A stretch of 64,000 bases of DNA from assembly GCA_026395995.1 (NCBI GenBank), contig JAPLXQ010000010.1, positions 69,296-133,295 on the forward strand. The letters run 5' to 3'. The position numbers and the translations under genes are program-made. The notes under the pieces were generated by a model. That model was not told the origin of the DNA and ran no database searches. It worked only from the letters and a program-made list of their open reading frames with translations. This document shows positions 1 through 64,000 of the stretch, piece by piece (position 1 is the stretch's first letter; each line of letters begins with the position of its first letter). The DNA comes from Candidatus Nomurabacteria bacterium (lineage in GTDB: Bacteria > Patescibacteriota > Minisyncoccia > Phycocordibacterales > UBA9973).

Positions 1-497
1 ATTTAAGAGAATATTTAAAACAGCATATTCAGACATATAAAAATGAAAAAGAGAACAAAATAATTTTTCCTAAAATTATAGTTTCCCCATATACAGTTGA
101 AATGGTTAGTATCCTTTTGGTTGGTTCTGCTCCTTGTGGAGAGCCACTTTTAGGAGAAAGTAATATTGAAGAAATGATATCAGTTGAAAAAAGTAAAATT
201 AGAGCAGGTGTTCAATATTTTATAGTACGAGCGAGTGGTGATTCTATGAATCTTGCAGGCATCAATGATGGAGATTTAGTTTTATGTCGTTATGCTGAAA
301 AAGGGGAAACAGGAGATCGTGTTGTAGCTTTACTTGGTGGTGAAAATGTAACTATTAAATTTTATGACAAAAAAGATGGACGAAGAATTTTGTTACCAAA
401 AAGTACAAATAAAAGTCACCAGCCAATTATTCCAGAAGAAGGTGATGTTGTTCAGGGTATAGTACAAGAAGTTATTAAATTAATAGACGAAGAGTAA
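1..497 (+). CDS. LexA-like repressor / S24 peptidase, 5-prime partial (reading frame open to window start)
   Basis: The frame of the 102..497 ORF has no stop back to position 3. LexA-like autocleavage region (LLVGSAPCGEPLLGESNIEE) followed by S24 peptidase motifs (GDSMNLAGINDGDLVLC ... VVALL). Confidence 0.55.
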   Translation, partial: LREYLKQHIQTYKNEKENKIIFPKIIVSPYTVEMVSILLVGSAPCGEPLLGESNIEEMISVEKSKIRAGVQYFIVRASGDSMNLAGINDGDLVLCRYAEKGETGDRVVALLGGENVTIKFYDKKDGRRILLPKSTNKSHQPIIPEEGDVVQGIVQEVIKLIDEE

Positions 498-500
498 TTT

Positions 501-1004
501 ATGAATGAAAATCAATTTTCTAAAATAAACAATGAAGAACTATGGCTTTTATATGCTGATGCTGAATTGGAATTAAAAAATCGAGGTCTTGTTAGAACTC
601 GCAACATAGTAGGCGAAAGAGGTGAATTTCTTGCAATAGAAACATATAATTCAATTCCAGGTTTACCAAATCTTCAAGCTGCTCCAGAAGGAACACGAAA
701 TATTGATGCAATTAGTCGCAAAGGAGAAAGATATAGTATTAAAACAGTTTCAGAACCAGGTACAACTACTGGAGTATTCTATGGTATTGAAGAAAAAGGT
801 AATACTACGACTCCTGAAAAAAAGTTTGAGTATGTAATTATAGTTCAAATTTTTAAAAACTATCGTCCAAAAAGAATTATTGAATTAACATGGGAACAAT
901 TTTTGAAACATAAAAAATGGCATTCAACAATGAGGGCATGGAATCTTAGTGTAACAAAAGCTTTATTAGAAGAATCTAAGATTATTTTAGATAATATAAA
1001 ATAA
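501..1004 (+). CDS. hypothetical protein; a weak D...E.K pattern hints at a PD-(D/E)xK nuclease fold
   Basis: 167-aa ORF separated by 4-5 bp from both neighbours (operon-like). No family recognised with confidence. Confidence 0.35.
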   Translation: MNENQFSKINNEELWLLYADAELELKNRGLVRTRNIVGERGEFLAIETYNSIPGLPNLQAAPEGTRNIDAISRKGERYSIKTVSEPGTTTGVFYGIEEKGNTTTPEKKFEYVIIVQIFKNYRPKRIIELTWEQFLKHKKWHSTMRAWNLSVTKALLEESKIILDNIK

Positions 1005-1009
1005 TAAGT

Positions 1010-2542
1010 ATGAAAGTAAAAAAATTACAATTAAAAAATGGATACAAAAGATTTTTTAATCTTACTATTGACTTGGGAGATGACCCTAAAAGAATTATTG
1101 CTTTAGTTGGACCAAATGGTTGTGGTAAAAGTAGTGTTCTTGATGGAATGCTTTTTAAAAACAATGCTTACAAAGCATTAGGTAATAAAGGTCAAAAAAC
1201 GTTTGAATTTCATTCTTTAAATAAAGATCCAGGATTTAATCATACTAGTATCGAGATAGAATTTATAGATGGAAATTTTGAGTTGATTAGAAATTCTAAT
1301 GATTTAATTCAAAAACAAAATACTATATTTTCATTTAGAAGCCCTTATCGATATAATAGTAATCTTAAAGTGTCTCAGTCAAAAGCAACTACTGACATAA
1401 AAGAAAATAACTATGGAGCGACAGCTTCTTCTGATCTTGATGATAAAATGGAGGAAAACTATCGTAGGTTAAATATTAAATATAATAGATATTTAAACGA
1501 ACAAGATTGCACTCCTAGCCAAGCAAAAGCTAAAATTATTGGAGATTTAAATAATTCTTTGGTAAATTGTCTTGATTTAGAAATAAAAAGTATCGGTAAT
1601 ATTGAAGCAGGAGAAGGTACTTTGTATTTTAAAAAAAATGACCACTCAGTTGAATTTGAATTTAACGTCCTTTCTTCTGGTGAAAAAGAAGTTGTAGATA
1701 TTTTACTTGATTTATATTTAAGACAAGATGAGTATGACAATACAGTTTTTTTAATTGATGAGCCTGAACTTCATATTAATACTTCAATTCAAAAAAAGTT
1801 GCTTATTGAAATAAATAAGTTAATTGGGGAAAATTGTCAGATTTGGGTGGCTACGCACAGTATTGGATTTTTAAGAGCGCTACAAGAAGATTTAAAAAAC
1901 GATTGCCAAATTATTGAATTTAAAGAAGATTTGAAGTTAGCATCTGAAATAGTTACTTTGAAACCAATGTCGTTAACAAGATCAAATTGGCAAAATATTT
2001 TTAAAACTGCGCTAGATGATCTATCTACTCTTTTAGCACCTCAAGAGATTATTTATTGTGAGGGTAGTATTAGTAGATCATTAGATGAAAAAATGTTTAA
2101 TGATATTTTTTCATCTAAATATCATAATTCTTTATTTGTATCAAGTTTAGGAAAAGATGATAGTCAAAAATACGCAGGAATAGCATTAACTGTTATTAAT
2201 AAAGCTTTTTCAGGAGTAAAAATTAAAGTCGTTATAGATCGAGATGATAACTTAGAAATTCCTAAAGATGGTACTGTTGAAGTTAGAAAGTTAAAAAGAA
2301 GAGAGTTTGAAAATTATTTATATGATATTGAGATAGTAGAGAAGACTTACCCAAATTTAGTTTTAGAAAAATATAAAGAAATTTGTAAGGACATTACAAA
2401 TGATGATGTTAAATCTAAAACTAAAGAATTTATGGCTTTGTGTGGTGAAACTGATAATAAAACTTTTAGGTTAAATCTTGCCGAAAAATTAACAGAAGAA
2501 ACAGAAGTTTTTAAAGAATTAGAAAGAATTATATTTAACTAA
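1010..2542 (+). CDS. OLD-family ABC-type ATPase with C-terminal Toprim-like domain (overcoming-lysogenization-defect-like nuclease)
   Basis: Walker A LVGPNGCGKSSVLDG and Walker B VFLIDEPELHIN. C-terminal IIYCEGSISRSLDEK ... VVIDRDD resembles a Toprim Glu plus DxD pattern. Confidence 0.55.
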   Translation: MKVKKLQLKNGYKRFFNLTIDLGDDPKRIIALVGPNGCGKSSVLDGMLFKNNAYKALGNKGQKTFEFHSLNKDPGFNHTSIEIEFIDGNFELIRNSNDLIQKQNTIFSFRSPYRYNSNLKVSQSKATTDIKENNYGATASSDLDDKMEENYRRLNIKYNRYLNEQDCTPSQAKAKIIGDLNNSLVNCLDLEIKSIGNIEAGEGTLYFKKNDHSVEFEFNVLSSGEKEVVDILLDLYLRQDEYDNTVFLIDEPELHINTSIQKKLLIEINKLIGENCQIWVATHSIGFLRALQEDLKNDCQIIEFKEDLKLASEIVTLKPMSLTRSNWQNIFKTALDDLSTLLAPQEIIYCEGSISRSLDEKMFNDIFSSKYHNSLFVSSLGKDDSQKYAGIALTVINKAFSGVKIKVVIDRDDNLEIPKDGTVEVRKLKRREFENYLYDIEIVEKTYPNLVLEKYKEICKDITNDDVKSKTKEFMALCGETDNKTFRLNLAEKLTEETEVFKELERIIFN

Positions 2543-2557
2543 ATACAAATCAATCCC

Positions 2558-2785
2558 ATGAAAAACCACATTCACTATCATAAAGACGGGAGCCTGTGGG
2601 GCAAGGGGCAGATGGCGGGGGATGTGATGGAAGGATATTGGGAATGGTTTTGCAAGCCTGTAGCGGGAAAGAAGATCGGCACGAGGATGCGCTCGGGGTA
2701 TTTCAAAAACGGCAAACAAGTCGGCGAGTGGACTACGTATGACAAAACAGGTAAAGTTGTGAAAGTTACGAAAATGAAATCATAA
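2558..2785 (+). CDS. MORN-repeat-variant (YwqK-like) small protein; GC about 50% against a 30% background
   Basis: Repeated G..G.W..Y..G motifs (HKDGSLWGKG, YFKNGKQVGEWTTYDKTGK) and strong local GC elevation. Confidence 0.45.
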   Translation: MKNHIHYHKDGSLWGKGQMAGDVMEGYWEWFCKPVAGKKIGTRMRSGYFKNGKQVGEWTTYDKTGKVVKVTKMKS

Positions 2786-2790
2786 ATAAA

Positions 2791-3057
2791 ATGTCCAACA
2801 AATACGAACAAAAGGCGGAGGTGGAGATTGATCTGCATGGGCACACGATGCTCGAGGCGGGGGAGGTTTTGGATGCTTTGTTTCGAGAGATGAGATACAA
2901 ACATGTCCGCATCATCACTGGTAAAGGCAAGAATAGTGAGAATGGTCCCGTCTTGCCGAACTTTGTGCGAAACTATTTGAATTCCCGCGGGGTACATTAC
3001 AATCAATCCAAACTCCAATCCGGTGGCGAAGGCGCCCTCGAAGTTTTCCTACAATAA
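2791..3057 (+). CDS. Smr-domain protein
   Basis: IDLHGHT and ITGKGKNS motifs typical of the Smr/MutS2 C-terminal domain. Also GC-rich. Confidence 0.55.
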   Translation: MSNKYEQKAEVEIDLHGHTMLEAGEVLDALFREMRYKHVRIITGKGKNSENGPVLPNFVRNYLNSRGVHYNQSKLQSGGEGALEVFLQ

Positions 3058-3191
3058 CGTTTCAAACAATCTAAAATCTCTAATTTCAACCTTTTTATCT
3101 ATTTACCCATTCGTACGAATAGGTAAATGAATACAGTGGTGGTATAATATAGATATTAAAGTATTGTATTAAAAATTTAGTAAAATAAATT

Positions 3192-3458
3192 ATGAAAGAA
3201 AAAGAATACGAGAAAATTTTGAAAGCTTTGGCAAATCATCGTCGACTCAAGATCGTGATTTATCTTAAAGATAAAAAAATAGCGACTGTCGGCGCTCTCG
3301 CTTCCCATATCAAACTATCATTCAAATCAACATCCAAACACCTTACTGTTTTATATTCTGCTGGAATTTTAGAAAAAGAACAAAAGAATCTCTCCATGTT
3401 ATATAGTATCGCTGAACCGTTACCAAAGCTTGCTCGACAAATACTAAATACAATTTAG
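3192..3458 (+). CDS. ArsR/SmtB-family HTH transcriptional regulator
   Basis: [13 protein letters not shown] ... [30 protein letters not shown] winged-helix pattern. A TGGTATAAT -10 lies about 40 bp upstream. Confidence 0.55.
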
Positions 3459-3460
3459 AT

Positions 3461-3724
3461 ATGTACTATTTATATATTTTAAAATGTGCGGATCAGAGTT
3501 TGTATACTGGCATCACGACGGATTTGAAACGTCGGGTGGCGGAGCATAATGGTGAGAAGGGAAATAAACTCGGAGCGAAGTACACGAGTGCTCGTCGGCC
3601 GGTGGAAATGGTTTATTCTAATCGATTTAAAAATCGTTCTAATGCGAGCAAAGAAGAAGCGAGAATTAAAAGTCTGAGTAGGGAAAAGAAACTAGTTTTA
3701 ATAAATAAAAAGAAATCTGTGTAA
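3461..3724 (+). CDS. GIY-YIG nuclease-domain protein
   Basis: [29 protein letters not shown] is the canonical GIY-YIG motif. Confidence 0.7.
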
Positions 3725-3760
3725 GGGGAGTCCTTACACAGATTGTGTTAGAATTGGTGA

Positions 3761-4288
3761 ATGGATTTTAGTTATAATTTAAAAACGAATAGGCGGACGC
3801 GCGGAGTGCGGATCAGTGTCGGCGCTGGTGGAGAGGTGGTGGTGACTAGGTCACCGAGAATATCCATCGTACAAGTGGAAAGCCTTGTCACAAAAAGGGC
3901 GGAATGGATACGAGAGAAGATTGCAGAGATGGAAAAAAGGCCAAAGAAAATACTTGCTCATTTTAGTGTGAAGGAATACAAAGAGTTCAAGGAGCTCACA
4001 AGAGCTTTGGTAGAGGAAAGAATAAAAGTTTTAAATCAGAAATATAAATTTGAAGTAATGAGTATCAGCATTAGGAATCAAAAGACGAGGTGGGGAAGTT
4101 GTAGTGGAAAAAAGAATTTAAATTTTAAGTACAAACTTTTCTTTTTGCCACCCGAACTCTCGGATTATATTATCGTGCATGAATTATGTCATTTAAAAGA
4201 GATGAATCATTCGAAAAGGTTTTGGGATCTAGTCGCTTTGCAAGTGCCGAATCATAAAGAATGTCGAAAACAAATACAATTATATTAA
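3761..4288 (+). CDS. YgjP/DUF45-family metal-dependent hydrolase (HExxH)
   Basis: IIVHELCHLKEMNHSKRFWDLV near the C-terminus. Contains an in-frame 15-bp perfect palindrome GGTGACtaGGTCACC at 3840..3854. Confidence 0.65.
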   Translation: MDFSYNLKTNRRTRGVRISVGAGGEVVVTRSPRISIVQVESLVTKRAEWIREKIAEMEKRPKKILAHFSVKEYKEFKELTRALVEERIKVLNQKYKFEVMSISIRNQKTRWGSCSGKKNLNFKYKLFFLPPELSDYIIVHELCHLKEMNHSKRFWDLVALQVPNHKECRKQIQLY

Positions 4289-4305
4289 TAAAATAAAATA
4301 AAATT

Positions 4306-4785
4306 ATGAATACACATACACATCCGATAGTGGGGCATATACATCTAACAGTTTCTGACCTAGATCGAGCACTTTTGTTTTATCGAGACTTGCTCGGTTT
4401 CGAAGTTTCTGCGCGTTATGGAGACAGTGCAGTTTTTCTCTCTAGTGGTGGATATCATCACCATATTGGATTAAATACTTGGGCAGGCAAGGGTGCAAAG
4501 CCAGCACCTATGGGACACACTGGTATGTATCATGTCGCATTTTTATATCCGACGAGAAAAGCTCTCGCTATCGTTTTGAAAAAATTAATTGATGCAGAAT
4601 ATCCGCTCGAAGGCTCTGCTGATCATGGAGTTTCCGAGGCTGTGTATTTGAGGGACCCAGATAATAACGGAGTCGAGATTTATGTCGATCGTCCGAAAGA
4701 AACTTGGAAAGTTTCAAATGATGGGATGGTAGAAATGGTGACAGAAGTTTTAAACATAGAAGATGTGTTAAACGAGCTTGCATAG
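4306..4785 (+). CDS. VOC/glyoxalase-family protein
   Basis: N-terminal HIHLTVSDLDRALLFYRDLLGFEV and the second βαβββ module are typical of the glyoxalase/bleomycin-resistance/dioxygenase fold. Confidence 0.6.
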   Translation: MNTHTHPIVGHIHLTVSDLDRALLFYRDLLGFEVSARYGDSAVFLSSGGYHHHIGLNTWAGKGAKPAPMGHTGMYHVAFLYPTRKALAIVLKKLIDAEYPLEGSADHGVSEAVYLRDPDNNGVEIYVDRPKETWKVSNDGMVEMVTEVLNIEDVLNELA

Positions 4786-4872
4786 TTTTTTTGTGCTATA
4801 ATAAAAGTATTATTAATTTAATTTAAGAGATATTGTGCTTATTCGACACTGTGCAATATTTCTAAGAATCAA

Positions 4873-4938
4873 ATGTCAAAAGGAGATACGCATCAGCGTA
4901 AAGAAAAAAAGAAACCAAAGAAGGTCGTAGCAAAATAG
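4873..4938 (+). CDS. candidate tiny lysine-rich ORF (MSKGDTHQRKEKKKPKKVVAK) immediately upstream of a strong terminator
   Basis: Lies between a TGCTATAAT promoter at 4798..4806 and the terminator at 4951..4985. Could equally be a small RNA. Confidence 0.2.
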   Translation: MSKGDTHQRKEKKKPKKVVAK

Positions 4939-4950
4939 TTTTTTTGAAAA

Positions 4951-4985
4951 CAGTCCTAGTGAATAACTAGGACTGTTTTTATTTT
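4951..4985 (+). terminator. Rho-independent terminator
   Basis: ACAGTCCTAGTgaataaACTAGGACTGT followed by TTTTTATTTT. Confidence 0.6.
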
Positions 4986-5079
4986 GACGAATGAGGAGCA
5001 ATATAAAAATGTAGTTATTTTTATATTGTCCGAATGATGTCAAAAGAAGCTTAGCTTATTTTGTGAGTTTCTTTTTTTT

Positions 5080-5108
5080 TGACAAAAACTCTTTATTTTG
5101 CTATAGTA
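5080..5108 (+). promoter_or_regulatory. sigma70-like promoter
   Basis: TTGACA, 17-bp spacer, extended -10 TGcTATAGT. Confidence 0.5.
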
Positions 5109-5147
5109 TTTTCAGAAATAATAAGTAAATTAAAAAAAGAAAAAGAA

Positions 5148-5891
5148 ATGGGAAATTCTAAAGTATCAGCAATGAATAGAAAATTTGAAAGATTTTTAAT
5201 GGGACCTCGGGAATCTGAATATCCAAAAGCAAACCCTGAAGAATTATTGGCTCTAAAACAATTTAATTGTTTTCAAAAAATTATTTCAAAATTGTCATAT
5301 AATGGTTTTGAATATGTTGATGAAAAAATAATCAGAAAAAACCATGAAAGATTTGGTTATGTACCACCACCAGTAGCAAGAATAAAAGAAACATTAAAAC
5401 AGGTTTCTTTTCAAAAATGGTATGCTGGAGATATTTGTCTGACTATACATACTTCATTTGATGCAGAAAAAGGGTTGTATGGTGAATTTACAAAAAAGGG
5501 AACTGCTTGGGTTGTAGTTTCAGATGGAGTTACTAATGGAATTTATTTCCAACAAGTTAAACGTCATGTTCTTTTAGAAAATTTTGCAGATCGACTAATT
5601 AAAGCTGCTTTATTTATGGAAAACAGAATCAATGGACGTCCTACTGTTCCGGGTACAAATCAATTGTTTGAAATAAAACAAACGAATTCTGAGACATATT
5701 ATGTTTCTCCGTTAGATAAAAAAGATAAACGTTATTTTTTAAATGGAGAAATTCCAAAAGAATTGAGAAGTTATGCTACAACTCTGTTCAACAGGATTAA
5801 GTACTACCAGAAAAACAGGAAGAAAAATGGTATTAAAAAACGCCAAAGAAAAATTCGTAAAACGTGGACAATAAAACATCCACAAAAGTAA
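5148..5891 (+). CDS. hypothetical protein (basic C-terminus)
   Basis: The ORF-track start at 5079 overlaps the predicted promoter, so the start was moved to the first ATG downstream (MGNSKV). Confidence 0.4.
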   Translation: MGNSKVSAMNRKFERFLMGPRESEYPKANPEELLALKQFNCFQKIISKLSYNGFEYVDEKIIRKNHERFGYVPPPVARIKETLKQVSFQKWYAGDICLTIHTSFDAEKGLYGEFTKKGTAWVVVSDGVTNGIYFQQVKRHVLLENFADRLIKAALFMENRINGRPTVPGTNQLFEIKQTNSETYYVSPLDKKDKRYFLNGEIPKELRSYATTLFNRIKYYQKNRKKNGIKKRQRKIRKTWTIKHPQK

Positions 5892-5895
5892 GTAT

Positions 5896-5923
5896 ACGCA
5901 TGGGAAACTATGCGTTTTTTTAT
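5896..5923 (+). terminator. Rho-independent terminator
   Basis: ACGCATgggaaactATGCGT plus TTTTTTTATT. Confidence 0.55.
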
Positions 5924-6024
5924 TGGTTGTTTTTATCTTTTAGATATAGTATTGTAAAGAAAAATAACTAATACCTTAACAAATGAAAAGTGTGAAAAAT
6001 ACGACATTAAAAACAATGAATCAG

Positions 6025-7070
6025 ATGAAAGTCTGTATTTTTGGAATCCATGGACTAGTAGGTCAAAAGATAATTGAAGTTTTAAATGAAAGGTTCTTTA
6101 AAAATAAAGGTCTTTCAGAAGGTGATTTATCACCTGATAATATTATGCTTGTAGCGACAGATAAGTCGGTCGAAAATGGGGCTCGCTCTCATTTGATCGA
6201 TAGATTTCCTTTGACAAAAGGGTTGCCGATTATCAAAGCTATTGATGCAATTATTAAAAAACCAGATATCGTTCTGATGTCTGCTGGTTCGGAGGCTTCA
6301 AAAAAATGGGCAAAACAATTTGTAGAAGCCGGGTCTTATGTGATTGATAATTCTTCAGCTTGGAGAATGGATGACGATATTTCTTTGGTTATCCCTGGTG
6401 TCGCAGATTGGGGTGTGGGTGGAAGTATCCAACTCATTTCGAATCCAAATTGTGTGGCCATAATGGTAGCGACAGCTATCGCACCTCTGATACCTTTTGA
6501 TATGAGTGTCGTAGCTGTGGTGGCTTTGCAGTCGGCCTCTGGTGCTGGAGCTAAAGGACTTGAAGTTTTAGATTTTGAAGAACAGATGAATGAGAGACTG
6601 GCGACACCAAATGTTTTTCCTGGTAAATTGTACAACAATATTCTTCCGGCTTCAGGAAAATTTTCGAGTGAACTTTATAACGAAGAAGAGGAAAAGGGTA
6701 TTCATGAAATACGAAAAATATTTCGGAAAAATGATTTTAAAATATCTTTTCGATCGTTGAGGTATCCTGTGCCATACGGCCATGTAGCTAGTCTTAGAAT
6801 TAAATTTAAAGAAATTGTTTCTTTGGAAAAAATTCGAAACGCTTTAGCTATTGGTAACAATATTAAATATCAACTCGAACCATTTAATCTTGAAGGTGAT
6901 GTACTTGGTCATAATGAGTGTTTTGTTTTTTTGGGGGGGTGCGCCACGATCGAAACAATCATAAGGTGATTGAGATGATGGTAATGTCTGATAATCTTCG
7001 CCTTGGTGCTGCAGCAAACGCTGTTTCTATTATGGAAAAACTTATTGAAAATAAATTGATTCGTTTTTAA
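6025..7070 (+). CDS. asd: aspartate-semialdehyde dehydrogenase with an apparent frameshift in the homopolymer tract at 6934..6950
   Basis: MKVCIFGIHGLVGQ Rossmann N-terminus and SNPNCVAIMVATAIAPL active-site Cys motif. The ORF ends at 6969, but the conserved Asd C-terminus (VMSDNLRLGAAANAVSIMEKL) continues in another frame to 7070 after the tract. Confidence 0.65.
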
Positions 7071-7074
7071 CAAA

Positions 7075-7106
7075 AAAGCCCTGAACATTCGGGGCTTTTA
7101 TTTTTT
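7075..7106 (+). terminator. Rho-independent terminator after asd
   Basis: AAGCCCtgaacattcGGGGCTT followed by TTATTTTTT. Confidence 0.65.
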
Positions 7107-7129
7107 ATAAATATATAGTAGTATAAATA

Positions 7130-7311
7130 TACGAGCGTTGAAGGGCCCTTCCATGACAGTCAGGACAGGGATATCACCCTGGAGCTTTGGGAAGAAACCT
7201 CTAAAAAGGTAGTAGAACCCATTAAATGAGAAGTAAACAAGGTGGTACCACGATGAGAAACTCGTCCTTGTATAGCAATTTAATTATTGTTGTACGCGGA
7301 CGAGTTTTTTT
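7130..7311 (+). promoter_or_regulatory. T-box riboswitch leader, Ile specifier AUC, upstream of ileS
   Basis: Specifier loop cagggatATCAccctg with AUC at 7173..7175 followed by the conserved purine. T-box sequence AACAAGGTGGTACCACG at 7236..7252 (UGGU bulge to pair tRNA ACCA). Terminator CTCGTCC...GGACGAG plus T7 at 7261..7311. Confidence 0.6.
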
Positions 7312-7331
7312 AATTTTAATTTAATAAATAT

Positions 7332-10300
7332 ATGGAAGAAAAAAATAACACAAATAAATCAGAAGTAGCACTTCGTGAAGAAGCAGTTTTAGAATTTTGG
7401 AAAGAAAATGATATTTTCCAAAAAACTTTAAATAAAAAAGAAAATCCAAGAGGTGATTATATATTTTTCGATGGTCCGCCTACTGCGAATGGTATGCCAG
7501 GAATTCACCACATGGAAGCTCAAGCCTTCAAAGATGTCATGCCTCGTTATAAAACAATGAGAGGTTTTCATGTACCTAGAAAAGCTGGATGGGATACTCA
7601 CGGTCTTCCTGTGGAATTACAAGTAGAAAAAGCTCTCGGTTTGAAATCAAAAAAAGAAATTGAAAAATATGGTGTGGAACTTTTTAATCAAAAGTGTAAA
7701 GAAAGTGTTTGGAAATATCGAGATGAATGGATAAAATCACGTCAAAGAATGGGGTATTGGGTAGATATGGATAATGCTTATGTAACTTATAAAAATGATT
7801 ACATTGAAGCACTTTGGGGAGTAGTAGCAAAAGCCAATGATCGCGGACATTTATACAAAGACTTCAAAGTTCTTCCGTGGTGTACTCGTTGTGGAACAGC
7901 ACTTTCCAGTCACGAGCTTTCTCAACCAGGAGCATATAAAGATGTAAAGGATCTTTCAGTCTATGTGAAATTTAAAATAAAAGGTTTTGAAAATGGATAC
8001 TTTTTAGCTTGGACGACGACACCTTGGACTTTGCCTGGAAACGTGGGGCTAGCAGTCGGTAATGATTTTACTTATGTAGAAGCTAAAGTTGGTAATGATA
8101 TTTTGGTTCTTGCGAAAGAAAGATTAGAAATGATTACTGAGCCATACGAAATAATAGCAGAACATAAAGGTAGTGAAATGATTGGTATGGAATATGAACC
8201 ACTGTTTCCATATTTGAAAAATAATATAGAGAGTGATGTACGGACACAAATAGAAAATCTAAAAAACGCATTTAAAATTTATGGTGCAGATTTTGTGACG
8301 ACGACAGATGGTACAGGAATAGTACACACAGCAGTGATGTATGGAGCAGATGATTTTGACCTCGGTACAAAAGTTAACTTACCTAAATATCATACAGTAA
8401 ACGAAGAGGGAAGATTTGTTGCGGGTACTGATTTCCTCGAGGGACGATATGTAAAAGAAGCTGATGAGAATGGTAAGCCTACACTCGCGGTAGACATAAT
8501 AGACAATCTCACTGGCCGTGGACTTTTATTTAAAAAAGAAAATCACATGCACAGTTATCCGCATTGTTGGCGTTGTGATACACCGCTCATTTATTATGCG
8601 AGAACTTCTTGGTATTTCCGTATGAGTGCACTTCGTGATCAACTCCTAGCAGGAAATGAAAATATAAATTGGGAACCAAAACATATAAAAGAAGGACGTT
8701 TTGGTGAATGGCTCGACGGTATCAAGGATTGGGCTATTTCTCGTGATCGTTATTGGGGGACGCCGTTACCTATCTGGCAGAAGGCTGATGGAAGTTATAA
8801 AACTATTTCATCTCTTTTAGATTTGAAAAAATATACAAAGAAATCTGGAAATAAATATTTCATAATGCGCCACGGTGAGACAGAAGCCAATAAAAAAGGA
8901 ATTATTTGTTCATTACCTTCTGGTAAATGGCATCTAGATGAAGACGGAAAGAGGCAAGTAAATGAAACAGCTGAAAAATATAAAGATCAAAAAATTGATT
9001 TGATTTTTACTTCAGATTTTACTCGTACTCAAGAAACGGCAGAAATAATGGCTGATAAACTTGGATTAAATTCTGATCAAATTATCGTAGACCAAAGACT
9101 TCGTGAAATAGGTGCTTATTCTTTTGATGGAAAAAGTTGGAATGAATATCACGAGTATCATACAAAAACAGTTGAGAATTTCAACAAGCGTGTAAATGAA
9201 GATGAATCATATGAAGATGTAAAAATTCGTGTCACTTCTTTCCTTTATGAAATAGAAGAAAAATATAAAGATAAAAATATTTTATTTGTGACACATGGTG
9301 GACCAGCATGGTTGCTATTTGCTGGGGCTGAAGGTAAAGACCCAAAAGAAACATTAGACATGGTAATAGATAAGAAAGACTATCATTATTTCCAAAATGC
9401 AGAAATAAAAGAATTAAATTTTACTCCATTGCCACACAATGAAAAATTCGAATTAGATTTTCATAAACCATTTATTGATAATGTTGTATTAGAAAATAAC
9501 GGAGAAACACTTACTCGTACTTCAGAAGTGATGGACGTATGGTTCGACTCTGGGTCTATGCCTTATGCACAGGGTCATATACTTGGAGAAGAAATGAATT
9601 TCTCTCCCGCTAAAGCTGATTTTATTTCTGAAGGACTCGATCAGACTCGTGGTTGGTTTTATACTTTGCACGCTGTTTCAAATTTACTTTCAGACAAACC
9701 AAGTAATGCATATAACAATGTAATTTGTCTCGGGCTTATTCTGGATGCGAATGGACTCAAAATGTCCAAGTCTCGTGGTAATGCTGTAGACCCTTGGGCT
9801 ATGTTTGAAAAATATGGAGCAGACACTATTCGTCTCTGGATGTATTCTGTGAATCAGCCAGGGGAGTCAAAGAATTTTGACGAACGAACTGTGATGGAAC
9901 TTCACAGACAAGTTTTCGGACTTTTGTATAACATAGTTTCTTTTTATGAACTTTACCGAGACCATGACTTAGAAAGGTCTTTCCTTGAGGAGGAACATAG
10001 TGACGGGAAGGGTAAGTCCTTGCTAAGTCAGAACGTACTCGATATTTGGATTCTCGCTAGACTAAACGAATTAACAAAAAATGTTACAGAAAATTTGGAT
10101 GGCTACAAAACACTTGAACCAGTGCGCGCTATTCGTGATTTCATCGATGATTTATCTACATGGTATCTCCGTCGTTCACGTGAGAGAATTAAAGAAGGTG
10201 ATAAAAATGCAAAAGTTACTTTGTATTATGTTTTGAAAAACTTAACAAAACTTATGGCACCATTTGCACCATTTGCTAGTGAAGATATTTATCGAAAATT

Positions 10301-10862
10301 AAGAAATGAAAATGAGCCGGAATCTGTGCATCTTTGTGAATGGCCTAAATTCGAGGTTCTAGTTTCTAGTGATGAGGTTCTAGTGAAAATGCAGAAAACA
10401 AGAGACATTGTTTCTGTGGGATTAAAAGAGAGACAGAAATCAGGAATACCTGTGCGTCAGGTTTTGGGTAGTGTAAAGGTTCTTGTTGAAAAATTAGATA
10501 CTGAATACATTGATTTAATAAAAGAAGAATTGAACGTCAAAGAAGTAATACTAGAACCTAGCAACTCGAACCTAGAAACTAGTGTCGTACTCGACACAGT
10601 TATAACCCCTGAACTCAAAGAAGAAGGGAACTATCGCGAACTCGTTCGCGCTATTCAAGACATGCGTAAAAAAGCCGGACTTACTCCTTCAGACATAATT
10701 TCTCTTTCTATAGAAACTGATGAAATAGGAAAATCATTAATTCAAAAATTCGAAGCTGATTTCAAGAAAACTATTCTAATAAATGAAGTAAAATTTGAAA
10801 ATAACAGTGGGGAAGAGGTAAAAGTAGGCGCTTTAAATTTCAAAGTTAGTATTCTTAAATAA
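7332..10862 (+). CDS. ileS: isoleucyl-tRNA synthetase (type 2-like) carrying an inserted histidine-phosphatase domain at about 8790..9420
   Basis: HMEAQAF (HIGH-like), KMSKS, WAISRDRYWGTPLPIW and DVWFDSGSMPYAQ class-I editing aaRS motifs. The insert carries RHGETEAN, TRTQETAEI and VTHGG, the signature of the phosphoglycerate-mutase-like histidine phosphatase family. Confidence 0.85.
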   Translation: MEEKNNTNKSEVALREEAVLEFWKENDIFQKTLNKKENPRGDYIFFDGPPTANGMPGIHHMEAQAFKDVMPRYKTMRGFHVPRKAGWDTHGLPVELQVEKALGLKSKKEIEKYGVELFNQKCKESVWKYRDEWIKSRQRMGYWVDMDNAYVTYKNDYIEALWGVVAKANDRGHLYKDFKVLPWCTRCGTALSSHELSQPGAYKDVKDLSVYVKFKIKGFENGYFLAWTTTPWTLPGNVGLAVGNDFTYVEAKVGNDILVLAKERLEMITEPYEIIAEHKGSEMIGMEYEPLFPYLKNNIESDVRTQIENLKNAFKIYGADFVTTTDGTGIVHTAVMYGADDFDLGTKVNLPKYHTVNEEGRFVAGTDFLEGRYVKEADENGKPTLAVDIIDNLTGRGLLFKKENHMHSYPHCWRCDTPLIYYARTSWYFRMSALRDQLLAGNENINWEPKHIKEGRFGEWLDGIKDWAISRDRYWGTPLPIWQKADGSYKTISSLLDLKKYTKKSGNKYFIMRHGETEANKKGIICSLPSGKWHLDEDGKRQVNETAEKYKDQKIDLIFTSDFTRTQETAEIMADKLGLNSDQIIVDQRLREIGAYSFDGKSWNEYHEYHTKTVENFNKRVNEDESYEDVKIRVTSFLYEIEEKYKDKNILFVTHGGPAWLLFAGAEGKDPKETLDMVIDKKDYHYFQNAEIKELNFTPLPHNEKFELDFHKPFIDNVVLENNGETLTRTSEVMDVWFDSGSMPYAQGHILGEEMNFSPAKADFISEGLDQTRGWFYTLHAVSNLLSDKPSNAYNNVICLGLILDANGLKMSKSRGNAVDPWAMFEKYGADTIRLWMYSVNQPGESKNFDERTVMELHRQVFGLLYNIVSFYELYRDHDLERSFLEEEHSDGKGKSLLSQNVLDIWILARLNELTKNVTENLDGYKTLEPVRAIRDFIDDLSTWYLRRSRERIKEGDKNAKVTLYYVLKNLTKLMAPFAPFASEDIYRKLRNENEPESVHLCEWPKFEVLVSSDEVLVKMQKTRDIVSVGLKERQKSGIPVRQVLGSVKVLVEKLDTEYIDLIKEELNVKEVILEPSNSNLETSVVLDTVITPELKEEGNYRELVRAIQDMRKKAGLTPSDIISLSIETDEIGKSLIQKFEADFKKTILINEVKFENNSGEEVKVGALNFKVSILK

Positions 10863-11006
10863 TTGACAATTAATTTAAAAGTAATATCATATAAGTGTAT
10901 GAATATAAATTTTGTATTAAAAACAAAGAAGTCAAAGAAACTCTCAATCGAGGGCTCTTTTGCTTCATAATTTAGATACAACTTTCTCAAGTCAGTCTAT
11001 AAGCAA

Positions 11007-11035
11007 AAAGTCCCCCTCGATGGGGGCTTTTGTTT
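11007..11035 (+). terminator. Rho-independent terminator after ileS
   Basis: AGTCCCCCtcgatGGGGGCT followed by TTTTGTTT. Confidence 0.6.
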
Positions 11036-11465
11036 CGTAGTCTGACTCTTGTGTAGAAATTTTCCACCTAAAAGCCAGATTACCAAACAGTGTGCTTTGG
11101 TAAGGACTGGGATTAGTTATTTAACAATAAAATCAAAATAGGATGAAAAAAATCAACACATTTTTTCGGTTTATTATGTCTTTCTTTAAAAAGAAACAAA
11201 ATAAAAAAGTAGCAACATCACAAGAAAAACCATCTTTTCATCCAAATGATCCATTTGGTGAGGGGTGGAGCGGGCAAATATAATTTTGCTCGCTTTTTCT
11301 GTTTAGATAAGATAAATTGACTTTTTATATAAAATACTTTATAATAATTCAAATTCTAAGGTTCTTCGAAAATGTTATTTTTGTTGTATTCGTTTGAGTT
11401 ACTTTGTATTCCTATATGGAATTTAAGGTAATTCAAATTAATATTAACAATTAAAACCTATAAAA

Positions 11466-12305
11466 ATGAAAAATAATACTATCGAAAAAACGGTTTTCTC
11501 TATCAATGAACTTTTAGAGAGAAAAAAAGAAAATGAAGATTTATATATTCAAGATGAATTAAGATCTTTAATTAGTGACATATTTAAAAGCCCGAAAGAT
11601 GCTGCGGAGTTCTTTTCCAAAGAAGTTAAATCTACTCTAAAAAAAATTATCTGTATGGATAAAAGTACGGGTGCGTACAGTCTATATAAGTATTTGAAAG
11701 AAAGCGATTTTTCTTTTTCTGAAGGGCTTCTCATGTATGCAATAGACAATGAACCTTATTATAACAATAATGACAGTGCTTTCGTTTATTACTTATTAAA
11801 AGCTGTGCATAAAACAGAATTAGAAAAAAGTGTAACACTTTTTGTAAATCAAACTCTTCTCTTAGAAGGACATTTTTGGGATTATAAAGAGATATTTATA
11901 AATTCATACGAGTTGCACAGAAAAAATCTAATTCCTCAAATTCCTCAAAATATAGAAAGAGAAATAATTCATTCTGTAAGTACAGGTCAGCATCATCACC
12001 GCAAAATGAAAGCAATAGCTACTTCTGTTTTCTTGGGTATACAGGGAGCAACGCCTCATATTTTAAACACTTTCCTCTCAAAAGTAAGAGAGGTGATTAA
12101 AATGAAAGAGCAAGGAGAAATTAAAGTTAACTACAACATAAATAATTCAGTTCAAAATTTGGGATTTGTTCTGTATTGTTTAACTAATGAAGAAAAATAT
12201 AAGGAGTTAAGCATTTGCCCAACTGACGGACTATTTGACGGGGACGATGTAAGAATACCAATCTTTAACACTATATATGAAACTATTAAAAAATATAATT
12301 ATTAA
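11466..12305 (+). CDS. hypothetical protein
   Basis: 279-aa ORF. No family recognised. Confidence 0.4.
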   Translation: MKNNTIEKTVFSINELLERKKENEDLYIQDELRSLISDIFKSPKDAAEFFSKEVKSTLKKIICMDKSTGAYSLYKYLKESDFSFSEGLLMYAIDNEPYYNNNDSAFVYYLLKAVHKTELEKSVTLFVNQTLLLEGHFWDYKEIFINSYELHRKNLIPQIPQNIEREIIHSVSTGQHHHRKMKAIATSVFLGIQGATPHILNTFLSKVREVIKMKEQGEIKVNYNINNSVQNLGFVLYCLTNEEKYKELSICPTDGLFDGDDVRIPIFNTIYETIKKYNY

Positions 12306-12321
12306 TATAGTTATATTGAGG

Positions 12322-12352
12322 ACGGATACGAGTAATCGTATCCGTTTTTTTT
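12322..12352. terminator. bidirectional Rho-independent terminator between the converging 11466 gene and recG
   Basis: ACGGATACGagtaatCGTATCCGT flanked by T and A runs. Confidence 0.6.
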
Positions 12353-14570
12353 ATTCAAAATGCAATTCTAAATGCTTTTTGGAAAGCATAGTTTTTAGTA
12401 GAGGGTGGTGTATGAGGTCTGGGTCGGTGGCGATAATGTTTGTCGCTTCGAGGCGGGCGGCTTCAACCATTTTTATATTTTTTATGGCTTCCATTCCGAG
12501 GTCAGTGATGCCCCATTGTTTCGCGCCGCCTAGTTCACCTGCACCGCGAAGTGTGAGGTCGAGTTCGGAAAGTTCAAAACCATTTTTAGCAGTTTTGAGA
12601 GCATTCAATCTGTGCATAGTTTTTTCAGATTTTGCTTCTGCGAAAACATAGCAAAAAGCTTGGTGATTACTACGGATCACGCGTCCACGGAGCTGGTGTA
12701 GTTGTGCGAGCCCAAATCTCTCTGCACCTTCGATGATTATTATCGTCGCATTCGGAACATTCACGCCCACTTCGATTACAGATGTTGCAACGAGAATATC
12801 AATAGCACCCAAAGTAAAACGCTCCATCACTTCTTCTTTTTTTTCTTTACTCATCTTGCTATGAAGTACTCCGATTTCACAATCTGTAAATATTTCTTTT
12901 TTAAGTCTTTTTGCTTCAGCTACTGCAGACTTCATTGTGAGAGCTAGTTCCTTTTCCGGATCTGGTTCGTCGATACGAGGGCAGATGACATAGAGCTGTC
13001 TACCTTTGGCCATTTCTTCTTTTATTTTTTTATAAGTATCTTCTCTTTTGTCTGGAGTAATTATTTCTGTAATCACTGGTTTTCTACCTGCTGGCATTTC
13101 GTTGAGCAAACTTAAATCAAGGTCACCATAAATAGTGAGCGCAAGAGTGCGGGGAATCGGTGTCGCTGTCATTGAAAGTAGATGAGGGGCGAAGCCGTCT
13201 TTGCGAACAAGATTTCTTCTTTGGTTTGTACCGAAACGATGTTGTTCATCGATTATTGTGAGTGCGAGGTTTTTAAATTTCACCGATTTTGAAATGAGTG
13301 CGTGGGTGCCGATAAGTATTGGAATTTCACCATTAGCAGTCCATTTCAAAAGTTGAGCTCTGGAAATATTTGTCCAGCCGTCAGGACTAACCTTTGAAGG
13401 AAACTTCCGACAGGTCTTGCCTGTCAGCAAGGCGACGTTGATCGGTAAATGTTTAAAATATTTTATAAACGATTCAAAATGTTGAGTTGCTAAAATTTCC
13501 GTCGGTGCCATATATGCGACTTGGAGATTTCCGAATGTTTGAGGCTTGCCCTGAGCGGAGTCGAAGGGTCTTTGAGTAACTGTCGCATAAGTCACAGTCG
13601 CTGCGACGGCAGTTTTACCAGAGCCTACGTCGCCTTCGAGAAGGCGAGACATTGGGTGGTCCGCTTTAATATCAGTGAGAATTGTATTAATAGCATCGAC
13701 TTGTCCTTGAGTCGCTTGAAAAGGAAAACGTTCCAAGAATTCTTGCACCTTAGCTTCATCTGGATTAACGCAAAATGATTTATTATTTTTATATTCTCTG
13801 CGGTCTTGTTGTCTTTGTAATTGGATGAAAAAAACTTCTTCAAAAGCAAAACGCTTTCTAGCTGAAAGGGAATCGTGTTCATTTTGCGGTGTATGAATCC
13901 AAATGAGTGCAGTCTTCAAACTCGGTAAATGATATTTATCTAAAATGTCTTTTGGTATGTAATCGAAAAAACTATCCAATACACCACTGTTAAATATTTT
14001 TTGTATTGTATGATAAATCCACTTTGAAGTAATACCTCTAGTTTCTCTGTATACAGGATATGAAAGTCCTACTCCCTCTCCTTTATAAGGAGAGGGTCGG
14101 GGTGAGGTGGATTTTTCAGGGGGTGAATTCTTAAATAAACTCTCATGTTTATCTATAGGAAGGCTTCCAATTTTTTCAAATTCTGGATTAGTAAGATATA
14201 AACCGCTTTTACTTTCGGTAACTTTCCCTGTGAGTTTGATGTTTTCTCCTTCATGAATCATTTTTGCAAGGTAAGCTTGGTGAAACCAAATTATTTTTAT
14301 TCTTCCTGAGAGGTCTTCGATGTAAGCTTCGCCCATAGGAATCTTTGAACGGAAACCTTTTTTTGTTTTTAAATTTGTTACTTTTCCATACACTGTGGCT
14401 GTTTCACCAGCTACTAACTCATCAATTTGTTTTATTTGAGAAATATCTGAGTAACGAACAGGGAAGTAGAATAGTAGGTCGGCAACAGAAAAAAGCCCGA
14501 GCTTGTGAAGGGCTTTTTTCTGATTGATGTCGAGGCGTGAAATGTCCTCAAGTTTGTCACCTATATTCAT
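12351..14570 (-). CDS. recG: ATP-dependent DNA helicase RecG, with an in-frame GC-rich palindromic insert near its N-terminus
   Basis: DVGSGKTAVAA Walker A and DEQHRFG DEAH box, plus the N-terminal wedge-domain region. 739 aa. Confidence 0.8.
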   Translation of the reverse strand: MNIGDKLEDISRLDINQKKALHKLGLFSVADLLFYFPVRYSDISQIKQIDELVAGETATVYGKVTNLKTKKGFRSKIPMGEAYIEDLSGRIKIIWFHQAYLAKMIHEGENIKLTGKVTESKSGLYLTNPEFEKIGSLPIDKHESLFKNSPPEKSTSPRPSPYKGEGVGLSYPVYRETRGITSKWIYHTIQKIFNSGVLDSFFDYIPKDILDKYHLPSLKTALIWIHTPQNEHDSLSARKRFAFEEVFFIQLQRQQDRREYKNNKSFCVNPDEAKVQEFLERFPFQATQGQVDAINTILTDIKADHPMSRLLEGDVGSGKTAVAATVTYATVTQRPFDSAQGKPQTFGNLQVAYMAPTEILATQHFESFIKYFKHLPINVALLTGKTCRKFPSKVSPDGWTNISRAQLLKWTANGEIPILIGTHALISKSVKFKNLALTIIDEQHRFGTNQRRNLVRKDGFAPHLLSMTATPIPRTLALTIYGDLDLSLLNEMPAGRKPVITEIITPDKREDTYKKIKEEMAKGRQLYVICPRIDEPDPEKELALTMKSAVAEAKRLKKEIFTDCEIGVLHSKMSKEKKEEVMERFTLGAIDILVATSVIEVGVNVPNATIIIIEGAERFGLAQLHQLRGRVIRSNHQAFCYVFAEAKSEKTMHRLNALKTAKNGFELSELDLTLRGAGELGGAKQWGITDLGMEAIKNIKMVEAARLEATNIIATDPDLIHHPLLKTMLSKKHLELHFE
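14071..14125. repeat. GC-rich palindromic element inside recG (CCCTCTCCtttataaGGAGAGGG followed by TCGGGGTGAGGTGG)
   Basis: Perfect 8+8 palindrome plus conserved tail. Encodes SPRPSPYKGEGVG in frame. Related copies at 39371..39418 and 33567..33600. Confidence 0.6.
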
Positions 14571-14578
14571 AGGGTTTA

Positions 14579-14953
14579 TTAGTTACCGATTAAATCTTTA
14601 ACCTTCTTGGTGAGTTCATCAAGAGTAAAATTGGACTTTACCATAAATTCACTGATACCGAGCTTTTGGGCACGAGCAATATCTTTTTCTTCTGAAAGGT
14701 TTGAGAAAACTATTACAGGCACTGTGAGCATTGCTTTATTTTCACGAATTTTCTCTAGAATCATAAAACCGTCGACTTCAGGAAGAAGAAGGTCTAATAA
14801 GATTAAATCAATTTTTTCTCCACCGTCAATGATCTTAAAGGCTTCTTTGCTGTTTACAGCTGTGACTAGTTCATAGCCATCCTTTTTAAGCTTGGTTGCT
14901 TCTAAACCTTGAAGGAATAAATCGTCTTCTATTATAAGTATTTTTTTAGCCAT
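14579..14953 (-). CDS. response regulator, receiver domain only (CheY-like)
   Basis: KILIIEDD ... DLILLDLLLP ... phosphoacceptor Asp context. 124 aa. Confidence 0.7.
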   Translation of the reverse strand: MAKKILIIEDDLFLQGLEATKLKKDGYELVTAVNSKEAFKIIDGGEKIDLILLDLLLPEVDGFMILEKIRENKAMLTVPVIVFSNLSEEKDIARAQKLGISEFMVKSNFTLDELTKKVKDLIGN

Positions 14954-14990
14954 ATGTATATTTTACTCTGATATATTTTTTTTGCAAATC

Positions 14991-15746
14991 TTAGCTTTTC
15001 CAGACCGGTACAGTAAATAAAAACGTCGCCCCTTGGCCTTCCAGTGATTCAAACCAAACTTTACCACCATGAGTCTCTATTATTTTCTTTGAAGTATAAA
15101 GTCCAATACCAGAACCCATGGCTTCTTTCTTCTGGGCCTTATCTGTACGATAAAATTTCTCAAATATTTTTCCTTTACTGTCTTCAGAAATACCAATACC
15201 AGAATCTTTTACTGAAACTTCAACAAAATCATCCTCATTTACTTTTATTGAAACAAAAATCTTTCCATGGTAATTGCTATATTTGATAGCATTTTCAATT
15301 AAATTTTGAAGCACAACACGAATTTTTTCTTTATCAGCTTTTACATGCGGAATTGTATTAATTGGTTTTAAGAAAATTAATTCAATACCACGAGCAGCTG
15401 ACTCTCCAGAAAAATCAAAAATTGTATTTTCTATAGTATCTATTAAATTTGTGTTTTCAAAAATATATTCTTTTTCTACGACATCTTCTGACTTATTGAT
15501 TAATAAGATTTCACTGACTAAACCAATAGATCTTTCATTACCCTCATAAGCTCTTCGCAAAAGAGTCTCTTGTTCAGAAGTTAATTTGCCGAGATCACCA
15601 TCGAGAAACATTTTAATAATCCATTTGAGAGCAGCAAGGGATGTACGTATTTGGTGCGCCCCAATAGAAACTATTTCTGATTTTACAGCATTTAGCTTTA
15701 TAAGTCTCTCATTTTCTTCAAGTAATTTTTGAATGTCTTCTGTCAT
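14991..15746 (-). CDS. cytoplasmic sensor histidine kinase (HisKA + HATPase_c, no transmembrane or sensor domain)
   Basis: H-box SIGAHQIRTSLAAL, N-box NLIENAIKYS, G-boxes DSGIGI and GSGIGL. Confidence 0.7.
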   Translation of the reverse strand: MTEDIQKLLEENERLIKLNAVKSEIVSIGAHQIRTSLAALKWIIKMFLDGDLGKLTSEQETLLRRAYEGNERSIGLVSEILLINKSEDVVEKEYIFENTNLIDTIENTIFDFSGESAARGIELIFLKPINTIPHVKADKEKIRVVLQNLIENAIKYSNYHGKIFVSIKVNEDDFVEVSVKDSGIGISEDSKGKIFEKFYRTDKAQKKEAMGSGIGLYTSKKIIETHGGKVWFESLEGQGATFLFTVPVWKS

Positions 15747-15811
15747 ATAAATATTTTAGCACAAGATTTGTCTATTAGATATTCTTTAAGAGAAGTATTA
15801 TAATATAGCCT

Positions 15812-16786
15812 ATGAATAAAAAAGTCTTTATAACAAGGAAAATTCCAGACCTCGGAATTACAATGTTAAAAAATAAGGGTTATGAGGTAGATGTTTATCC
15901 AAAGAATAAAATAATGTCTCAGAAGGAGCTGGTATCTGTTCTTAAAAAGAAAGATTATGATGCTGTTTTGTGTTTATTGACCGATAAAATAGATGCTAAG
16001 ATTTATAGTGCTGCACCAAACACAAAGTTGTACGTGAACTATGCGACCGGCTTTGATAATTTAGATTTGGCTGAAGCTAAAAAACGTGGAATTTTGATTG
16101 CCAATGCTCCTGCCGATTTAGCCTCAGAAGCTGTCGCCGAGCATGCTCTCGTAATGATGCTAGCTCTTGCAGCGAGAATTGTCGAAGCCGATGATTTTGT
16201 TCGTCGTGGAAAGTATAAAGGTTGGGATCCGATGCATTTTATCGGTACAGATATTTTAGGGAAAACTCTCGGTCTTGTCGGTGCTGGTAGAATAGGGGAA
16301 CGAGTAGCTTTTTATGCAAAAGGGTTAGGAATGAAAATAATCTATACTGATGTCACAAAAAATTCTAGGATTGAAGAATCGGTCGGTGCAGAATACGTTT
16401 CTTCTATTGAAGAACTTTTACCAAAAGCTGATCTTGTGAGTTTGCATGTTCCACTACTTGATTCGACAAAGCACCTGATGAATGAAAAACATTTTAAGAT
16501 GATGAAATCGACTGCTTTTTTAGTAAATACTTCTCGTGGCCCTGTCGTTGATGAAAAAGCTCTCGTAAAAGCTTTGAAAGAAAAAGTTATTGCTGGAGCC
16601 GGTCTTGATGTTTTTGAGTTTGAACCAAAATTGGTTTCTGGTTTAGCAAAACTTAATAATGTTATTTTGACACCACACATAGGTTCAGCCAGTGTCGAAG
16701 CACGCAATCAAATGGCTGAGGTCGCAGTAAATAATATAATAGATTTTTTTGAAGGAAAACTTCCAAAGAATATTGTAAATAAATAA
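15812..16786 (+). CDS. D-isomer-specific 2-hydroxyacid dehydrogenase (D-lactate / glycerate / hydroxypyruvate reductase-like)
   Basis: [16 protein letters not shown]-binding motif and the catalytic region LHVPL ... [10 protein letters not shown] ... HIGSAS. Confidence 0.7.
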
Positions 16787-16790
16787 AAAT

Positions 16791-18218
16791 ATGAATGGAA
16801 AATTAATTATCGCAAGGCATGAAGAATCAGAATGGAATAAACTCGGCAAATGGACTGGTTCTGTGAATATTGGTTTAACTGGTGAAGGCTTTAATCAGTC
16901 CAGAAAAATGGGTGAACTCATTCGTGGTATTCCTATGGATCAAGCTTTTGCTTCAGCGCAAATCAGATCACTTGAAACACTTCTTTGTATGGAGGACGAC
17001 ATTTGTATTGATTTACCGATTACTCGATCCGATGCTTTAAATGAAAGAGATTATGGTGATTATACTGGAAAAAATAAATGGGAAATGAAAGATATTCTAG
17101 GCGAAGAAGAGTTTGATAAGCTTCGTCGTGATTGGGATTATTCTGTGCCAAATGGTGAGACTTTGAAAATGGTTTATGAAAGAATTGTGCCATACTACCT
17201 AAACACTATTTTGCCAATCTTAAAAGAAGGGAAGACCGTGCTTCTCGTCGCTCACGGAAATTCTTTGCGAGCCTTGATGAAATATTTAGAAAATATTTCT
17301 GATGAAAACATCTCTCATTTAGAAATGCTTTTTGATACTGTAGTAATTTATGAAATAAATGAAGAAGGAAAAATGGTTAGTAAGGAAGAGAGACATTTGC
17401 CAGCCATAAAAAATGATACAAAAAAGGTTGCACAAATTGTCGCAACGATTGGAATAAATTCTGGAAATAGAGAAACTCTTTTAGAATTGTTTAAAAATGG
17501 TATGAATATTGCTCGTTTGAATTTTTCTTGGTCTAGCCTAGATTGGCATGCAGAAAAAATAGCTTTAATTAAAGCTTCAGCCAAAGAGGCTGGAAAAAAT
17601 ATTTTGATTATTCAGGATTTACCAGGACCTAGAATTCAAGAAGAACATGGGCATACATATGACAAGACTACGACTTTCGATATGACAGAGCAAGATAAAA
17701 ATTTTGTGAAATTTGGTGTCGAGCAAGAGGTAGACTACACAGCACTTTCATTTGTCGGTAGTAAAAAAGAAATATTAGAATGTCGTGAACTTATAAAAAG
17801 TCTTGGTGGTACACAAAAAATAATTGCGAAAGTAGAGAGAAAAATCGCCGTCGATAACCTCGAAGAAATTATTTCTTCGGCTGATGCAGTGATGGTAGCC
17901 AGGGGAGATCTGGGCGATGAATTTCCACTTGAACAAGTTCCATTTATACAAGATAAAATTATTAAAGCTTGTAATAAGGCTGGTAAGCCCGTAATCACTG
18001 CTACACAAATGATGCTGTCGATGACAAATAGTCCGACGCCGACACGTGCTGAAGTAACAGATGTTTACTCTGCAATCTCACAAGGTAGCGATGCAGTAAT
18101 GCTTTCAGAAGAAACAGCCACAGGTAAATATCCAGTCGAAGCTGTGACTATGATGGAGAAAATTATTCTAGAAGCCGAAAGCCATATGACTAGTGATAAA
18201 AAATTAAATCTTTTGTAA
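16791..18218 (+). CDS. fusion of 2,3-BPG-dependent phosphoglycerate mutase (N-terminal) with a minimal pyruvate kinase A-domain (C-terminal)
   Basis: N-terminus: [15 protein letters not shown] and [13 protein letters not shown] (dPGM). C-terminus: [10 protein letters not shown] ... [10 protein letters not shown] ... IIAKVE ... [12 protein letters not shown] ... [20 protein letters not shown] ... [32 protein letters not shown] (pyruvate kinase), but with no B-domain lid and no C-terminal regulatory domain. Confidence 0.75.
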
Positions 18219-18220
18219 AA

Positions 18221-18253
18221 CTGCAGGGCGGAGGGGAACCCTCCGCCCTGCAG
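18221..18253. repeat. 15-bp perfect GC-rich inverted repeat CTGCAGGGCGGAGGG/CCCTCCGCCCTGCAG with 3-nt loop, no U-tract
   Basis: Lies directly after the pgm-pyk stop and before the TA pair. Highly atypical composition for this genome. Confidence 0.6.
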
Positions 18254-18298
18254 TTATCCACTTGACTTCTATATACACTCTATATATACTGTGTGTAT

Positions 18299-18571
18299 AT
18301 GTCAGAAACAGTAATAAATTTTAAAACAAGTGCAAAGCTTAAAGCACAAGCGAAAGAGGTCCTCGATGAAATGGGACTCAATTTTTCTATTGCTTTAAAT
18401 GATTATTTAAAAAAAATAATTCTCGAAAAGAGAATTGAATTCACTGTGCCTGAAATCCCAAATGCTCGTTTACGAAAAGCTATCAAAGAATCTAGGGAAG
18501 ATTATAAAAATGGAAAATCTTTTGGACCATTTAAGAATCATGAAGATTTTGAAAAATCATTAATGTCCTAA
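18299..18571 (+). CDS. dinJ: type II antitoxin, DinJ/RelB family
   Basis: MSETVINFKTSAKLKAQAKEVLDEMGLNFSIALNDYLKKII ribbon-helix-helix pattern. Immediately upstream of the toxin. Confidence 0.6.
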   Translation: MSETVINFKTSAKLKAQAKEVLDEMGLNFSIALNDYLKKIILEKRIEFTVPEIPNARLRKAIKESREDYKNGKSFGPFKNHEDFEKSLMS

Positions 18572-18575
18572 ATTT

Positions 18576-18839
18576 ATGCTTAATGCTATTTTCTCTAAAA
18601 ACTTTAAAAAATCTTTCAAAAAGAAAGATAAAATTATTCAAGAAAAAGTAAAAATACGCATTAGACTCTTTAGAGAAGATCCAAATAATTTAATTTTAAA
18701 TAATCATAAACTTTCAGGTGAGTATGAGGGTTGTAGTAGTATAAATATAACTGGTGATTATAGAGTAGTTTTTGAATTTCTTGATAAAAATACTGTGAAC
18801 TTAGTAGATATCGGAACTCATTCAGAATTGTATGAGTAA
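18576..18839 (+). CDS. yafQ: type II toxin, YafQ/RelE family
   Basis: NHKLSGEYEGCSSINITGDYRVVFEF ... VDIGTHSELY matches the YafQ/RelE mRNA-interferase core. Confidence 0.6.
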   Translation: MLNAIFSKNFKKSFKKKDKIIQEKVKIRIRLFREDPNNLILNNHKLSGEYEGCSSINITGDYRVVFEFLDKNTVNLVDIGTHSELYE

Positions 18840-18868
18840 TGATAAAAATTAAATCTTTTGTAAAAATT

Positions 18869-20122
18869 ATGACAAAAATAAAAAAAGTTACGGGGAGGGA
18901 AATAATAGATTCACGGGGGAATCCGACTGTCGAAGTCGAGTGTGAACTTGAGAGTGGGGCAGTGGCTGTGGCGGGTGTGCCGTCTGGGGCGAGTACAGGA
19001 ATACATGAAGCTTTGGAATTGCGAGATGCAGATAAGGCTAGGTACAACGGCCTCGGAGTTTTGAATGCAGTAAATAATGTAAACACAATAATCAATGAAA
19101 ATATTTCTGGAAAAGAATTTGATCAGAAATCTTTAGATGAGGCATTGATAAATTTAGATGGAACAAAAAATAAATCCAAACTCGGAGCGAATGCAATACT
19201 CGGTGTGTCGCTCGCTTTTGCTCGTGCAGTCGCAAATGAAAAGAAAATAAATTTATATGAATATTTAGGGAGCTTAGTAGGGAATACAGAATATGCTTTA
19301 CCCGAGCCGATGTTTAATGTTATCAATGGTGGTAAACATGCCGACAGTGGACTCGACATTCAAGAATTTATGATTATCCCTGTCGGTATAAAAACTTTTA
19401 AAGAAAAAGTCCGTGTAGTTTCAGAAGTGATTTCAGCTTTGAAAAAAGTTTTAGTGGAAAAAGGATTTGGTGTCGGAGTAGGGGATGAAGGTGGCTTTGC
19501 ACCAAAACTCGCTTCCAATGAAGAAGCTTTTGATATTTTAATTATGGCGATACAAAATGCTGGTTATACTACAGAGCAAATAAAGATCGGTATTGATGCT
19601 GCAGCATCTAGCTTCTTCTTCGAGGGAATGTATAAATTAAAAATAGCAGGGGAGGAGAAAAGTTTTAATACCGATGAAATGATAGCTTGGTATGAAAAGC
19701 TCGTATCTACATACCCGATAATTTCTATCGAAGATGGACTCGACGAAGAAGACTGGGCGGGATTTGTATCATTAAATAAAAAACTCGGAGACAAGATAAA
19801 AATAATAGGGGATGACCTTCTTGTGACGAATATAGAAAAAATCCAAAAAGCTATTTCAGAAAATGCTGTGAATTCTGTTTTGATAAAATTGAATCAAATC
19901 GGAACTTTGTCTGAGACAATCGACGCAATACAAATGACTAAAAAACAAAATTGGAACGCTATCGTTTCGCACCGTTCAGGGGAGACAAATGATACATTTA
20001 TCGCCGACCTTGCCGTAGGACTATCATGTGGTTACATAAAATCTGGCTCACTAACCCGCGAAGAAAGAGTCTGTAAATATAATCGTTTGATGGAGATAGA
20101 AGAGAATTTACTATCTAAATAA
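18869..20122 (+). CDS. eno: enolase
   Basis: MTKIKKVTGREIIDSRGNPTVEVE N-terminus and SHRSGETNDTFIADLAVG active-site motif. Confidence 0.9.
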   Translation: MTKIKKVTGREIIDSRGNPTVEVECELESGAVAVAGVPSGASTGIHEALELRDADKARYNGLGVLNAVNNVNTIINENISGKEFDQKSLDEALINLDGTKNKSKLGANAILGVSLAFARAVANEKKINLYEYLGSLVGNTEYALPEPMFNVINGGKHADSGLDIQEFMIIPVGIKTFKEKVRVVSEVISALKKVLVEKGFGVGVGDEGGFAPKLASNEEAFDILIMAIQNAGYTTEQIKIGIDAAASSFFFEGMYKLKIAGEEKSFNTDEMIAWYEKLVSTYPIISIEDGLDEEDWAGFVSLNKKLGDKIKIIGDDLLVTNIEKIQKAISENAVNSVLIKLNQIGTLSETIDAIQMTKKQNWNAIVSHRSGETNDTFIADLAVGLSCGYIKSGSLTREERVCKYNRLMEIEENLLSK

Positions 20123-20128
20123 AAATTG

Positions 20129-20215
20129 CGGAGGATGTGAGATTCGAACTCACGGACCCTTTTACAGGTCGGCGGTTTAGTAAACCGCTAGTTTAAACCA
20201 CTCACTCAATCCTCC
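20129..20215 (-). tRNA. type II (long variable arm) Ser-like tRNA with anticodon loop UUACUAA (anticodon ACU, i.e. A34)
   Basis: Acceptor GGAGGAT/ATCCTCC, D-loop with GG, anticodon stem GCGGU/ACCGC, long variable arm, T-arm GTGAG-TTCGAAT-CTCAC, discriminator G. Same architecture as the tRNA-Ser(GCU) copies but G34 to A. Confidence 0.55.
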
Positions 20216-20265
20216 AAGATTGTATTGCTATTGTAATTTATTTTGTAATTTTATACAATAGAAGT

Positions 20266-21303
20266 ATGGTAGAGACGTTAATATTAAATAGGATAAAATT
20301 TAATAAAAAAGGAATTCAAAAAAAGCTTATTTTGCAAGCTAAAAAGTCTTTAAATTTAACATGGTCTGAATTTGCTAAAGAATTAGGTGTAAGTACTAGA
20401 ACACTTACAAATTGGAGTTGTGAAAAGTTAAATATGTCTTTTGTCTCTGCTGAAAGAATTTCAAAATTAACAGATCTTAAAATTCCTAAAGGCTATTTAG
20501 TTATAAAATGGGATGATCATTTAAGAAAGATTAGTGCATCTGGTGGAAAGAGTAGTTTCAAAAAACATGGAAGAGTTGGTGGTGATGAAATATATAGAAA
20601 AAATAAATGGAAAGAATGGTGGACTAAAAATGGAAAGTATCAAAAAGCTCCTAGTGGTTATAATTCATTGTTAAATATAAAAAAACCAAAACATAATAAA
20701 TTGCTTGCTGAATATGTCGGTATTATGCTAGGTGATGGTGGAATAGCAAAATATTCTACGACAATTACTCTTTCAAATGAAGAAATAAATTATGTTAATT
20801 ATATATCAAGTTTGATAAATAAATTATTCGGTTTGACCCCAAAAGTTTATAAAAAGAAAAACGCTAATGCTGTCGATATAGTAGTTCAAAGAAAAGCTTT
20901 GGTAGATTTTTGCCAAAGTATTGGACTTGTTCAGGGAAATAAAGTTAAACATCAAGTAGATATTCCAAGCTGGGTCAAAGAGAATAAAAGTTTTTCGATA
21001 GAATGTGTTAGGGGATTAATAGATACTGATGGGTGCTTTTACACTAATTCGTATTATGTGAATGGTAAAAAATATTTTTATTTTAAAATTGCTTTTAAAA
21101 ACAGTTCTTTGCCGTTAATTAAATCAGTGGCAGAGATTTTAGCTAGTTTAGGAGTAAAAGTGAGAATAAGTAGAAATTTAAAAGACGTGCGAATTGAAGA
21201 AAAAGAATCAGTTTTAAAATATATAAAGGAAATAGGGACATATAATGATAAACATTTACAAAAAATAATAAAATGGAAAAATAGCAAAAATATGTTAGAG
21301 TAG
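20266..21303 (+). CDS. free-standing LAGLIDADG-family homing-endonuclease-like protein with an N-terminal HTH domain
   Basis: Two LAGLIDADG-type motifs (VGIMLGDGG and RGLIDTDGCF) and an N-terminal HTH (SEFAKELGVSTRTLTNW). Sits between two tRNA genes. Confidence 0.6.
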   Translation: MVETLILNRIKFNKKGIQKKLILQAKKSLNLTWSEFAKELGVSTRTLTNWSCEKLNMSFVSAERISKLTDLKIPKGYLVIKWDDHLRKISASGGKSSFKKHGRVGGDEIYRKNKWKEWWTKNGKYQKAPSGYNSLLNIKKPKHNKLLAEYVGIMLGDGGIAKYSTTITLSNEEINYVNYISSLINKLFGLTPKVYKKKNANAVDIVVQRKALVDFCQSIGLVQGNKVKHQVDIPSWVKENKSFSIECVRGLIDTDGCFYTNSYYVNGKKYFYFKIAFKNSSLPLIKSVAEILASLGVKVRISRNLKDVRIEEKESVLKYIKEIGTYNDKHLQKIIKWKNSKNMLE

Positions 21304-21313
21304 TTGGGTCAAA

Positions 21314-21402
21314 GGAACCGTGTCTGAGCGGTCTAAGGTACCTCTTTGCTAAAGAGGCAGGGGCTTTAAAACCCCTCGCGAGTTCGAATCTCGCCGGTTC
21401 CG
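21314..21402 (+). tRNA. tRNA-Ser(GCU), copy 1
   Basis: Acceptor GGAACCG/CGGTTCC, anticodon arm CCTCT-TTGCTAA-AGAGG, long variable arm, T-loop TTCGAAT, discriminator G. Confidence 0.75.
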
Positions 21403-21423
21403 CAACAAATCTAAACCCAAATC

Positions 21424-21447
21424 CGCGGCGACCGCGTTTTTCGCGTG
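21424..21447 (+). terminator. Rho-independent terminator after tRNA-Ser copy 1
   Basis: CGCGGcgaCCGCG followed by TTTTT. Confidence 0.45.
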
Positions 21448-21629
21448 AATTTGGATTTTTTACGGTATCTGATGGACAAAGTTCGAAATTACTTCGAGCA
21501 GAACCCCAATGATTTAAAAAGCTTTAGCTTTTTATTTTGGCGAAATTCGGGCGGGCTTCCATAAATACATACTATCATATTATTCTAAGTTTGAATATCC
21601 TTGTTGTGAATATACACTTATGATATACT

Positions 21630-21851
21630 ATGGGTAAATCAATTAGAACAAAAGAATACGGAGTATTCGTCAAAAGTCTTCGCCAAGCTCGTGAAGAAAT
21701 GGGATTAACACAGGTTGAGGTCGCAAAGAAACTTAAAAGACCACAATCGTACATTTCTAAATGTGAAGCTGGCGAACAAAGGATTGATGTGGTTGAATTA
21801 AATAAGTTTGCGAAACTTTATAAAAAAAACATTGGATACTTTATAAGTTAA
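21630..21851 (+). CDS. XRE-family HTH regulator
   Basis: LTQVEVAKKLKRPQSYISKCEAGEQRIDVVELNKFAKLY matches the Cro/C1-type HTH. Confidence 0.65.
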   Translation: MGKSIRTKEYGVFVKSLRQAREEMGLTQVEVAKKLKRPQSYISKCEAGEQRIDVVELNKFAKLYKKNIGYFIS

Positions 21852-21861
21852 TTATAAAATT

Positions 21862-22512
21862 ATGGAAAACAAAGAAAAACAAAATAATTTGCCTTGGATA
21901 ATTGTTGGTGTAGTTGTAATCGTTTTTATTATTTTTTTGGTAAGTAGTTCTAACAAAGGAAACACGAATCAATCAGGTAATTCTCCAACAAATAGTATAA
22001 CTGGATTTTTTACGCCAGAAAGTGATGCTCAAATAAAATGCAAATCAGTTACTCAAAAAGCCTTCGATAATTGGTCGGGGAAATTATCTAAGCAACTTTA
22101 CGATTCCATAATGATTGGTACCGACACAGGTCAAATAATCAATACTGGCTCAACTGTTGATTACAAATATAATTACAATACTGATGTAAATCTTTGTTTT
22201 ATGGAATATGTTTTTTCATGGAAAGTTAAAAAGGTTAGTTCGGGAAATGAAGGACAGGTTGATATAAAAGTTGTGCAAACACTCTTTTCTGATACCAACG
22301 ACCCTACAACCACAGGAAATACAGCTCTCGCAACTTTAGCTACAGGAACTGGCCCAAGTGGAAGTCAACTAGTACAACTTTGTTCTGTTATGGTGCCAGG
22401 GCATTATGACGACCCAACACAAAAACCAGTAGGCGAATTACTTGCTCCTACACAATGCAAGTCGGAATCAGAGTTTAATTCATTGGTGCTCGAAAGATTT
22501 GGCATTAAGTAG
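21862..22512 (+). CDS. membrane-anchored extracytoplasmic protein (N-terminal TM helix)
   Basis: LPWIIVGVVVIVFIIFLV signal-anchor followed by a Thr/Gly-rich region. Confidence 0.4.
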   Translation: MENKEKQNNLPWIIVGVVVIVFIIFLVSSSNKGNTNQSGNSPTNSITGFFTPESDAQIKCKSVTQKAFDNWSGKLSKQLYDSIMIGTDTGQIINTGSTVDYKYNYNTDVNLCFMEYVFSWKVKKVSSGNEGQVDIKVVQTLFSDTNDPTTTGNTALATLATGTGPSGSQLVQLCSVMVPGHYDDPTQKPVGELLAPTQCKSESEFNSLVLERFGIK

Positions 22513-22520
22513 TAAATTTT

Positions 22521-22925
22521 GTGCAAAAACTTTCAAAAAAATCCTTAATATCATTAGTAGTAATAATTCTTTTGATATTTTTGGGTTTATATTTCTCGCG
22601 AGATTCTATAACCAAACAATGGAAAGAATTTCAATTGAATAAAGAATTCGTTTGCCCAGAAAATCAAACTGCTGAACAAGCTGACGCTTATCGGTATAAG
22701 CAAACTAAATTTTACGTAGATAATTACCCCGATATAACCTTTCAGAATTTTTTAAGTAGGCGTATGCAACTTTTAGTTTCTCATAAATGTTCAGTTACTC
22801 TGCAGAATCTAGCGAATGATAATAATGGTGTATTGCCAGATCAAAATTCTGTTAATGAACTTAAAAATGCACCTTACGGACCAAACAATCTAACTCTAAA
22901 AGAAATGGCGAAAAATTTAAAATAA
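22521..22925 (+). CDS. small membrane-anchored protein
   Basis: N-terminal hydrophobic helix SLISLVVIILLIFLGLYF. Confidence 0.4.
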   Translation: MQKLSKKSLISLVVIILLIFLGLYFSRDSITKQWKEFQLNKEFVCPENQTAEQADAYRYKQTKFYVDNYPDITFQNFLSRRMQLLVSHKCSVTLQNLANDNNGVLPDQNSVNELKNAPYGPNNLTLKEMAKNLK

Positions 22926-22930
22926 TTAAG

Positions 22931-23497
22931 ATGGAAAGCGCAGAACAAGATTGTCATATGTTGGAAGAATATCTAAAGGTATTTCAAGATTTGATGTTGA
23001 CCATTTTACAGCGTCGCGCTCTTTTTAGAGCTTTTGAGGAATCCTTGATTGGTAAAAATATATCTGATGAAAATCCTTTTTTAAAATTTTATGCAGGTGA
23101 TTATAGGCGTTCTCAATTTGCTGATTTAAGAAAATTTTTTGATAATAACAAACGATACCCGACTTATAAGTTTTCTTTTATTACGGAACATTGTTCCGAT
23201 AAAACTATTCTAGATAGCCATAAAGAATTATTAAAAAGTTGGCAAGATAAATTTCAGGACATCGCAAATAAAATTGATTTTCATATTGAACAAGGGTTTG
23301 TGGCTACTCCTGTCTTCAAAAAACAATTTGATGATTTCACTGACGAAGTAAATGAATATATTGATAAGGTCATTGAGGTTTTGGTAAAGGACGGTCATAA
23401 AATAAGTTATCAAATGGGAAGAAAATCAGAATCTGATTTTCTAGTGAATTGGCAAAAAGAATATTTTGATGAGTTTAAGAAGATTGTTTGCGAATAG
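22931..23497 (+). CDS. hypothetical protein
   Basis: 188-aa ORF. No family recognised. Confidence 0.35.
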   Translation: MESAEQDCHMLEEYLKVFQDLMLTILQRRALFRAFEESLIGKNISDENPFLKFYAGDYRRSQFADLRKFFDNNKRYPTYKFSFITEHCSDKTILDSHKELLKSWQDKFQDIANKIDFHIEQGFVATPVFKKQFDDFTDEVNEYIDKVIEVLVKDGHKISYQMGRKSESDFLVNWQKEYFDEFKKIVCE

Positions 23498-23885
23498 GGA
23501 GCAATCCCCGCCGTTTTATAATGTTTCTTCAAAACGGCGTGGATTTGTGCGCGAACGGGTGGGTGGGTCAAGCACATAAAGAAATTTAGGACTCGCCATC
23601 CTTTTTTTTGTTATAATTGTATGGTGAGACATTTTTTTGAATTTATAAGCCCGCCCGAATTTCGCCAAAACAAAAAGAGGAGCAAGCGGAGGATTCCTCC
23701 CCAGACCCCTCCTCCTCCGTTTGCGACATCCGAATTCAGAAAAAAGGAATCAGCCGAAGTTTTGCGGAATCCTTTCCCCAGAAAATTGTTTCCGCAAAAC
23801 TTCGTCCGCATTGTTTCAGATTTCTTTTTCTGGATTTTCTTCGAAAAAAGTTCGAATTTTGTCCAGAATATACCGCAAATGTTTT

Positions 23886-23974
23886 TGGAACCGTGTCTGA
23901 GCGGTCTAACGTACCTCTTTGCTAAAGAGGCAGGGGCTTTAAAACCCCTCGCGAGTTCGAATCTCGCCGGTTCC
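23886..23974 (+). tRNA. tRNA-Ser(GCU), copy 2 (2 mismatches to copy 1)
   Basis: 89 nt, same cloverleaf as 21314..21402. Differs only at taaggt/taacgt in the D-region. Confidence 0.75.
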
Positions 23975-24012
23975 GCTTGTAATAATTTTATACATTTAAC
24001 GGCAATAATAAT

Positions 24013-24270
24013 ATGAACGGTACAAATTGGTCGGAAGTTTTCTTTTTTATTTCTTCAATAGGTTTTATATCTCTATGGGTTTTAACTATAGTATTTTTAT
24101 TTTACTTGATAAAAACTATGCACACTTTTTCTAGAATTATGAACAAATTAGAAAAAGATATAGAGAATATAAGTGAAGAAGCAAAAGATATGATAGACGA
24201 TGTGCGAGACAATATGATTTTCAAATTTTTATTCGGGAAAAAGAAGAAACATCACAAGGTTAAAAAATAG
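24013..24270 (+). CDS. small membrane protein
   Basis: N-terminal TM helix FFFISSIGFISLWVLTIVFLFYLI. Confidence 0.35.
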   Translation: MNGTNWSEVFFFISSIGFISLWVLTIVFLFYLIKTMHTFSRIMNKLEKDIENISEEAKDMIDDVRDNMIFKFLFGKKKKHHKVKK

Positions 24271-24288
24271 TTTTAATAATAATTAATT

Positions 24289-24630
24289 GTGCAAATCACA
24301 ATTGAAAAAAGAATGAAAAAAACAAAAGGAATGTCAGTAGGGAAGAAGGTGGCAATAGGTGCAGGAGTAGCAGCTATCGGAGCAATAGGAGCGTATGCTT
24401 TTATGGGTCCAAATGGAAAAAAGAATCAAAAGAAAGCGAAAGTTTTAGTAAATAAAATGGTTAAGACAGAAAAGAAAATCCAAAAAGATTGGAAAAATTT
24501 AAAAACAAAAGCCGGACCATCTCTAAAAGAATTCAAAGCTACCGTAAAGAAAGTAGCAGGCCAAACAAAAAAAGAAATTAAGAAAGAGGTAAAGAAAGCT
24601 AAAAAAGTAATAAAAAAGATTAGTAAGTAA
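24289..24630 (+). CDS. lysine-rich small protein with N-terminal hydrophobic segment
   Basis: VAIGAGVAAIGAIGAYAF followed by a KKxK-rich tail. Confidence 0.35.
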   Translation: MQITIEKRMKKTKGMSVGKKVAIGAGVAAIGAIGAYAFMGPNGKKNQKKAKVLVNKMVKTEKKIQKDWKNLKTKAGPSLKEFKATVKKVAGQTKKEIKKEVKKAKKVIKKISK

Positions 24631-24731
24631 ATACAATAATTATTGATTCTTGCAACAAAAAGTCACTCAAATAGACTTGTAGTTTTTACTGATAAAATAT
24701 AAGGAGGATTTACTATTTTCTTTATAGTGTT

Positions 24732-25007
24732 ATGATTCTTTCTATGGCAACAATAACAAAAAAGATTGATACAGAGTGGTTTGAATTAATTTTGTCTGGA
24801 AAGAAAAAATATGAGCTTCGACTTGCTGATTTTGATATTCAAGAAGGGGATACAATCAGGCTTGAAGAGTATAATGAAGAAAAAATACCTACTGGAAGAT
24901 TTATCGAAAAGATCGTGACTTACGTTCGAAAACCAGATTTATCTGAATGGATAGAAAAACAACCAGAACTTTTAGAAAAGTCTTTTTATGTTATTTCGTT
25001 TGAGTAA
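24732..25007 (+). CDS. ASCH/DUF3850-like (PUA-like) small protein
   Basis: WFELILSGKKKYELRLADFDIQEGDTIRLEE pattern. Confidence 0.45.
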   Translation: MILSMATITKKIDTEWFELILSGKKKYELRLADFDIQEGDTIRLEEYNEEKIPTGRFIEKIVTYVRKPDLSEWIEKQPELLEKSFYVISFE

Positions 25008-25015
25008 TATTTTTT

Positions 25016-25522
25016 ATGGCTTTGAATATTCAAACAAAAAATAATACAGAACAAGAATTAGCCACTAAAGTGGTTATTGAATATGTTATTAAAAAGTATT
25101 CTGTACCTTTGTATACTTCCAATGTACTTATTGAAGAAAAGGTTATTCCACATTCTCATCCTGTTTTGACTTTAAATACTCGAACGACTGAGCCGTTATT
25201 TGTATTAAAGACTTTTGTACATGAGCAGTTTCATTGGTTTGTACAAAATAATGAAAAATATGCTGAATGTATTATGTATTTAAAAAAGTACCCTGATTTA
25301 GGAGATTGTAATAAAACTGGCACGTATCCAAACAGTTTTTGGGAGCATTTGATTGTTTGCTGGAATACGAAAAATTTCTTGAATCAATTGCTTGATATAG
25401 AAAAAATTAATTTCATTGATACTGATCGAAAAGTATATCCATTGACAGAAAAGTTTGTTGAGGAAAATTTTGAAACTTTAAAGAAAGATTTATCTAAATG
25501 GCAAATGGTATATAATTTTTAA
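25016..25522 (+). CDS. hypothetical protein
   Basis: 168-aa ORF. No family recognised. Confidence 0.35.
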   Translation: MALNIQTKNNTEQELATKVVIEYVIKKYSVPLYTSNVLIEEKVIPHSHPVLTLNTRTTEPLFVLKTFVHEQFHWFVQNNEKYAECIMYLKKYPDLGDCNKTGTYPNSFWEHLIVCWNTKNFLNQLLDIEKINFIDTDRKVYPLTEKFVEENFETLKKDLSKWQMVYNF

Positions 25523-26190
25523 TGCGCTAAAGTAAAAGCTATTACTTTTTTAGCTCCAGCATTTTTTAGTATTTTTCTAGCTTCGTTTAAGGTTGCGCCG
25601 GTGGTCGTCACATCGTCTATTAATATTATATTTCTATTTTTTATTTTAGCTTCATTGATAATTCCAAAAGTCCCGATGAGATTTTGTAATCTTTTATTTC
25701 GATCACGAATGAGGGCTTGATGCTCAGTCTCTTTTGTTTTTATTAAAACATTATTTACTAATTCCCAATATACGCCATGGCGTATATTGTTTGATTGATT
25801 ATTTATTTTAATTAAATGTTTACAGACTAATTCGGCTTGGTTGAAACCCCGCTCATTTGTTCTCTTTTTAGAAAGGGGAATAGGGATCAGGATTGGCTCG
25901 CGGAAATTTTCGAAAATTGAGAGATCAGTAAGTTCTTCATTTATTTTTCCATATAAGCTTTCTGCGAAAATTTCCGCGAGCCTTTTTTTACCTTTATATT
26001 TTAGTAGACTAATAGCTTTTTTAATCGGTGGATGTCGATAATCATATAAAGCAAAAATCCATTTTACCGTTTCTCTTTCGGCTATGGGAAAACTAGAAAT
26101 ACAATCTAAACATAAAATTTCTCCAGATTTTTTACAAGAGAGGCAATTCACAGGAAATATTAAATTCAATATAGTATTTAAAATACTCAT
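25519..26190 (-). CDS. comF: ComF-family phosphoribosyltransferase-domain competence protein
   Basis: N-terminal Cys4 (CLSCKKSGEILCLDC) and the PRTase motif ILIDDVTTTGATL. Confidence 0.7.
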   Translation of the reverse strand: MSILNTILNLIFPVNCLSCKKSGEILCLDCISSFPIAERETVKWIFALYDYRHPPIKKAISLLKYKGKKRLAEIFAESLYGKINEELTDLSIFENFREPILIPIPLSKKRTNERGFNQAELVCKHLIKINNQSNNIRHGVYWELVNNVLIKTKETEHQALIRDRNKRLQNLIGTFGIINEAKIKNRNIILIDDVTTTGATLNEARKILKNAGAKKVIAFTLAH

Positions 26191-26220
26191 ATGTTATAAT
26201 ATATAGATATTTTATCATAT

Positions 26221-27351
26221 ATGGCGAACCCATTTCAAAAATTAATAGATGCAAGTAAAGGTATCTTCTCTAGTAGCTCATCAGAGAGTGCTGTAGGTAT
26301 TGATATAGGAACTTCTGCTATAAAAGTAGTTCAAATAAAAAAGAAAGCTGGACGTGCTGTTCTTGAGACTTATGGTGCTGTCTCTCTCGGTCCCTATGCT
26401 GGTATTGATATTGGACGAGTGACAAATTTAAATGAAGAAAAAATAATTGAAGCATTAAAAGAAGTTATTAAACAATCTGGTGTCACTACTATATCATCAG
26501 CCTTAGCTATTCCTTCTCAGTCTAGCTTGGTTTTTTCTTTTGAACTTCCGTCTCAGGTAAAAGAAAGTGATATGGCAAGTATAGTGCCAACAGAAGCACG
26601 TAAATATATTCCTGTACCAATGTCAGAAGTTACTCTTGATTGGTTTTTATTACCTAAAAAACAACCTAGTTTTGAAGAAGAAAATAATCCAAATATTCCT
26701 ATTGTACAAGAGCAAAATAATGAAGTTTTAGTTGTGGCTATACAAAATGAAGCAGTTTCCAAATATAGTACAATTATGAATCAGTCAGGTCTCGATGCTA
26801 GTTTTTTTGAATTAGAAATATTCTCTTCTATTCGTTCTAATTTTGAACACGAACTTTCTCCAGTTTTAATTCTTGATTTTGGTGCAAGTAAAACAAAGCT
26901 TTCAATTGTAGAATTTGGTTCTGTAAAAAGTTTTCATACAATCACTCGTGGTTCAGCTGATATTACAGAATCTATTTCTAAATCCTTAGATATTACTTTT
27001 GGCAAAGCAGAAGAAATGAAAAAAGAATTTGGTTTGTTTGGTAATGGAGCAGAAAAAAGTTTAACAGATATTATTAAAATTCATACAGACTATTTGTTTT
27101 CAGAAACAAATAGTGTTTTATTAAACTATGAAAAGAAGTATAATAAAGCTATTAGTAAAGTTATTTTAACAGGTGGCGGATCTCTCCTAAAAGGTTTTAA
27201 GGAAGTAGCAATTAGTAATTTTCCAACTCAAGTAGAAATGGGTAACCCGTTTTCAAAGGTTGATGCACCGGTTTTCTTGGAAAAAGTTTTAGAATCCACA
27301 GGTCCAGAGTTTGCAGTTGCTTTGGGTCTTGCTTTGAGGAAGTTACAATGA
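26221..27351 (+). CDS. pilM: type IV pilus assembly ATPase-fold protein PilM
   Basis: VGIDIGTSAIKVV actin-like fold. Confidence 0.7.
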   Translation: MANPFQKLIDASKGIFSSSSSESAVGIDIGTSAIKVVQIKKKAGRAVLETYGAVSLGPYAGIDIGRVTNLNEEKIIEALKEVIKQSGVTTISSALAIPSQSSLVFSFELPSQVKESDMASIVPTEARKYIPVPMSEVTLDWFLLPKKQPSFEEENNPNIPIVQEQNNEVLVVAIQNEAVSKYSTIMNQSGLDASFFELEIFSSIRSNFEHELSPVLILDFGASKTKLSIVEFGSVKSFHTITRGSADITESISKSLDITFGKAEEMKKEFGLFGNGAEKSLTDIIKIHTDYLFSETNSVLLNYEKKYNKAISKVILTGGGSLLKGFKEVAISNFPTQVEMGNPFSKVDAPVFLEKVLESTGPEFAVALGLALRKLQ

Positions 27352-27392
27352 GATAATGTATATACACCGAGTGTGATCTTTTTAAATCAACT

Positions 27393-28004
27393 ATGGAACA
27401 AAATTTTCAAACATCATTTATACCAAAAAAACCAATGGTAGAAGAACAAGTTGTACGTTCACGTCCGACTAGTTTTTTTACGATCCTTTCTATTTTTATT
27501 TTCTTCACTGTTGTATTGGCTTCAGGTGGTGTTTATTTCTATCAAATATCGTTGACTAATCAAGCTGATCAAATGGCCAAGGATTTGAGTATTGCTCAAA
27601 ATCGTTTTGAGCCGACTTTGATATCCAAATTACAACAATTAGACAAAAGATTGAATTCTGCAAATCAAATATTATCAAAGCACGTAGCAGTCTCTCCAGT
27701 TTTTGATTTGTTGCAAAAGGTTACACTGAAGACTATTCGTTATTCTAAATTTTCTTATACTTTAGGTGATACTGCTAGCTCAAAAATTAATATTACAATG
27801 ACAGGGCAGGCAATAGGTTATCGATCAATAGCTTTACAATCTGATGTTTTTACAAAATACAGTCAGGATATAATAGACCCAGTTTTTTCTAATCTTTCTT
27901 TGGATGCTAAAAATAATGTTGTCTTTAACTTAGATTTTTCTATTAATCCTTCTTTTGTAAATTATAAACAGTTGATTTCTCAAGGTAATCTTTCAACACA
28001 ATAA
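27393..28004 (+). CDS. pilN: PilN-like bitopic protein
   Basis: Single N-terminal TM helix. Position after pilM. Confidence 0.55.
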   Translation: MEQNFQTSFIPKKPMVEEQVVRSRPTSFFTILSIFIFFTVVLASGGVYFYQISLTNQADQMAKDLSIAQNRFEPTLISKLQQLDKRLNSANQILSKHVAVSPVFDLLQKVTLKTIRYSKFSYTLGDTASSKINITMTGQAIGYRSIALQSDVFTKYSQDIIDPVFSNLSLDAKNNVVFNLDFSINPSFVNYKQLISQGNLSTQ

Positions 28005-28005
28005 T

Positions 28006-28605
28006 ATGAGATTTTTAATTCCAATCATTTTAATACTAATATCAGTTGCAGGGTTTTTCATGTTTTTAAATCCAAACTATGCTCAAATAAAACTTTTAAC
28101 AAATAAAATTACTTCTTACAATACAGCCCTAACTAATTCTAAATCTTTAGAAAACGAAAGAGATAAACTTGCAACAAAATATAACTCAATAGACACAGAA
28201 AATTTAAAGAAACTATCTGTTATGTTGCCGGACAATGTAGATAATATTAGACTTATTTTGGAGATTGAAAAAATAGCAGCACCATACGGTATGGTCTTAA
28301 AAGATGTAAAATATAGTGCTGTAGTAGAACCAGTAGTTACTACTAAGGTAAAGCTAGCAAAAACAGCTGTCGTCAAAAAAGATTATGGAGATTGGGATCT
28401 AGAATTTTCTACTTCTGGTACTTATACTAATTTCATTAAACTCTTAAAAGACCTAGAACACAATCTTCGTATTGTCGACATTGCGTCTATAGATTTTTCT
28501 TCTGACGTTTCTACTGCTCCAAATACTGGAGCCTCTCTTTCTACTTCTTCACCTGATACCTATAAATTTAATTTTAAAATTAAAACTTATTGGCTTAAAA
28601 ATTAA
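28006..28605 (+). CDS. pilO: PilO-like bitopic protein
   Basis: N-terminal TM helix and a coiled-coil region. Gene order. Confidence 0.5.
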   Translation: MRFLIPIILILISVAGFFMFLNPNYAQIKLLTNKITSYNTALTNSKSLENERDKLATKYNSIDTENLKKLSVMLPDNVDNIRLILEIEKIAAPYGMVLKDVKYSAVVEPVVTTKVKLAKTAVVKKDYGDWDLEFSTSGTYTNFIKLLKDLEHNLRIVDIASIDFSSDVSTAPNTGASLSTSSPDTYKFNFKIKTYWLKN

Positions 28606-28607
28606 AT

Positions 28608-29090
28608 ATGAACCCACAAATAAAAAAAATAATATTGTTCGTAGGTATAGCATTAGTAGTTATTTTAGTTGCAATTTTTTTCTTTAAAAAATCACCGACT
28701 ACTACAGTAAGTTTAACTTCTTCTGCTAAAAATTCTGCACCAGTGACGACTAGTGGAACAGTAGCTAAGGCTTCTCCTGTTGTCGGACAACAATTTTTAA
28801 CCACATTACTCAATATAAATAATATTAAATTAGATGATAGTATTTTTTCTGATCCTAGTTTTGCTACATTAACTAATTCAAGTATTGAACTAGTTTCTGA
28901 GGGAAATGAAGGAAGACTATGCCCATTTCTTCCAATTGGAACCGAATGTTCACCTATACTTTCTAACACAAATCCTCTTACTGGAGCTGTTTTGCCACCT
29001 ACTCCCGACAGTAGTATTATCCCTCCAGGAAATACTGTGCAAAATCCTCCAGTTAATCCACCTGCTCCATTAACAGGTGGAACAAATTAA
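28608..29090 (+). CDS. PilP-like membrane-anchored Pro/Thr-rich protein
   Basis: TM helix followed by low-complexity PPxNPP repeats. Gene order. Confidence 0.4.
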   Translation: MNPQIKKIILFVGIALVVILVAIFFFKKSPTTTVSLTSSAKNSAPVTTSGTVAKASPVVGQQFLTTLLNINNIKLDDSIFSDPSFATLTNSSIELVSEGNEGRLCPFLPIGTECSPILSNTNPLTGAVLPPTPDSSIIPPGNTVQNPPVNPPAPLTGGTN

Positions 29091-29092
29091 AT

Positions 29093-30841
29093 ATGAGCTT
29101 TTTAGAAGAACTTGCAAAACAAGGCTTGATAAACGAGAGCCAAATAGGGGAAATCAAAGGAAAAGCAGAAGAGAAATATGCTGGTGATATTGATGATGCT
29201 CTTTTAGAATTTGGTATTAATAAAGATAAGGCTCTAGAAATAAAGGGGCAGTATTTTTCTATGCCAATAAAAAAAATTTTAACAAAAACTCTTTCTTTTG
29301 AAGCCTTAAAATATATTCCGGAAGATTCAGCGACACATTATCATTTTGCCCCAATTGGTTTCAAAGAGGGTGTACTAGAAGTAGGTATTACTGATCCAGA
29401 AAATATTCAAGCGATGGATGCTTTGCAATTTATTTCTGCCAAATTAAACACTCCTTTTAAAATTTTTCTTATTTCCAAGAGTGACTATATGGATATCATG
29501 GAAAATTATAAAGGTATATCTGGCGAAGTAAATCCAGAGCTTAATGAAATAAATAAAGAAGAGACTGCTGATTTAAAAGATTTGAGTGAGGCCTCTCTTA
29601 GTAAGGATATAAAAGAAATAAAAATTGGTGAAGAAGCTAAAATAGTAGAATCAGCTCCGGTAATAAAAATCGTAGCTGTTATTTTGCGTAATGCTATTGA
29701 AGGAAATGCTTCAGATATACACATAGAATATACTGGTGAAAAAGTAAAAGTCCGATATCGTGTGGACGGAATACTTCATACTACAATTGTCTTACCATCA
29801 AATGTTTACAATGGTATTGTTTCCCGTATTAAAATATTAGCTAAGATGCGTTTAGATGAAAAAAGAAAACCACAAGATGGGTCTTTTTCTACAAATATTG
29901 ATGGACGAAAAATTGATTTTCGTGTTTCCACAATGCCAGCTTATTATGGAGAAAAAGTCGTGATGCGTATACTGGATTCTGAAAAGGGGGTAAAGCCACT
30001 AGATACTCTAGGTCTTTCAAAAAGAAATTTGGAAATGGTCAGAGAAGCTTTGACTCGTCCATATGGACTGATTCTTATCACTGGTCCGACTGGTTCCGGA
30101 AAATCTACTACTCTTTATTCTATGATCAATGAGTTAGACAAAGACAGAAGCAATATTGTGTCCCTTGAAGATCCAGTAGAATATCATATTCCAGATGTAA
30201 ACCAAAGTCAGATGATGCCAGAAATTGGTTATGATTTTGCTTCCGGACTCCGATCTATTTTACGTCAGGATCCAGATATTATTATGGTGGGAGAAATTCG
30301 TGACAAAGAAACAGCTCAGCTCGCTATTCAAGCAGCTTTGACGGGTCACCTTGTTCTTTCAACATTACACACTAATAATGCTATTGGTGCTGTGCCTAGA
30401 CTTGTCGATATGGGTATTGATCCATATCTAATAGCTCCAACATTGATATTGTCTATTGGTGAGAGACTTTCTCGTCTTACTTGTCCTTCTTCTAAAAAAT
30501 TATCTCAAATGGATCCTAGTGTTCGAGCTCAGCTTGAAAAATCATTAATTGATTTACCAGAAGAATATAAAAAAGAGATTACAATAGGTGAACAAATGTA
30601 TGAAACAGTTCCTTCGCCTGAGTGTCCTTCTGGAACTCGTGGACGTATTGCTGTCTTTGAAATGTTTAAGGTTGATAAGGGTATGCAAGAGGTTATTTTG
30701 AAAAACCCCGTCGGTTCTGAAATTTATAAACAAGCTAGGTCTAAGGGCATGCTAACAATGAAAGAAGATGCTATGATTAAAGCAATCGAAGGTACAATAC
30801 CTTTTCAAGAAGTTTACAATTTTACCACTGATATAGATTAA
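29093..30841 (+). CDS. pilB: type IV pilus assembly ATPase PilB (GspE family)
   Basis: Walker A GPTGSGKSTTLY, Asp box, His box and Cys4 zinc motif (CPSS...CPSGTRGR). Confidence 0.85.
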   Translation: MSFLEELAKQGLINESQIGEIKGKAEEKYAGDIDDALLEFGINKDKALEIKGQYFSMPIKKILTKTLSFEALKYIPEDSATHYHFAPIGFKEGVLEVGITDPENIQAMDALQFISAKLNTPFKIFLISKSDYMDIMENYKGISGEVNPELNEINKEETADLKDLSEASLSKDIKEIKIGEEAKIVESAPVIKIVAVILRNAIEGNASDIHIEYTGEKVKVRYRVDGILHTTIVLPSNVYNGIVSRIKILAKMRLDEKRKPQDGSFSTNIDGRKIDFRVSTMPAYYGEKVVMRILDSEKGVKPLDTLGLSKRNLEMVREALTRPYGLILITGPTGSGKSTTLYSMINELDKDRSNIVSLEDPVEYHIPDVNQSQMMPEIGYDFASGLRSILRQDPDIIMVGEIRDKETAQLAIQAALTGHLVLSTLHTNNAIGAVPRLVDMGIDPYLIAPTLILSIGERLSRLTCPSSKKLSQMDPSVRAQLEKSLIDLPEEYKKEITIGEQMYETVPSPECPSGTRGRIAVFEMFKVDKGMQEVILKNPVGSEIYKQARSKGMLTMKEDAMIKAIEGTIPFQEVYNFTTDID

Positions 30842-30876
30842 AAGTCGTAATTATAATATAATAAAGATATAAAAAT

Positions 30877-31278
30877 ATGGAAGGAGACAAGAAAAAAATT
30901 TTAATAGTAGATGATGATACATTCCTTATTGATATGTATGCTTTGAAATTTAGCCAAGGTCCTTTTGAAGTCTATACTGCTCAAAGTGCCATGGAAGCTT
31001 TAGAAAAAATAAAAAATGGATTAACTCCAAATATTATTTTGTTAGATATTATGATGCCAGAAATGGATGGTTTTGAAATGTTAGAAAAAATGATTAATGA
31101 AAAATTGGCATTAGATTCTTTAAAAATAATTCTCTCAAACAAAGGACAACAGTCAGATATTGACCGTGGTTTACAATTGGGTGCTTCTGGTTATATTGTC
31201 AAAGCTAGTAGTACACCAGCAGAAGTGATAGATAAAGTTATGGAAATTTTAAATAAAAAATTAGCAGCAGCTAAATAA
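30877..31278 (+). CDS. receiver-only response regulator (PilH/CheY-like) embedded in the pilus cluster
   Basis: KILIVDDD ... ILLDIMMPEMDGFE. Confidence 0.65.
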   Translation: MEGDKKKILIVDDDTFLIDMYALKFSQGPFEVYTAQSAMEALEKIKNGLTPNIILLDIMMPEMDGFEMLEKMINEKLALDSLKIILSNKGQQSDIDRGLQLGASGYIVKASSTPAEVIDKVMEILNKKLAAAK

Positions 31279-31283
31279 TATCT

Positions 31284-32345
31284 ATGGATTATCAAAAAAC
31301 ACTTGAAGAATTAATATTGACAGTAATGCGAGAAGGGGGTTCAGACCTTCATCTTGGTGCTTTGCGTGTACCTGCTGTTCGTGTTTCAGGTGAACTTATT
31401 TTTTTAGTCAAAATGCCTGTCTTATCAAAAGAGGATATGTCGGCTATTTTAAATATTTTGATTGGTCAAAAAAAGTTTGATGATTTTCTTCTTAAACAAG
31501 AAATTGATTTTTCTTATGATTTTAATAACGGGCAAGCTAGACTTCGTGGTAATGCTTTTTTTCAAAAAGGTCTTATTAGTATTGCACTTCGTTTGATACC
31601 AAAAGTTCTTCCTCTCGAGGAATTAAATTTATCTCCAATGATTGCTGAGATTGCTAGAAAAAAACAAGGATTTTTTCTTTGTGTTGGCCCTGTCGGACAA
31701 GGTAAATCTACTACTCTTTCAGCGATGATTAATCTTATAAATAATGAACAAGCTCGCCATATTGTAACCATTGAAGATCCTATTGAGCATATTTATGTTC
31801 CAAATAAATCTATTATTGATCAACGCGAAGTAGGTATTGATACCGAAGATTTTCATATTGCTTTAAAATCTGCTTTTCGTGAAGATGTAAATGTTATCAT
31901 GATCGGTGAAATGCGTAATACTGAAACTATTGGGACAGCTGTCACTGCTGCTGAGACAGGACACTTGGTGCTTTCTACTCTTCATACAAATAATGCCTCT
32001 CAAACTATCGACCGTATTATTGATTCCTTCCCTGGAAGTCAGCAAGATCAAATTCGAATCCAGCTCGCTTCATCTTTGCTTGGTATATTTTCTCAAAGAC
32101 TTGTACCAAAAATAACTGGTGGATTGATACCTGCCTATGAACTACTTTTAAATAATAATGCTGTCTCGAATCTGATTCGAGAAAAGAGAACTCATGAAAT
32201 AGATGTCGTCATTGAAACAGGAACTGAAAATGGAATGATAGACCTCAATCGCTCTTTACTAGAATTGGTTCGAAAAGGTGAAATTTCAATGGAAACTGCT
32301 TATCAATATTCTTTAAATCCAAAAGGTTTAGAGAGAATGGTCTAA
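31284..32345 (+). CDS. pilT: twitching-motility / retraction ATPase PilT
   Basis: Walker A GPVGQGKSTT, AIRNLIRE-like motif AVSNLIREKR. Confidence 0.8.
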   Translation: MDYQKTLEELILTVMREGGSDLHLGALRVPAVRVSGELIFLVKMPVLSKEDMSAILNILIGQKKFDDFLLKQEIDFSYDFNNGQARLRGNAFFQKGLISIALRLIPKVLPLEELNLSPMIAEIARKKQGFFLCVGPVGQGKSTTLSAMINLINNEQARHIVTIEDPIEHIYVPNKSIIDQREVGIDTEDFHIALKSAFREDVNVIMIGEMRNTETIGTAVTAAETGHLVLSTLHTNNASQTIDRIIDSFPGSQQDQIRIQLASSLLGIFSQRLVPKITGGLIPAYELLLNNNAVSNLIREKRTHEIDVVIETGTENGMIDLNRSLLELVRKGEISMETAYQYSLNPKGLERMV

Positions 32346-32352
32346 TAAAAAT

Positions 32353-33558
32353 ATGCTTTTTAAATATAAGGTTGTTGATGACAAAGGAATAAATCGAGAG
32401 GGAAGTATTGATGCACCTAATAAGGATTTTGCTATTTCCGGTCTTCAACATCGTGGTTTCATTGTCGTTTCTATTTTTGAAGAAGATGAAGTTAAAAATA
32501 TTTTTAACTTTTCTTTTTTGATGCGTATACCAGTGAAGGATGTAGTGATACTTTCTCGTCAGATCTCTACTCTTTTCGGTGCTCAGGTTTCTGCTTTGAA
32601 AGCTTTTTCTTTACTTGCTAGTAATACTGAAAACAAACTCTTAGCTAAAAAATTAACCCAAGTAGCAGATGACTTGCAATCCGGTGTATCTATTTCTGGA
32701 GCATTAGCTAAGCATCCAGATGTTTTTTCTGAGTTTTATGTGAACATGGTCAAGGCTGGTGAAGAAACAGGAAAATTAAATGAAACATTTTTATACTTGG
32801 CTGACTACTTAGATAGACAGTATGAACTCACTTCTAAAACAAAGAATGCTTTGATTTATCCGATTTTTGTTATTATTACATTTTTTGTAGTTATGGGTCT
32901 TATGTTTGTCGTCGTTATTCCGAAGCTTTCAGCTATTATACAAGACACAGCACAAACAATTCCTTTTTATACAAAAGTCGTTATTGCTATTTCCGATTTC
33001 TTTGTAAATTATGGTTTTATTTTCTTAATTTTTATTGTGCTTATGGGTATTTGGGTTTGGAGACTTTCTAGTACTGAGGCAGGTAAGACTTATTTGGATA
33101 GATTAAAATTGAACACTCCAGGTATTGGTAATTTGTATAAAAAATTGTATCTTTCTCGTATTGCTGACAATATGGACACTATGCTTTCTTCTGGGATTCC
33201 TATTGTTCGAGCGATAGATATCACTGCTGAAGTCGTGGATAGTAAAGTCTATAAAATAATCTTAAAAGATGCTGCTGAAGGCGTGAAGTCTGGACTTTCT
33301 TTTTCTATGGCCTTAGAACGTCATCCAGAATTACCTAGTATTTTGGTGCAGATGGTAAAAGTCGGAGAAGAGACAGGGGGGCTCGGTTCTATTTTAAAAA
33401 CATTAGCAACTTTTTATAAAAGAGAAGTGGATGATGCTATTGATACTCTCGTCGGACTCATTGAGCCGGTGATGATTGTCGTCCTTGGTCTTGGTGTCGG
33501 AATTTTACTTGTGTCTGTTCTCGTACCTATCTACAACGTCGCTGGAAGTATTAAATAA
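32353..33558 (+). CDS. pilC: type IV pilus platform protein PilC (GspF family)
   Basis: Two GspF repeats and three TM segments. Confidence 0.8.
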   Translation: MLFKYKVVDDKGINREGSIDAPNKDFAISGLQHRGFIVVSIFEEDEVKNIFNFSFLMRIPVKDVVILSRQISTLFGAQVSALKAFSLLASNTENKLLAKKLTQVADDLQSGVSISGALAKHPDVFSEFYVNMVKAGEETGKLNETFLYLADYLDRQYELTSKTKNALIYPIFVIITFFVVMGLMFVVVIPKLSAIIQDTAQTIPFYTKVVIAISDFFVNYGFIFLIFIVLMGIWVWRLSSTEAGKTYLDRLKLNTPGIGNLYKKLYLSRIADNMDTMLSSGIPIVRAIDITAEVVDSKVYKIILKDAAEGVKSGLSFSMALERHPELPSILVQMVKVGEETGGLGSILKTLATFYKREVDDAIDTLVGLIEPVMIVVLGLGVGILLVSVLVPIYNVAGSIK

Positions 33559-33566
33559 AACAACCT

Positions 33567-33600
33567 CACCCTAACCCTCTCCTGGAAAGGAGAGGATGGA
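33567..33600. repeat. intergenic copy (reverse orientation) of the GC-rich palindromic element: CCTCACCCTAACCCTCTCCtggaaaGGAGAGG
   Basis: Matches the recG and ligA elements (CCTCACCCcgACCCTCTCC reverse-complemented). Confidence 0.55.
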
Positions 33601-33717
33601 GAATGGGGTACGTTTTCCACAGGTAGTATTGTTATAATTTAAACCATGTTATAATTAACCTATTAAAAATAAGTCGAAATTATTTTATTAATTATTAGTT
33701 TAAGTTTAAAAAAATTT

Positions 33718-34169
33718 ATGAAGAAAATGAATCTTAAAAAAGGTTTCACATTAATCGAATTGTTGGTTGTTATTGCAATCATCGGTATCTTGGCCTCAGT
33801 CGTATTGGCATCACTTAACTCTGCACGTACAAAAGGAAAGGATGCATCTGCAAAGACACAAGTGTTCGTTCACAAGCTGAAATATTTTACAATACTGTAG
33901 GCACAACACCTGCTAACTCTTATGGTGCTGCTGACGTTGCTGGTGCTAACCAAGCTGGTAGTGTCTGTCAAGATGGTACTGTAGCTGGTTTACTTACAGC
34001 TGCTGGTACTCAAACAGGAACTACAGCAAGTTGTCACGTTGCTGCTGATCATGGATCATACGCAACTGAAATAGTACTAGCAGACGCTAGTAGATTCTGT
34101 GTTGATAGTACAGGTTTTGCTGGTGCATCATCAGTTGCTCTTGGTTCAGGAACAGTTTGTACTCGTTAA
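33718..34169 (+). pseudogene. type IV pilin gene 1; +1 frameshift at about 33865..33875 between the N-terminal module and the C-terminal domain
   Basis: Prepilin leader plus [23 protein letters not shown]. After DASAKTQV the pilin-like C-terminus ([13 protein letters not shown] ... FCVDSTGFAG) continues in another frame to the stop at 34167. Confidence 0.6.
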
Positions 34170-34207
34170 TAGTACTTTTATAGTATAAAAATACTATAAT
34201 ATTTTTT

Positions 34208-34254
34208 CAAAAACCACCTTCGGGTGGTTTTTGTTTTGTGTAACATGCTATAAT
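34208..34254 (+). promoter_or_regulatory. repeated terminator-promoter unit (AAAAACCACCttcgGGTGGTTTTTGTTTT ... TGCTATAAT); further copies at 34834..34878 and 35463..35510
   Basis: Three near-identical units, each between consecutive pilin genes. Hairpin plus T-run followed by an extended -10. Confidence 0.6.
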
Positions 34255-34292
34255 AGTACTATTATTAAAGTAATTAAAAATTAACATTTTAT

Positions 34293-34809
34293 ATGAAGAA
34301 AATGAATCTTAAAAAAGGTTTCACATTAATCGAATTGTTGGTTGTTATTGCAATCATCGGTATCTTGGCCTCAGTCGTATTGGCATCACTTAACTCTGCA
34401 CGTACAAAAGGAAAGGATGCATCTGCAAAGACCCACTCCACCTAATTCTTACGGAGTACCACCTACTAGTGTTTGTGAAGATTTACAAGTTCAGAAGTTG
34501 TTTACAGCCGCACATCTTCAAACACAAAGCAATGCTAGTTGTTTTGTTTCTGCTGATAGTAATTCTTATTCTGCTAGTGTAACCCTCAATGATCATACAG
34601 ATTTTTGTGTGGATAGTTCTGGTTTTGCGGGAGTAGGAACAGCTGTTCCTGTTGATGCAGATGGTAATGCTAGTTGTGGCGCTGCTGGTACTGGTGGAAA
34701 TAATAATCCTTTACCTCCTTGTGATCTTGAATCTGCACCTGGTAGTGGTTTGTTCAATTTGTTAGCTGGTGGTGCACCTGGTGGTGGTGATTGTACAATT
34801 AATCCTTAA
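34293..34809 (+). pseudogene. type IV pilin gene 2; first 140 bp identical to pilin 1, joined out of frame to a divergent pilin C-terminal domain
   Basis: 34293..34432 is identical to 33718..33857. The N-terminal frame stops at 34443, while the C-terminal ORF (PTPPNSYG ... FCVDSSGFAG ...) is in the -1 frame. Confidence 0.55.
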
Positions 34810-34914
34810 AAGATTTTTACATAATCACAAAACAAAAACCACCTTCGGGTGGTTTTTGTTTTGTGTACTTGATATAATGGTTCTATTATTAAAGTAATTT
34901 AGAAAAGATATTTT

Positions 34915-35445
34915 ATGAAGAAATTAAGTTTCAAGAAAGGTTTTACATTGATAGAACTGTTGGTTGTTATTGCTATTATCGGAGTACTCGCTAGTGTTAT
35001 TTTAGCTTCAATCAATACTGCTCGTACAAAGGGAACAGATGCTGCTATTAAATCACAATTAGCAAATGCTCGTGTTCAGGCAGAGCTTACTTATGATGCA
35101 AACGGTTGTTATGGTGCTACTTGTTCTGCTTCAGCTCCAGCGATTCTTGCTCCAGGGGCATGTTCTGTCGGTATTGCACTTGCTAATAGTATTTTTAATA
35201 CATCTGTGGATTCAAAATTTTCAGCACAGATTAGTGGTGCTATTGCCAATGATATAGGAGGATATAATGCTTGTTCTGCAGCTGTCGGAGGTACTACTTG
35301 GGCTGCTTCAGTCGGTCTTCGTACAAATCCTACGATACAAGCATGGTGTGTAGATAGTAGTGGTACATCAAAACTTGAGACAATTGCTGCCAATTCACAG
35401 GCTGCTTTAAATGGAACAGTTACTGCAGCAGGTCTTTGTTTATAA
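34915..35445 (+). CDS. type IV pilin (intact)
   Basis: [32 protein letters not shown]-methylation/cleavage motif. C-terminal Cys pair. Confidence 0.75.
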   Translation: MKKLSFKKGFTLIELLVVIAIIGVLASVILASINTARTKGTDAAIKSQLANARVQAELTYDANGCYGATCSASAPAILAPGACSVGIALANSIFNTSVDSKFSAQISGAIANDIGGYNACSAAVGGTTWAASVGLRTNPTIQAWCVDSSGTSKLETIAANSQAALNGTVTAAGLCL

Positions 35446-35543
35446 TTACTTTTAATCTCTCAAAAACCACCTAAATAGGTGGTTTTTGTTTTGTGTAGAT
35501 ATGCTATAATTATAATGTTTATTAATATAATTTTTAAAATTAA

Positions 35544-36332
35544 ATGATTCTTACTATTACAATACTTTTCTTTCTTTTTGGTGCTATTATAGGCAGTTTT
35601 TTGAACGTCGTAATTTACCGTTTTAATACTGGTAAAACATTTGGTGGACGTAGTATGTGTATGGCTTGCAGTAAAAGTCTTTCTTGGTATGAGCTTGTAC
35701 CTGTTTTTAGTTTTTTAATTCAAAAAGGGAAGTGTCGTAATTGTAAAGCTAAAATTTCTATTCAATACCCGTTGGTCGAAGTTTTGACTGGTTTTGTTTT
35801 TGCAGCTATTTTCTTAAAATATCAGCTTTTGTTTTGGCTTAATACTGTCGACTTCACAATAACTTTGGCTTATTATGCGACACTATTTTCTTTGTTGATT
35901 GTGATTGCTGTCTATGATGTTCGTCATAAAATAATTCCAGATATTTTAGCTTTTGTTTTTGGTTTAATTTCTTTTATTGGAATTTTCTTTTTCTTGAATG
36001 GTAATTTTTACCCACACCTTCCAGCTCTTTTAGAATATTTGTCTGGTTTAATTTTGGCTTTACCATTTGCTTTCTTTTGGCTTGTCTCTCGTGGACGATG
36101 GATGGGGCTCGGTGATGCTAAGCTATCTCTCGGACTCGGATGGATGCTCGGTCTATCTCTTGGTCTTTCTGGTCTAGTCTTAGCTTTTTGGCTTGGAGCT
36201 ATTCTGGGTATTGGACTTTTGATTTTTTCTAAAAAACATAATATAAAAAGTGAAATTCCATTTGCACCATTTTTGATTATTGGTACATTTTTGACTTTCA
36301 TTTTTGAAATGAATTTCTTCCCGTTTTATTAA
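35544..36332 (+). CDS. pilD: prepilin peptidase / N-methyltransferase PilD (A24 family)
   Basis: Cys4 motif CMACSKS ... CRNC and catalytic Asp regions VYDVRHKIIPD and GLGDAKL. Confidence 0.8.
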   Translation: MILTITILFFLFGAIIGSFLNVVIYRFNTGKTFGGRSMCMACSKSLSWYELVPVFSFLIQKGKCRNCKAKISIQYPLVEVLTGFVFAAIFLKYQLLFWLNTVDFTITLAYYATLFSLLIVIAVYDVRHKIIPDILAFVFGLISFIGIFFFLNGNFYPHLPALLEYLSGLILALPFAFFWLVSRGRWMGLGDAKLSLGLGWMLGLSLGLSGLVLAFWLGAILGIGLLIFSKKHNIKSEIPFAPFLIIGTFLTFIFEMNFFPFY

Positions 36333-36340
36333 TTTAAAAT

Positions 36341-37084
36341 ATGGTAAATTTTTTAAAAAAAATAAAGAATAATTTATTTCACCCTTTTATTAAAAAGGGT
36401 AGTAGTCAATCTGGAATGACATATATAGAGCTAATCGTAGTCCTTACTATTTTTGGAATTATGTCTACTGTGTTGCTTTTTAAGTACGGCACATTTAATG
36501 CTCAGATTGATTTACAAAATTTATCTCAAGATATTGCCTTGCAAATAGTTTCTGCTCAAAAATCTGCTTTATCAGGTAAGTTGCCTGACATTGGTGGAGC
36601 TGGCTATGACTTAGTAAATCCTACTTCATTTCCAAATTGGAGACCTGCTTATGGTGTTTATTTTAATTCAAATCCAGCTACTGTCGCTAGTACTATTGCT
36701 AATCCAGATAACAAAAAAATTATTTCTTTTGTTGATACAAATAATGTGAAATATTACCAAGAAGGATGTAATGATTTGAATAGACCTGGTGAGACATCAG
36801 ATCAGTGTATTGATGTAATAAATATTCAAAAAGGAGATTATGTTAGTAATATTTGTACAAAGCAGAATATTTCTGATGCTGACTGCGTTAGACATGAATC
36901 TGTTTCCATTACTTTTACTCGTCCTGATTCTAGTGCTTTTATTGTCACAGAAACAAATCCTGATTTAGCAGACCTTTCTATAAACCAAGCTGCTGTGGTT
37001 ATTATTACTATTTCTTCAGAAAATGATAATACTTTAATTAAACAAATCACTATCGACGCCTCTGGTCGTATTTCAGTAAGTTAA
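36341..37084 (+). CDS. minor pilin / pseudopilin
   Basis: GMTYIELIVVLTIFGIMS prepilin N-terminus. Confidence 0.55.
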   Translation: MVNFLKKIKNNLFHPFIKKGSSQSGMTYIELIVVLTIFGIMSTVLLFKYGTFNAQIDLQNLSQDIALQIVSAQKSALSGKLPDIGGAGYDLVNPTSFPNWRPAYGVYFNSNPATVASTIANPDNKKIISFVDTNNVKYYQEGCNDLNRPGETSDQCIDVINIQKGDYVSNICTKQNISDADCVRHESVSITFTRPDSSAFIVTETNPDLADLSINQAAVVIITISSENDNTLIKQITIDASGRISVS

Positions 37085-37085
37085 T

Positions 37086-37757
37086 ATGCAAAAAATTATT
37101 AATAAAAAAGAATCAGGTTTTACTATAATTGAAGTGATGATTTCAGTCGCACTTTTTACGACTATTATTATTGTCGGTATTGGTGCTTTGATAAATGCTG
37201 GTAATTTGCATAATAAATCTTCAAAAGTCAGATCAATCCTAGATAACTTATCTTTTGTGATGGAAGATATGTCTCGTAATTTACGAACAGGTGATACTTA
37301 TTTGTGTACCAGTGACGTAGAAGCTGGTCCTGATTGTTCTGATGGAAAGCAAATTATTTTTAATAATAATACCGCTGGAGTAGCTGGTGAAAAATGGTTA
37401 TATGCTTTTACTGATTCATCTATGTACACAGGAAGTGTCAATATTATTAAAGCTACTTCTACAGACTTACAGACATTTCCAGTAATGTCTGTCGATAATA
37501 TTATTCAACTAAACCCAGACGAAATTAGACTAGACTCTTCTTCTGGTTTTACTGTAGTCGGAGCTAATACAGATGATACATTTCAACCATATGTAATAAT
37601 TAGACTTTCAGGTAAAATTATTTATAAGAATAATGAAATACCTTTTAAATTAGAGACTTCGGTATCACAAAGGTTTAATGATATTGTTTCACCTCCACCA
37701 CCAGTAGCTGGTGCACTTGGTGCAGGTCCCGTCGTGCCAGCGGTCACAATTCCTTAA
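37086..37757 (+). CDS. minor pilin / pseudopilin
   Basis: SGFTIIEVMISVALFTTIIIVG prepilin N-terminus. Confidence 0.55.
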   Translation: MQKIINKKESGFTIIEVMISVALFTTIIIVGIGALINAGNLHNKSSKVRSILDNLSFVMEDMSRNLRTGDTYLCTSDVEAGPDCSDGKQIIFNNNTAGVAGEKWLYAFTDSSMYTGSVNIIKATSTDLQTFPVMSVDNIIQLNPDEIRLDSSSGFTVVGANTDDTFQPYVIIRLSGKIIYKNNEIPFKLETSVSQRFNDIVSPPPPVAGALGAGPVVPAVTIP

Positions 37758-38334
37758 ATATATTATGATTAATTTTTTATTAAAAACAAATAAGAATTCA
37801 AAAGGTTTCACTTTGGTTGAAACACTTGTCGCTATTTCAATATTTACTATTTCTATTTTAGGAATGATTTCAATTTTATCTAATGGTATTACTGATACAA
37901 ATTATGCTAAAGATAAGATTATTGCTACTTATTTAGCTCAAGAGGGGGTTGAATTTGTTCGTAATGTTCGAGATGATAGTGTTTTGTATAATACTACAAA
38001 TTCAGGCTGGAGTGATTTTTTAAATAGGACAACAAATTGTGTTCCAAGTGGCACAGATCAAATTTTGGGTTGTCGTATGAATGATGATTTATCAACTACT
38101 GATAATTTTGCTGCATGTGCAGATTTTTCTAGTTGTGAGTTGTATATAAATACTGGGACTAATAAATATAGCTCTGATCCTCAAAGCGGTGACGATTCTG
38201 GTTTTAGTCGTATTATTACATTGAACACTGGTGTCAGTCCTAATAAAGTTACTATAACATCAAATGTTTCTTGGATGCAAAAATCAGGAAGACAAAGTGT
38301 TTCATTTACCGAAGATTTATTTAATTTATATTAA
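37757..38334 (+). CDS. minor pilin / pseudopilin
   Basis: KGFTLVETLVAISIFTISILG prepilin N-terminus. Start moved to the ATG overlapping the stop of the previous gene. Confidence 0.5.
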
Positions 38335-38336
38335 AA

Positions 38337-40927
<2,591 letters not shown>

Positions 40928-40957
40928 AAAAAGTCTTTATTTTGTTATACTTTTAGT

Positions 40958-41233
40958 ATGGAAATCAAAGATGTGGAAAACTTGGCAGAGATGTCAAAAA
41001 TAGAGCTTACAGACGCAGAAAAACAGCAAATCCTCAAAGATATGGATGGTATTTTAGGCTATGTGAAGCAAGTGGAAGAAGTTCAAGTTCCTGACACAAA
41101 AATGGAGTATGCACACAGAAATATTTGGCGTGAAGATGATAGTGAGAGAGGTGCAGAATTTTCTGCAGATTTAATCAAAGGTCAATTCCCAGACAAAGAC
41201 GGAGATTATATAAAAGTGAAGAAGGTTTTATAA
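40958..41233 (+). CDS. gatC: aspartyl/glutamyl-tRNA amidotransferase subunit C
   Basis: 91 aa, ELTDAEKQQILKDMDGILGYVKQVEEV pattern, immediately upstream of gatA. Confidence 0.65.
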   Translation: MEIKDVENLAEMSKIELTDAEKQQILKDMDGILGYVKQVEEVQVPDTKMEYAHRNIWREDDSERGAEFSADLIKGQFPDKDGDYIKVKKVL

Positions 41234-41287
41234 AAATGTTACAGATTCTGCTATCGCAGAAAATCTAACAAATATTATATAAAAAAT

Positions 41288-42703
41288 ATGACAGAAAATA
41301 TTGATATAAAAAATTTAAATATAGAGAAGGCAAGTGAGATGCTACGAGACGGAAAAATAACTTCTGTCGGTTTGGTGGAAGCTTGTTTGAAAAATATTAC
41401 AGAGAGAAATGGAGAATTGAATGCAATACTCGAAGTTTTTTCTGATGCACTTGAAAATGCAAAAAAAGCAGATGAAATGATTACGAGAGGGGAGGGAGAC
41501 CAATTGACTGGTATACCTCTCGTTATCAAAGACAATATTTTTATCACAGGGAAAAAAGTTTCAGCTTCTTCAAAAATTTTGGAAAATTATGTTGCATCTT
41601 ATGATGCATTTGTTATAGAAAAATTAAAAAAAACTGGAGCAGTATTTATCGGCCGAGCAAATATGGATGAATTTGCGATGGGAAGTTCTACAGAAAACTC
41701 AGCTTATGGTCCGACAAAAAATCCATTTGATATTACTCGTGTTCCTGGTGGAAGTTCTGGTGGCTCAGCTTGTTCTGTAGCTGCTGGTTTTTGTCTGGGA
41801 GCACTTGGTACTGATACTGGAGGTTCTATTCGTCAGCCAGCAAGTTTTTGTGGACTCGTCGGCATGAAGCCTACATATGGTGGAGTATCGCGCCGCGGAA
41901 CTATCGCTATGTCTTCATCTCTCGATCAGATCGGCCCGATAACAAAAACAGTTGAAGATGCAAAAATTATTTTTAATACTATTGTTGGGAAAGATAGTAT
42001 GGATGCGACTTCAATAGATTTAAATTCTACTGGTTCAGATATTACTGGAGCAAAAATCGGTATTCCACGAGACTGGCTCAAAGAAGGTATTGATGCTGAT
42101 ATTATGGAAAACTTTAATATTTCAGTTGAGAAATTAAAAAAACTTGGTTATGAAATAGTAGACATCGATTTACCTTATGCAAAATATTCTCTAGCTGTGT
42201 ATTATATTTTGATGCCAGCAGAAGTGAGTACAAATTTGTCACGACTCGATGGTATTCGATATGGAAATCGTGTAGAAGGGGAGAATATTTTTGATACTTA
42301 CAAAAAAACCAGAAGTGCAGGTTTTGGTCCTGAGACTCGTCGTCGTATTATTCTCGGCTCATATGTTCTTTCTCATGGATATTATGATGCTTATTACAAT
42401 AAAGCTTGGAAGGTTCGTCATGCTATAGAAAAAGAATTTGAAGATATTTTCAAAAAAGTTGATTTTGTTTTAACTCCTACTACTCCTTCTGTGGCATTTA
42501 AATTTGGTGCCAAAAAAGATCCACTACAAATGTATTTGTCAGATATTTTTACAGTACCAGCAAACATAGCAGGTGTTCCGTCTTTATCTGTACCTAGTGG
42601 TTTTTCTTCTGAAGGATTGCCTTACGGTGTTCAATTTATGGCTCCTTTATGTGCAGATGAAAAATTATTTGCAATAAGTCTCGAATTAGAGGAAAATATA
42701 TAA
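41288..42703 (+). CDS. gatA: aspartyl/glutamyl-tRNA amidotransferase subunit A (amidase signature)
   Basis: GGSSGGSACSVAAG amidase signature, Ser-cisSer-Lys triad context. Confidence 0.85.
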   Translation: MTENIDIKNLNIEKASEMLRDGKITSVGLVEACLKNITERNGELNAILEVFSDALENAKKADEMITRGEGDQLTGIPLVIKDNIFITGKKVSASSKILENYVASYDAFVIEKLKKTGAVFIGRANMDEFAMGSSTENSAYGPTKNPFDITRVPGGSSGGSACSVAAGFCLGALGTDTGGSIRQPASFCGLVGMKPTYGGVSRRGTIAMSSSLDQIGPITKTVEDAKIIFNTIVGKDSMDATSIDLNSTGSDITGAKIGIPRDWLKEGIDADIMENFNISVEKLKKLGYEIVDIDLPYAKYSLAVYYILMPAEVSTNLSRLDGIRYGNRVEGENIFDTYKKTRSAGFGPETRRRIILGSYVLSHGYYDAYYNKAWKVRHAIEKEFEDIFKKVDFVLTPTTPSVAFKFGAKKDPLQMYLSDIFTVPANIAGVPSLSVPSGFSSEGLPYGVQFMAPLCADEKLFAISLELEENI

Positions 42704-42704
42704 T

Positions 42705-43349
42705 ATGCAACCAAATATCATTGATACAGTCACTTCTAAGCCAGTATTTAATCCAACTTATATAAACTTAGAATATGTCTTTAATAAAATATATGAGTTT
42801 TTTCATGCTATTTATAATGCTTTGTTTGCTGCTAATAATACAAGCACTAGTAGTAGCCAGGGTGTTTCTAATTTTCAAGGAATTTTAATTTTATTTTGTA
42901 TTTTTTTTATTATTATAATAATTTACTGCACGGTTAGAATTTTTGAAATTAGAAAACAAGAGCAAGAATACATGGATAATGAATTTGCTGTCTATGCAAA
43001 AAAACATGAAGAAAAGGATAAATACATTCCTTTAAATAATCAACGTTGGGAAAATGTTTTGAAATATTTACACTCTCAAAGTCCGAGTGATTGGCGTGTA
43101 GCTATTATTGAAGCAGATTTGATTCTTGAAGATATGACAAAAGATATTGGTTTGGAAGGGTTGAATTTAGGGGATCGTTTAAAATCAGCCAATCGAGACA
43201 AATTTAAAACACTCAATGATGCCTGGGAAGCACATCTTGTACGTAATAGAATTGCTCATGATGGAACAAAATTTGAAATCAATCAACGTGAAGCACAAAG
43301 AGTTGTTTTTCTTTATGAAAAAGTCTTTAACGAGTTTCGTATTATATAG
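42705..43349 (+). CDS. hypothetical membrane protein occupying the position where gatB would be expected
   Basis: One strong TM helix (ILILFCIFFIIIIIYCTV). No GatB motifs. Confidence 0.35.
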   Translation: MQPNIIDTVTSKPVFNPTYINLEYVFNKIYEFFHAIYNALFAANNTSTSSSQGVSNFQGILILFCIFFIIIIIYCTVRIFEIRKQEQEYMDNEFAVYAKKHEEKDKYIPLNNQRWENVLKYLHSQSPSDWRVAIIEADLILEDMTKDIGLEGLNLGDRLKSANRDKFKTLNDAWEAHLVRNRIAHDGTKFEINQREAQRVVFLYEKVFNEFRII

Positions 43350-43374
43350 ATACTTATAAACTCTTGTTTCTTGT

Positions 43375-43444
43375 TGCGGGGCCAGGAATCGAACCTAGGT
43401 CCTAAGGTTATGAGCCTTATGAGATACCACTTCTCCACCCCGCT
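43375..43444 (-). tRNA. tRNA with CAU anticodon (elongator Met or Ile2/lysidine type)
   Basis: Anticodon arm TAAGG-CTCATAA-CCTTA, D-arm GAGA/TCTC with GG loop, T-loop TTCGATT, 4-nt variable loop. The anticodon stem lacks the 3 GC pairs of an initiator. Exact 5-prime end uncertain by 1 nt. Confidence 0.6.
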
Positions 43445-43480
43445 ATGTAGTGGAATCTATTATACTACATTTTTAAAAAT

Positions 43481-44242
43481 ATGCAAAAGATTTTCAAGAA
43501 TATAATTTTGTTAAATAAAAAAGAAGGAGAGACTCCGCTTGAATCTTTGGAGTCTTTTCGATTGAAACATGCAGAATATAAAAATTTACCAATGACATAT
43601 GCAGGGAGGCTTGACCCTATGGCCGAAGGTTTGATGATTGTTTTGACAGGAGAAGAATGTAAAAACAAAGAAAAATATTTATCTTTTGATAAAGAATATG
43701 AATTTCAAGTTTTATTTGGTTTTGCTACTGATACTTATGATATTTTAGGGAAGGTGACCCAACCCCATAGGCAAGGCCTATGGGGTAAAAAAGAATTAGA
43801 AAAAGTTTTGAAAGAATTTTTAGGAAAAAGGAAACAAAAGTATCCTGTATATTCTTCAAAGACTGTAGACGGTAAACCGCTTTTTTCTTATGCACGTAAT
43901 GGTGAAAATGTGGAGATACCAGAAAAGGAAGTGGAAATAAAAAGTTTGAAATTAATAAAAATACAAAGTATTAAAAAAGAAAAACTTTTGAAAAATATTG
44001 AAAAGAGAATAAATAAAGTAAAAGGGGACTTTAGACAAAAAGAAATTATAAAAATTTGGAAGAAAAACTTAAACACAAAAAATGTTCAACACCGAGTGTT
44101 GAACATAGCGAGTTTTAAAGTTAAATGCTCCAGTGGTACCTATGTCCGTTCTATCTCAAATGAAATGGGAGAAAAACTCGGTATCCCAACACTTGCATAT
44201 TCAATCAAAAGAACAAAAATAGGGAAGTATAGCTTGAAATAA
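43481..44242 (+). CDS. truB: tRNA pseudouridine(55) synthase TruB
   Basis: GRLDPMAEGLMIVLTGE with catalytic Asp. Contains an in-frame perfect palindrome CCCCATAGGcaaggCCTATGGGG at 43763..43785. Confidence 0.75.
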   Translation: MQKIFKNIILLNKKEGETPLESLESFRLKHAEYKNLPMTYAGRLDPMAEGLMIVLTGEECKNKEKYLSFDKEYEFQVLFGFATDTYDILGKVTQPHRQGLWGKKELEKVLKEFLGKRKQKYPVYSSKTVDGKPLFSYARNGENVEIPEKEVEIKSLKLIKIQSIKKEKLLKNIEKRINKVKGDFRQKEIIKIWKKNLNTKNVQHRVLNIASFKVKCSSGTYVRSISNEMGEKLGIPTLAYSIKRTKIGKYSLK

Positions 44243-44246
44243 AACG

Positions 44247-44255
44247 TGCTATAAT
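44247..44255 (+). promoter_or_regulatory. extended -10 TGCTATAAT placed 6 bp before the ATG at 44262 (probable leaderless transcript)
   Basis: The same TGnTATAAT motif recurs at 4798, 34246, 35502 and 59986. Confidence 0.4.
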
Positions 44256-44261
44256 TTGCCT

Positions 44262-45173
44262 ATGCTATTTTCAGCAATTTTTACAATATTAGGTCTTTCA
44301 GTTTTTGAGGCAATTTCATCTATAGATAATGCGGTTATAAATGCCGAAGTGCTTTCGACGATGGGGAATAAGGCTCGTAAATGGTTCCTTCTTTGGGGCT
44401 TTTTAATAGCTGTTATTGTGGTCCGTGGAGTCTTGCCATTTATTATCGTTTGGGGCTTTAATCCTTCATTATCAGCCTCACAGGTCCTATCTGCTGCTTG
44501 GTCATCTGATCCAATAGTCCATGAGTCAATAGTGAAATCAGCCCCGATACTCCTTGTAGCTGGTGGAATATTTCTTTTATTTTTATTTTTACATTGGTTA
44601 TTCTTAGAAGATAAACATTTTGGAATACCAAAGACTGAAAAATTCTTTATGAAAAATGGTCTTTGGTTTTATACAATTGTTTCCATCCTTCTCACATTTA
44701 TTTGTTGGTTTGCTTTAAAACAAAATCCTATGATGGCCTTCGGGGCGGTGATAGGTTCGACTTTGTTTTTTATCACTCACGGCTTCAAACAAAATGCTGA
44801 AGCTGAAGAAAAAAGTTTATCAACATCAGCTCGTAGTGATTTGAGTAAATTATTTTTCTTGGAAATTATTGATGCTACATTCTCTATTGATTCTGTGCTC
44901 GGAGCTTTCGCTTTTACATTATCTGTGCCACTTATATTGTTAGGTAATGGACTTGGTGCATATTTAGTTCGTAAGCTTACAATAGGTAATATAGAAAATA
45001 TTAAAAAATACGTCTTATTAAAAAACGGAGCAATGTACTCTATTTTGGTCCTCGGTATTATTATGATTTTGCAAAGTTTTGGTCATGAAATTCCTGAATA
45101 TGTTTCTCCATTACTTACAATTATGATTATTACTTTTTTCTTCTTAAAATCTAAAAAACTTCTAAAATCTTAA
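44262..45173 (+). CDS. TerC/DUF475-like integral membrane protein
   Basis: Repeated SIDNAVINAEVL / FSIDSVLGAF motifs in a multi-TM protein. The ORF-track start at 44256 is a TTG overlapping the -10 box, so the ATG at 44262 is preferred. Confidence 0.5.
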   Translation: MLFSAIFTILGLSVFEAISSIDNAVINAEVLSTMGNKARKWFLLWGFLIAVIVVRGVLPFIIVWGFNPSLSASQVLSAAWSSDPIVHESIVKSAPILLVAGGIFLLFLFLHWLFLEDKHFGIPKTEKFFMKNGLWFYTIVSILLTFICWFALKQNPMMAFGAVIGSTLFFITHGFKQNAEAEEKSLSTSARSDLSKLFFLEIIDATFSIDSVLGAFAFTLSVPLILLGNGLGAYLVRKLTIGNIENIKKYVLLKNGAMYSILVLGIIMILQSFGHEIPEYVSPLLTIMIITFFFLKSKKLLKS

Positions 45174-45288
45174 GTATCTTTTAATTGTCTGGACAATTTT
45201 TGTTAATTTCGCTAGAATTGTAAGCTGTTAGGGTTAATAGCCATATTAGCCTTATATTATAAAAATATGATAATGTATTTGTGTATAT

Positions 45289-45822
45289 ATGAATCTTTTT
45301 CTAAAAATATTTAAGACTTCAAAAAATTTAATTTCTGTAAAAGATATTAATTCTGAAAAAACAGAAATAATTGAAGTTGGTGAAAAAATAAATAAAAAAA
45401 TAAAAAAACTATTTAATGGTTCTTTGGCTATTCGGCAAGTAGATGCTGGTTCAGATAATGCTTGTGAACAAGAACTTGTTGCGCTATCAAATGCTTTTTA
45501 TGACGTTGAGCGTTTTGGTATACATTTTGTAGCTTCTCCAAGACATGCCGATATGCTCATGGTTACTGGTCCTGTAACACGTAATATGGCTGAAGCCCTA
45601 AAAAGGGCATATGAAGCGACACCAGAACCAAAAATAATAATTGCTGTCGGAGATGATGCAATAAATGGTGGTATATATAAAGATTCTTATGCTGTTGTTG
45701 GTGGTGTTGATTCTGTGATACCTGTTCATTATCAAATTCCTGGTGATCCACCAAGTCCAAAAGTTATTTTATTTCATCTTTTAAATATTCTTGAAATTAT
45801 TGAGAATAAAAAATTAATTTAA
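45289..45822 (+). CDS. NuoB / group-4 [NiFe]-hydrogenase small-subunit homologue lacking three of the four [4Fe-4S] Cys ligands
   Basis: SPRHADMLMVTGPVTRNMAEAL ... EPKIIIAVGDDAINGG ... PGDPPSP. CC(A/V)E becomes ACEQE, GxCxxxGG becomes GDDAINGG, PGCPP becomes PGDPP. Confidence 0.7.
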   Translation: MNLFLKIFKTSKNLISVKDINSEKTEIIEVGEKINKKIKKLFNGSLAIRQVDAGSDNACEQELVALSNAFYDVERFGIHFVASPRHADMLMVTGPVTRNMAEALKRAYEATPEPKIIIAVGDDAINGGIYKDSYAVVGGVDSVIPVHYQIPGDPPSPKVILFHLLNILEIIENKKLI

Positions 45823-45827
45823 ATATT

Positions 45828-47876
45828 ATGATAAATTTTATTACATCAGAATTTAGTTTTGAGATTTTGTTTTTACTTTTTAGTGTTGGGGCTATTGGTT
45901 CTCTGTTTTTAAATAAAAACGACAAATTGGCAAACTTCTGGAGTAGTTTCTTTTCAATCAGTAGCTCTATTTGGGGTTTGATAATATCTATCTGTGCTAT
46001 TTCTTTTGGACAAGATCTTCTTTTTTCTGTAGGTCATTCAGTCTTCTCTGTTTTTTCAGTGTCTTTTCATGTTGATAAATTATCTGCTTTTTTTATCTTT
46101 ATAATTTCTTTAATTTCTTTGTTTTGTTCTATTTATGGTATTGGTTATGTAAAGCATTTTTATAAAAAATATAATATTGGTGCTTTAGGGTTCTTTTATA
46201 ATACTTTTATTTTAGGAATGTTACTCGTCGTCTCATCTTCCAATGGAATATTTTTCCTTTTAGCTTGGGAATTGATGTCTCTAGCTTCTTATTTCCTTGT
46301 TGTTTACGATAGAAATGATGAAGAAAATATAAAAGCTGGTTTTTTATATTTTATAATGACTCATGTCGGTACTGCTTTTATTATATTGGCATTATTATTG
46401 TTGTATAAATTTACAGGCTCATTTGATTTTGATATTGTTAAATCAAACATGGGATTAGTTCCTCTATATATTAAAAATCTTGTTTTTATATTCTCAATAA
46501 TTGGTTTTGGCACAAAAGCAGGTATTGTACCTTTCCATGTTTGGCTTCCTAGCGCTCACCCAGCAGCACCTTCACATGTTTCAGCTTTAATGTCTGGGGT
46601 GATGATCAAGACAGGTATTTTTATGATGATCAAAATTTTTCTTGATATTCTTCAGCCAGTACCTGTTTGGTGGGGGCTTACTATTTTAGTTATTGGTTCT
46701 GTCTCTTCTTTGCTTGGAGTTTTATATGCACTTACAGAACATGATTTAAAAAGACTTTTGGCTTATCATAGTATTGAAAATATTGGTATTATTTTGCTTG
46801 GTCTTGGTAGTGCTCTTACTTTTACATCTCTCGGTTTACCAGCATTAGCATTACTTGGTCTTATTGCTGCACTTTTTCACACATTAAACCATGCCACATT
46901 TAAATCATTACTTTTCCTTAGTGCTGGTTCAGTAATTAGTCAAACACACACTAGAAATATGGAAGAATTTGGTGGTCTTATAAAATACATGCCACAGACA
47001 GCCTTCTTCTTTTTAATTGGTTCAATGGCGATATCAGCACTTCCTCCTTTTAATGGATTCTTTAGTGAATGGTTAACTTTTCAATCACTTTTCCAAGGTA
47101 TAATGTCCTTAGATTTTTATTCTAAAGGAATTTTTATTTTTGCAGTTGGTTCATTAGCCTTTACTGGGGGATTAGCTTTAGCTTGTTTCGTAAAAGCATT
47201 TGGTGCTACATTTTTAGCTCGTCCTAGAAGTGAAGAGGTTAAACATGCTAAAGAATCTTCCTTCTCTTTACTTTTTGGTATGGGAGCTTTAGCTTTATTG
47301 TCTTTAGTATTTGGTATTTTTTCTGGATACTTGGGATCTTTTTTTGAAAAGATAGCTAAGAGTTTTACTTTTGCTCAAAATGTTTTTTATCCATCTTTCT
47401 CTACTGACTCTATGTTAAAAGTCGGTAACAGTTTCTCTTCTGTTTCAGCCCCAGCTATTTTTATATTTTTTGCTATTATCTTTTTAATTGTTATTTTTGT
47501 GACTAAGTTTTTGATTAATAGAAATCAAAAAGTAACTATAAATTCTACTTGGGATTGTGGTACAGATTTGACTCCACGTATGGAAATTACTGCGACAGGA
47601 TTTTCTAGATCTATTATTGTTATTTTAAAAGGAATACTTCGACCAAATATTAAAAAAGAAATAGTATATAATGATGCCGGTAGTAAATATCTACCAAAAT
47701 CACGTTTTGTTATTTTGAGTATTAAAGATATATATCAAGCATATTTTTACACACCCTTACATAAAATTACAACTTTCCTTTCTTTGCAGATAAAAAAGAT
47801 ACAAAATGGAAATGTAAATTCTTATATTTTGTATATCTTTTTTGCATTAATAGTCACTTTATTTTTAGCGATATAA
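45828..47876 (+). CDS. NuoL/MrpA/HyfB-like antiporter-type membrane subunit
   Basis: LLAWELMSLASYFLV and VPFHVWLPSAHPAAPSHVSALMSGVMIKTG motifs. 682 aa. Confidence 0.7.
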   Translation: MINFITSEFSFEILFLLFSVGAIGSLFLNKNDKLANFWSSFFSISSSIWGLIISICAISFGQDLLFSVGHSVFSVFSVSFHVDKLSAFFIFIISLISLFCSIYGIGYVKHFYKKYNIGALGFFYNTFILGMLLVVSSSNGIFFLLAWELMSLASYFLVVYDRNDEENIKAGFLYFIMTHVGTAFIILALLLLYKFTGSFDFDIVKSNMGLVPLYIKNLVFIFSIIGFGTKAGIVPFHVWLPSAHPAAPSHVSALMSGVMIKTGIFMMIKIFLDILQPVPVWWGLTILVIGSVSSLLGVLYALTEHDLKRLLAYHSIENIGIILLGLGSALTFTSLGLPALALLGLIAALFHTLNHATFKSLLFLSAGSVISQTHTRNMEEFGGLIKYMPQTAFFFLIGSMAISALPPFNGFFSEWLTFQSLFQGIMSLDFYSKGIFIFAVGSLAFTGGLALACFVKAFGATFLARPRSEEVKHAKESSFSLLFGMGALALLSLVFGIFSGYLGSFFEKIAKSFTFAQNVFYPSFSTDSMLKVGNSFSSVSAPAIFIFFAIIFLIVIFVTKFLINRNQKVTINSTWDCGTDLTPRMEITATGFSRSIIVILKGILRPNIKKEIVYNDAGSKYLPKSRFVILSIKDIYQAYFYTPLHKITTFLSLQIKKIQNGNVNSYILYIFFALIVTLFLAI

Positions 47877-47878
47877 AT

Positions 47879-48805
47879 ATGAATATTTTAATTTGGATAA
47901 TTCAAATAGTTTTTATACCAATAATGTCACCATTGTGTGTCGGTATTATTAGAAAAATAAAAGCCAAACTTCAAAATAGAAAAGGGGCTAGTATTTTTCA
48001 ACCATATAATGATTTATGGAAACTCTTTAATAAAGATGAAGTTATCAGTAAAGATGCTTCTTGGGTTTTTAGATATGCCCCTTTTGTTATTTTTTCAGTG
48101 ACTATCTTTGTCGGTATGAGTGTTCCAATTTTTATGTCTTTTGTAAACAACACTTTTACTAGTGACATATTGGTAATTATTTATATGCTTGCATTGGGAA
48201 CATTTTTCTTGGCTCTTTCTGGTTTAGATACAGGTGGAGCTTTTGGTGGTTTTGGTTCAAGTCGTGAAATGACTATGTCTGCTTTAGCAGAAGGTGGTTT
48301 TATCTTCTCTCTTTTAACAATTTCTTTCATAGCTGGTACTACCAATCTATTGGCTATTTCTAATGTTGGAATTCTTCAACATGGACATTTGCTACTTTCA
48401 TCTATATTGGCTTTTATATCATTCTTCATAATATTATTAGCAGAAAATACAAGATATCCTTTTGATAATCCGTCTACTCACTTGGAATTAACTATGATTC
48501 ATGAAGCTATGATTTTAGAATATTCTGGAAAAAGATTAGCTCTTATTGAATGGGCATCTTCAAATAAACTTTTAATTTTTATTTCTTTGGGCTCCAGTTT
48601 GTTTTTCCCTTGGGGTATAGCTGGGGCACTTAGTTTAAGTGCGTTACTTTTCGGTTTATTTATTTTTTGTTTAAAGGTATTTATTTTTTGTTTAGCAATA
48701 GCTGTATTGGAATCAAGTATAGCAAAATTGCGATTCTTTAAATTACCTGATTTATTGTTGATAGCCTTTATTCTTAATGTGATAGCAATTATTTTAATTT
48801 TTTAA
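47879..48805 (+). CDS. NuoH/HyfC/EchB-like membrane subunit
   Basis: ENTRYPFDNPSTHLELTMIHEAMILEYSG conserved loop. Confidence 0.7.
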   Translation: MNILIWIIQIVFIPIMSPLCVGIIRKIKAKLQNRKGASIFQPYNDLWKLFNKDEVISKDASWVFRYAPFVIFSVTIFVGMSVPIFMSFVNNTFTSDILVIIYMLALGTFFLALSGLDTGGAFGGFGSSREMTMSALAEGGFIFSLLTISFIAGTTNLLAISNVGILQHGHLLLSSILAFISFFIILLAENTRYPFDNPSTHLELTMIHEAMILEYSGKRLALIEWASSNKLLIFISLGSSLFFPWGIAGALSLSALLFGLFIFCLKVFIFCLAIAVLESSIAKLRFFKLPDLLLIAFILNVIAIILIF

Positions 48806-48807
48806 TT

Positions 48808-49455
48808 ATGAATATTTTATTTTATACAATTTTGCCGGAGATAGTTTTATTAAGTATTATTTCTTTACATTTAGTAAAGAAAAATAGTGAGATGGTCTTT
48901 CTTTATGGTTTTCAATCAATCGCAATTGTTTTAATGTTGTTTTGTTCGTTTTTAACGACAGGTAAACTTTCTTTGTTATTGGTTACGGTTGTTGTATTAC
49001 TTGCCAAGGTAATATTAGCACCATTATTTTTTAATAAATTAATTTTAAAACACAAGCTGGTTTTTTCTGTAAAAAAGTATGTTAATACATCTTTTAGTTT
49101 GGTAATTATAGCTATTTTAATTATCACAGCTTATTCAGATAAATTTACTTCATTAACAAATATTATTCCAGCAAATCACGCATCGCTATCTCTAGCATTT
49201 TCTGCAATGTTATTGTCTTTGTTTTTGATTGTGAATAGTAGGGGAGCATTGTCTCAAATTGTAGCCATTCTTTCTTTGGAAAATAGTATTGTCGCTTTTG
49301 CTGTTTTTGCAGAACTAGAACAATCTGCTGGTTTGCAAATAGGTATAGTTTTTGATATCTTTGTTTGGATGATAGTAGCAACAATGTTTGTTTCAATGAT
49401 TCAAAAGCATTTCGGGTCGATTGACGTTACTTCAATGAAAAACCTAAAAGATTAA
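48808..49455 (+). CDS. HyfE-like small membrane subunit
   Basis: About 215-aa polytopic protein in the HyfE position. Confidence 0.45.
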   Translation: MNILFYTILPEIVLLSIISLHLVKKNSEMVFLYGFQSIAIVLMLFCSFLTTGKLSLLLVTVVVLLAKVILAPLFFNKLILKHKLVFSVKKYVNTSFSLVIIAILIITAYSDKFTSLTNIIPANHASLSLAFSAMLLSLFLIVNSRGALSQIVAILSLENSIVAFAVFAELEQSAGLQIGIVFDIFVWMIVATMFVSMIQKHFGSIDVTSMKNLKD

Positions 49456-49459
49456 ATTT

Positions 49460-50902
49460 ATGGAATTATTATTTATTTTTACATTTTTATTACTTGCTTC
49501 ACTTATTGGCCTCTTTACTAAAAAGAGATTATTTATTGAGTTTGTTTCTGTTTTTGCTTCTATTTTTGCTTTGTTTGGGTCAATCAACGTTGCTATGAAG
49601 GTAGTAGCTCTTGGTTCTTATAGTCCATTTAGTTTTTTATATGTTGAATCTTTTGGAGCAGTTTTACTACTTATTATTTCTTTGATTGGTTTGTCAACGA
49701 CTGTTTATTCTATACAATATCTTCGTCAAGAAAGTGCTAAAAATATTATTGGACCTGCTAGAGTTAGACAGTATTTTGTCTTGTTGAATTTATTTATTCT
49801 TTTTATGTTTTTAGCAACAACAGTAAATAGTCCAATTTTTAGTTGGATTTTTATTGAGGCTACAACATTATCGACTGTTTTTCTTATTAGTTTTTATAAT
49901 AAATCATCTTCAGTTGAGGCTGCTTGGAAATATCTAGTAGTGAACTCTGTTGGATTATTATTTGGTTTCTTTGGAACACTTTTATATTTTACTTCTTTAC
50001 ATTCCGTTGATAATGGTTCAATCGTTAGTTGGAATGGTCTTTTGAATGGCGCAACAAGCCTCGATCCTGTTATTGCCAAAATAGCTTTCATATTCGTCTT
50101 GATTGGTTATGGTGCTAAAGTGGGTCTTGCACCTATGCATACATGGAAGCCAGATGCTTATAGTAAGGCCCCAACACCGCTAGGAGCATTGTTTTCAGGT
50201 GCTTTGTTGCCGGTGGCTTTTGTAACTATTTTAAAATTTAAAACAATAACTGATACTGTTGTTGGTTTGTCATTTAGTCAAAATCTACTTATTTTATTTG
50301 GAACACTATCTGTTTTTATCTCAGCCTTTATTATTTTTTCTTCTAGAAATTATAAAAGACTATTAGCTTATTCTGGTATAGAAAATGCTGGAATTATGGC
50401 TCTCGGTTTTGGTTTTGGTGGGTTGGGTATTTTTGCTGGAACCTTACATATGATTTATCATTCTTTGATTAAATCTGCTCTTTTCTTTTGCTCAGGTAAT
50501 TTTTTATTGAAATATGGTTCAGCAAAAATAAAAAATATTAGAGGTGCTATAAATGTCCTTCCTTTCACTAGTGTTGTTTTTGTTGTTGGATTTTTGGCCT
50601 TGATTGGTATGCCACCATTTGGTGTATTTTTTACAAAGTTAACAATTCTTTCTGCTGGAATAAAAAATCATCAATTGTTTTCAATAGTTCTTATTTTCCT
50701 AGTCTCTCTTTTGTTTATTGGTTTTTTGAAACATGTGACTGCTATGGTTTTTGGAAAAAAACCAGAGGACATGTCTATTAAAAAAGAGAGTGTTTGGTTG
50801 ATCATTCCACCATTAGTATTGATTGGTGTTGTTATTTGTTTAAGTTTTTATATACCACCATTTTTATATACCTTATTTAATAATATAGTTTTACATTACT
50901 AA
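49460..50902 (+). CDS. NuoN/NuoM/HyfF-like antiporter-type membrane subunit
   Basis: GLAPMHTWKPDAYSKAPTPLGALFSGALL motif. Confidence 0.7.
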   Translation: MELLFIFTFLLLASLIGLFTKKRLFIEFVSVFASIFALFGSINVAMKVVALGSYSPFSFLYVESFGAVLLLIISLIGLSTTVYSIQYLRQESAKNIIGPARVRQYFVLLNLFILFMFLATTVNSPIFSWIFIEATTLSTVFLISFYNKSSSVEAAWKYLVVNSVGLLFGFFGTLLYFTSLHSVDNGSIVSWNGLLNGATSLDPVIAKIAFIFVLIGYGAKVGLAPMHTWKPDAYSKAPTPLGALFSGALLPVAFVTILKFKTITDTVVGLSFSQNLLILFGTLSVFISAFIIFSSRNYKRLLAYSGIENAGIMALGFGFGGLGIFAGTLHMIYHSLIKSALFFCSGNFLLKYGSAKIKNIRGAINVLPFTSVVFVVGFLALIGMPPFGVFFTKLTILSAGIKNHQLFSIVLIFLVSLLFIGFLKHVTAMVFGKKPEDMSIKKESVWLIIPPLVLIGVVICLSFYIPPFLYTLFNNIVLHY

Positions 50903-50903
50903 T

Positions 50904-52478
50904 ATGAATAAAGAAATAATAAAAAATTATATACCAGAAAATACAAAAGTAGATTTTGTTGGAAATATTGCTCTTGTAAAAGTTGAAGCAGTAAATATTT
51001 TAGAAATTGCTAATGATTTATATAATCATAAAAATCTTCCGCTTAAACTCGTTACAGCGACAGATGAAAGGTTTGAAAATGGATGTTTTAAAATTTGGTA
51101 TATTTTTGGAATTCCAAAAGAAAATATTTTTATAGCCTTATTTATTGAACTTAAGAATATTGAGGAATTCCCATCAATAGTCTCAGTTGTTTTTGAGGCT
51201 GGTAACTATGAAAGAAAAATAAAAACTTTTTTCGGTCTTACTCCAGCAGGGGCTTTTGATACAAGGCCAATAATTTTACATGAAAATTGGCCAATTGATG
51301 TTTTTCCACTTCGAAAAGATTTTAATTTACAAACAAAAGTAAAACAATCAACTGGAACATATGAATTTCAAAGAGTTGATGGTGAGGGTATTTATGAGAT
51401 TCCTGTCGGTCCAATTCATGCTGGTATTATAGAACCTGGTCATTTTCGATTTAGTGTCGCTGGAGAAGAAATAATGCTCTTAGAAGCAAGACTTGGTTTT
51501 GTGCATAAAAGTATAGAAAAAATATTTGAATCAGAAATATCAATAGATGAAAAAATAAAACTTTCTGAAAAAATTTCAGGAGATAGTTCTTTCTCTTATT
51601 CTGCTGCTTTTTGTCGATCGATAGAAAATTTAGCTGGAATTGAAGTTTCTAAAAGAGCTGAGTATTTGCGTGCTATTTATTCTGAATTAGAAAGATTAAC
51701 AAATCATTTTGGCGATGTTGGTGCTATGATGCTAGATACAGGGTTTAATTTTGGTGGAGCAAACGGTTCTCGTTTACGTGAGATAGTTATGCAACTAAAT
51801 GAAAGACTTACTGGTAGTAGGTTTTTGCGTGGAGTAAATGTCGTAGGTGGTGTGACTAAAGATATAGATTTAAATGAAAAACAAATTTTATTAAACAACC
51901 TTGAAAAGATATTTAAAGATTTTGAAGAAGTTATTGAAGTAGTAGAAAGTAAAATTTCTTTATTGAATCGTTTACGAGGAACTGGAGCTATTACTCATAC
52001 TATTGCTAAAGATTTTGGAGTGCTGGGTGTACCTGCTAGGGCTGTAGGCATTGAAAATGATACACGTTTAGATTTTCCATATAGTGTGTATCAAGAATTA
52101 GATTTTAGTAAAGCTGAAGTTCAAACTACAGGAGATGTATATGCTCGTTTCTATGTTCGAATAAAAGAAATTCGTACTTCATTTAACCTTATTGAAAAAG
52201 CCCTAATCAATTTACCAGAAGGAAAAATAAATTCATCATTAGATAAAATAGTTTTAAAGAAGAATTCTGTAGTTATTACCCTTGTGGAGGGGTGGAGAGG
52301 GGAAATAGCATATTTCATTACTACCGATTTAAATGGAAATATTAGTAGAGTTTATCCTCGTGATCCATCTTTTCTAAACTGGTCAGCCGTCGGCTGTGCT
52401 GGTCCTGGCAATGTCGTTCCAGATTTCCCACTCATAAACAAAAGCTTCAATCTTTCTTATACAGGAAATGATTTGTAA
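50904..52478 (+). CDS. fused NuoC-NuoD / hydrogenase large-subunit homologue with NiFe-binding Cys motifs replaced
   Basis: PVGPIHAGIIEPGHFRF and IENLAGIEVSKRAEYLRAIYSELERL are conserved. The L1 motif RxCGxCxxxH is ISGDSSFSY. The C-terminal DPCxxCxxH-equivalent is NKSFNLSYTGNDL. Confidence 0.7.
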   Translation: MNKEIIKNYIPENTKVDFVGNIALVKVEAVNILEIANDLYNHKNLPLKLVTATDERFENGCFKIWYIFGIPKENIFIALFIELKNIEEFPSIVSVVFEAGNYERKIKTFFGLTPAGAFDTRPIILHENWPIDVFPLRKDFNLQTKVKQSTGTYEFQRVDGEGIYEIPVGPIHAGIIEPGHFRFSVAGEEIMLLEARLGFVHKSIEKIFESEISIDEKIKLSEKISGDSSFSYSAAFCRSIENLAGIEVSKRAEYLRAIYSELERLTNHFGDVGAMMLDTGFNFGGANGSRLREIVMQLNERLTGSRFLRGVNVVGGVTKDIDLNEKQILLNNLEKIFKDFEEVIEVVESKISLLNRLRGTGAITHTIAKDFGVLGVPARAVGIENDTRLDFPYSVYQELDFSKAEVQTTGDVYARFYVRIKEIRTSFNLIEKALINLPEGKINSSLDKIVLKKNSVVITLVEGWRGEIAYFITTDLNGNISRVYPRDPSFLNWSAVGCAGPGNVVPDFPLINKSFNLSYTGNDL

Positions 52479-52496
52479 TTTTTTTTAAATAAAAAA

Positions 52497-52523
52497 ATCG
52501 CATAGTGTTTTTCACTATGCGAT
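52497..52523. terminator. bidirectional terminator
   Basis: ATCGCATAGTGtttttCACTATGCGAT flanked by A/T runs. Confidence 0.6.
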
Positions 52524-52527
52524 AATA

Positions 52528-53667
52528 TTAATTTTCTGAAATTTTACTTATAAAGGTTAATTCCTCCGGATAAACAATCGTTCCTTGTTCAAAAGTTTTT
52601 TCGAATTCTGTCGGGTCGAATTCTGTAAAAAGTCTTGTATCGTGACTTGTTACTCCTACTACGTATTCCAAATTATAATTTAATAATTCTGGAACTCTTT
52701 TTTCAATAACCTTTTTTGCTGTTTTGTAAAGAAAATGAGCACGCATTTTTTGTGCTTCATCGTTTGTGTGTTCTTTAAACAACAAACCAGCGCACATAAT
52801 GGTTACACCGTCTTTTTCATCAACTCTTCCTGATTTGATATTTTTTAAGATTATACTAGCTGCAATAGCTATACAATCATCAAGGGTTTTTAAATGACTC
52901 CTGAAAGGGCTAACAATAAGAGCTTTGTTTGGTATATGCAACCAATCAAAACCTAATCCTATACAAAGAGAAAGTTCTTTATGCTCTCTGTCTAATGCAA
53001 CTTCTTCACTTGTGGAATTTTTAATATAGTTATAGTTTCCCATAACCAATTCCATTAATGCGTTCATCACCTCATCAGAAACATCTGGAAATATCTTCAA
53101 CATTTTAAGAATTATTTCTTCTCTCGAAGAATTTAAATTTTCAAAAACATTAAAAATTTCTCCATTTTTATTGTGAAATATCAGAGACTGATTGTCTGTT
53201 TCTATACCCATCACAATAGAGTATAAAATACCCTCATTCCTCTTTTCAAGAAAAACTGATTTAAATTGGTCTCTTAGTCTCTTTGCCCATACTAAGGCTT
53301 GACCAGTATTATTATCATGTCCAGCACAGCAACGTTTCTCACTTCCTTTTGAAAAGTGGTATGTCGAAACTATTAAACAAGGTTTTTTACTTGAGCAGTG
53401 TTTAATTGTTTTTTCGATTAAGTCACTCAAATAAGAGTCTCCTAAGTCAAAAATTCCACCAAGTGTTCTATACGGTCGTAATATCCCAGTAGGAATATTG
53501 GTAAACTTTGCAATATGGACTCTTCCGTCCATACACTTGAATAGTAGTATTCTCGCAGGGTGTAACTCTTTGTAAAGCATTCTTGCGTGCTTTCTTTCAG
53601 GGCTACGGTGTTTAATGCTTTCCTCGATGTTATGACTAATCAAAAATTCAGTTGTTTTATTTGCCAT
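52528..53667 (-). CDS. hypothetical protein with a CxDGR motif and Cys/His-rich segment
   Basis: LFKCMDGRVH ... YHFSKGSEKRCCAGHD. Weak resemblance to β-carbonic-anhydrase ligand motifs, not convincing. Confidence 0.35.
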   Translation of the reverse strand: MANKTTEFLISHNIEESIKHRSPERKHARMLYKELHPARILLFKCMDGRVHIAKFTNIPTGILRPYRTLGGIFDLGDSYLSDLIEKTIKHCSSKKPCLIVSTYHFSKGSEKRCCAGHDNNTGQALVWAKRLRDQFKSVFLEKRNEGILYSIVMGIETDNQSLIFHNKNGEIFNVFENLNSSREEIILKMLKIFPDVSDEVMNALMELVMGNYNYIKNSTSEEVALDREHKELSLCIGLGFDWLHIPNKALIVSPFRSHLKTLDDCIAIAASIILKNIKSGRVDEKDGVTIMCAGLLFKEHTNDEAQKMRAHFLYKTAKKVIEKRVPELLNYNLEYVVGVTSHDTRLFTEFDPTEFEKTFEQGTIVYPEELTFISKISEN

Positions 53668-53776
53668 GCCTTAGATCTTTTTAAGGTTCAATTTGAATAC
53701 ATTATATCATATTAATTATAATTAGCAAGCTTATTTTAGAAATTATATTGCATATATTTTATGCTAAAATGGATGT

Positions 53777-56770
53777 ATGTCAGACATATTTACTGAAAAA
53801 TATAAAGCTTTAAATAAAGCCCAGAAAGAAGCTGTGGAATTTATAGATGGACCAGTGATGGTCGTCGCAGGGCCGGGAACAGGTAAAACTCAAGTCCTCG
53901 CTCTTCGCATAGGACATATTCTAAAAGAAACTGATACAAAAGCAGACAGTATTCTTTGTCTTACTTTTACCAATTCTGGAGTGAAAGCAATGAAGAAAAG
54001 ACTCGAAGAATATATAGGTACCGATGTAAATAATGTAAAAATTTCTACTTTCCATGCTTTTGCTATCAAACTCGTCGAAGATAATTATGAACTTTTGGAT
54101 TTTAAAAGAATGCCAAAATTGCTCGAAGATGACGAGGCTGTTTTTCTCGCAGATGAGATAATGCAAAACAATACTTGGGAATATTTGCGTCCTCGTTCAA
54201 ATCCGACGATGTATTTCAATGATTTGAAAAGTCTCATTTCAGTTTTAAAGAGAGAGCGCCTAACACCTGAAGAATTTTTGAAAGAAGTTGAACATGATAT
54301 TAAGTTTTTTAAAAATGATCCAGATAGTATTTCTACTCGTGGAGAAAGTAAGGGAAAATTAAAAAAAGAAATAGAGAAAAAAATAGAATCACTAGAACGC
54401 ACTCGTGAAGTTGTGGAATTTTATCGTATTTATGAAGAGAGAAAAAGGGAAGAGAATCTGATGGATTATGATGATGTTTTAGAATATGCAGTAAAACTCG
54501 TAGAAGAATATGAAGATGTTCGCGCTAGTGTTTACGAAGATTATTTATATGTATTAGTGGATGAACATCAGGATTCGAGTGGTGTGCAAAATAATTTCTT
54601 GAAAGCTGTTTGGAAAGATACAGAGAAGCCAAATATTTTCGTAGTGGGGGATGACAGGCAATTGATTTATGCTTTTTCTGGTGCAAAGCTTTCATATTTT
54701 GAAGAATTTGCACACTTCTTTGGTAAAGCGAAATTAATAATTCTCACAGAGAATTATCGTTCCACTACACCGATTCTCGCTCTCGCTGATAATTTACTCA
54801 GTAGTTCTATTACGAAAGAAAAATTAAATTCCAATACAAAGGGTGAAGAAAAAATATTACTGAATGAATATAGTTATCCGAGAGATGAGATAATCGGTGC
54901 AGGTTTGTATTTCAAAAATAAAATAGCAGAATCAACTGATAGAGATAAAATGAAACCAGAAGACTGTGCGATATTAGTGCCGAAGAATTTCCATGTTCGC
55001 ACAGCTATACAAATACTGGGAGATATGGGTTTGCCTGTTTCGACTGGTAAAAGTATGTCACTTTTTAATGTAAAAGAGACATATAGCTTTTTGCGAGTTT
55101 TAAATATTATCACTGAGCCTTTTAATTCTGTATTCCTGTCAGAAAGTTTACTCGATAAGACTAGCGGAGTAAGTCCTTTTGAAGCACATAAATTTTTGAA
55201 AACTTTAAAGCCAGATAGGATGACTATCGATGATTTGATAAACAATGGTGGTGGAGATGGGCTTTTTGCGGGGGAGAATGATATTTCAAAATGGGGTAAG
55301 GTTTTAAAATCTTGGACAGAATTAGCGAATGACAAACTCTCTATTATTGTGAGTAAAATAGGTAATGAACTTCTGATAGATAATTCCAAGACTCATACTG
55401 AGCTTTTGAAAAATGTCGAAGTGGTTCGTAGCTTTATTCATACTGCGATGATTTTTGAGCAAAAACATAACAACGCAAGTTTGAAAGATTTTATAGAATA
55501 TTTTAAGAGATTAGAAACTTATGGTAATCATATTACACTAGCTACTTTTGAATCTGATAATGGTATCCAAGTAATGACACTTCATAAGTCAAAAGGTTTG
55601 GAATATAAAAATGTCTGGATTGCACATATGAATGAAGAAGTTTTAATGTCTGAAAAGAGAAATGGTTTTACGCTTCCTGAAAAAGTAAAAGAGCACATAC
55701 ACGAGCGTGATATTGAAAATGCGAAGAGGGAACTCTATGTAGCCATAACCCGTGCGAAGGAGAATTGTATTATTTCACATGCAAATGAAAGCTATAATGG
55801 GGCGCAAATGGAACTCGCTCAAATAATTCGTGAATTACCTGGTACACATTTTGTTAAAAAAGAAAAAGAAGAAACAGAAAAAGAAATAATGGCAGGCGAG
55901 AGTGGAGTAAAAATATATACAAATATCGTTGAGAAAAAAGAAGGGAAGATCATTGATGAAATTAAAGATTTTGCACGAGAAAATTATAAAAATACGAAAG
56001 TTACAGTCACACTTCTCAATAACTTTTTTGAATGTCCTTGGAAATGGTATTTTAGAAATTTTTTGAAATTACCTGAAGTAAAAGGTACATCACTTGCTCT
56101 CGGTTCTGCTGTTCACTCTACTATAGAATTTATTTTGAAAAATAAAGAATTGCCGAGTGATAAAGTAATTAAAGAAAAAATACAAGAATCTTTAAATAAA
56201 GAAGGAGTTCAAGATGAGAAAGAGATTAAAACTTTAGCGAAAGATGCAGAAAAAGCTATTAAAAATTGGATTGATAATTATTATGCTAATTTAGCAAAAG
56301 ATTACAGTTCAGAGCGCTCCGTGCAATTCACCGATCCAAAATATCCTGATTTGCTTATGTATGGAAAGCTCGATTTGACAGAGAGAGAAAATGGAAATAT
56401 TACAATTACTGATTTTAAAACTGGTAAACCAAAAACAAAAAGTGAAATTGAAAAGATTGACGAAGAGGGTAGACTCTCTGGCTATATGCGCCAGCTCGCT
56501 ATGTATTCATATCTCGTGGCGGGAGCAGAACGTGGAAAGAGTGTAGAAAGTTCACGACTTCTTTTTCTCGAAGCAAAAGAAGATGATAAGAATGCTTTGT
56601 ATTCTATACACATAGACGAAGAAAAAATTGATTTATTAAAGCGTGACATTTCAGACTATGTTAAAAATCTCGAAACTGGAGAATGGACAAATTTAGAATG
56701 CCACTACAAACCTTGGGGAAGTAGTAAGGATGAGTGTGAATATTGCGCACTCGCTAAAAAGATTATTTAG
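53777..56770 (+). CDS. UvrD/PcrA-type SF1 helicase fused to a C-terminal Cas4/AddB-like PD-(D/E)xK nuclease with Cys4 cluster
   Basis: Walker A AGPGTGKTQVL and DExQD (VLVDEHQDSS). Nuclease core DLTERENG ... ITDFKTGKP ... RQLAMYSY. Cys ligands in FECPWKWY ... CHYKPWGSSKDECEYC. Confidence 0.75.
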   Translation: MSDIFTEKYKALNKAQKEAVEFIDGPVMVVAGPGTGKTQVLALRIGHILKETDTKADSILCLTFTNSGVKAMKKRLEEYIGTDVNNVKISTFHAFAIKLVEDNYELLDFKRMPKLLEDDEAVFLADEIMQNNTWEYLRPRSNPTMYFNDLKSLISVLKRERLTPEEFLKEVEHDIKFFKNDPDSISTRGESKGKLKKEIEKKIESLERTREVVEFYRIYEERKREENLMDYDDVLEYAVKLVEEYEDVRASVYEDYLYVLVDEHQDSSGVQNNFLKAVWKDTEKPNIFVVGDDRQLIYAFSGAKLSYFEEFAHFFGKAKLIILTENYRSTTPILALADNLLSSSITKEKLNSNTKGEEKILLNEYSYPRDEIIGAGLYFKNKIAESTDRDKMKPEDCAILVPKNFHVRTAIQILGDMGLPVSTGKSMSLFNVKETYSFLRVLNIITEPFNSVFLSESLLDKTSGVSPFEAHKFLKTLKPDRMTIDDLINNGGGDGLFAGENDISKWGKVLKSWTELANDKLSIIVSKIGNELLIDNSKTHTELLKNVEVVRSFIHTAMIFEQKHNNASLKDFIEYFKRLETYGNHITLATFESDNGIQVMTLHKSKGLEYKNVWIAHMNEEVLMSEKRNGFTLPEKVKEHIHERDIENAKRELYVAITRAKENCIISHANESYNGAQMELAQIIRELPGTHFVKKEKEETEKEIMAGESGVKIYTNIVEKKEGKIIDEIKDFARENYKNTKVTVTLLNNFFECPWKWYFRNFLKLPEVKGTSLALGSAVHSTIEFILKNKELPSDKVIKEKIQESLNKEGVQDEKEIKTLAKDAEKAIKNWIDNYYANLAKDYSSERSVQFTDPKYPDLLMYGKLDLTERENGNITITDFKTGKPKTKSEIEKIDEEGRLSGYMRQLAMYSYLVAGAERGKSVESSRLLFLEAKEDDKNALYSIHIDEEKIDLLKRDISDYVKNLETGEWTNLECHYKPWGSSKDECEYCALAKKII

Positions 56771-56829
56771 GAAAATAATAAAGCTAAAGCAAAATGTATT
56801 TTCTTTATGCAAAGCTTAGGAAAATAAAA

Positions 56830-56858
56830 ATCCCGTTGCAAGAACATTGCAACGGGAT
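56830..56858 (-). terminator. Rho-independent terminator (minus strand) directly after the 23S-like fragment
   Basis: Minus-strand CCCGTTGCAAtgttcTTGCAACGGG followed by ATTTTTATTTT. Confidence 0.6.
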
Positions 56859-57060
56859 TACCTGGGTACTTAGATGTTTCAGTTCTCCAGGGCAGTAAGA
56901 TCTATGGATCAAGTCGTAGTGTTCAATCCCCATAGCTTATCGTAAATGATTAAATCTACGTCCTACTATTAAATTTTTCGTGAGTAAGTTAAGTTTACTC
57001 CTGTCAAAGAACTATTTTTATTCTTCCAATCTTAACTTGGGTAATCTTCGTGCTTGTATT
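56859..57060 (-). rRNA. orphan 5-prime-domain fragment of 23S rRNA, truncated
   Basis: Minus-strand GATAAGCTATGGGGATTGAAC ... TTGATCCATAGATCTTACTGCCCTGGAGAACTGAAACATCTAAGTACCCAGG aligns to E. coli 23S positions about 60-200 (GAACTGAAACATCTAAGTACCC universal). No further 23S sequence follows. The upstream extent is uncertain. Confidence 0.5.
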
Positions 57061-57426
57061 GTTTCAATATTGTAGAGTTTTTGTTTAACCAAATCGGTTA
57101 ACTTTGTTCGGTAAACTAAACAAAAGTTTGTATACAGCCGGACTTTGTCTTAGTATGATTCCCAACGATGTATAGATCGTTACTAGGATTGACGCAGTTC
57201 ACATTGAAAGTAATACATCTTCAAAGTACCACTATTTAAAATAAAAATCAACTAGAAAAGACTAGGTCCGTTATCCATCCAGCCGAGAATAAGCCCTAAA
57301 AGGGTGAAAGTTATAATGAGTATTATTAAAAGATTGATATTCTTTTTCATAATTTAAGTATACTATAAAGTCTTGCAAATAAAGCCTTTTGCCGTTAATA
57401 TCATATGTATGTATAAAAAGGCTAAT

Positions 57427-58440
57427 ATGAAAAATAAAGAAGAGCTTTTGGCTGATTTAGCAAAAGAGAATTTTAAACGCCGAACTCTTTCTTTTTATAA
57501 ATATGTCAAAATAGAAAATCCAAAAGAAATGCGTGATATGCTTTTTGATAAACTTTCAGAGCTTAAATGTCTGGGTAGAATCTATGTCGCACATGAAGGT
57601 ATCAATGCGCAGATGAATGTACCTGAACACAATTGGGATGCTTTTAATTCTTTCTTACAAAATATTCCAGAATTCACAGGTGTACCATATAAATTCGCAG
57701 TAGAAGAAAAAGGTAGTAGTAGTTTTATAAAATTAATTATAAAAGTGCGAGAAAAAATTGTTGCTGATGGACTCGATGATAGTACTTTTGACCCGGCAAA
57801 TACAGGTGAATATGCTCTCGCAGAAGAAGTGAATGAAATGATAGATCGTGGTACGACAGTTATCGATATGCGAAATATTTACGAAGCAGCCATTGGTCAC
57901 TTTGAAAATGCAAAGATAATGAATGTCGATACTTTCCGAGAACAACTTCAAAAAGTGCAAGACATGTTCAAAGATAAAAAAGATGAAGAAGTTTTGCTAT
58001 ATTGTACTGGAGGAATTCGTTGTGAAAAAGCTTCTGCGTGGATGAAACATAATGGTTTTAAAAATGTGAAACATATAAAAGGTGGAATTATCGATTATGC
58101 TCACAGAGTAAAAGAATTAGGTTTACCAAATAAATTTAAAGGCAAGAATTTTGTCTTTGATGAGAGAATGGGGGAGAGAGTTGGCGATGAGATTATTTCT
58201 GCTTGTCAGATTTGTGAAAAGGAAAAGTCGGACGAATATATACACTGTAAAAATCTTTCTTGTCATATGTTATTCATATCTTGTAAAAAGTGTGAGAAAA
58301 ATTTAGATGGTTACTGTAGTCGCATTTGCCAAATTTGTGATAAATTTCCTAAAAAAGTAAATCAACTTTTTATCAATCGAAATCAACAAAAGCATTCAAA
58401 TCAATACAAGAAGAATTACAAGAGAACAAATGTGGTATAA
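57427..58440 (+). CDS. trhO: rhodanese-domain tRNA uridine(34) hydroxylase TrhO/YceA-like
   Basis: LSFYKY N-terminus, VAHEGINAQM, rhodanese loop LYCTGGIRCEKASAWMKHNGF and C-terminal Cys-rich tail. Confidence 0.65.
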   Translation: MKNKEELLADLAKENFKRRTLSFYKYVKIENPKEMRDMLFDKLSELKCLGRIYVAHEGINAQMNVPEHNWDAFNSFLQNIPEFTGVPYKFAVEEKGSSSFIKLIIKVREKIVADGLDDSTFDPANTGEYALAEEVNEMIDRGTTVIDMRNIYEAAIGHFENAKIMNVDTFREQLQKVQDMFKDKKDEEVLLYCTGGIRCEKASAWMKHNGFKNVKHIKGGIIDYAHRVKELGLPNKFKGKNFVFDERMGERVGDEIISACQICEKEKSDEYIHCKNLSCHMLFISCKKCEKNLDGYCSRICQICDKFPKKVNQLFINRNQQKHSNQYKKNYKRTNVV

Positions 58441-58472
58441 TTTATAAATTAAAAGATAACTTAAATTTTATT

Positions 58473-58709
58473 ATGAAACACGAAATAACTACAAAATACA
58501 GCGCTGTTCATGTTTTTTACGAAGGAGGTAGTTCTACTTTAGATGAATATAGTGTTCCTTGGTTTCAAAAACTACAATCTTCAGAAGTAAAAACATTTTG
58601 TGACTCTGCATACTCAAATGGTAAGGCAGATCTTGAAGATAATTATAGCAACAATCTTTCGCTTGTTTACAATGGTGATAGTACTTATACATTAAAATTA
58701 AGAGATTAA
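58473..58709 (+). CDS. small hypothetical protein
   Basis: 78-aa ORF. Confidence 0.3.
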   Translation: MKHEITTKYSAVHVFYEGGSSTLDEYSVPWFQKLQSSEVKTFCDSAYSNGKADLEDNYSNNLSLVYNGDSTYTLKLRD

Positions 58710-58721
58710 TAAAATAAAAAT

Positions 58722-59915
58722 ATGACAAGTTTAGAAAAAGCAAAAATAGAAATCCCAAAAGAAAATCCAGATTTACCCATGCAATTAAAATTTGATGTTT
58801 CTTCATCTGAAACAATAGAAAAACTTTTGTCCGTAAAAGATTTAACTTTACCTACAGAAAATGGAGAAAGTAGAAATATTATCGGTAAAGTTTTTGACCA
58901 AGTAATTAAAAAATTAGAAGAACATAATTTTTCTGATATAAATGTTGTGCGAGGTAATCCTATTGTTCTAGCTAGTGATAACTTTGATAGTCTTTTATTT
59001 ACTCCAGGAAATCCTGGAAGGTCTGCGACTTATACTAGATATACTGACGAAGATCACGTTCTCCGTACTCATACCTCTGCACTTATTCCACAAACATTTA
59101 AAAATTTCAAAAAGGAAATTGATCGTTCTACTTTTGTTTTACCTGGGCTCGTATACAGAAGGGATGTTATCGATCCTAGGCATTTAGATGTTTTTCATCA
59201 GATAGATGTTTGGACTTTACAGGATAATAGTAAGTACGGAAAAGTAAATCGAGAAAATTTATTAGAATTAGCTAGAACTGTTTTCGAAGCTGCTTGTCCT
59301 GATGCTGAGATGATAGTCTATGAAGCGAAGCATCCATATACAGTTGATGGTATTGAAGTCTATGCAAAAGTAAATGGTGTAGAAATAGAAGTTTTTGAAG
59401 CAGGTCTCGCTCATCCAGAAGTTTTGAAAAATTGTGGTATTGATCCTGAAAATTATTCCGGTCTCGCTCTCGGTATGGGAGTGGAGAGATTAATAATGGC
59501 TAGAAAGAATTTACCAGACATTCGCCTCATACGTTCTACTGATCCGAGAATTATCAAACAAATGACTGATATGGAACCATATAAAAATGTTTCTAATCAG
59601 CCAGCTATTTCTCGTGACATGTCTTATATTGTGAATAAAAATGATTCTGAAGAAGATCTTTGCGAAGATATCAGAAATGTTTTCGGTGAACATGCTGATC
59701 TACTCGAAGAAGTAAAAATATTAGAGAGAACTCCTTTTGATAAATTGCATCCAGTAGCAAAAGAAAAACTCGGAGCAGTCGAAGGCCAAGATAATGTTTT
59801 GGTACGTATTATTCTTCGTCACCCTGATAAAACTTTAACTAAAAAAGAAGCCGCTGATTTGTATGAAATGGCTTATCCAAAACTTCACAAGGGAAGTACT
59901 CAAGGATATAAGTAG
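58722..59915 (+). CDS. monomeric (mitochondrial-type) phenylalanyl-tRNA synthetase-like protein: PheS class-II core fused to an FDX-ACB anticodon-binding domain
   Basis: VLRTHTSALIPQ, VLPGLVYRRDVIDPRHLDVFHQID, motif 3 GLALGMGVERLIMARKNLPDIRL, then a C-terminal FDX-ACB-like region (PAISRDMSYIV ... ILRHPDKTLTKKE). 397 aa. No pheT adjacent. Confidence 0.65.
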   Translation: MTSLEKAKIEIPKENPDLPMQLKFDVSSSETIEKLLSVKDLTLPTENGESRNIIGKVFDQVIKKLEEHNFSDINVVRGNPIVLASDNFDSLLFTPGNPGRSATYTRYTDEDHVLRTHTSALIPQTFKNFKKEIDRSTFVLPGLVYRRDVIDPRHLDVFHQIDVWTLQDNSKYGKVNRENLLELARTVFEAACPDAEMIVYEAKHPYTVDGIEVYAKVNGVEIEVFEAGLAHPEVLKNCGIDPENYSGLALGMGVERLIMARKNLPDIRLIRSTDPRIIKQMTDMEPYKNVSNQPAISRDMSYIVNKNDSEEDLCEDIRNVFGEHADLLEEVKILERTPFDKLHPVAKEKLGAVEGQDNVLVRIILRHPDKTLTKKEAADLYEMAYPKLHKGSTQGYK

Positions 59916-59934
59916 AATAAACCTTAAAATTACT

Positions 59935-59994
59935 AAAAAATCCCCTAAAATAGGGGATTTTTTAGTTTTGTTTTAATAAAAAAAATGCTATAAT
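59935..59994 (+). promoter_or_regulatory. terminator (AAAAATCCCCTAaaaTAGGGGATTTTTT) followed by extended -10 TGCTATAAT at 59986..59994 for gyrB
   Basis: Hairpin with T-run, then the promoter 11 bp upstream of the gyrB ATG. Confidence 0.55.
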
Positions 59995-60004
59995 GGGTGT
60001 ATAT

Positions 60005-62047
60005 ATGGCAAAAGAAAAAGAACAAAAATATGGGGCAGAACAAATATCTGTCCTAGAGGGGCTTGAGCCGGTTCGCCGCCGTCCTGGTATGTATATCGGT
60101 ACTACTGGTATCGATGGTTTGCACCACCTCGTATGGGAAATATTCGACAACTCTCGTGACGAAGCCATGGGAGGATATTGTGATGAGATTGAAGTAGTCG
60201 TTTTACCTGGAGACATTATCCGTGTGACAGATAATGGTCGCGGAATTCCTACAGACATTCACCCTAAAACAAAAGTTTCTGCACTTGAGACAGTTATGAC
60301 TACACTCCATGCTGGAGGTAAATTCGGTGGAGAAAATTCTGGTTACAAAGTTTCCGGAGGATTGCACGGAGTGGGTGCTTCTGTGGTGAACGCTCTTTCT
60401 CTTTATACAAAAGCAGAAGTACATCACGATGGTGGAAAATTCATGCAAGAATATACCCAAGGCAAGAAAAAAGCTGCTGTTAAAAAAGTCGGTTCTTCAA
60501 AAGCTCATGGTACAGTCATCACTTTCCAGCCAGACCCAGAAATTTTTAAAGAAGGAGTTATTTTTGATTATGATACGATTGTAAATCGTTTTCGTCAGCA
60601 AGCATATCTTGTAAAAAAACTTCGCATTCGTGTGATCGATGCTAGAAAATATGAAGGAAAAATAAATACTGATGATGTGGTTTATTTTAGTGAACTTAAT
60701 TTGGAAGTTCCATCTACTACCTTTTATTTTGAAGGAGGATTGGTGTCTCTCGTAAAATATACAACACGTCTACAAAAATCTTTATCTAATAAAATCTTTT
60801 ATGTTGAAAAAGACCAAGACAATGTCGGAGTTGAAATAGCGCTTCGCTATGTCGATGATATGACAGATAAGATTATTCCTTTCGCAAACAATATTTATAC
60901 ACCAGAAGGTGGTACACATGTGACAGGTTTCAAAACTGCTCTCACAAGACTTTTGAATACTTACAGTAAAAAAAATAATGTCTTAAAAGAAACTGAAGGT
61001 GGTTTTACTGGTGAAGATGTTCTCGAAGGTTTAGTCGTCGTAGTCTCAGTCAAGCTTCCAGAAATTCAATTTGAAGGACAAACCAAAGCTAAGCTTGGAA
61101 GTATGGAAGCTCAGGGAGCGGTAGCGACAGTCTTTGGAGAAGCCTTCTCTGCTTTCTTGGAAGAGAACCCAGATGAAGCTAAAGTCATCATGAATAAGGC
61201 TATTTTGGCCCTCAAGGCACGTAAAGCAGCCAAAGCAGCCAAAGACTCAATCCTTCGTAAAGGAGCCCTAGAAGGTATGACTTTGCCTGGAAAGCTTGCA
61301 GACTGTCAAAGTAAATCAGCGGCTGAATCTGAAATATTCATCGTGGAGGGAGATTCCGCTGGAGGTACAGCTAAAATGGGGCGTGATAGAAAGACTCAAG
61401 CTATCTTGCCACTTCGTGGAAAGATTTTGAATGTCGAGCGTGCACGTCTCGATCGTATGCTAGGATCTGAACAAATAAAAAACCTAGTCATTGCGATGGG
61501 TACATCTATTGGTGATACTTTTGATCTTGAAAAAATCCGTTATCATAAAATAATTATTGCGACTGATGCCGACGTGGACGGAGCCCACATTACGACCTTG
61601 CTCTTAACTCTATTCTACAGATATTTCCGCCAAGTCATTGATGCTGGATATTTATATATTGCTCAACCTCCACTTTATAAAATTAAAAAAGGCAAACAAA
61701 TTTCTTACGCTTATACAGATGAAGAAAGAATTAAATTAGCAGGAGAGGGAGATGTAGAAATTGAAAACTTGGAAGATGGTGTCGTCGAAGAAGTAGAAGA
61801 GACAGAAGAAGACGTAAAAAAGAAAGCCAACAAAGTTCATATTCAAAGATATAAAGGTCTCGGAGAAATGAATGCCGAAGAACTTTGGGAGACTACTATG
61901 GATCCAGCTCACCGTATGATTAAAAAAGTAAATGTCGATGATGCTGAAGAAGCCAATAAAATCTTTGATATTTTGATGGGCTCAGAAGTGCCACCACGTA
62001 AATCTTTTATTCAATCAAATGCCAAGCTGGCAGAGATTGATATCTAG
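60005..62047 (+). CDS. gyrB: DNA gyrase subunit B (ParE not excluded)
   Basis: GHKL ATPase motifs, EGDSAGG, PLRGKILNVE, ATDADVDGAHI Toprim, C-terminal tail. Confidence 0.8.
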   Translation: MAKEKEQKYGAEQISVLEGLEPVRRRPGMYIGTTGIDGLHHLVWEIFDNSRDEAMGGYCDEIEVVVLPGDIIRVTDNGRGIPTDIHPKTKVSALETVMTTLHAGGKFGGENSGYKVSGGLHGVGASVVNALSLYTKAEVHHDGGKFMQEYTQGKKKAAVKKVGSSKAHGTVITFQPDPEIFKEGVIFDYDTIVNRFRQQAYLVKKLRIRVIDARKYEGKINTDDVVYFSELNLEVPSTTFYFEGGLVSLVKYTTRLQKSLSNKIFYVEKDQDNVGVEIALRYVDDMTDKIIPFANNIYTPEGGTHVTGFKTALTRLLNTYSKKNNVLKETEGGFTGEDVLEGLVVVVSVKLPEIQFEGQTKAKLGSMEAQGAVATVFGEAFSAFLEENPDEAKVIMNKAILALKARKAAKAAKDSILRKGALEGMTLPGKLADCQSKSAAESEIFIVEGDSAGGTAKMGRDRKTQAILPLRGKILNVERARLDRMLGSEQIKNLVIAMGTSIGDTFDLEKIRYHKIIIATDADVDGAHITTLLLTLFYRYFRQVIDAGYLYIAQPPLYKIKKGKQISYAYTDEERIKLAGEGDVEIENLEDGVVEEVEETEEDVKKKANKVHIQRYKGLGEMNAEELWETTMDPAHRMIKKVNVDDAEEANKIFDILMGSEVPPRKSFIQSNAKLAEIDI

Positions 62048-62080
62048 TTAGATAAAATAGAACTAATGTAAAATAAAAAA

Positions 62081-62118
62081 GGTTGAATCGCATTGTGCAA
62101 TTCAACCTTTTTGTTTTT
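62081..62118. terminator. bidirectional Rho-independent terminator
   Basis: GGTTGAATcgcattgtgcaATTCAACC followed by TTTTTGTTTTT. Confidence 0.6.
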
Positions 62119-62336
62119 CAGTCCTCCTCTTTTTTTGGAGGAAGAGACATTAACTTTTGCTCTTTTTGTTCTTGTTTTTTTACCGACCAGAGAACGGCAA
62201 TAACAACAACAATGATAAAACAAATAGACAGTGGATTATACTTCCCGGAATATGTTTCCGGACCAAAATCTGATGCCTCGGCTGTTACACTTACCATAAG
62301 TGTAAACAGTAATAAAAAAATTTTTTTCATGTACAA
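62118..62336 (-). CDS. small secreted/membrane protein (signal peptide plus TM helix)
   Basis: MYMKKIFLLLFTLMVSVTAEA ... ICFIIVVVIAVLWSV. Confidence 0.4.
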   Translation of the reverse strand: MYMKKIFLLLFTLMVSVTAEASDFGPETYSGKYNPLSICFIIVVVIAVLWSVKKQEQKEQKLMSLPPKKEED

Positions 62337-62436
62337 TTATTTTTTTAATTTATTCTAAAATAGAGAATATCATATCTATATTAAAAAGTCAAGGTAAATA
62401 TAGATAAAATAAAAATCACCCCGGAGGGTGATTAAC

Positions 62437-63012
62437 TTAAACAAGAAAATTAACTATTTTTATTATAGGTTCTCCTATTAATTTCTTTTGAAATGGACCA
62501 TAATGAAAAGTCGCTTCAATTTTTTTACCATCTAAAAGTATTGGCAGGAATAGCTTATCAGCAGGCATCATTTTTTTTAATGGTAAGTCGTGAATATGGA
62601 ATAATGTCGGTTTTAGCATCTCTTTAGTTTCTTTGATTTTACCTTTCCATTTTTCTGTAATATAAAAATGAACTCGGCATACAAAAGTAGTATTATCACT
62701 TTTTGTATTATGAAAATCAATAATAGCTACTTTTACCAAATTCTTCTGTAAGACTTTTACCTTACCTTCTTCTTTGGCTTCTCTGGTGGCTGCTTTTTTT
62801 TGAGTTTCTCCTTTTTTAATTCCACCTCCTAAGCCGTTCCAGCAACCTTTGCCAATTTTGTCAGCTTTAATGCTGAGCCAAATTTTATTTGTTTTTTTGA
62901 CCTTTAAATAAAGAACTGTGGCTTCTTTTAAAGTTTTCTCTTTTCTTTTCTTAAGTACCTTTTTCATGATCTTTATATTTTTAAATAAGTATTTTCTTTG
63001 CTGATTATACAA
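62437..63012 (-). CDS. NUDIX hydrolase
   Basis: Nudix box GGGIKKGETQKKAATREAKEEGKV. Confidence 0.6.
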   Translation of the reverse strand: MYNQQRKYLFKNIKIMKKVLKKRKEKTLKEATVLYLKVKKTNKIWLSIKADKIGKGCWNGLGGGIKKGETQKKAATREAKEEGKVKVLQKNLVKVAIIDFHNTKSDNTTFVCRVHFYITEKWKGKIKETKEMLKPTLFHIHDLPLKKMMPADKLFLPILLDGKKIEATFHYGPFQKKLIGEPIIKIVNFLV

Positions 63013-63067
63013 CCATTAAAATAAATAGCAAACAAAAAATCGAGGGTTAGCCTCGATTTTTTGTTTG

Positions 63068-64000
63068 CTATAGTTCTAAAGATTTTGAATTTATTTTCTC
63101 TAAAGTTTGATTTAAGAATTCTTCTGGAGAGATATTTTCTATTTTTGTATTATCTCGTTTTTCGATAGTCAGAGTGTTGGCATCTTTTTCTTTATCACCA
63201 ATGACGATGACATAAGGTGTTTTGTTTGTCTTAGCATTACGAATTCTTTTGCCGAGACTTTCATTCGAATCATCGAGTTCAACTCTGATATCACTATTTT
63301 GGAATAAATCAAAAACAGTCTTGGCGTAATTTCCATGATTTTCTGCAGAGATTGGAATAATGGTGACTTGGGCAGGAGAGAGCCAAAGAGGGAAATTACC
63401 AGCAGTATGCTCGATCATCACACCCATAAATCTTTCGAGTGAACCAGAGATGGCACGATGAATAACAACTGGGCGTTCTTTTTTGCCTTCGTTATTCACA
63501 AAACTTAAATCGAATCTTTCAGGAAGATTGAAATCACATTGTATTGTTGCTAGTTGCCACTCACGTCCGATAGCATCTTTAAACATGAAGTCTAATTTTG
63601 GTCCGTAAAAAGCCGCTTCATCTTTTGCTGGTTTATAAGGAAGGTTCTCTTCGATACAAACTTTTGTCAAAGCTGATTCTGCCTTGACCCAGACATCATC
63701 AGAACCTAAATATTTTGTTTTATCATCTCCACGCAAAGAGAGTCGTACCCAATATCCATCAATTAGACCCATTGTAGTATAAAATTCTTTAATAATACCA
63801 ACAATTGTTTTTATCTCATCTCCGATTTGATCACTAGTACAGAAAAGATGTCCATCATCTTGAGTGATAGATCGTACACGAGTCAATCCTCCTAATTGTC
63901 CAGATTTCTCATCACGATAGACTGTCGCTGGTTCAAAATATCGTATTGGCATATTACGATAAGAGAATTGGTTGTCTGCAAAGATTTGCATATGGTGAGG
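63068..64000 (-). CDS. thrS: threonyl-tRNA synthetase, C-terminal part (gene continues beyond the window end)
   Basis: Class-II core motif 3 region (GPKLDFMFKDAIGREWQLATIQCDFNLPERFDL, HRAISGSLERFMGVMIEH) and anticodon-binding domain. The reading frame is open past position 64000. Confidence 0.75.
   Translation of the reverse strand, partial: PHHMQIFADNQFSYRNMPIRYFEPATVYRDEKSGQLGGLTRVRSITQDDGHLFCTSDQIGDEIKTIVGIIKEFYTTMGLIDGYWVRLSLRGDDKTKYLGSDDVWVKAESALTKVCIEENLPYKPAKDEAAFYGPKLDFMFKDAIGREWQLATIQCDFNLPERFDLSFVNNEGKKERPVVIHRAISGSLERFMGVMIEHTAGNFPLWLSPAQVTIIPISAENHGNYAKTVFDLFQNSDIRVELDDSNESLGKRIRNAKTNKTPYVIVIGDKEKDANTLTIEKRDNTKIENISPEEFLNQTLEKINSKSLEL

What the first reader, a model, noticed from the sequence alone, without database searches (positions are those of the whole stretch)
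1..2542. LexA-like / unknown / OLD-family ATPase-Toprim three-gene operon: candidate SOS-linked defence or abortive-infection module
Three ORFs separated by 4-5 bp. The first is a 5-prime-truncated LexA/S24 autopeptidase. The second is a 167-aa unknown with a faint D...E.K pattern. The third is a 510-aa protein with an ABC-type ATPase head (Walker A GPNGCGKSS, Walker B LIDEPELH) and a C-terminal segment (YCEGSISRSLDEK ... VIDRDD) resembling the Toprim domain of OLD-family nucleases (class 1 OLD, Gabija GajA, PARIS AriB relatives). No UvrD-like partner follows, so it is not a canonical Gabija. Coupling to a LexA-like repressor is unusual.
Basis: partly seen in the sequence, partly recalled or inferred. 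Interest (0 to 1): 0.55.

Follow-up and report, generated by a model that had tools for sequence, protein, structure and literature searches.

The report
Defence-gene island, not one operon system
The three tightly packed genes are real, but they are three separately mobile anti-phage-type modules that happen to sit side by side in one Candidatus Nomurabacteria genome, and the supposed LexA repressor is the tail of a large nuclease-helicase.

Summary
The three ORFs, their 3 and 5 nt spacers and all quoted motifs are confirmed. The reading as one LexA-coupled system is not supported.

- **Gene 1.** An identical contig (L001) extends the window 2028 bp upstream. Gene 1 is a 716-aa GIY-YIG nuclease, DUF2075/Schlafen-type helicase and S24 peptidase fusion with no DNA-binding domain. 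A DCTPP1-like MazG gene lies directly upstream in 12 of 12 independent loci.
- **Gene 2.** It is not an unknown. It matches PADLOC's methyl-directed type II restriction enzyme model over its full length (E 6e-61) and weakly matches BisI-family Eco15I.
- **Linkage.** None of 80 genome loci holding a gene 3 relative carries gene 1 or 2. None of 80 metagenome loci holding a gene 2 relative carries gene 3, and only a few carry gene 1.

This is best read as a low-GC defence island of independent modules. The least-described part is the MazG plus nuclease-helicase-S24 pair.

The parts
1..497 (+). 3' end (last 164 codons plus stop) of a 716-aa gene encoding a GIY-YIG nuclease, DUF2075/Schlafen-group-3 SF1 helicase and S24 peptidase. 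The start of the gene and its MazG-like (DCTPP1-like) partner lie upstream of the window (L001 375-2525 and 26-373).
   Evidence: L001 is 100% identical to window 1-2820. Pfam hits are SLFN-g3_helicase 1.2e-63, Peptidase_S24 3e-18 and GIY-YIG 2e-5.
117..440 (+). S24 self-cleaving peptidase domain. The putative scissile Cys597-Gly598 is at 135-140, the nucleophile Ser633 at 243-245 and the general base Lys671 at 357-359.
   Evidence: Pfam S24 covers residues 39-146 of the window fragment. Ser and Lys are invariant in 118/118 homologues, and Cys-Gly is present in 68/118. Codons were read.
501..1004 (+). 167-aa BisI-family-like PD-(D/E)XK nuclease (putative methyl-directed type II restriction enzyme). 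Candidate active-site residues are E42 (624-626), D69 (705-707) and S79-I-K81 (735-743).
   Evidence: PADLOC mREase_II PDLC03205 matches at E 6.1e-61 over residues 7-164. A family profile hits Eco15I at E 7e-4. Invariant residues are listed. The BisI active-site description comes from PMC11347163.
1010..1999 (+). ABC/SMC-type ATPase head of the 510-aa fused PARIS/OLD-like protein. Walker A is at 1109-1135, the signature LSSGEKE at 1670-1690, Walker B FLIDEPELH at 1748-1774 and the H-loop ATHS at aa 281-284.
   Evidence: Pfam AAA_21 2e-17 and SMC_N 1.3e-10. PADLOC AriAB 7.2e-33, PtuA 2.5e-25 and AriA 8.7e-22. These residues are invariant in A1. Foldseek top hits are PtuA, retron ATPases and GajA.
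2000..2542 (+). C-terminal OLD-type Toprim nuclease domain (DUF4435-related). The acidic residues are E351 (2060-2062), D359, D410-R-D412 (2237-2245) and E432/E434 (2303-2311).

Best explanation
Window 1-2542 is the downstream part of a co-directional, probably co-transcribed, low-GC gene block in a Candidatus Nomurabacteria genome. The order is MazG-like, GIY-YIG/DUF2075/S24, BisI-like nuclease, fused ATPase-Toprim. It is a defence island built from three independently inherited modules, not one three-component system.

(1) **Gene 3** is a single-chain PARIS/OLD-like effector. By analogy with PARIS (inferred), the ABC ATPase head would sense a phage-derived trigger. ATP-dependent rearrangement would then unleash the Toprim nuclease, which in AriB cuts host tRNA and stops translation.

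(2) **Gene 2** is a small dimeric-type PD-(D/E)XK nuclease of the BisI lineage. It most likely cuts DNA carrying 5-methylcytosine or a related mark. It stands here without any cytosine methyltransferase.

(3) **Gene 1** with its upstream DCTPP1-like MazG partner is an Nhi-like nuclease-helicase. Its C-terminal S24 domain probably gates activity by self-cleavage at Cys597-Gly598, possibly stimulated by RecA filaments.

Shown here: the domain architectures, the catalytic residues, the structural similarity and the lack of conserved linkage. Inferred: the triggers, the substrates and the defence phenotype.
For: **Gene 1**
- Its identity comes from the upstream extension.
- The tri-domain architecture is conserved in 118/120 best homologues, from CPR bacteria and Bacteroidota.
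- The catalytic residues of all three domains are invariant.
- A MazG-like gene sits directly upstream in 12/12 independent loci. It is homologous to dCTP pyrophosphatase 1.

**Gene 2**
- PADLOC mREase_II matches at 6e-61 over the full length, and the family profile hits Eco15I.

**Gene 3**
- Single-gene PARIS fusions are already documented (PMC9122126, PMC11464382).

**Independence of the modules**
- 0/80 gene 3 loci contain gene 1 or gene 2, apart from one weak S24-only hit about 4 kb from the gene 3 relative in L066. Their neighbours vary; examples include type I R-M operons in about 6 loci and Fic-domain and integrase genes.
- The nearest gene 3 relative (74% identity) sits beside a HaeIII R-M system.
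- 0/80 gene 2 loci contain gene 3. Three of them have MazG plus Hel-S24 directly upstream, and a separate look-up found Hel-S24 directly upstream in a fourth.

**Foreign character**
- The four genes have 27-30% GC against 33.3% for the window. The first 2.5 kb ranks second lowest of 123 windows.
Against: - The 1-15 nt spacers and the absence of any predicted terminator between the genes mean they are probably co-expressed here, so local functional cross-talk cannot be excluded.
- Gene 1 directly upstream of gene 2 recurs in four related Patescibacteria loci, with a similarly short gap. MazG plus Hel lies within 8 kb in about three more. This is above chance.
- Gene 2 has Ser where BisI enzymes have Gln in the QxK motif. 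About half of its relatives sit inside 5mC R-M/Vsr cassettes, so its modification dependence is not established.
- The MazG plus Hel-S24 pair often lies among housekeeping genes, so a DNA-repair role is possible.
- No phenotype was tested.
Confidence: 0.7

Rival explanations
1. The genes form one integrated system in this lineage. In this reading the nuclease-helicase-S24 protein, with MazG, works together with the BisI-like nuclease, and here also with the ATPase-Toprim protein, as sensor and effectors.
For: - The spacers are very short and no terminator is predicted.
- Hel-S24 directly followed by the gene 2 homologue recurs in L082, L090/L091 and L164-166.
- MazG plus Hel lies near gene 2 in L093, L158 and L161.
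Against: - More than 65 of 75 gene 2 loci lack gene 1.
- Gene 1 homologues in L162, L171-L173 and L180-L182 lack gene 2.
- Where both occur, order and distance vary (L093 against L082), as expected for island shuffling.
- Gene 3 co-occurs with the others only in this genome.
Confidence: 0.12
2. Only gene 3 is a defence gene. The MazG plus GIY-YIG/DUF2075/S24 pair would be a DNA-damage or nucleotide-pool house-cleaning module. Gene 2 would be an accessory nuclease of 5-methylcytosine maintenance, a partner of Vsr, rather than a restriction enzyme.
For: - The pair sits among housekeeping genes in Flavobacterium, Tenacibaculum and other genomes, sometimes near RadC or DinB-like genes.
- The S24 domain is the classic RecA-responsive module.
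- MazG/DCTPP1 enzymes sanitise dNTP pools.
- Gene 2 homologues abut vsr in 18 loci, overlapping it by 8 nt in about half of them. They also coexist with complete HpaII- or HinP1I-type R-M pairs.
Against: - Proteins with the nuclease plus DUF2075 architecture (Nhi, Nhi-like) are experimentally validated anti-phage proteins.
- PADLOC files the gene 2 family with methyl-directed restriction enzymes.
- In CPR genomes the pair co-localises with R-M genes.
Confidence: 0.15
3. One reading: a LexA-like repressor encoded by gene 1 controls an SOS-inducible abortive-infection operon.
For: The S24 domain has an intact Ser/Lys dyad and a cleavage site.
Against: The complete protein has no HTH or winged-helix domain. 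The 550 residues upstream of the S24 domain are a GIY-YIG nuclease and an SF1 helicase. The LexA equivalog score is 64.6 for the complete protein and 69.6 for the window fragment, against a cut-off of 110.95.
Confidence: 0.02

Closest known systems
PARIS, single-gene (merged AriAB) form; more broadly OLD-family ATPase-Toprim nucleases (class 1 OLD, AriA/AriB)
   Same: - An N-terminal AAA_21/SMC-type ABC ATPase with all motifs.
- An acidic set of E351, D359, D410/D412 and E432/E434, matching AriB E26, D30, D88, E90 and E122.
- A stand-alone gene found in defence islands.
- Best PADLOC model is AriAB.
   Different: - It is 510 aa (about 536 aa in most relatives) against the 694-position AriAB profile, of which only positions 283-537 are covered by the best stretch.
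- Pfam DUF4435 and Toprim_OLD do not score on this protein itself.
- It belongs to a very conserved family of its own, with 56-60% identity across phyla.
- Its trigger and substrate are unknown.
BisI family of modification-dependent type II restriction endonucleases (BisI, NhoI, Eco15I)
   Same: - A size of about 170 aa.
- A PD-(D/E)XK core with a helix Glu, an xD motif and an xIK motif 10 residues later.
- A full-length PADLOC mREase_II match and a profile hit to Eco15I.
- No companion methyltransferase in this locus.
   Different: - Ser79 replaces the metal-binding Gln of QIK/QVK and is invariant in this clade.
- About half of its relatives lie next to C5 methyltransferases, Vsr and complete type II R-M pairs, which is reported as unusual for BisI homologues (PMC4926085).
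- Its specificity and modification dependence are untested.
Nhi / Nhi-like nuclease-helicase anti-phage proteins (nuclease + DUF2075)
   Same: An N-terminal nuclease fused to a DUF2075 SF1 helicase in one polypeptide, with a weak PADLOC Nhi hit (E 8e-12).
   Different: - The nuclease is GIY-YIG, not PD-(D/E)XK.
- There is an extra C-terminal S24 self-cleaving peptidase domain.
- There is an obligate upstream DCTPP1-like MazG partner.
- It is often found outside defence islands.
LexA / UmuD / lambda CI (S24 self-cleaving proteins)
   Same: An S24 fold with a Ser-Lys dyad and a Cys-Gly (UmuD-type) or Ala-Gly cleavage site.
   Different: There is no DNA-binding domain. The S24 domain is appended to an enzyme, so cleavage would regulate a nuclease-helicase rather than transcription.

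Membership tests
PARIS (merged AriAB) | AAA_15/AAA_21 ABC ATPase domain | tested here: met
   Pfam AAA_21 2e-17, above the cut-off. PADLOC AriA 8.7e-22 and AriAB 7.2e-33. Walker A, signature, Walker B and H-loop are invariant.
PARIS (merged AriAB) | DUF4435 (PF14491) domain detected by its HMM | tested here: not met
   No PF14491 hit for this protein at E <= 1. The link is only transitive: 6/28 remote relatives of the C-terminal domain hit DUF4435, best E 2.8e-8.
PARIS (merged AriAB) | Toprim fold with AriB-like acidic metal-binding residues | tested here: met
PARIS (merged AriAB) | Activation by a phage anti-restriction protein and tRNA cleavage | not testable with these tools
   This needs phage challenge and biochemistry.
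OLD family, class 1 (single gene) | ATPase and Toprim in one polypeptide without a conserved partner gene | tested here: met
   The architecture is shown. No recurrent neighbour appears in 79 genome loci. Pfam Toprim_OLD is not matched.
Gabija | Adjacent UvrD-like GajB helicase | tested here: not met
   The downstream gene is a 75-aa ORF. No conserved helicase neighbour was found across 79 loci.
Septu (PtuA/PtuB) | HNH nuclease partner PtuB | tested here: not met
   The PtuA-like ATPase similarity is real, but there is no HNH gene nearby. The nuclease is a fused Toprim domain.
LexA | N-terminal winged-helix DNA-binding domain | tested here: not met
   The full protein has GIY-YIG and SLFN-g3_helicase domains upstream of S24. 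The lexA equivalog scores 64.6 for the complete protein and 69.6 for the window fragment, against a cut-off of 110.95.
LexA | S24 Ser-Lys dyad and Ala/Cys-Gly cleavage site | tested here: met
   Ser633 and Lys671 are invariant in 118/118 homologues. Cys597-Gly598 is present here and in 68/118.
BisI family (type IIM) | Sequence membership (family HMM) | tested here: met
   PADLOC mREase_II PDLC03205 E 6.1e-61 over residues 7-164 of 167. The family profile hits Eco15I at E 7e-4.
BisI family (type IIM) | Active site of Glu (helix), xD and QxK | tested here: inconclusive
   E42 and D69 align with the Eco15I residues, but the third motif is S79-I-K81, with Ser in place of Gln, invariant in this clade.
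BisI family (type IIM) | Cleavage only of 5mC/5hmC-modified GCNGC-type sites | not testable with these tools
   The context is ambiguous. There is no C5 methyltransferase in the 64-kb window, but relatives often sit in 5mC R-M/Vsr cassettes.
Nhi-like | N-terminal nuclease plus DUF2075 helicase in one protein | tested here: met
   Pfam GIY-YIG 2e-5 and SLFN-g3_helicase 1.2e-63. The definition comes from the Millman et al. preprint.
Nhi-like | Match to the Nhi family HMM | tested here: inconclusive
   PADLOC Nhi E 8.4e-12, but only residues 269-421 are covered.

The most novel reading that the evidence does not exclude
The conserved two-gene unit that gene 1 belongs to may be an undescribed damage- or infection-gated system. 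The unit is a DCTPP1-like dCTP (or modified-dCTP) pyrophosphatase plus a GIY-YIG nuclease, DUF2075 helicase and S24 self-cleaving peptidase.

In this reading, RecA-filament-stimulated or spontaneous cleavage at the Cys/Ala-Gly site would switch the nuclease-helicase on or off, while the MazG enzyme removes cytosine nucleotides that phages need. Its repeated placement beside a BisI-like nuclease in Patescibacteria could reflect a shared theme of attacking cytosine-modified phage DNA.
Probability: 0.25. Interest if true: 0.6.

Novelty: new member of a known kind. Interest (0 to 1): 0.3.

Why it matters
**Annotation.** A gene that looks like LexA from its last 160 codons is the tail of a nuclease-helicase. 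An 'unknown' is a BisI-like nuclease. The ATPase-Toprim gene belongs to a large, strongly conserved, stand-alone PARIS/OLD-like family of more than 2600 homologues at E <= 1e-5. That family is often nested in R-M operons.

**Defence in reduced genomes.** The locus shows that small CPR genomes stack several single-gene defences head to tail. Tight spacing alone is therefore poor evidence for a multi-gene system.

**A lead for experiment.** The S24-tagged nuclease-helicase with its obligate MazG partner is widespread and uncharacterised. A protease switch of the LexA type attached directly to an effector enzyme would be a new way to couple DNA damage or phage replication to immunity.

Tried and rejected
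- **Foldseek of the full gene 3 model against the PDB**. It returned only ATPase-domain matches (PtuA, retron ATPases, GajA) and said nothing about the C-terminus.
- **HMM profile of the C-terminal domain against PDB sequences**. It did not find AriB or OLD.
- **Pfam and NCBIfam on gene 3**. They gave only generic ATPase hits. NCBIfam gave nothing for gene 2.
- **Promoter and terminator scan of L001**. It was no different from shuffled sequence, so operon structure rests on spacing only.
- **Search for a C5 methyltransferase, Vsr or HATPase partner of gene 2 in the 64-kb window.** None was found.
- **Gabija, Septu and a LexA regulon.** All three were considered and rejected on missing partner genes or domains.
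- **The idea that gene 2 is the cognate endonuclease of the neighbouring methyltransferases in related loci.** This was dropped for many loci, because true HpaII- or HinP1I-type endonucleases are also present there.
- **A LexA operator search.** It was not pursued because gene 1 has no DNA-binding domain.
- **Upstream sequence beyond L001.** It could not be obtained, because only proteins encoded in the window can be looked up.
Full report
**Observation.** The window opens inside an open reading frame that ends at 497. It is followed by ORFs at 501-1004 (167 aa) and 1010-2542 (510 aa), all on the + strand, with spacers of 3 and 5 nt.

**Extending the locus.** An exact-sequence look-up of genes 2 and 3 found one public contig, Logan SRR20698644_11375, fetched as L001. 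It is 100% identical to window 1-2820 and adds 2028 bp upstream. The database names the organism Candidatus Nomurabacteria. L001 shows that gene 1 is a 716-aa protein preceded, one base away, by a 115-aa gene.

**Gene 1.**
- Pfam finds GIY-YIG (residues 34-69), SLFN-g3_helicase/DUF2075 (185-550, E 1.2e-63) and Peptidase_S24 (591-698, E 3e-18). No DNA-binding domain is found. NCBIfam's LexA model scores 64.6 for the complete protein, against a cut-off of 110.95. It is therefore not LexA.
- Of the 120 best homologues, 118 carry the S24 domain. They come from CPR bacteria and from Bacteroidota such as Flavobacterium, Tenacibaculum and Aquirufa.
- In an alignment of 118 full-length homologues, the GIY-YIG residues (Y36, Y47, G49, E50, R57, H61), Walker A, the Walker B DE motif, S24 Ser633 and Lys671 are all invariant. 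A Cys-Gly site, as in UmuD, is present here and in 68 sequences. The linker before it is the least conserved stretch.
- The upstream 115-aa protein is MazG-like (Pfam 3.9e-18). It is homologous to mammalian dCTP pyrophosphatase 1/RS21-C6 (E 1.4e-17) and to an archaeal pyrophosphatase, 4qgp (E 7e-21).
- A MazG-like gene lies directly upstream, abutting or overlapping, in all 12 independent loci where the upstream side is visible: L001, L082, L090/91, L093, L162, L171, L172, L173, L180, L181 and L182.
- The conserved unit is thus a two-gene pair. Its surroundings vary, from R-M genes, an Mrr-type nuclease and toxin-antitoxin-like genes to plain housekeeping genes.
- Nuclease plus DUF2075 proteins (Nhi and Nhi-like) are experimentally validated anti-phage proteins. 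PADLOC gives only a partial Nhi hit here.
- Text searches found no paper describing the S24 fusion or the MazG partner. Such searches do not prove absence.

**Gene 2.**
- PADLOC's 'type II methyl-directed restriction enzyme' model PDLC03205 matches residues 7-164 at E 6.1e-61.
- A profile of 24 family members hits the BisI-family enzyme Eco15I in the PDB at E 7e-4. That alignment places E42 and D69 on Eco15I acidic residues and S79-I-K81 on its QIK motif. The BisI active site is described in PMC11347163. The Ser-for-Gln change is invariant in this clade.
- The family has about 1000 close relatives, mostly in Patescibacteria.
- Among 75 metagenome loci with a callable gene, 36 have a full C5 methyltransferase within four genes, nearly always on the same strand. 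Eighteen have vsr directly adjacent, overlapping by 8 nt in about half of them.
- In many of these loci a true HpaII-type (E 2e-104) or HinP1I-type (E 7e-81) endonuclease is also present. There the gene 2 homologue is an extra gene of 5mC cassettes rather than their endonuclease.
- The BisI literature says most homologues lack a nearby methylase, so this clade is unusual.
- The 64-kb window has no C5 methylase or Vsr homologue. Family membership is well supported. Modification dependence is inferred only.

**Gene 3.**
- Pfam finds AAA_21 and SMC_N. PADLOC ranks fused AriAB first (E 7.2e-33), followed by PtuA, AriA and Old.
- The family is large, with more than 2600 hits at E <= 1e-5. It is also unusually conserved, at 56-60% identity across Bacteroidota, Cyanobacteria, Proteobacteria, Firmicutes and CPR.
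- All ABC motifs are invariant. So is a C-terminal set made of C350-E351-G352, D359, D410-R-D412, R430, E432 and E434-N-Y.
- The C-terminal domain alone has 214 cluster representatives, almost all in proteins of the same architecture. Six of 28 distant ones hit Pfam DUF4435, best E 2.8e-8, although the query itself does not.
- An AlphaFold model of the domain (pLDDT 89) has the beta-alpha-beta-alpha-beta-beta order of a Toprim fold. The Glu follows strand 1 and DxD follows strand 3.
- The acidic set parallels AriB E26, D30, D88, E90 and E122.
- Single-gene PARIS fusions are already known. The refutation tests it proposed, loss of the Toprim acidic residues or a housekeeping RecF/SbcC identity, both fail to refute.

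**Are the three genes one system?**
- In 80 genome loci anchored on gene 3, none contains a relative of gene 2, of the helicase part of gene 1, or of MazG. Most gaps to the neighbouring genes exceed 100 bp and the neighbours differ from locus to locus. About six loci are nested between hsdS and hsdR of type I R-M operons.
- The closest relative of gene 3 (74% identity) lies beside a HaeIII R-M pair.
- In 80 metagenome loci anchored on gene 2, none contains gene 3. MazG plus Hel-S24 is directly upstream in L082 and L090/L091, and Hel-S24 in L164-166, which came from a separate look-up. The pair lies within 8 kb, in other positions, in L093, L158 and L161.
- Seven further gene 1 loci lack gene 2.
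- The four genes have 27-30% GC against 33.3% for the window. No terminator is predicted between them, but the scan is uninformative.

The best reading is a defence island in which independently mobile modules were packed head to tail. Some enrichment of gene 1 near gene 2 is typical of island co-localisation. The triplet itself was seen only in this genome.

**Mechanism and confidence.** I commit, at about 0.7, to three separate modules.
- Gene 3 is a PARIS/OLD-type abortive-infection nuclease controlled by its ATPase.
- Gene 2 is a solitary BisI-like nuclease, probably directed at modified cytosine DNA.
- Gene 1 with MazG is an Nhi-like nuclease-helicase gated by S24 self-cleavage, paired with a dCTP-type pyrophosphatase.

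Architecture, residues and distribution are shown here. Triggers, substrates and phenotypes are inferred.

The rivals are a lineage-specific integrated system (0.12), a repair or 5mC-maintenance role for genes 1 and 2 (0.15), and the LexA-repressor model (0.02, refuted by the upstream sequence).

**Novelty and interest.** Genes 2 and 3 are new members of known kinds. Gene 1 with its partner is a widespread but undescribed variant of a known kind, and it is the only part worth experimental follow-up. Overall interest is modest (0.3).

Noticed in passing
window 7332-10862 (+): The isoleucyl-tRNA synthetase (1176 aa) carries a histidine-phosphatase (His_Phos_1) domain inserted at residues 510-680, between two stretches of the class I synthetase core (Pfam E 1.2e-35).
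   Followed up: no
L082-L161 (relatives of window 501-1004): About half of the gene 2 relatives sit in 5-methylcytosine cassettes. A C5 methyltransferase lies within four genes in 36/75 loci. vsr is directly adjacent in 18, overlapping by 8 nt in about half of them. True HpaII- or HinP1I-type endonucleases are also present, so this BisI-like protein is an extra, unexplained component of such cassettes.
   Followed up: partly
L001 26-373, and L082, L090, L091, L093, L162, L171-L173, L180-L182: A DCTPP1/RS21-C6-like MazG pyrophosphatase gene directly precedes the GIY-YIG/DUF2075/S24 gene in 12 of 12 independent loci across CPR bacteria and Bacteroidota. This makes it a conserved two-gene unit.
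   Followed up: partly
window 2558-2785 (+): The 75-aa ORF just after gene 3 has only a weak, sub-threshold MORN_2 hit (Pfam E 0.0033, 17.9 bits against a cut-off of 29.6). It has 46.9% GC, against 27-30% for the four module genes and 33.3% for the window. This marks a sharp compositional boundary at the end of the island.
   Followed up: no
window 3192-3458; L164 3587-3868; L172 8117-8398; L082 ~12277-12453: An ArsR-type HTH_5 gene recurs a few genes downstream of the Hel-S24 gene in several Patescibacteria loci, with different genes in between. This hints at a variable hotspot, but the proteins are only 25-30% identical.
   Followed up: partly
L039, L047, L049, L063, L066 (relatives of window 1010-2542): The gene 3 family is repeatedly inserted between hsdS and hsdR of type I restriction-modification operons. 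It also occurs on a few IMG/VR viral contigs.
   Followed up: partly
window 2791-4288 (+): A run of small genes follows the island: an Smr-domain protein, an ArsR HTH, a stand-alone 87-aa GIY-YIG protein and a YgjP-like metallopeptidase.
   Followed up: no

What the first reader, a model, noticed from the sequence alone, without database searches (positions are those of the whole stretch)
8790..9420. Isoleucyl-tRNA synthetase with a complete histidine-phosphatase domain inserted into its core
Between the conserved WAISRDRYWGTPLPIW and ...DFHKPFID...DVWFDSG segments, where type-2 IleS normally has a short Zn-binding linker, this ileS encodes about 200 extra residues. They carry the full signature of the phosphoglycerate-mutase-like histidine phosphatase superfamily: RHGETEAN (catalytic His/Arg), TRTQETAEI (second Arg), LREIGAYSFDGKSWNE (acid/base Glu region) and VTHGG (second His). 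All catalytic residues appear intact, so it is unlikely to be junk sequence. I am not aware of an aminoacyl-tRNA synthetase carrying such a domain. The same window also contains a second histidine phosphatase (dPGM) in another unusual fusion (16791..18218).
Basis: seen in the sequence. Interest (0 to 1): 0.72.

Follow-up and report, generated by a model that had tools for sequence, protein, structure and literature searches.

The report
Phosphatase domain inserted inside isoleucyl-tRNA synthetase
An essential protein-synthesis enzyme (isoleucyl-tRNA synthetase) of a tiny Candidatus Nomurabacteria bacterium carries a complete, apparently active phosphatase enzyme spliced into its middle; hundreds of related ultra-small bacteria share this design, which I could not find described in the searchable literature.

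Summary
ORF 7332..10862 (1176 aa) is a complete type-2 IleRS. About 200 extra residues (aa 501-707, nt 8832..9452) form a full histidine-phosphatase domain (Pfam His_Phos_1, E 1e-35; AF2 pLDDT 94.6). Its catalytic Arg-His...Arg...Glu...His set is invariant in 120 homologues.

It is not a misassembly. All 80 species genomes inspected (of at least 207 matched), all Parcubacteria/Paceibacteria, encode the same in-frame architecture.

New findings:
- The domain sits inside the second zinc knuckle, not in place of it.
- In sister lineages the same phosphatase subfamily is a separate gene directly upstream of an insert-less ileS.
- Elsewhere it is inserted at two further IleRS loops (up to three copies per IleRS; four in one ValRS fragment), at two sites in ValRS, and fused to the ArgRS C-terminus.

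So selection keeps this phosphatase attached to class Ia synthetases. It is not the glycolytic PGM; that role falls to a dPGM-pyruvate kinase fusion at 16791..18218. Its substrate is unknown. The closest folds are capped small-molecule phosphatases (PspA, GpgP, PhoE).

No paper describing it was found. Verdict: a real, widespread, undescribed bifunctional synthetase. Interest 0.76.

The parts
7332..10862 (+). ileS gene: 1176-aa type-2 isoleucyl-tRNA synthetase carrying the inserted domain. Identical to MCX6755331.1 of a Candidatus Nomurabacteria MAG.
7500..7511 (+). Class I signature motif in the non-canonical form G57-I-H-H60 (GxHH instead of HxGH).
   Evidence: Sequence 'PPTANGMPGIHHMEAQ'. 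106 of 120 homologues match a GxHH/AxHH pattern and none matches the canonical pattern. The motif variant is described in PMC10485003.
8010..8042 (+). Thr-rich motif of the CP1 editing domain (WTTTPWTLPGN, aa 227-237).
7881..7892 (+). First half of zinc site 1 (C184-x2-C187). Its partner C412-x2-C415 lies at 8565..8576. This zinc site is retained.
   Evidence: C184, C187, C412 and C415 are invariant.
8832..9452 (+). Inserted segment (aa 501-707), absent from insert-less Parcubacteria IleRS, where a loop of about 6 residues links the two halves of zinc knuckle 2.
   Evidence: Alignment with 30 insert-less IleRS: 230 residues against 30 between W482 and P713. Conserved junction motifs KKSGNKYF and F-x-PLPHN.
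8859..9371 (+). Histidine phosphatase (PGM-like, branch 1) domain, aa 510-680 by Pfam.
8868..8876 (+). RHG motif: R513, the predicted nucleophile H514, and G515.
   Evidence: Invariant in 105-121 sequences. Kept in all IleRS-embedded, stand-alone, ArgRS-fused and TsaC-fused copies examined, apart from one RHA in P0175.
9024..9026 (+). R565, the second phosphate-binding arginine.
   Evidence: Invariant.
9105..9107 (+). E592, the predicted general acid/base.
   Evidence: Invariant in IleRS homologues. Asp in two stand-alone relatives.
9294..9296 (+). H655, the second catalytic histidine (VTHGG).
   Evidence: Invariant.
9534..9554 (+). DVWFDSG (aa 735-741), start of helix alpha3 of the Rossmann (HUP) core. 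It resumes the IleRS catalytic fold after the insert.
   Evidence: Invariant D735, W737, D739, S740 and G741. Helix 736-741 in the AF2 model. Core topology as described in PMC10485003.
9759..9773 (+). KMSKS loop motif (aa 810-814).
   Evidence: Invariant K810-S814.
10041..10853 (+). Anticodon-binding domain (aa 904-1044) and type-2 C-terminal domain DUF5915 (aa 1082-1174).
   Evidence: Pfam PF08264 E 6e-30 and PF19302 E 2.6e-19.

Best explanation
The gene encodes a bifunctional enzyme.

The scaffold is a complete, presumably active type-2 IleRS. It has the GxHH variant of HIGH, KMSKS, the CP1 editing domain, the anticodon-binding domain and the type-2 C-terminus.

An autonomously folding histidine phosphatase of about 200 aa is grafted into the tip of the second zinc-knuckle hairpin, just before helix alpha3 (WFDSG) of the Rossmann core. 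It belongs to the short, capped PhoE/PspA/GpgP-like form of the PGM superfamily.

By homology the phosphatase should work by the family mechanism. H514 attacks a phosphomonoester to give a phospho-histidine intermediate. R513, R565 and H655 hold the phosphate. E592 protonates the leaving group and activates water.

Shown:
- The architecture is real and the fold is confident.
- The catalytic residues are invariant.
- The trait is fixed across Paceibacteria/Parcubacteria.
- The same phosphatase subfamily is recurrently linked to class Ia synthetases. It occurs as a separate gene abutting insert-less ileS, inserted at three IleRS loops and two ValRS loops, in up to three copies per IleRS (four in one ValRS fragment), and fused to the ArgRS C-terminus.

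Inferred:
- Selection acts on coupling the phosphatase to these synthetases, physically or through expression, not on one exact geometry.
- The substrate is a small phosphomonoester met at the synthetase rather than a protein. My leading guess is a nucleotide-derived or amino-acid-derived phosphate ester. That guess alone has a probability of about 0.3.

The domain is not the glycolytic phosphoglycerate mutase.
For: Architecture.

Catalytic residues: R513, H514, G515, R565, E592 and H655 are invariant in 105-121 homologues of 56-91% overall identity, although the insert as a whole is less conserved than the core (49% against 65%).

IleRS integrity: KMSKS, WFDSG, the editing motif and zinc site 1 are invariant.

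Lineage-wide: all 120 best homologues carry PF00300. At least 207 GTDB species genomes matched, and all 80 inspected have it in frame.

Linkage:
- Five stand-alone representatives of five with downstream DNA, and probably a sixth, lie 0-18 nt upstream of insert-less ileS.
- The reverse look-up of a Portnoybacteria IleRS finds the phosphatase overlapping it upstream.
- Alternative insertion sites B and C, and tandem or multiple copies, all keep the catalytic residues.
- 37 of 119 ValRS relatives carry the same subfamily.
- The ArgRS fusion was seen twice.

Not the glycolytic PGM: the insert scores 22 bits on TIGR01258 (cutoff 81.7). The window has a true dPGM-PK fusion beside enolase, only 29% identical to the insert over 79 aa.
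Against: - No activity data exist, and the substrate is unknown. No NCBIfam subfamily cutoff is reached (CobC 85/163, PspA 56/350, SixA 32/74.5).
- Some insert-less Parcubacteria ileS genes have no adjacent phosphatase (Kuenenbacteria; one Paceibacterota). One stand-alone copy showed no ileS in the 200 nt downstream. The linkage is therefore not universal.
- CPR operons mix housekeeping genes, so adjacency alone is weak evidence.
- Several ValRS-embedded copies have lost catalytic residues (R to V/A, E to G, H to S/Q). This shows the domain can persist without catalysis.
- One IleRS (P0191) also carries GNAT and transposase-like inserts, which suggests these loops simply tolerate insertions.
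- Site B lies on the alpha3-to-beta4 loop. By Rossmann topology that loop faces away from the active site. This is my inference, since no model coordinates were available, and it argues against direct substrate channelling.
Confidence: 0.62

Rival explanations
1. Metabolic hitch-hiker. The domain is an ordinary housekeeping phosphatase, for example the PspA-type phosphoserine phosphatase or another biosynthetic phosphatase. Its chemistry has nothing to do with aminoacylation. It ended up inside or next to synthetase genes in streamlined CPR genomes and gains only constitutive, growth-coupled expression.
For: - The top structural neighbours are metabolic phosphatases (PspA 4ij5/4ij6, GpgP, PhoE, riboflavin HFP).
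- A SerA-like D-2-hydroxyacid dehydrogenase lies in the window.
- CPR operons are heterogeneous, for example argS-phosphatase-ileS-recO.
- The IleRS loops also accept GNAT and transposase-like domains.
- The insertion sites differ in geometry.
Against: - Independent insertions of the same subfamily at three IleRS sites and two ValRS sites, with up to three copies per IleRS and four in a ValRS fragment, plus ArgRS fusions and tight adjacency to ileS, are hard to reach by neutral drift. All partners are class Ia synthetases.
- The junction residues SGN and PLPHN are as conserved as the catalytic residues, which suggests a fixed docking on IleRS.
- PspA and CobC family cutoffs are not reached.
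Confidence: 0.25
2. Non-catalytic module. The domain serves as a structural replacement for, or stabiliser of, the zinc knuckle, or as a sensor that binds a phosphorylated metabolite and tunes IleRS allosterically, without turnover.
For: - The window's clade has lost all four cysteines of zinc knuckle 2 while keeping the domain.
- Some ValRS-embedded copies have degenerate catalytic residues yet persist.
- The junctions are rigid and conserved, with high pLDDT.
Against: - In IleRS all five catalytic residues are invariant across about 120 homologues, and in deep representatives of 37-57% identity, while the rest of the domain drifts.
- 49 of 120 homologues keep both the zinc ligands and the domain, so it is not a replacement.
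- Stand-alone orthologues exist.
Confidence: 0.08
3. Artefact or selfish element. The insert is a chimeric assembly, or an intein-, intron- or transposon-like element that is removed before the mature enzyme is made.
For: - GC content is slightly lower in the insert (0.29-0.32) than in the flanks (0.35-0.41).
- One relative (P0191) carries a transposase-like domain elsewhere in IleRS.
Against: - The same in-frame architecture is found in 80 of 80 inspected species genomes and 120 protein clusters from NCBI, JGI, ENA and Logan, on contigs up to 808 kb.
- There are no flanking repeats and no Rfam intron hit.
- The only Pfam match in this stretch of the protein is His_Phos_1.
- The GC content is within the window's range.
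Confidence: 0.01
4. The domain is the organism's glycolytic cofactor-dependent phosphoglycerate mutase, moonlighting inside IleRS.
For: It belongs to the PGM superfamily. The archaeal dPGM model NF038349 gives 81-85 bits.
Against: - That score is below the cutoff of 225, and TIGR01258 gives 22 bits against a cutoff of 81.7.
- The window already encodes a bona fide dPGM fused to pyruvate kinase and adjacent to enolase.
- The domain is about 190 aa, against about 245 for the TIGR01258 dPGM model.
Confidence: 0.03

Closest known systems
Type-2 isoleucyl-tRNA synthetase (IleRS2), e.g. Priestia megaterium IleRS2 (PDB 8c8u/8c8w) and Thermus thermophilus IleRS (1ile)
   Same: - Same domain order, with the editing CP1 domain, KMSKS and the type-2 C-terminus.
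- It carries the GxHH signature-motif variant that Brkic et al. 2023 (PMC10485003) link to mupirocin hyper-resistance in IleRS2.
   Different: - About 200 extra residues form a second catalytic domain inside zinc knuckle 2, between SRxRxWGxP and WFDSG.
- The four cysteines of that knuckle are lost in the window's clade.
Short capped histidine phosphatases of the PGM superfamily: PspA phosphoserine phosphatase (4ij5), GpgP Rv2419c (4qih/6s2q), PhoE (1h2e), riboflavin-pathway HFP (9mmh), CobC
   Different: - Only 20-25% identity, and no subfamily model cutoff is reached.
- The known enzymes are free-standing. This one is embedded in, or genetically tied to, class Ia tRNA synthetases.
- The substrate is unknown.
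Bifunctional RNase H / acid phosphatase (Mycobacterium Rv2228c / RnhC; NCBIfam NF005567)
   Same: A nucleic-acid-processing enzyme covalently joined to a CobC-like histidine phosphatase. The insert matches the phosphatase half of this model at 69-73 bits. As far as I recall, the biological reason for that fusion is also unresolved.
   Different: - That protein is an end-to-end fusion, not an insertion into a catalytic core.
- The partner enzyme and the lineage differ.
- The score is far below the model cutoff of 326.
IleRS with an N-acetyltransferase domain (NCBIfam NF040702 ileS_w_GNAT)
   Same: A precedent that bacterial IleRS can carry an extra catalytic domain. One relative found here (P0191) has both a His_Phos and a GNAT domain in IleRS.
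   Different: The extra domain is of a different type. The window protein scores 321 bits against a cutoff of 1999, so it is not a member.
Histidine-phosphatase domain of yeast TFIIIC subunit tau55/Tfc7 (PDB 2yn0)
   Different: It is eukaryotic, part of a transcription factor, and much more distant. It is not fused to a synthetase.

Membership tests
Isoleucyl-tRNA synthetase, type 2 (TIGR00392 ileS; IleRS2) | Whole-protein score above the curated equivalog cutoff | tested here: met
   848.2 bits against a cutoff of 621.4, matched in two stretches interrupted at profile position 508.
Isoleucyl-tRNA synthetase, type 2 (TIGR00392 ileS; IleRS2) | Class I signature motifs HIGH and KMSKS | tested here: met
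   KMSKS is present at aa 810-814 and invariant. HIGH is present as the GIHH (GxHH) variant, which is documented as functional only in IleRS2.
Isoleucyl-tRNA synthetase, type 2 (TIGR00392 ileS; IleRS2) | CP1 editing domain with the Thr-rich motif | tested here: met
   [not shown]
Isoleucyl-tRNA synthetase, type 2 (TIGR00392 ileS; IleRS2) | Type-2 C-terminal organisation, without the IleRS1 C-terminal zinc-binding domain | tested here: met
   [not shown]
Isoleucyl-tRNA synthetase, type 2 (TIGR00392 ileS; IleRS2) | Charges tRNA-Ile with isoleucine | not testable with these tools
   Needs an aminoacylation assay. No second ileS was noticed among the window ORFs that were scanned. The whole genome was not available.
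Histidine phosphatase superfamily, branch 1 (Pfam PF00300) | Profile match above the gathering score | tested here: met
   123.4 bits (128.2 for the excised segment) against a cutoff of 21.7, covering profile positions 2-172 of 194.
Histidine phosphatase superfamily, branch 1 (Pfam PF00300) | Catalytic core: RHG nucleophile His, second Arg, Glu acid/base, second His | tested here: met
   R513, H514, G515, R565, E592 and H655 are all present and invariant in 105-121 homologues.
Histidine phosphatase superfamily, branch 1 (Pfam PF00300) | The alpha/beta/alpha fold of the superfamily | tested here: met
   [not shown]
Histidine phosphatase superfamily, branch 1 (Pfam PF00300) | Phosphomonoesterase or mutase activity through a phospho-His intermediate | not testable with these tools
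   Requires an enzyme assay.
Cofactor-dependent phosphoglycerate mutase (TIGR01258 pgm_1) | Subfamily score above cutoff | tested here: not met
   22.1 bits against a cutoff of 81.7. By contrast, the window's other His_Phos protein at 16791..18218 scores 146.7.
Alpha-ribazole phosphatase CobC (TIGR03162) | Equivalog score above cutoff | tested here: not met
   85-90 bits against a cutoff of 162.9.
PspA-type phosphoserine phosphatase (NF045917) | Equivalog score above cutoff | tested here: not met
   56-60 bits against a cutoff of 350. It is the nearest structural neighbour only.
Phosphohistidine phosphatase SixA (TIGR00249) | Equivalog score above cutoff, and the short uncapped form | tested here: not met
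   [not shown]
IleRS with GNAT domain (NF040702) | Exception-model score above cutoff; GNAT domain present | tested here: not met
   320.9 bits against a cutoff of 1999, and there is no acetyltransferase Pfam hit.
Mupirocin-resistant IleRS MupA / MupB (NF000257 / NF000258) | Exception-model score above cutoff | tested here: not met
   691 and 727 bits against a cutoff of 1900.

The most novel reading that the evidence does not exclude
The phosphatase is a dedicated third active site of class Ia aminoacyl-tRNA synthetases in Patescibacteria. It would perform a step unknown in other organisms that keeps the synthetase or its substrates usable. Candidates:
- clearing a phosphorylated by-product or nucleotide at the enzyme;
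- removing a terminal phosphate from damaged tRNA before charging;
- reversing inhibitory phosphorylation of the synthetase by toxin kinases (HipA-type kinases target class I synthetases, from my own knowledge);
- destroying a phosphate- or phosphoramidate-containing aminoacyl-adenylate mimic, as part of an antibiotic-resistance package together with the GxHH motif and, in some relatives, a GNAT domain.

The repeated, independent grafting of this one phosphatase subfamily onto IleRS, ValRS and ArgRS would then mark a new kind of synthetase accessory function.
Probability: 0.2. Interest if true: 0.92.

Novelty: new variant of a known kind. Interest (0 to 1): 0.76.

Why it matters
Aminoacyl-tRNA synthetases are among the best-studied enzymes. 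In bacteria they rarely carry extra catalytic domains.

Here a whole class of the Candidate Phyla Radiation makes its presumably only IleRS with a second, apparently active enzyme spliced into the catalytic core. At least 207 species-level genomes matched. Sister lineages do the same with ValRS, fuse the phosphatase to ArgRS, or keep it as a gene abutting ileS.

That pattern is a strong Rosetta-stone signal for an unknown functional link between a phosphatase and tRNA charging, in organisms with minimal genomes that are thought to live as symbionts.

There is also a practical consequence. NCBI names these proteins 'class I tRNA ligase family protein' rather than isoleucine--tRNA ligase. Automated reconstructions may therefore score IleRS, or ValRS, as missing.

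The domain is a defined, expressible unit of about 200 aa with an obvious catalytic-dead control (H514A), so the question can be tested directly.

Tried and rejected
- **Misassembly or chimera.** Rejected. The same in-frame architecture occurs in 80 of 80 inspected species genomes and in 120 clusters from four data sources.
- **Mobile element, intein or intron.** No flanking direct or inverted repeats beyond AT-rich chance matches. No Rfam family in 6500..11500. The only Pfam match in this stretch of the protein is His_Phos_1.
- **Glycolytic dPGM.** Rejected on family cutoffs and on the presence of a true dPGM-PK fusion in the window.
- **Defence-system component.** No PADLOC hit for the insert.
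- **Literature.** Eight full-text searches on combinations of IleRS/ValRS/aaRS with histidine phosphatase, PGM, Patescibacteria, CPR and Parcubacteria found nothing. Two recent IleRS evolution papers contain neither 'phosphatase' nor Patescibacteria in this context.
- **First genome scan.** The scan with a 26-sequence insert alignment failed because no stretch was conserved enough. It worked with 8 closer sequences.
- **TsaC fusion.** The metagenome scan for further TsaC-phosphatase fusions found none, only IleRS-embedded, ArgRS-fused or unclassified copies. The TsaC fusion (P0156) therefore remains a singleton on a 3.7-kb contig.
- **Geometry.** The relative orientation of the phosphatase and synthetic active sites could not be measured because model coordinates are not exposed.
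- **Trees.** The NJ trees are unbootstrapped and star-like. I use them only as hints.
- **Names for stand-alone copies.** The cluster look-up returned no organism names for the stand-alone phosphatases.
Full report
**1. The observation**

The window contains one long ORF, 7332..10862 on the + strand, encoding 1176 aa. Pfam finds the class I synthetase catalytic domain split in two (PF00133, E 7.5e-111). It also finds Anticodon_1 and the type-2 C-terminal DUF5915. Between the two halves of the catalytic domain lies His_Phos_1, PF00300, at aa 510-680 (E 1.2e-35, 123 bits against a gathering score of 21.7).

The NCBIfam ileS equivalog scores 848 bits (cutoff 621) and is interrupted at profile position 508. 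Solved IleRS structures align in two blocks, query 13-500 and 691-1086. Nothing from any IleRS aligns to the stretch between them.

Compared with 30 insert-less Parcubacteria IleRS, the extra segment is aa 501-707 (nt 8832..9452): 230 residues where relatives have 30.

**2. It is not an artefact**

The protein is identical to MCX6755331.1 of a Candidatus Nomurabacteria MAG, on a 287-kb contig. All 120 best homologues (56-91% identity; NCBI, JGI, ENA and Logan; contigs up to 808 kb) carry PF00133 plus PF00300.

In all 80 loci kept, a single in-frame IleRS reading frame runs through the insert, at 39-98% identity to the query. The record names are Nomura-, Zambryski-, Yonath-, Vogel-, Taga-, Taylor-, Wolfe- and Adlerbacteria, Paceibacterota and Minisyncoccia. 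Many records of one bulk TPA set are titled 'uncultured Candidatus Saccharibacteria', a label I would treat with caution.

There are no flanking repeats and there is no intron-like RNA. The insert is somewhat lower in GC (0.29-0.32) than its flanks (0.35-0.41), but this lies within the window's range.

**3. Anatomy**

The HIGH motif is the non-canonical GIHH. 106 of 120 homologues have G/AxHH and none matched the canonical pattern. Brkic et al. 2023 showed that this swap occurs naturally only in IleRS2 and gives mupirocin hyper-resistance (PMC10485003).

The insert sits in the loop of the second zinc knuckle, which precedes helix alpha3 of the Rossmann core. Insert-less relatives read W-x-C-x2-C...(about 6-residue loop)...C-x-C...DVWF. 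49 of 120 insert-bearing homologues keep both Cys pairs around the domain, while the window's clade has lost them ('WQKADGS...LENNGE').

The junctions (KKSGNKYF; F-x-PLPHN) are as conserved as the catalytic residues and are modelled with pLDDT of about 94-95. This suggests a fixed docking in this lineage.

**4. The domain**

- the riboflavin-pathway HFP;
- CobC.

These score above the protein phosphatases SixA (17.2), PGAM5 (15.3) and tau55 (14.7). Sequence identity to all of them is 20-25%, and no NCBIfam subfamily cutoff is reached.

R513, H514, G515, R565, E592 and H655 are invariant in 105-121 homologues. Overall the insert is less conserved than the core (49% against 65% mean identity to the query). 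That is the signature of a working active site.

It is not the glycolytic mutase. It scores 22 bits on TIGR01258 (cutoff 81.7). The window also encodes a true dPGM (147 bits) fused to a pyruvate-kinase barrel, next to enolase. The two phosphatase domains are only 29% identical over 79 aa.

**5. The wider pattern (new)**

I searched 1.84 billion representative proteins with the insert alone. The best 150 hits were mostly IleRS (whole proteins or fragments, 37-57% identical over the whole IleRS) plus about 45 stand-alone proteins of 185-210 aa.

*Stand-alone genes next to ileS.* All five stand-alone representatives with downstream DNA (P0150, P0164, P0183, P0204, P0253), and probably a sixth (P0199), lie 0-18 nt upstream of an insert-less ileS. 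The usual order is argS-phosphatase-ileS-(x)-recO. Starting instead from an insert-less Portnoybacteria IleRS gives the same phosphatase, overlapping ileS upstream by 19 nt. A Kuenenbacteria IleRS and one Paceibacterota IleRS lack it. One stand-alone copy on a 1-kb contig has no ileS in the 200 nt downstream.

*Other insertion sites and copy numbers in IleRS.* The canonical site in the zinc knuckle, used by the window protein, is site A.
- Site B lies between WFDSG and DQTRGWF (P0244, P0175, P0234, P0190).
- Site C lies after KMSKS and before the anticodon-binding domain (P0175, P0234, P0190).
- Tandem pairs occur at site A (P0226, P0268).
- P0190 has copies at A, B and C.
- All complete copies keep the catalytic residues.
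- P0175 sits on a 28.6-kb contig.

*ValRS.* ValRS of Moran-/Magasanikbacteria-like lineages carries the same subfamily in 37 of 119 close relatives, on contigs up to 914 kb. It is inserted either before or after DTWFSS. Some of these copies have degenerate catalytic residues. A ValRS fragment (P0128) carries four copies.

*Other fusions.* ArgRS fused at its C-terminus to the domain was seen twice (P0212; L100, followed by insert-less ileS). A TsaC (threonylcarbamoyl-AMP synthase) fusion was seen once only (P0156).

*Trees.* A rough NJ tree puts all these copies in one family, far from the window's dPGM. A rough NJ tree of IleRS cores nests the insert-less clade among insert-bearing lineages. 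Neither tree is bootstrapped, so the direction of change (insertion or fission) stays open.

**6. Interpretation**

What is shown is a real, fixed, bifunctional architecture with an intact phosphatase active site, and a recurrent association of one phosphatase subfamily with class Ia synthetases. The association is genetic (adjacent genes) or covalent (fusions and insertions).

What I infer:
- Selection favours keeping the phosphatase with these synthetases.
- Because the sites differ, precise channelling from the synthetic site is unlikely. Site B is on the alpha3-to-beta4 loop, which in a Rossmann fold faces away from the active site. This is my inference from the topology. The varying copy number points the same way.
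- Because the nearest folds are capped small-molecule phosphatases, the substrate is more likely a small phosphomonoester than a protein.

My best single guess is a nucleotide- or amino-acid-derived phosphate ester linked to the charging reaction, and it is weak (about 0.3).

The main rival (0.25) is a housekeeping metabolic phosphatase, for example a PspA-type phosphoserine phosphatase, that merely hitch-hikes on constitutively expressed genes. A non-catalytic role (0.08) is suggested by loss of the zinc ligands and by the degenerate ValRS copies. It is contradicted for IleRS by the invariant catalytic set.

More adventurous readings are not excluded, but nothing here supports them directly. 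They include tRNA-end repair, reversal of toxin-kinase phosphorylation, and destruction of adenylate-mimic antibiotics alongside GxHH and, in P0191, a GNAT domain.

**7. Novelty**

Eight full-text searches gave no paper that describes a synthetase with a histidine-phosphatase domain. Two recent IleRS evolution and structure papers do not mention it.

Databases hold the sequences under generic names: NCBI uses 'class I tRNA ligase family protein', and one JGI entry reads 'valyl-tRNA synthetase/broad specificity phosphatase PhoE'.

Accessory domains on synthetases are a known theme, with precedents in NCBIfam ileS_w_GNAT and in the RNase H-CobC fusion of mycobacteria. I therefore rate this a new variant of a known kind. 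It is an unusually widespread and well-replicated one.

Noticed in passing
window 16791..18218 (+), with 15812..16786 and 18839..20122: A 475-aa fusion of a bona fide dPGM (aa 5-195; TIGR01258 147 bits against a cutoff of 81.7) to a pyruvate-kinase barrel. By length it seems to lack the usual C-terminal PK domain. It is annotated simply 'pyruvate kinase' (MCX6755337.1). It lies between a D-2-hydroxyacid dehydrogenase (SerA-like) and enolase, so three lower-glycolysis steps are clustered and two of them are fused.
   Followed up: partly
window 7500..7511: The IleRS HIGH motif is the swapped form GIHH. 106 of 120 homologues have G/AxHH. In IleRS2 this swap is reported to give mupirocin hyper-resistance (PMC10485003). 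This would make a whole CPR class intrinsically resistant.
   Followed up: partly
P0393-P0490 (ValRS relatives of P0235); P0128: ValRS of Moranbacteria/Magasanikbacteria-like Patescibacteria carries the same phosphatase subfamily, at two alternative sites (37 of 119 relatives). Several copies have lost catalytic residues (VHS or AHG instead of RHG; E to G; H to S/Q). One ValRS fragment has four copies.
   Followed up: partly
P0212; L100:1504-3546 followed by ileS at about 3576: ArgRS fused at its C-terminus to the same phosphatase, seen in two independent contigs. In L100 it is directly followed by an insert-less ileS.
   Followed up: partly
P0156 (387 aa, 3.7-kb Logan contig): TsaC/Sua5-type threonylcarbamoyl-AMP synthase fused to the same phosphatase subfamily. 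It is a single occurrence and was not replicated in a metagenome scan.
   Followed up: partly
P0191 (1066 aa): An IleRS carrying three foreign domains: a REP-associated tyrosine transposase (IS200-like) domain inside the editing region (NF047646, 81 bits against a cutoff of 80), the His_Phos domain at site A, and a GNAT acetyltransferase after WFDSG. It could be a chimera, or evidence that these loops are insertion hot-spots.
   Followed up: no
NCBI names: Insert-bearing IleRS is named 'class I tRNA ligase family protein', while insert-less relatives are named 'isoleucine--tRNA ligase'. Pipelines that rely on product names may report IleRS (and ValRS) as absent in these genomes.
   Followed up: no
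window 20128..20215 (-), 21314..21403 (+), 23887..23976 (+): Three tRNA-Ser genes lie within 4 kb. Two are near-identical tRNA-Ser(GCU) copies (89 of 90 nt) 2.5 kb apart. The third is called with the unusual anticodon ACU (A34).
   Followed up: no
window 45289..52478: A cluster of Mrp-antiporter/NuoL-like membrane subunits and a fused 30-kDa/49-kDa complex-I-like (NuoC/NuoD or group-4 hydrogenase-like) protein. This is unexpected in a metabolically minimal Parcubacteria genome.
   Followed up: no
window 5983..6969: An aspartate-semialdehyde-dehydrogenase-like gene lies about 360 nt upstream of ileS. The argS-phosphatase-ileS-recO order of the split-gene lineages is not present in this window.
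   Followed up: no

What the first reader, a model, noticed from the sequence alone, without database searches (positions are those of the whole stretch)
14071..14125. GC-rich palindromic element inserted in frame in recG
Within the low-GC recG coding sequence there is a 23-bp perfect palindrome CCCTCTCCtttataaGGAGAGGG followed by TCGGGGTGAGGTGG. It is translated in frame on the minus strand as ...SPRPSPYKGEGVG..., a Pro/Gly-rich loop in the variable N-terminal region, and recG is about 40-50 aa longer than typical. Two further copies with the same core (GAGGGTCGGGGTGRGGTG / CCTCACCCyrACCCTCTCC) occur at 39371..39418 (in ligA) and 33567..33600 (intergenic). This behaves like the Rickettsia palindromic elements, selfish hairpin repeats that insert into genes in frame.
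Basis: seen in the sequence. Interest (0 to 1): 0.62.

Follow-up and report, generated by a model that had tools for sequence, protein, structure and literature searches.

The report
Triplex-motif repeat inserted in frame in genes
A 35-base GC-rich repeat long known from E. coli spacer DNA (BoxC, or intrastrand triplex motif) sits in frame inside the recG and ligA genes of a tiny-genome Patescibacteria (CPR) bacterium, showing that here this still-unexplained repeat colonises loop-coding parts of essential genes.

Summary
Three copies lie at 14074-14107 (in recG), 39376-39410 (in ligA) and 33564-33595 (6 nt after a pilC-like gene). None is expected by chance.

The "tail" after the palindrome is part of the element. 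It mirrors the purine arm, giving C-arm / loop / G-arm / 3-nt loop / mirror G-arm. This is the BoxC / PIT / TM_ECO class II intrastrand triplex motif of E. coli. E. coli genomes carry a median of 13 near-identical copies. The 19-mer occurs in more than 15 bacterial phyla, nearly always with the complementary C-arm.

Orthologue alignments show real in-frame insertions: about +13 aa in a disordered RecG linker and about +9 aa in a LigA loop. Relatives with 80-91% protein identity lack them. The third copy is a clean ~48-bp presence/absence difference.

In 930 kb of related Paceibacteria DNA I found 40 such motifs, 29 of them inside genes (LigA, RecG, IleRS, PheS, PheT). They are read in all three sense frames and on the antisense strand, so conservation is at the nucleic-acid level.

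The best reading is a selfish, structure-defined repeat that survives in permissive loops of a gene-dense genome. It behaves like a Rickettsia palindromic element but is not one. The way it spreads is unknown.

The parts
14072..14110 (+). Copy A, whole element with the G-rich strand on +. Layout: (CT)CCCTCTCC / TTTATAA / GGAGAGGG / TCG / GGGTGAGG(TGG). It lies inside recG and is read on the minus strand as TSPRPSPYKGEG (aa ~155-166).
   Evidence: the insertion is shown
14074..14081 (+). Copy A pyrimidine arm, CCCTCTCC. It forms Watson-Crick pairs with 14089-14096.
14089..14096 (+). Copy A purine arm, GGAGAGGG, the central strand of the proposed triplex.
14100..14107 (+). Copy A third segment, GGGTGAGG. 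It is an antiparallel mirror of the purine arm: 6 G*G-C, 1 A*A-T and 1 T*A-T triads. It stays unpaired in the Watson-Crick fold.
12351..14570 (-). recG, the host gene (739 aa; RecG wedge, DEAD and Helicase_C domains). The element falls in the linker between the wedge and the helicase core.
39376..39410 (+). Copy B: CCCTCCC / ATTCGCCAA / GGGGAGGG / TCG / GGGTGGGG. It lies inside ligA and is read on the sense strand as [13 protein letters not shown]. All three arms carry the same A-to-G / T-to-C change relative to copy A.
38882..40927 (+). ligA, the host gene (681 aa NAD-dependent DNA ligase). The element falls in the adenylation-domain loop between IPLKL and EVRGEV.
33564..33595 (-). Copy C, intergenic, with the G-rich strand on minus: CCTCTCC / TTTCCA / GGAGAGGG / TTA / GGGTGAGG. 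It starts 6 nt after the stop codon of the pilC-like gene. Its core is the 19-mer GGAGAGGGTTAGGGTGAGG, also found in the E. coli copy.

Best explanation
[quoted passage not shown] It has a pyrimidine arm, a loop, the complementary purine arm, a 3-nt loop, and a G/T/A segment that mirrors the purine arm. As single-stranded DNA the G-rich strand can fold into a hairpin with the third segment laid on the purine arm by reverse-Hoogsteen triads.

In this Nomurabacteria/Paceibacteria (Patescibacteria, CPR) lineage it behaves as a selfish, non-coding, multi-copy repeat. It is gained and lost quickly, so it differs between genomes about 80% identical in DNA.

The genome is about 80-90% coding. Many copies therefore survive only where an in-frame, stop-free 24-39-nt addition is harmless. 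These places are variable, disordered surface loops of housekeeping proteins, where the element is simply translated as a Pro/Gly/Glu/Arg-rich peptide.

Shown: the anatomy, family resemblance, insertion polymorphism, multi-frame translation and loop hot spots. Inferred: that the folded single-stranded form is what is recognised or copied when the element spreads, and that the peptide has no function. The mobilising activity is unknown.
For: Anatomy and non-randomness:
- Searches give 3 copies against 0-0.1 expected.
- Copy B changes all three arms coherently.

The third segment is specifically a 3' mirror repeat:
- Related CPR DNA (893 kb) holds 80 perfect homopyrimidine/homopurine hairpins, against 1.2 expected.
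- 36 of them have the mirror segment 3' of the purine arm. One has a direct repeat there, and none has a mirror 5' of the hairpin.
- At least 10 different arm sequences each have a matching mirror.

Family resemblance:
- The E. coli search finds a median of 13 places per genome, all unannotated DNA.
- One E. coli copy reads CCCTCTCCC-TTAA-GGGAGAGGG-TTA-GGGTGAGGG.
- Holder et al. 2015 (PMC4666352) describe this motif, show by CD and NMR that it forms a triplex in vitro, and link it to local genome instability.
- The exact 19-mer occurs in at least 120 stretches from more than 15 phyla. In 119 of 130 hits the complementary arm lies within 22 nt upstream, against 4 in the control window.

Insertion:
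- RecG of a 91%-identical orthologue lacks it. A 97%-identical orthologue keeps it, with one loop-2 change.
- The LigA loop is 8 aa in 60 of 119 orthologues and 17 aa here.
- Copy C is a clean ~48-bp indel against L314.

Nucleic-acid-level conservation:
- The same DNA family is read as PSPLQGEG, PLLNKERG and LSLTRRG on the sense strand, and as SPRPSPYKGEG on the antisense strand.

Tolerated in genes:
- 29 of 40 motifs in 930 kb of CPR DNA lie inside ORFs of at least 150 aa. Outside ligA the count is 9 of 20. By the same criterion 80% of positions are genic.
- The hosts are LigA, RecG, IleRS, PheS and PheT.

Turnover and decay:
- One related genome has 0 copies and another has 6 in the syntenic DNA. 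None is in the same state as in the window.
- Point-mutated relics sit at LigA site 1.

Permissive site:
- RecG residues 137-183 are coil with pLDDT 30-35.
Against: - No terminal inverted repeats or target-site duplications are visible at any filled/empty junction.
- No transposase or other candidate mobiliser was identified.
- Insertions look like replacements of part of the old loop rather than clean additions.
- Holder et al. found no stable triplex in double-stranded DNA or in vivo by DMS footprinting. The fold may exist only transiently, or not at all.
- The element is essentially absent from 50,697 isolated phage genomes and rare on plasmids. No vehicle for its cross-phylum spread is known.
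- The CPR census is biased. All loci were fetched through ligA or recG, genes were called as stop-to-stop ORFs, and orthologous copies are not independent.
- ViennaRNA cannot score triplexes, so only the hairpin part has an energy estimate.
Confidence: 0.68

Rival explanations
1. The motif is a functional nucleic-acid structure kept by selection even inside genes. Possible roles are a replication or transcription pause site, a recombination or instability hot spot that diversifies loops, or an mRNA hairpin affecting stability or translation.
For: - The three-arm complementarity is preserved while loops and reading frames change.
- The same core sequence is kept across phyla, with loops following genome GC.
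- Holder et al. associate TM_ECO with local instability.
- The G-rich strand shows a weak bias towards the G-skewed strand, 26:12, p = 0.03 uncorrected.
Against: - Close relatives do without the copies, and one related genome has none in 34 kb.
- Decayed relics exist.
- Both orientations occur in genes, 19 to 10.
- Copy C has no terminator features.
- Earlier work cited in Holder et al. found no promoter, terminator or polymerase-blocking activity in E. coli.
Confidence: 0.15
2. The elements are not mobile. They spread by ectopic gene conversion or template switching between existing copies at stalled forks, using short microhomologies. Permissive loops are then repeatedly overwritten rather than inserted into.
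For: - No target-site duplications or terminal inverted repeats are seen.
- Filled sites replace 15-18 nt of the old loop.
- Left junctions often coincide with pre-existing C runs of Pro codons. Examples are ATACCCCT in L127 against ATACCCCTCTCC in L314, and CTGCCC against TTGCCCCCCTCTCC.
- The recG site carries two different subfamilies in 92%-identical genes.
- The motif is reported to provoke instability.
Against: This rests on only a handful of junctions, and C runs are expected in Pro-rich loop codons anyway. It does not explain how the family reached a new phylum. This is a variant of the main explanation rather than a true alternative.
Confidence: 0.12
3. The Pro/Gly-rich peptide is the selected product, a protein-level loop module. 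The DNA repeat is then only a by-product of similar peptides.
For: The insertions are in frame, stop-free and lie in surface loops.
Against: - The same DNA is translated in three sense frames and on the antisense strand, giving unrelated peptides.
- An identical element sits in non-coding DNA (copy C, and 11 of 40 CPR copies).
- Nearly identical DNA occurs in unannotated (apparently intergenic) DNA in E. coli.
Confidence: 0.02
4. [quoted passage not shown]
For: It inserts in frame into housekeeping genes, as RPEs do.
Against: - It is 35-40 bp against ~150 bp for RPEs.
- It has no conserved peptide, terminal inverted repeats or target-site duplications.
- It occurs in many phyla rather than in Rickettsia only.
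- Rfam has no matching family.
Confidence: 0.02

Closest known systems
BoxC / PIT element / TM_ECO intrastrand triplex motif of E. coli and other Proteobacteria (Bachellier 1990s and Hoyne et al. 2000 from memory; Holder et al. 2015, PMC4666352)
   Same: - It has the same three-part layout: C-arm, loop, G-arm, 3-nt loop, mirror G-arm (purine-motif class II).
- It has almost the same sequence. Copy C shares the 19-mer GGAGAGGGTTAGGGTGAGG with an E. coli copy.
- Loop 2 is TTA in copy C (E. coli type A) and TCG in copies A and B (compare type B, CCG).
- It is multi-copy, occurs in both orientations, has no associated transposase, and is polymorphic between related genomes.
   Different: - The arms form 7-8 triads rather than 9. 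There are 3-5 mismatches to the strict 27-position consensus, all at arm ends or from the copy B variant.
- Loop 1 is AT-rich.
- The host is a 33% GC Patescibacteria genome rather than Proteobacteria.
- Two of three copies here, and 29 of 40 in relatives, lie in frame inside essential genes. The 23 E. coli K-12 copies are all intergenic.
- Subfamilies exist with other arm sequences and with a 12-14-nt mini-hairpin in loop 2.
CCCTCTCCC-XX(X)-GGGAGAGGG palindromic repeats of Enterobacter sp. 638 (PMC2869309)
   Same: It has the same hairpin arms and about 100 dispersed copies.
   Different: Those repeats are described only as hairpins at 3' ends of genes and presumed to be terminators. None is reported inside genes.
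Rickettsia palindromic elements (RPEs)
   Same: They behave the same way: selfish palindromic repeats found in frame in unrelated housekeeping genes, tolerated as extra surface peptides.
   Different: RPEs are ~150 bp, fall into ten families each with a conserved peptide read in one frame, and are restricted to Rickettsia. This element is four times shorter, is read in any open frame, and occurs in many phyla.
REP/BIME elements with their RAYT transposases, and IS200/IS605 single-strand 'peel and paste' transposition (from my own knowledge)
   Same: These are short GC-rich hairpins recognised as folded single-stranded DNA. They have no terminal inverted repeats or target duplications. This is a possible model for how a structure-defined repeat could move.
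   Different: No RAYT or TnpA-like gene was found or looked for systematically. REPs carry a conserved GTAG and stay extragenic. The third mirror segment has no counterpart in REPs.
DNA uptake sequences (Neisseria DUS, Haemophilus USS) (from my own knowledge)
   Same: They are over-represented short motifs found inside genes in all frames, preferentially in poorly conserved protein segments. A type IV pilus cluster is present in the window.
   Different: Uptake sequences are 9-12 bp and arise by point mutation. This element is a 35-40-bp structured insertion shared with species that have no such uptake bias.

Membership tests
BoxC / PIT / TM_ECO intrastrand triplex motif | Three consecutive blocks: pyrimidine arm, complementary purine arm, and a third G-rich block mirror-symmetric to the purine arm (class II purine motif). 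| tested here: met
   All three copies give perfect 7-8-nt triads. In related DNA the mirror block lies 3' of 36 of 80 hairpins, against 1 for the direct-repeat control and 0 for the 5' control.
BoxC / PIT / TM_ECO intrastrand triplex motif | Strict consensus CCCTCNCCC-N3-6-GGGNGAGGG-N3-GGGNGAGGG (9-nt arms). | tested here: not met
   The best fits have 3 (copy A), 5 (copy B) and 4 (copy C) mismatches in 27 specified positions. The arms are 7-8 nt and loop 1 is up to 9-10 nt in copy B. The copies fit the broader ITxF definition (arms 6-15 nt) but not the strict E. coli consensus.
BoxC / PIT / TM_ECO intrastrand triplex motif | Sequence similarity to bona fide E. coli copies. | tested here: met
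   Copy C matches 36 of its 46 query bases at 86% identity in 5401 of 5426 E. coli genomes, with a median of 13 places. The 19-nt core is identical to the mrcB-hrpB spacer copy.
BoxC / PIT / TM_ECO intrastrand triplex motif | Strictly intergenic location, as reported for E. coli K-12. | tested here: not met
   Copies A and B lie inside recG and ligA. In relatives 29 of 40 copies are genic.
BoxC / PIT / TM_ECO intrastrand triplex motif | The G-rich strand forms a stable intramolecular triplex in vitro. | not testable with these tools
   Only the Watson-Crick hairpin can be scored (-10.4, -9.1 and -7.8 kcal/mol). The triad rules are satisfied on paper. This needs CD, NMR or UV melting of the 8-triad variants.
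BoxC / PIT / TM_ECO intrastrand triplex motif | Multi-copy and polymorphic between related genomes. | tested here: met
   There are 3 copies in 64 kb. Two related genomes carry 0 and 6 copies in the syntenic DNA, with clean presence/absence differences.
Rickettsia palindromic elements | About 100-150 bp palindromic element. | tested here: not met
   The element is 35-40 bp.
Rickettsia palindromic elements | Each family encodes a conserved peptide read in one frame. | tested here: not met
   The same DNA family is read in three sense frames and on the antisense strand.
Rickettsia palindromic elements | Inserted in frame in unrelated housekeeping genes at structurally permissive places. | tested here: met
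   The hosts are RecG, LigA, IleRS, PheS and PheT. The sites are variable-length loops and a low-confidence coil in the RecG model.
Rickettsia palindromic elements | Restricted to the genus Rickettsia. | tested here: not met
   The host is Candidatus Nomurabacteria/Paceibacterota, and the motif occurs in more than 15 phyla.
[quoted passage not shown] | Terminal inverted repeats and target-site duplications. | tested here: not met
   Neither is visible at any filled/empty junction. Divergence of the loops limits the resolution.

The most novel reading that the evidence does not exclude
Triplex-motif elements may be an actively spreading, structure-defined kind of bacterial repeat that needs no terminal repeats and leaves no target duplication. 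They may be copied as folded single-stranded DNA by host replication or repair functions, or by an unrecognised enzyme. In CPR bacteria they turn over fast enough that the same loop of an essential gene is hit again and again. Because these genomes have under about 1000 genes and vary from 0 to many copies between sister species, the activity behind BoxC-type repeats, unexplained since the 1990s, could be found by phylogenetic profiling there.
Probability: 0.3. Interest if true: 0.8.

Novelty: new variant of a known kind. Interest (0 to 1): 0.6.

Why it matters
BoxC/PIT/TM_ECO repeats have been known in E. coli for about 30 years. They have no known function, no known means of spread, and a reputation for being strictly intergenic.

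Here the same motif sits in a phylum far from Proteobacteria. It is embedded in frame in essential genes (DNA ligase, RecG, and in relatives three aminoacyl-tRNA synthetase genes). It is read in any open frame and is repeatedly gained at the same loops. This has three consequences.

- The conserved unit is the three-arm nucleic-acid structure, not a peptide or a regulatory position.
- Minimal, gene-dense genomes offer a natural assay for where such insertions are tolerated.
- These genomes are a tractable comparative system for finding what mobilises the repeats.

There is also a practical point. These insertions inflate and diversify CPR protein sequences with Pro/Gly/Glu/Arg-rich loops. That matters for annotation, alignment and structure prediction.

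I found no paper describing this for Patescibacteria in the searchable library.

Tried and rejected
- **Rfam, whole window at gathering thresholds:** only tRNAs, and no RNA family covers the element.
- **Intrinsic terminator or promoter role for copy C:** no terminator-like site, and the element is absent at that place in L314.
- **Exact look-up of the window's RecG:** not on record. The source genome itself could not be retrieved, so there is no whole-genome copy count.
- **Phage vehicle:**
  - IMG/VR contigs hold at least 120 stretches with the motif. In 115 of 136 hits the complementary arm is present.
  - 50,697 isolated phage genomes give no match at E <= 0.01 and only 16 weak matches at E <= 10.
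  - Plasmids give 119 of 72,556 records, and some of those are chromosome-sized.
  - I therefore do not claim an association with phages or plasmids.
- **Target-site duplications and insertion-site motif:** none found. All three empty sites contain A6-7 runs, and some left junctions fall on C runs. In a 33% GC genome with Lys and Pro codons this is not evidence.
- **IleRS as a filled/empty pair between window and L003:** the L003 gene is mosaic, only 58% identical overall. It shows insertion in variable loops but no clean junction.
- **Strand bias relative to GC skew (26:12):** suggestive at most, because orthologous copies were counted separately.
- **Genic fraction in non-CPR low-GC loci:** of 11 copies only one (L060, in a methyltransferase-like ORF) is convincingly inside a gene. 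Two others lie upstream of the likely start codon.
- **AlphaFold model of RecG:** poor overall (mean pLDDT 61). I used it only to show that the insert lies in a low-confidence coil, and ran no fold search.
Full report
**1. What is in the sequence**

At 14074-14107 the + strand reads CCCTCTCC TTTATAA GGAGAGGG TCG GGGTGAGG.
- The first and third blocks are complementary. With two loop bases on each side they form a 10-bp stem with a 3-nt loop (DNA fold -10.4 kcal/mol, z = -3.3).
Read backwards it is GGAGTGGG. That is the mirror image of the purine arm GGAGAGGG, with one A replaced by T.
- Every position therefore satisfies the purine-motif triad rules (G*G-C, A*A-T, T*A-T).
- The Watson-Crick fold leaves this block unpaired.

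There were no hits in 100 shuffles.

I wrote a finder that asks only for structure: a pyrimidine arm, the complementary purine arm, and a mirror third block. It returns exactly these three loci. Simulated windows give 0.1.

Copy B (39376-39410) reads CCCTCCC...GGGGAGGG TCG GGGTGGGG. The A-to-G change in the purine arm is matched in both other arms.

Copy C (33564-33595, G-rich strand on minus) reads CCTCTCC TTTCCA GGAGAGGG TTA GGGTGAGG.

**2. Host genes and organism**

- Copy A lies in a 739-aa ORF on the minus strand with RecG wedge, DEAD and Helicase_C domains.
- Copy B lies in a 681-aa NAD-dependent DNA ligase.
- Copy C starts 6 nt after the stop codon of a T2SS-F/PilC-like gene and lies upstream of pilin genes.
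- The window is 29-39% GC.
- The closest RecG and LigA proteins are from Candidatus Nomurabacteria / Paceibacterota metagenome-assembled genomes, that is Patescibacteria or CPR.

**3. They are insertions**

*RecG.* I aligned 120 RecG homologues.
- The linker between the wedge and the helicase core is 10 aa in 67 of 121 sequences and 23 aa in the window.
- A 91%-identical orthologue (L002) has ...KKDTKEQSGF... and no element at the DNA level.
- A 97%-identical one (L004) keeps the element, with loop 2 TTG instead of TCG.
- A 92%-identical one (L003) carries a different subfamily at the same place: CCCCCTC / GCCCTTTGGGCA / CTCCCCC / TTATAAA / GGGGGAG.

*LigA.*
- The loop between IPLxL and EVRGE is 8 aa in 60 of 119 orthologues and 17 aa in the window. 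E. coli LigA (2OWO) has 8 residues fewer there.
- An 87% relative (L314) has the same family about 12 nt away and in another frame (IPLSLIRRGVQGEVNS). That is an independent event.
- An 80% relative (L127) is empty.

*Copy C.* It is a clean ~48-bp presence/absence difference within conserved flanks when compared with L314.

*Structure.* An AlphaFold model of RecG is poor overall (mean pLDDT 61). It places residues 137-183 in coil with pLDDT 30-35.

**4. What it is**

*E. coli.* A blastn search with copy C finds matches in 5401 of 5426 complete genomes.
- The median is 13 places per genome, all over unannotated DNA in the rows shown.
- The mrcB-hrpB spacer reads CCCTCTCCC TTAA GGGAGAGGG TTA GGGTGAGGG, followed by an inverted second copy with loop CCG.

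*Literature.* This is the BoxC / PIT / TM_ECO motif of Holder et al. 2015 (PMC4666352).
- Its consensus is CCCTCNCCC-N3-6-GGGNGAGGG-N3-GGGNGAGGG.
- There are 23 copies in K-12, all intergenic, in types A (TTA) and B (CCG).
- It forms a triplex in vitro by CD and NMR. No stable triplex was seen in duplex DNA or in vivo.
- It has no promoter or terminator activity and is associated with local instability.
- Enterobacter sp. 638 has 100 copies of the hairpin part (PMC2869309).

*How the window copies compare.* They are shortened to 7-8 triads and have 3-5 mismatches to the strict consensus. Copy C shares a 19-nt core with the E. coli copy.

*Distribution.*
- The hosts include Alpha-, Beta- and Gammaproteobacteria, Desulfobacterota, Myxococcota, Planctomycetota, Verrucomicrobiota, Bacteroidota, Chloroflexota, Actinomycetota, Acidobacteriota, Dormiibacterota and Patescibacteria.
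- In 119 of 130 hits the complementary C-arm lies within 22 nt upstream. A control window gives 4.
- Loops are GC-rich in GC-rich genomes and AT-rich in AT-rich ones, while the arms stay the same.

**5. Behaviour in this lineage**

I fetched 67 loci around LigA relatives from metagenomes. Together with the window and two related genome loci they make 930 kb.

*Census.*
- They contain 40 non-redundant perfect motifs.
- 29 lie inside stop-to-stop ORFs of at least 150 aa. In 19 the G-rich strand is the sense strand, and in 10 it is the antisense strand.
- By the same criterion 80% of positions count as genic.
- ligA was the bait. Leaving it out gives 9 genic and 11 intergenic copies. That is a depletion, as expected if most genic insertions are lethal, but far from the zero of E. 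coli.
- The host genes are LigA (up to five copies in one gene), RecG, IleRS, PheS and PheT.

*Frames.* The same DNA family, CCCTCTCC-TTWAYAA-GGAGAGGG-N2-7-GGGTGAGGT, is read in several ways.
- On the sense strand it gives PSPLQGEG, PLLNKERG or LSLTRRG.
- On the antisense strand it gives SPRPSPYKGEG.
- What is conserved is therefore the nucleic acid, not a peptide.

*Unbiased test of the third block.* Of 80 perfect homopyrimidine/homopurine hairpins (1.2 expected), 36 have the mirror block 3' of the purine arm. One has a direct repeat there, and none has a mirror on the 5' side.

*Variety.* At least ten different arm sequences each come with their own matching mirror. One subfamily has a 12-14-nt mini-hairpin (GTGCCCnnnGGGCG) as loop 2.

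*Hot spots.*
- 40 of 119 LigA orthologues and 30 of 121 RecG orthologues have at least 6 extra residues at the two sites.
- LigA 'site 1' shows empty states (30-33 nt), perfect motifs (54-57 nt), point-mutated relics, and unrelated hairpin inserts at the same place.

*Turnover.*
- In the DNA syntenic with the window, at about 80% nucleotide identity, GCA_026395955.1 has no motif and GCA_026396065.1 has six.
- None of them is in the same state as in the window.

**6. Mechanism**

Shown:
- a structure-defined repeat of the BoxC/TM family;
- real, recent, in-frame insertions;
- multi-frame translation;
- survival in variable loops;
- rapid gain, loss and decay.

Inferred:
- the element spreads as a selfish sequence whose folded single-stranded form is the recognised or copied unit;
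- purifying selection leaves only in-frame, stop-free copies in permissive loops;
- the peptides are passengers.

Not resolved: how it moves.
- There are no terminal repeats and no target duplications.
- Filled sites replace 15-18 nt of the old loop.
- This fits template switching or ectopic conversion at least as well as cut-and-paste.

I found no support for a phage or plasmid vehicle in curated collections, although IMG/VR contigs do carry the motif.

A functional role for the DNA or RNA structure cannot be excluded. It is disfavoured because close relatives lack the copies, relics decay, both orientations occur, and earlier experiments in E. coli were negative.

**7. Verdict**

It is wrong about kinship, and it missed the mirror third arm.

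The element belongs to a known kind, the BoxC/PIT/TM_ECO intrastrand triplex motifs. It appears here as a shortened variant, in a new phylum, with a behaviour not reported for the family: routine residence inside essential genes.

Literature searches found no description of this in Patescibacteria.

Limits of the analysis:
- The census loci were ascertained through ligA and recG.
- Genes were approximated by long ORFs.
- Orthologous copies are not independent.
- Triplex formation was not, and cannot here be, computed or measured.
- The source genome itself was not found.

Noticed in passing
window 21314-21403 and 23887-23976; ORFs 20266-21303 and 21630-21851: Two 99%-identical tRNA-Ser(GCT) genes lie 2.5 kb apart. 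They bracket small ORFs, including an XRE-type HTH protein (Pfam HTH_3). A free-standing LAGLIDADG endonuclease gene (Pfam LAGLIDADG_3, E = 7e-14) sits just upstream. It looks like a small integrated element that duplicated the tRNA.
   Followed up: partly
window 13541-13570 (in recG, minus strand): A second GC-rich stretch lies in recG and is translated RPFDSAQGKPQ. Many of the Paceibacteria RecG orthologues shown have FD[YFS]AQGKP here, while others have a short RPNGQ loop. It may be an older in-frame insert of another repeat family.
   Followed up: partly
LigA loops of relatives: P0148, P0174, P0184, P0215, P0237 (site 2); L134, L154, L155, L160 (site 1): Other, non-triplex GC-rich hairpin elements occupy the same loops. 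The peptide GHPMSKWTSDVQ can be back-translated to a perfect 15-bp-arm palindrome (one possible codon choice, inferred from the protein only). A 25-aa insert, KPAKKNSPAYALGDLGQGTHDSLNFS, is bounded by GAATTC repeats in L315. Several repeat families seem to share these permissive sites.
   Followed up: partly
L003 12261-13666 (GCA_026396065.1): A reverse transcriptase (RVT_1) plus a bAvd gene, the signature of a diversity-generating retroelement, lies immediately downstream of recG in the 92% relative. In the window an unannotated 279-aa ORF (11466-12305, no Pfam hit) lies at that position.
   Followed up: no
window 33696-35500: Three tandem pilin-like genes share 165-nt 5' parts at 94% and 67% identity, and nearly identical hairpin terminators (CAAAAACCACCTTCGGGTGGTTTTTG) follow them. 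This is a recently duplicated pilin cassette next to copy C.
   Followed up: no
window 18217-18259: A perfect GC-rich palindrome, CTGCAGGGCGGAGGG-GAA-CCCTCCGCCCTGCAG, starts at the stop codon of the 475-aa phosphoglycerate-mutase/pyruvate-kinase fusion ORF. It looks like a terminator and is unrelated to the triplex family.
   Followed up: no
L003 14960-18580 compared with window 7332-10862: The IleRS of the 92%-RecG relative is only 58% identical to the window's overall, yet nearly identical in the inserted His_Phos domain and the C-terminus. This is a mosaic gene and suggests recombination between lineages. IleRS itself carries an internal histidine-phosphatase domain.
   Followed up: no
CPR loci, 38 motifs: The G-rich strand of the motif lies on the G-skewed strand 26 times against 12 (binomial p = 0.03). 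The count is not corrected for shared ancestry or gene orientation. It is a weak hint of a bias linked to the replication strand.
   Followed up: partly
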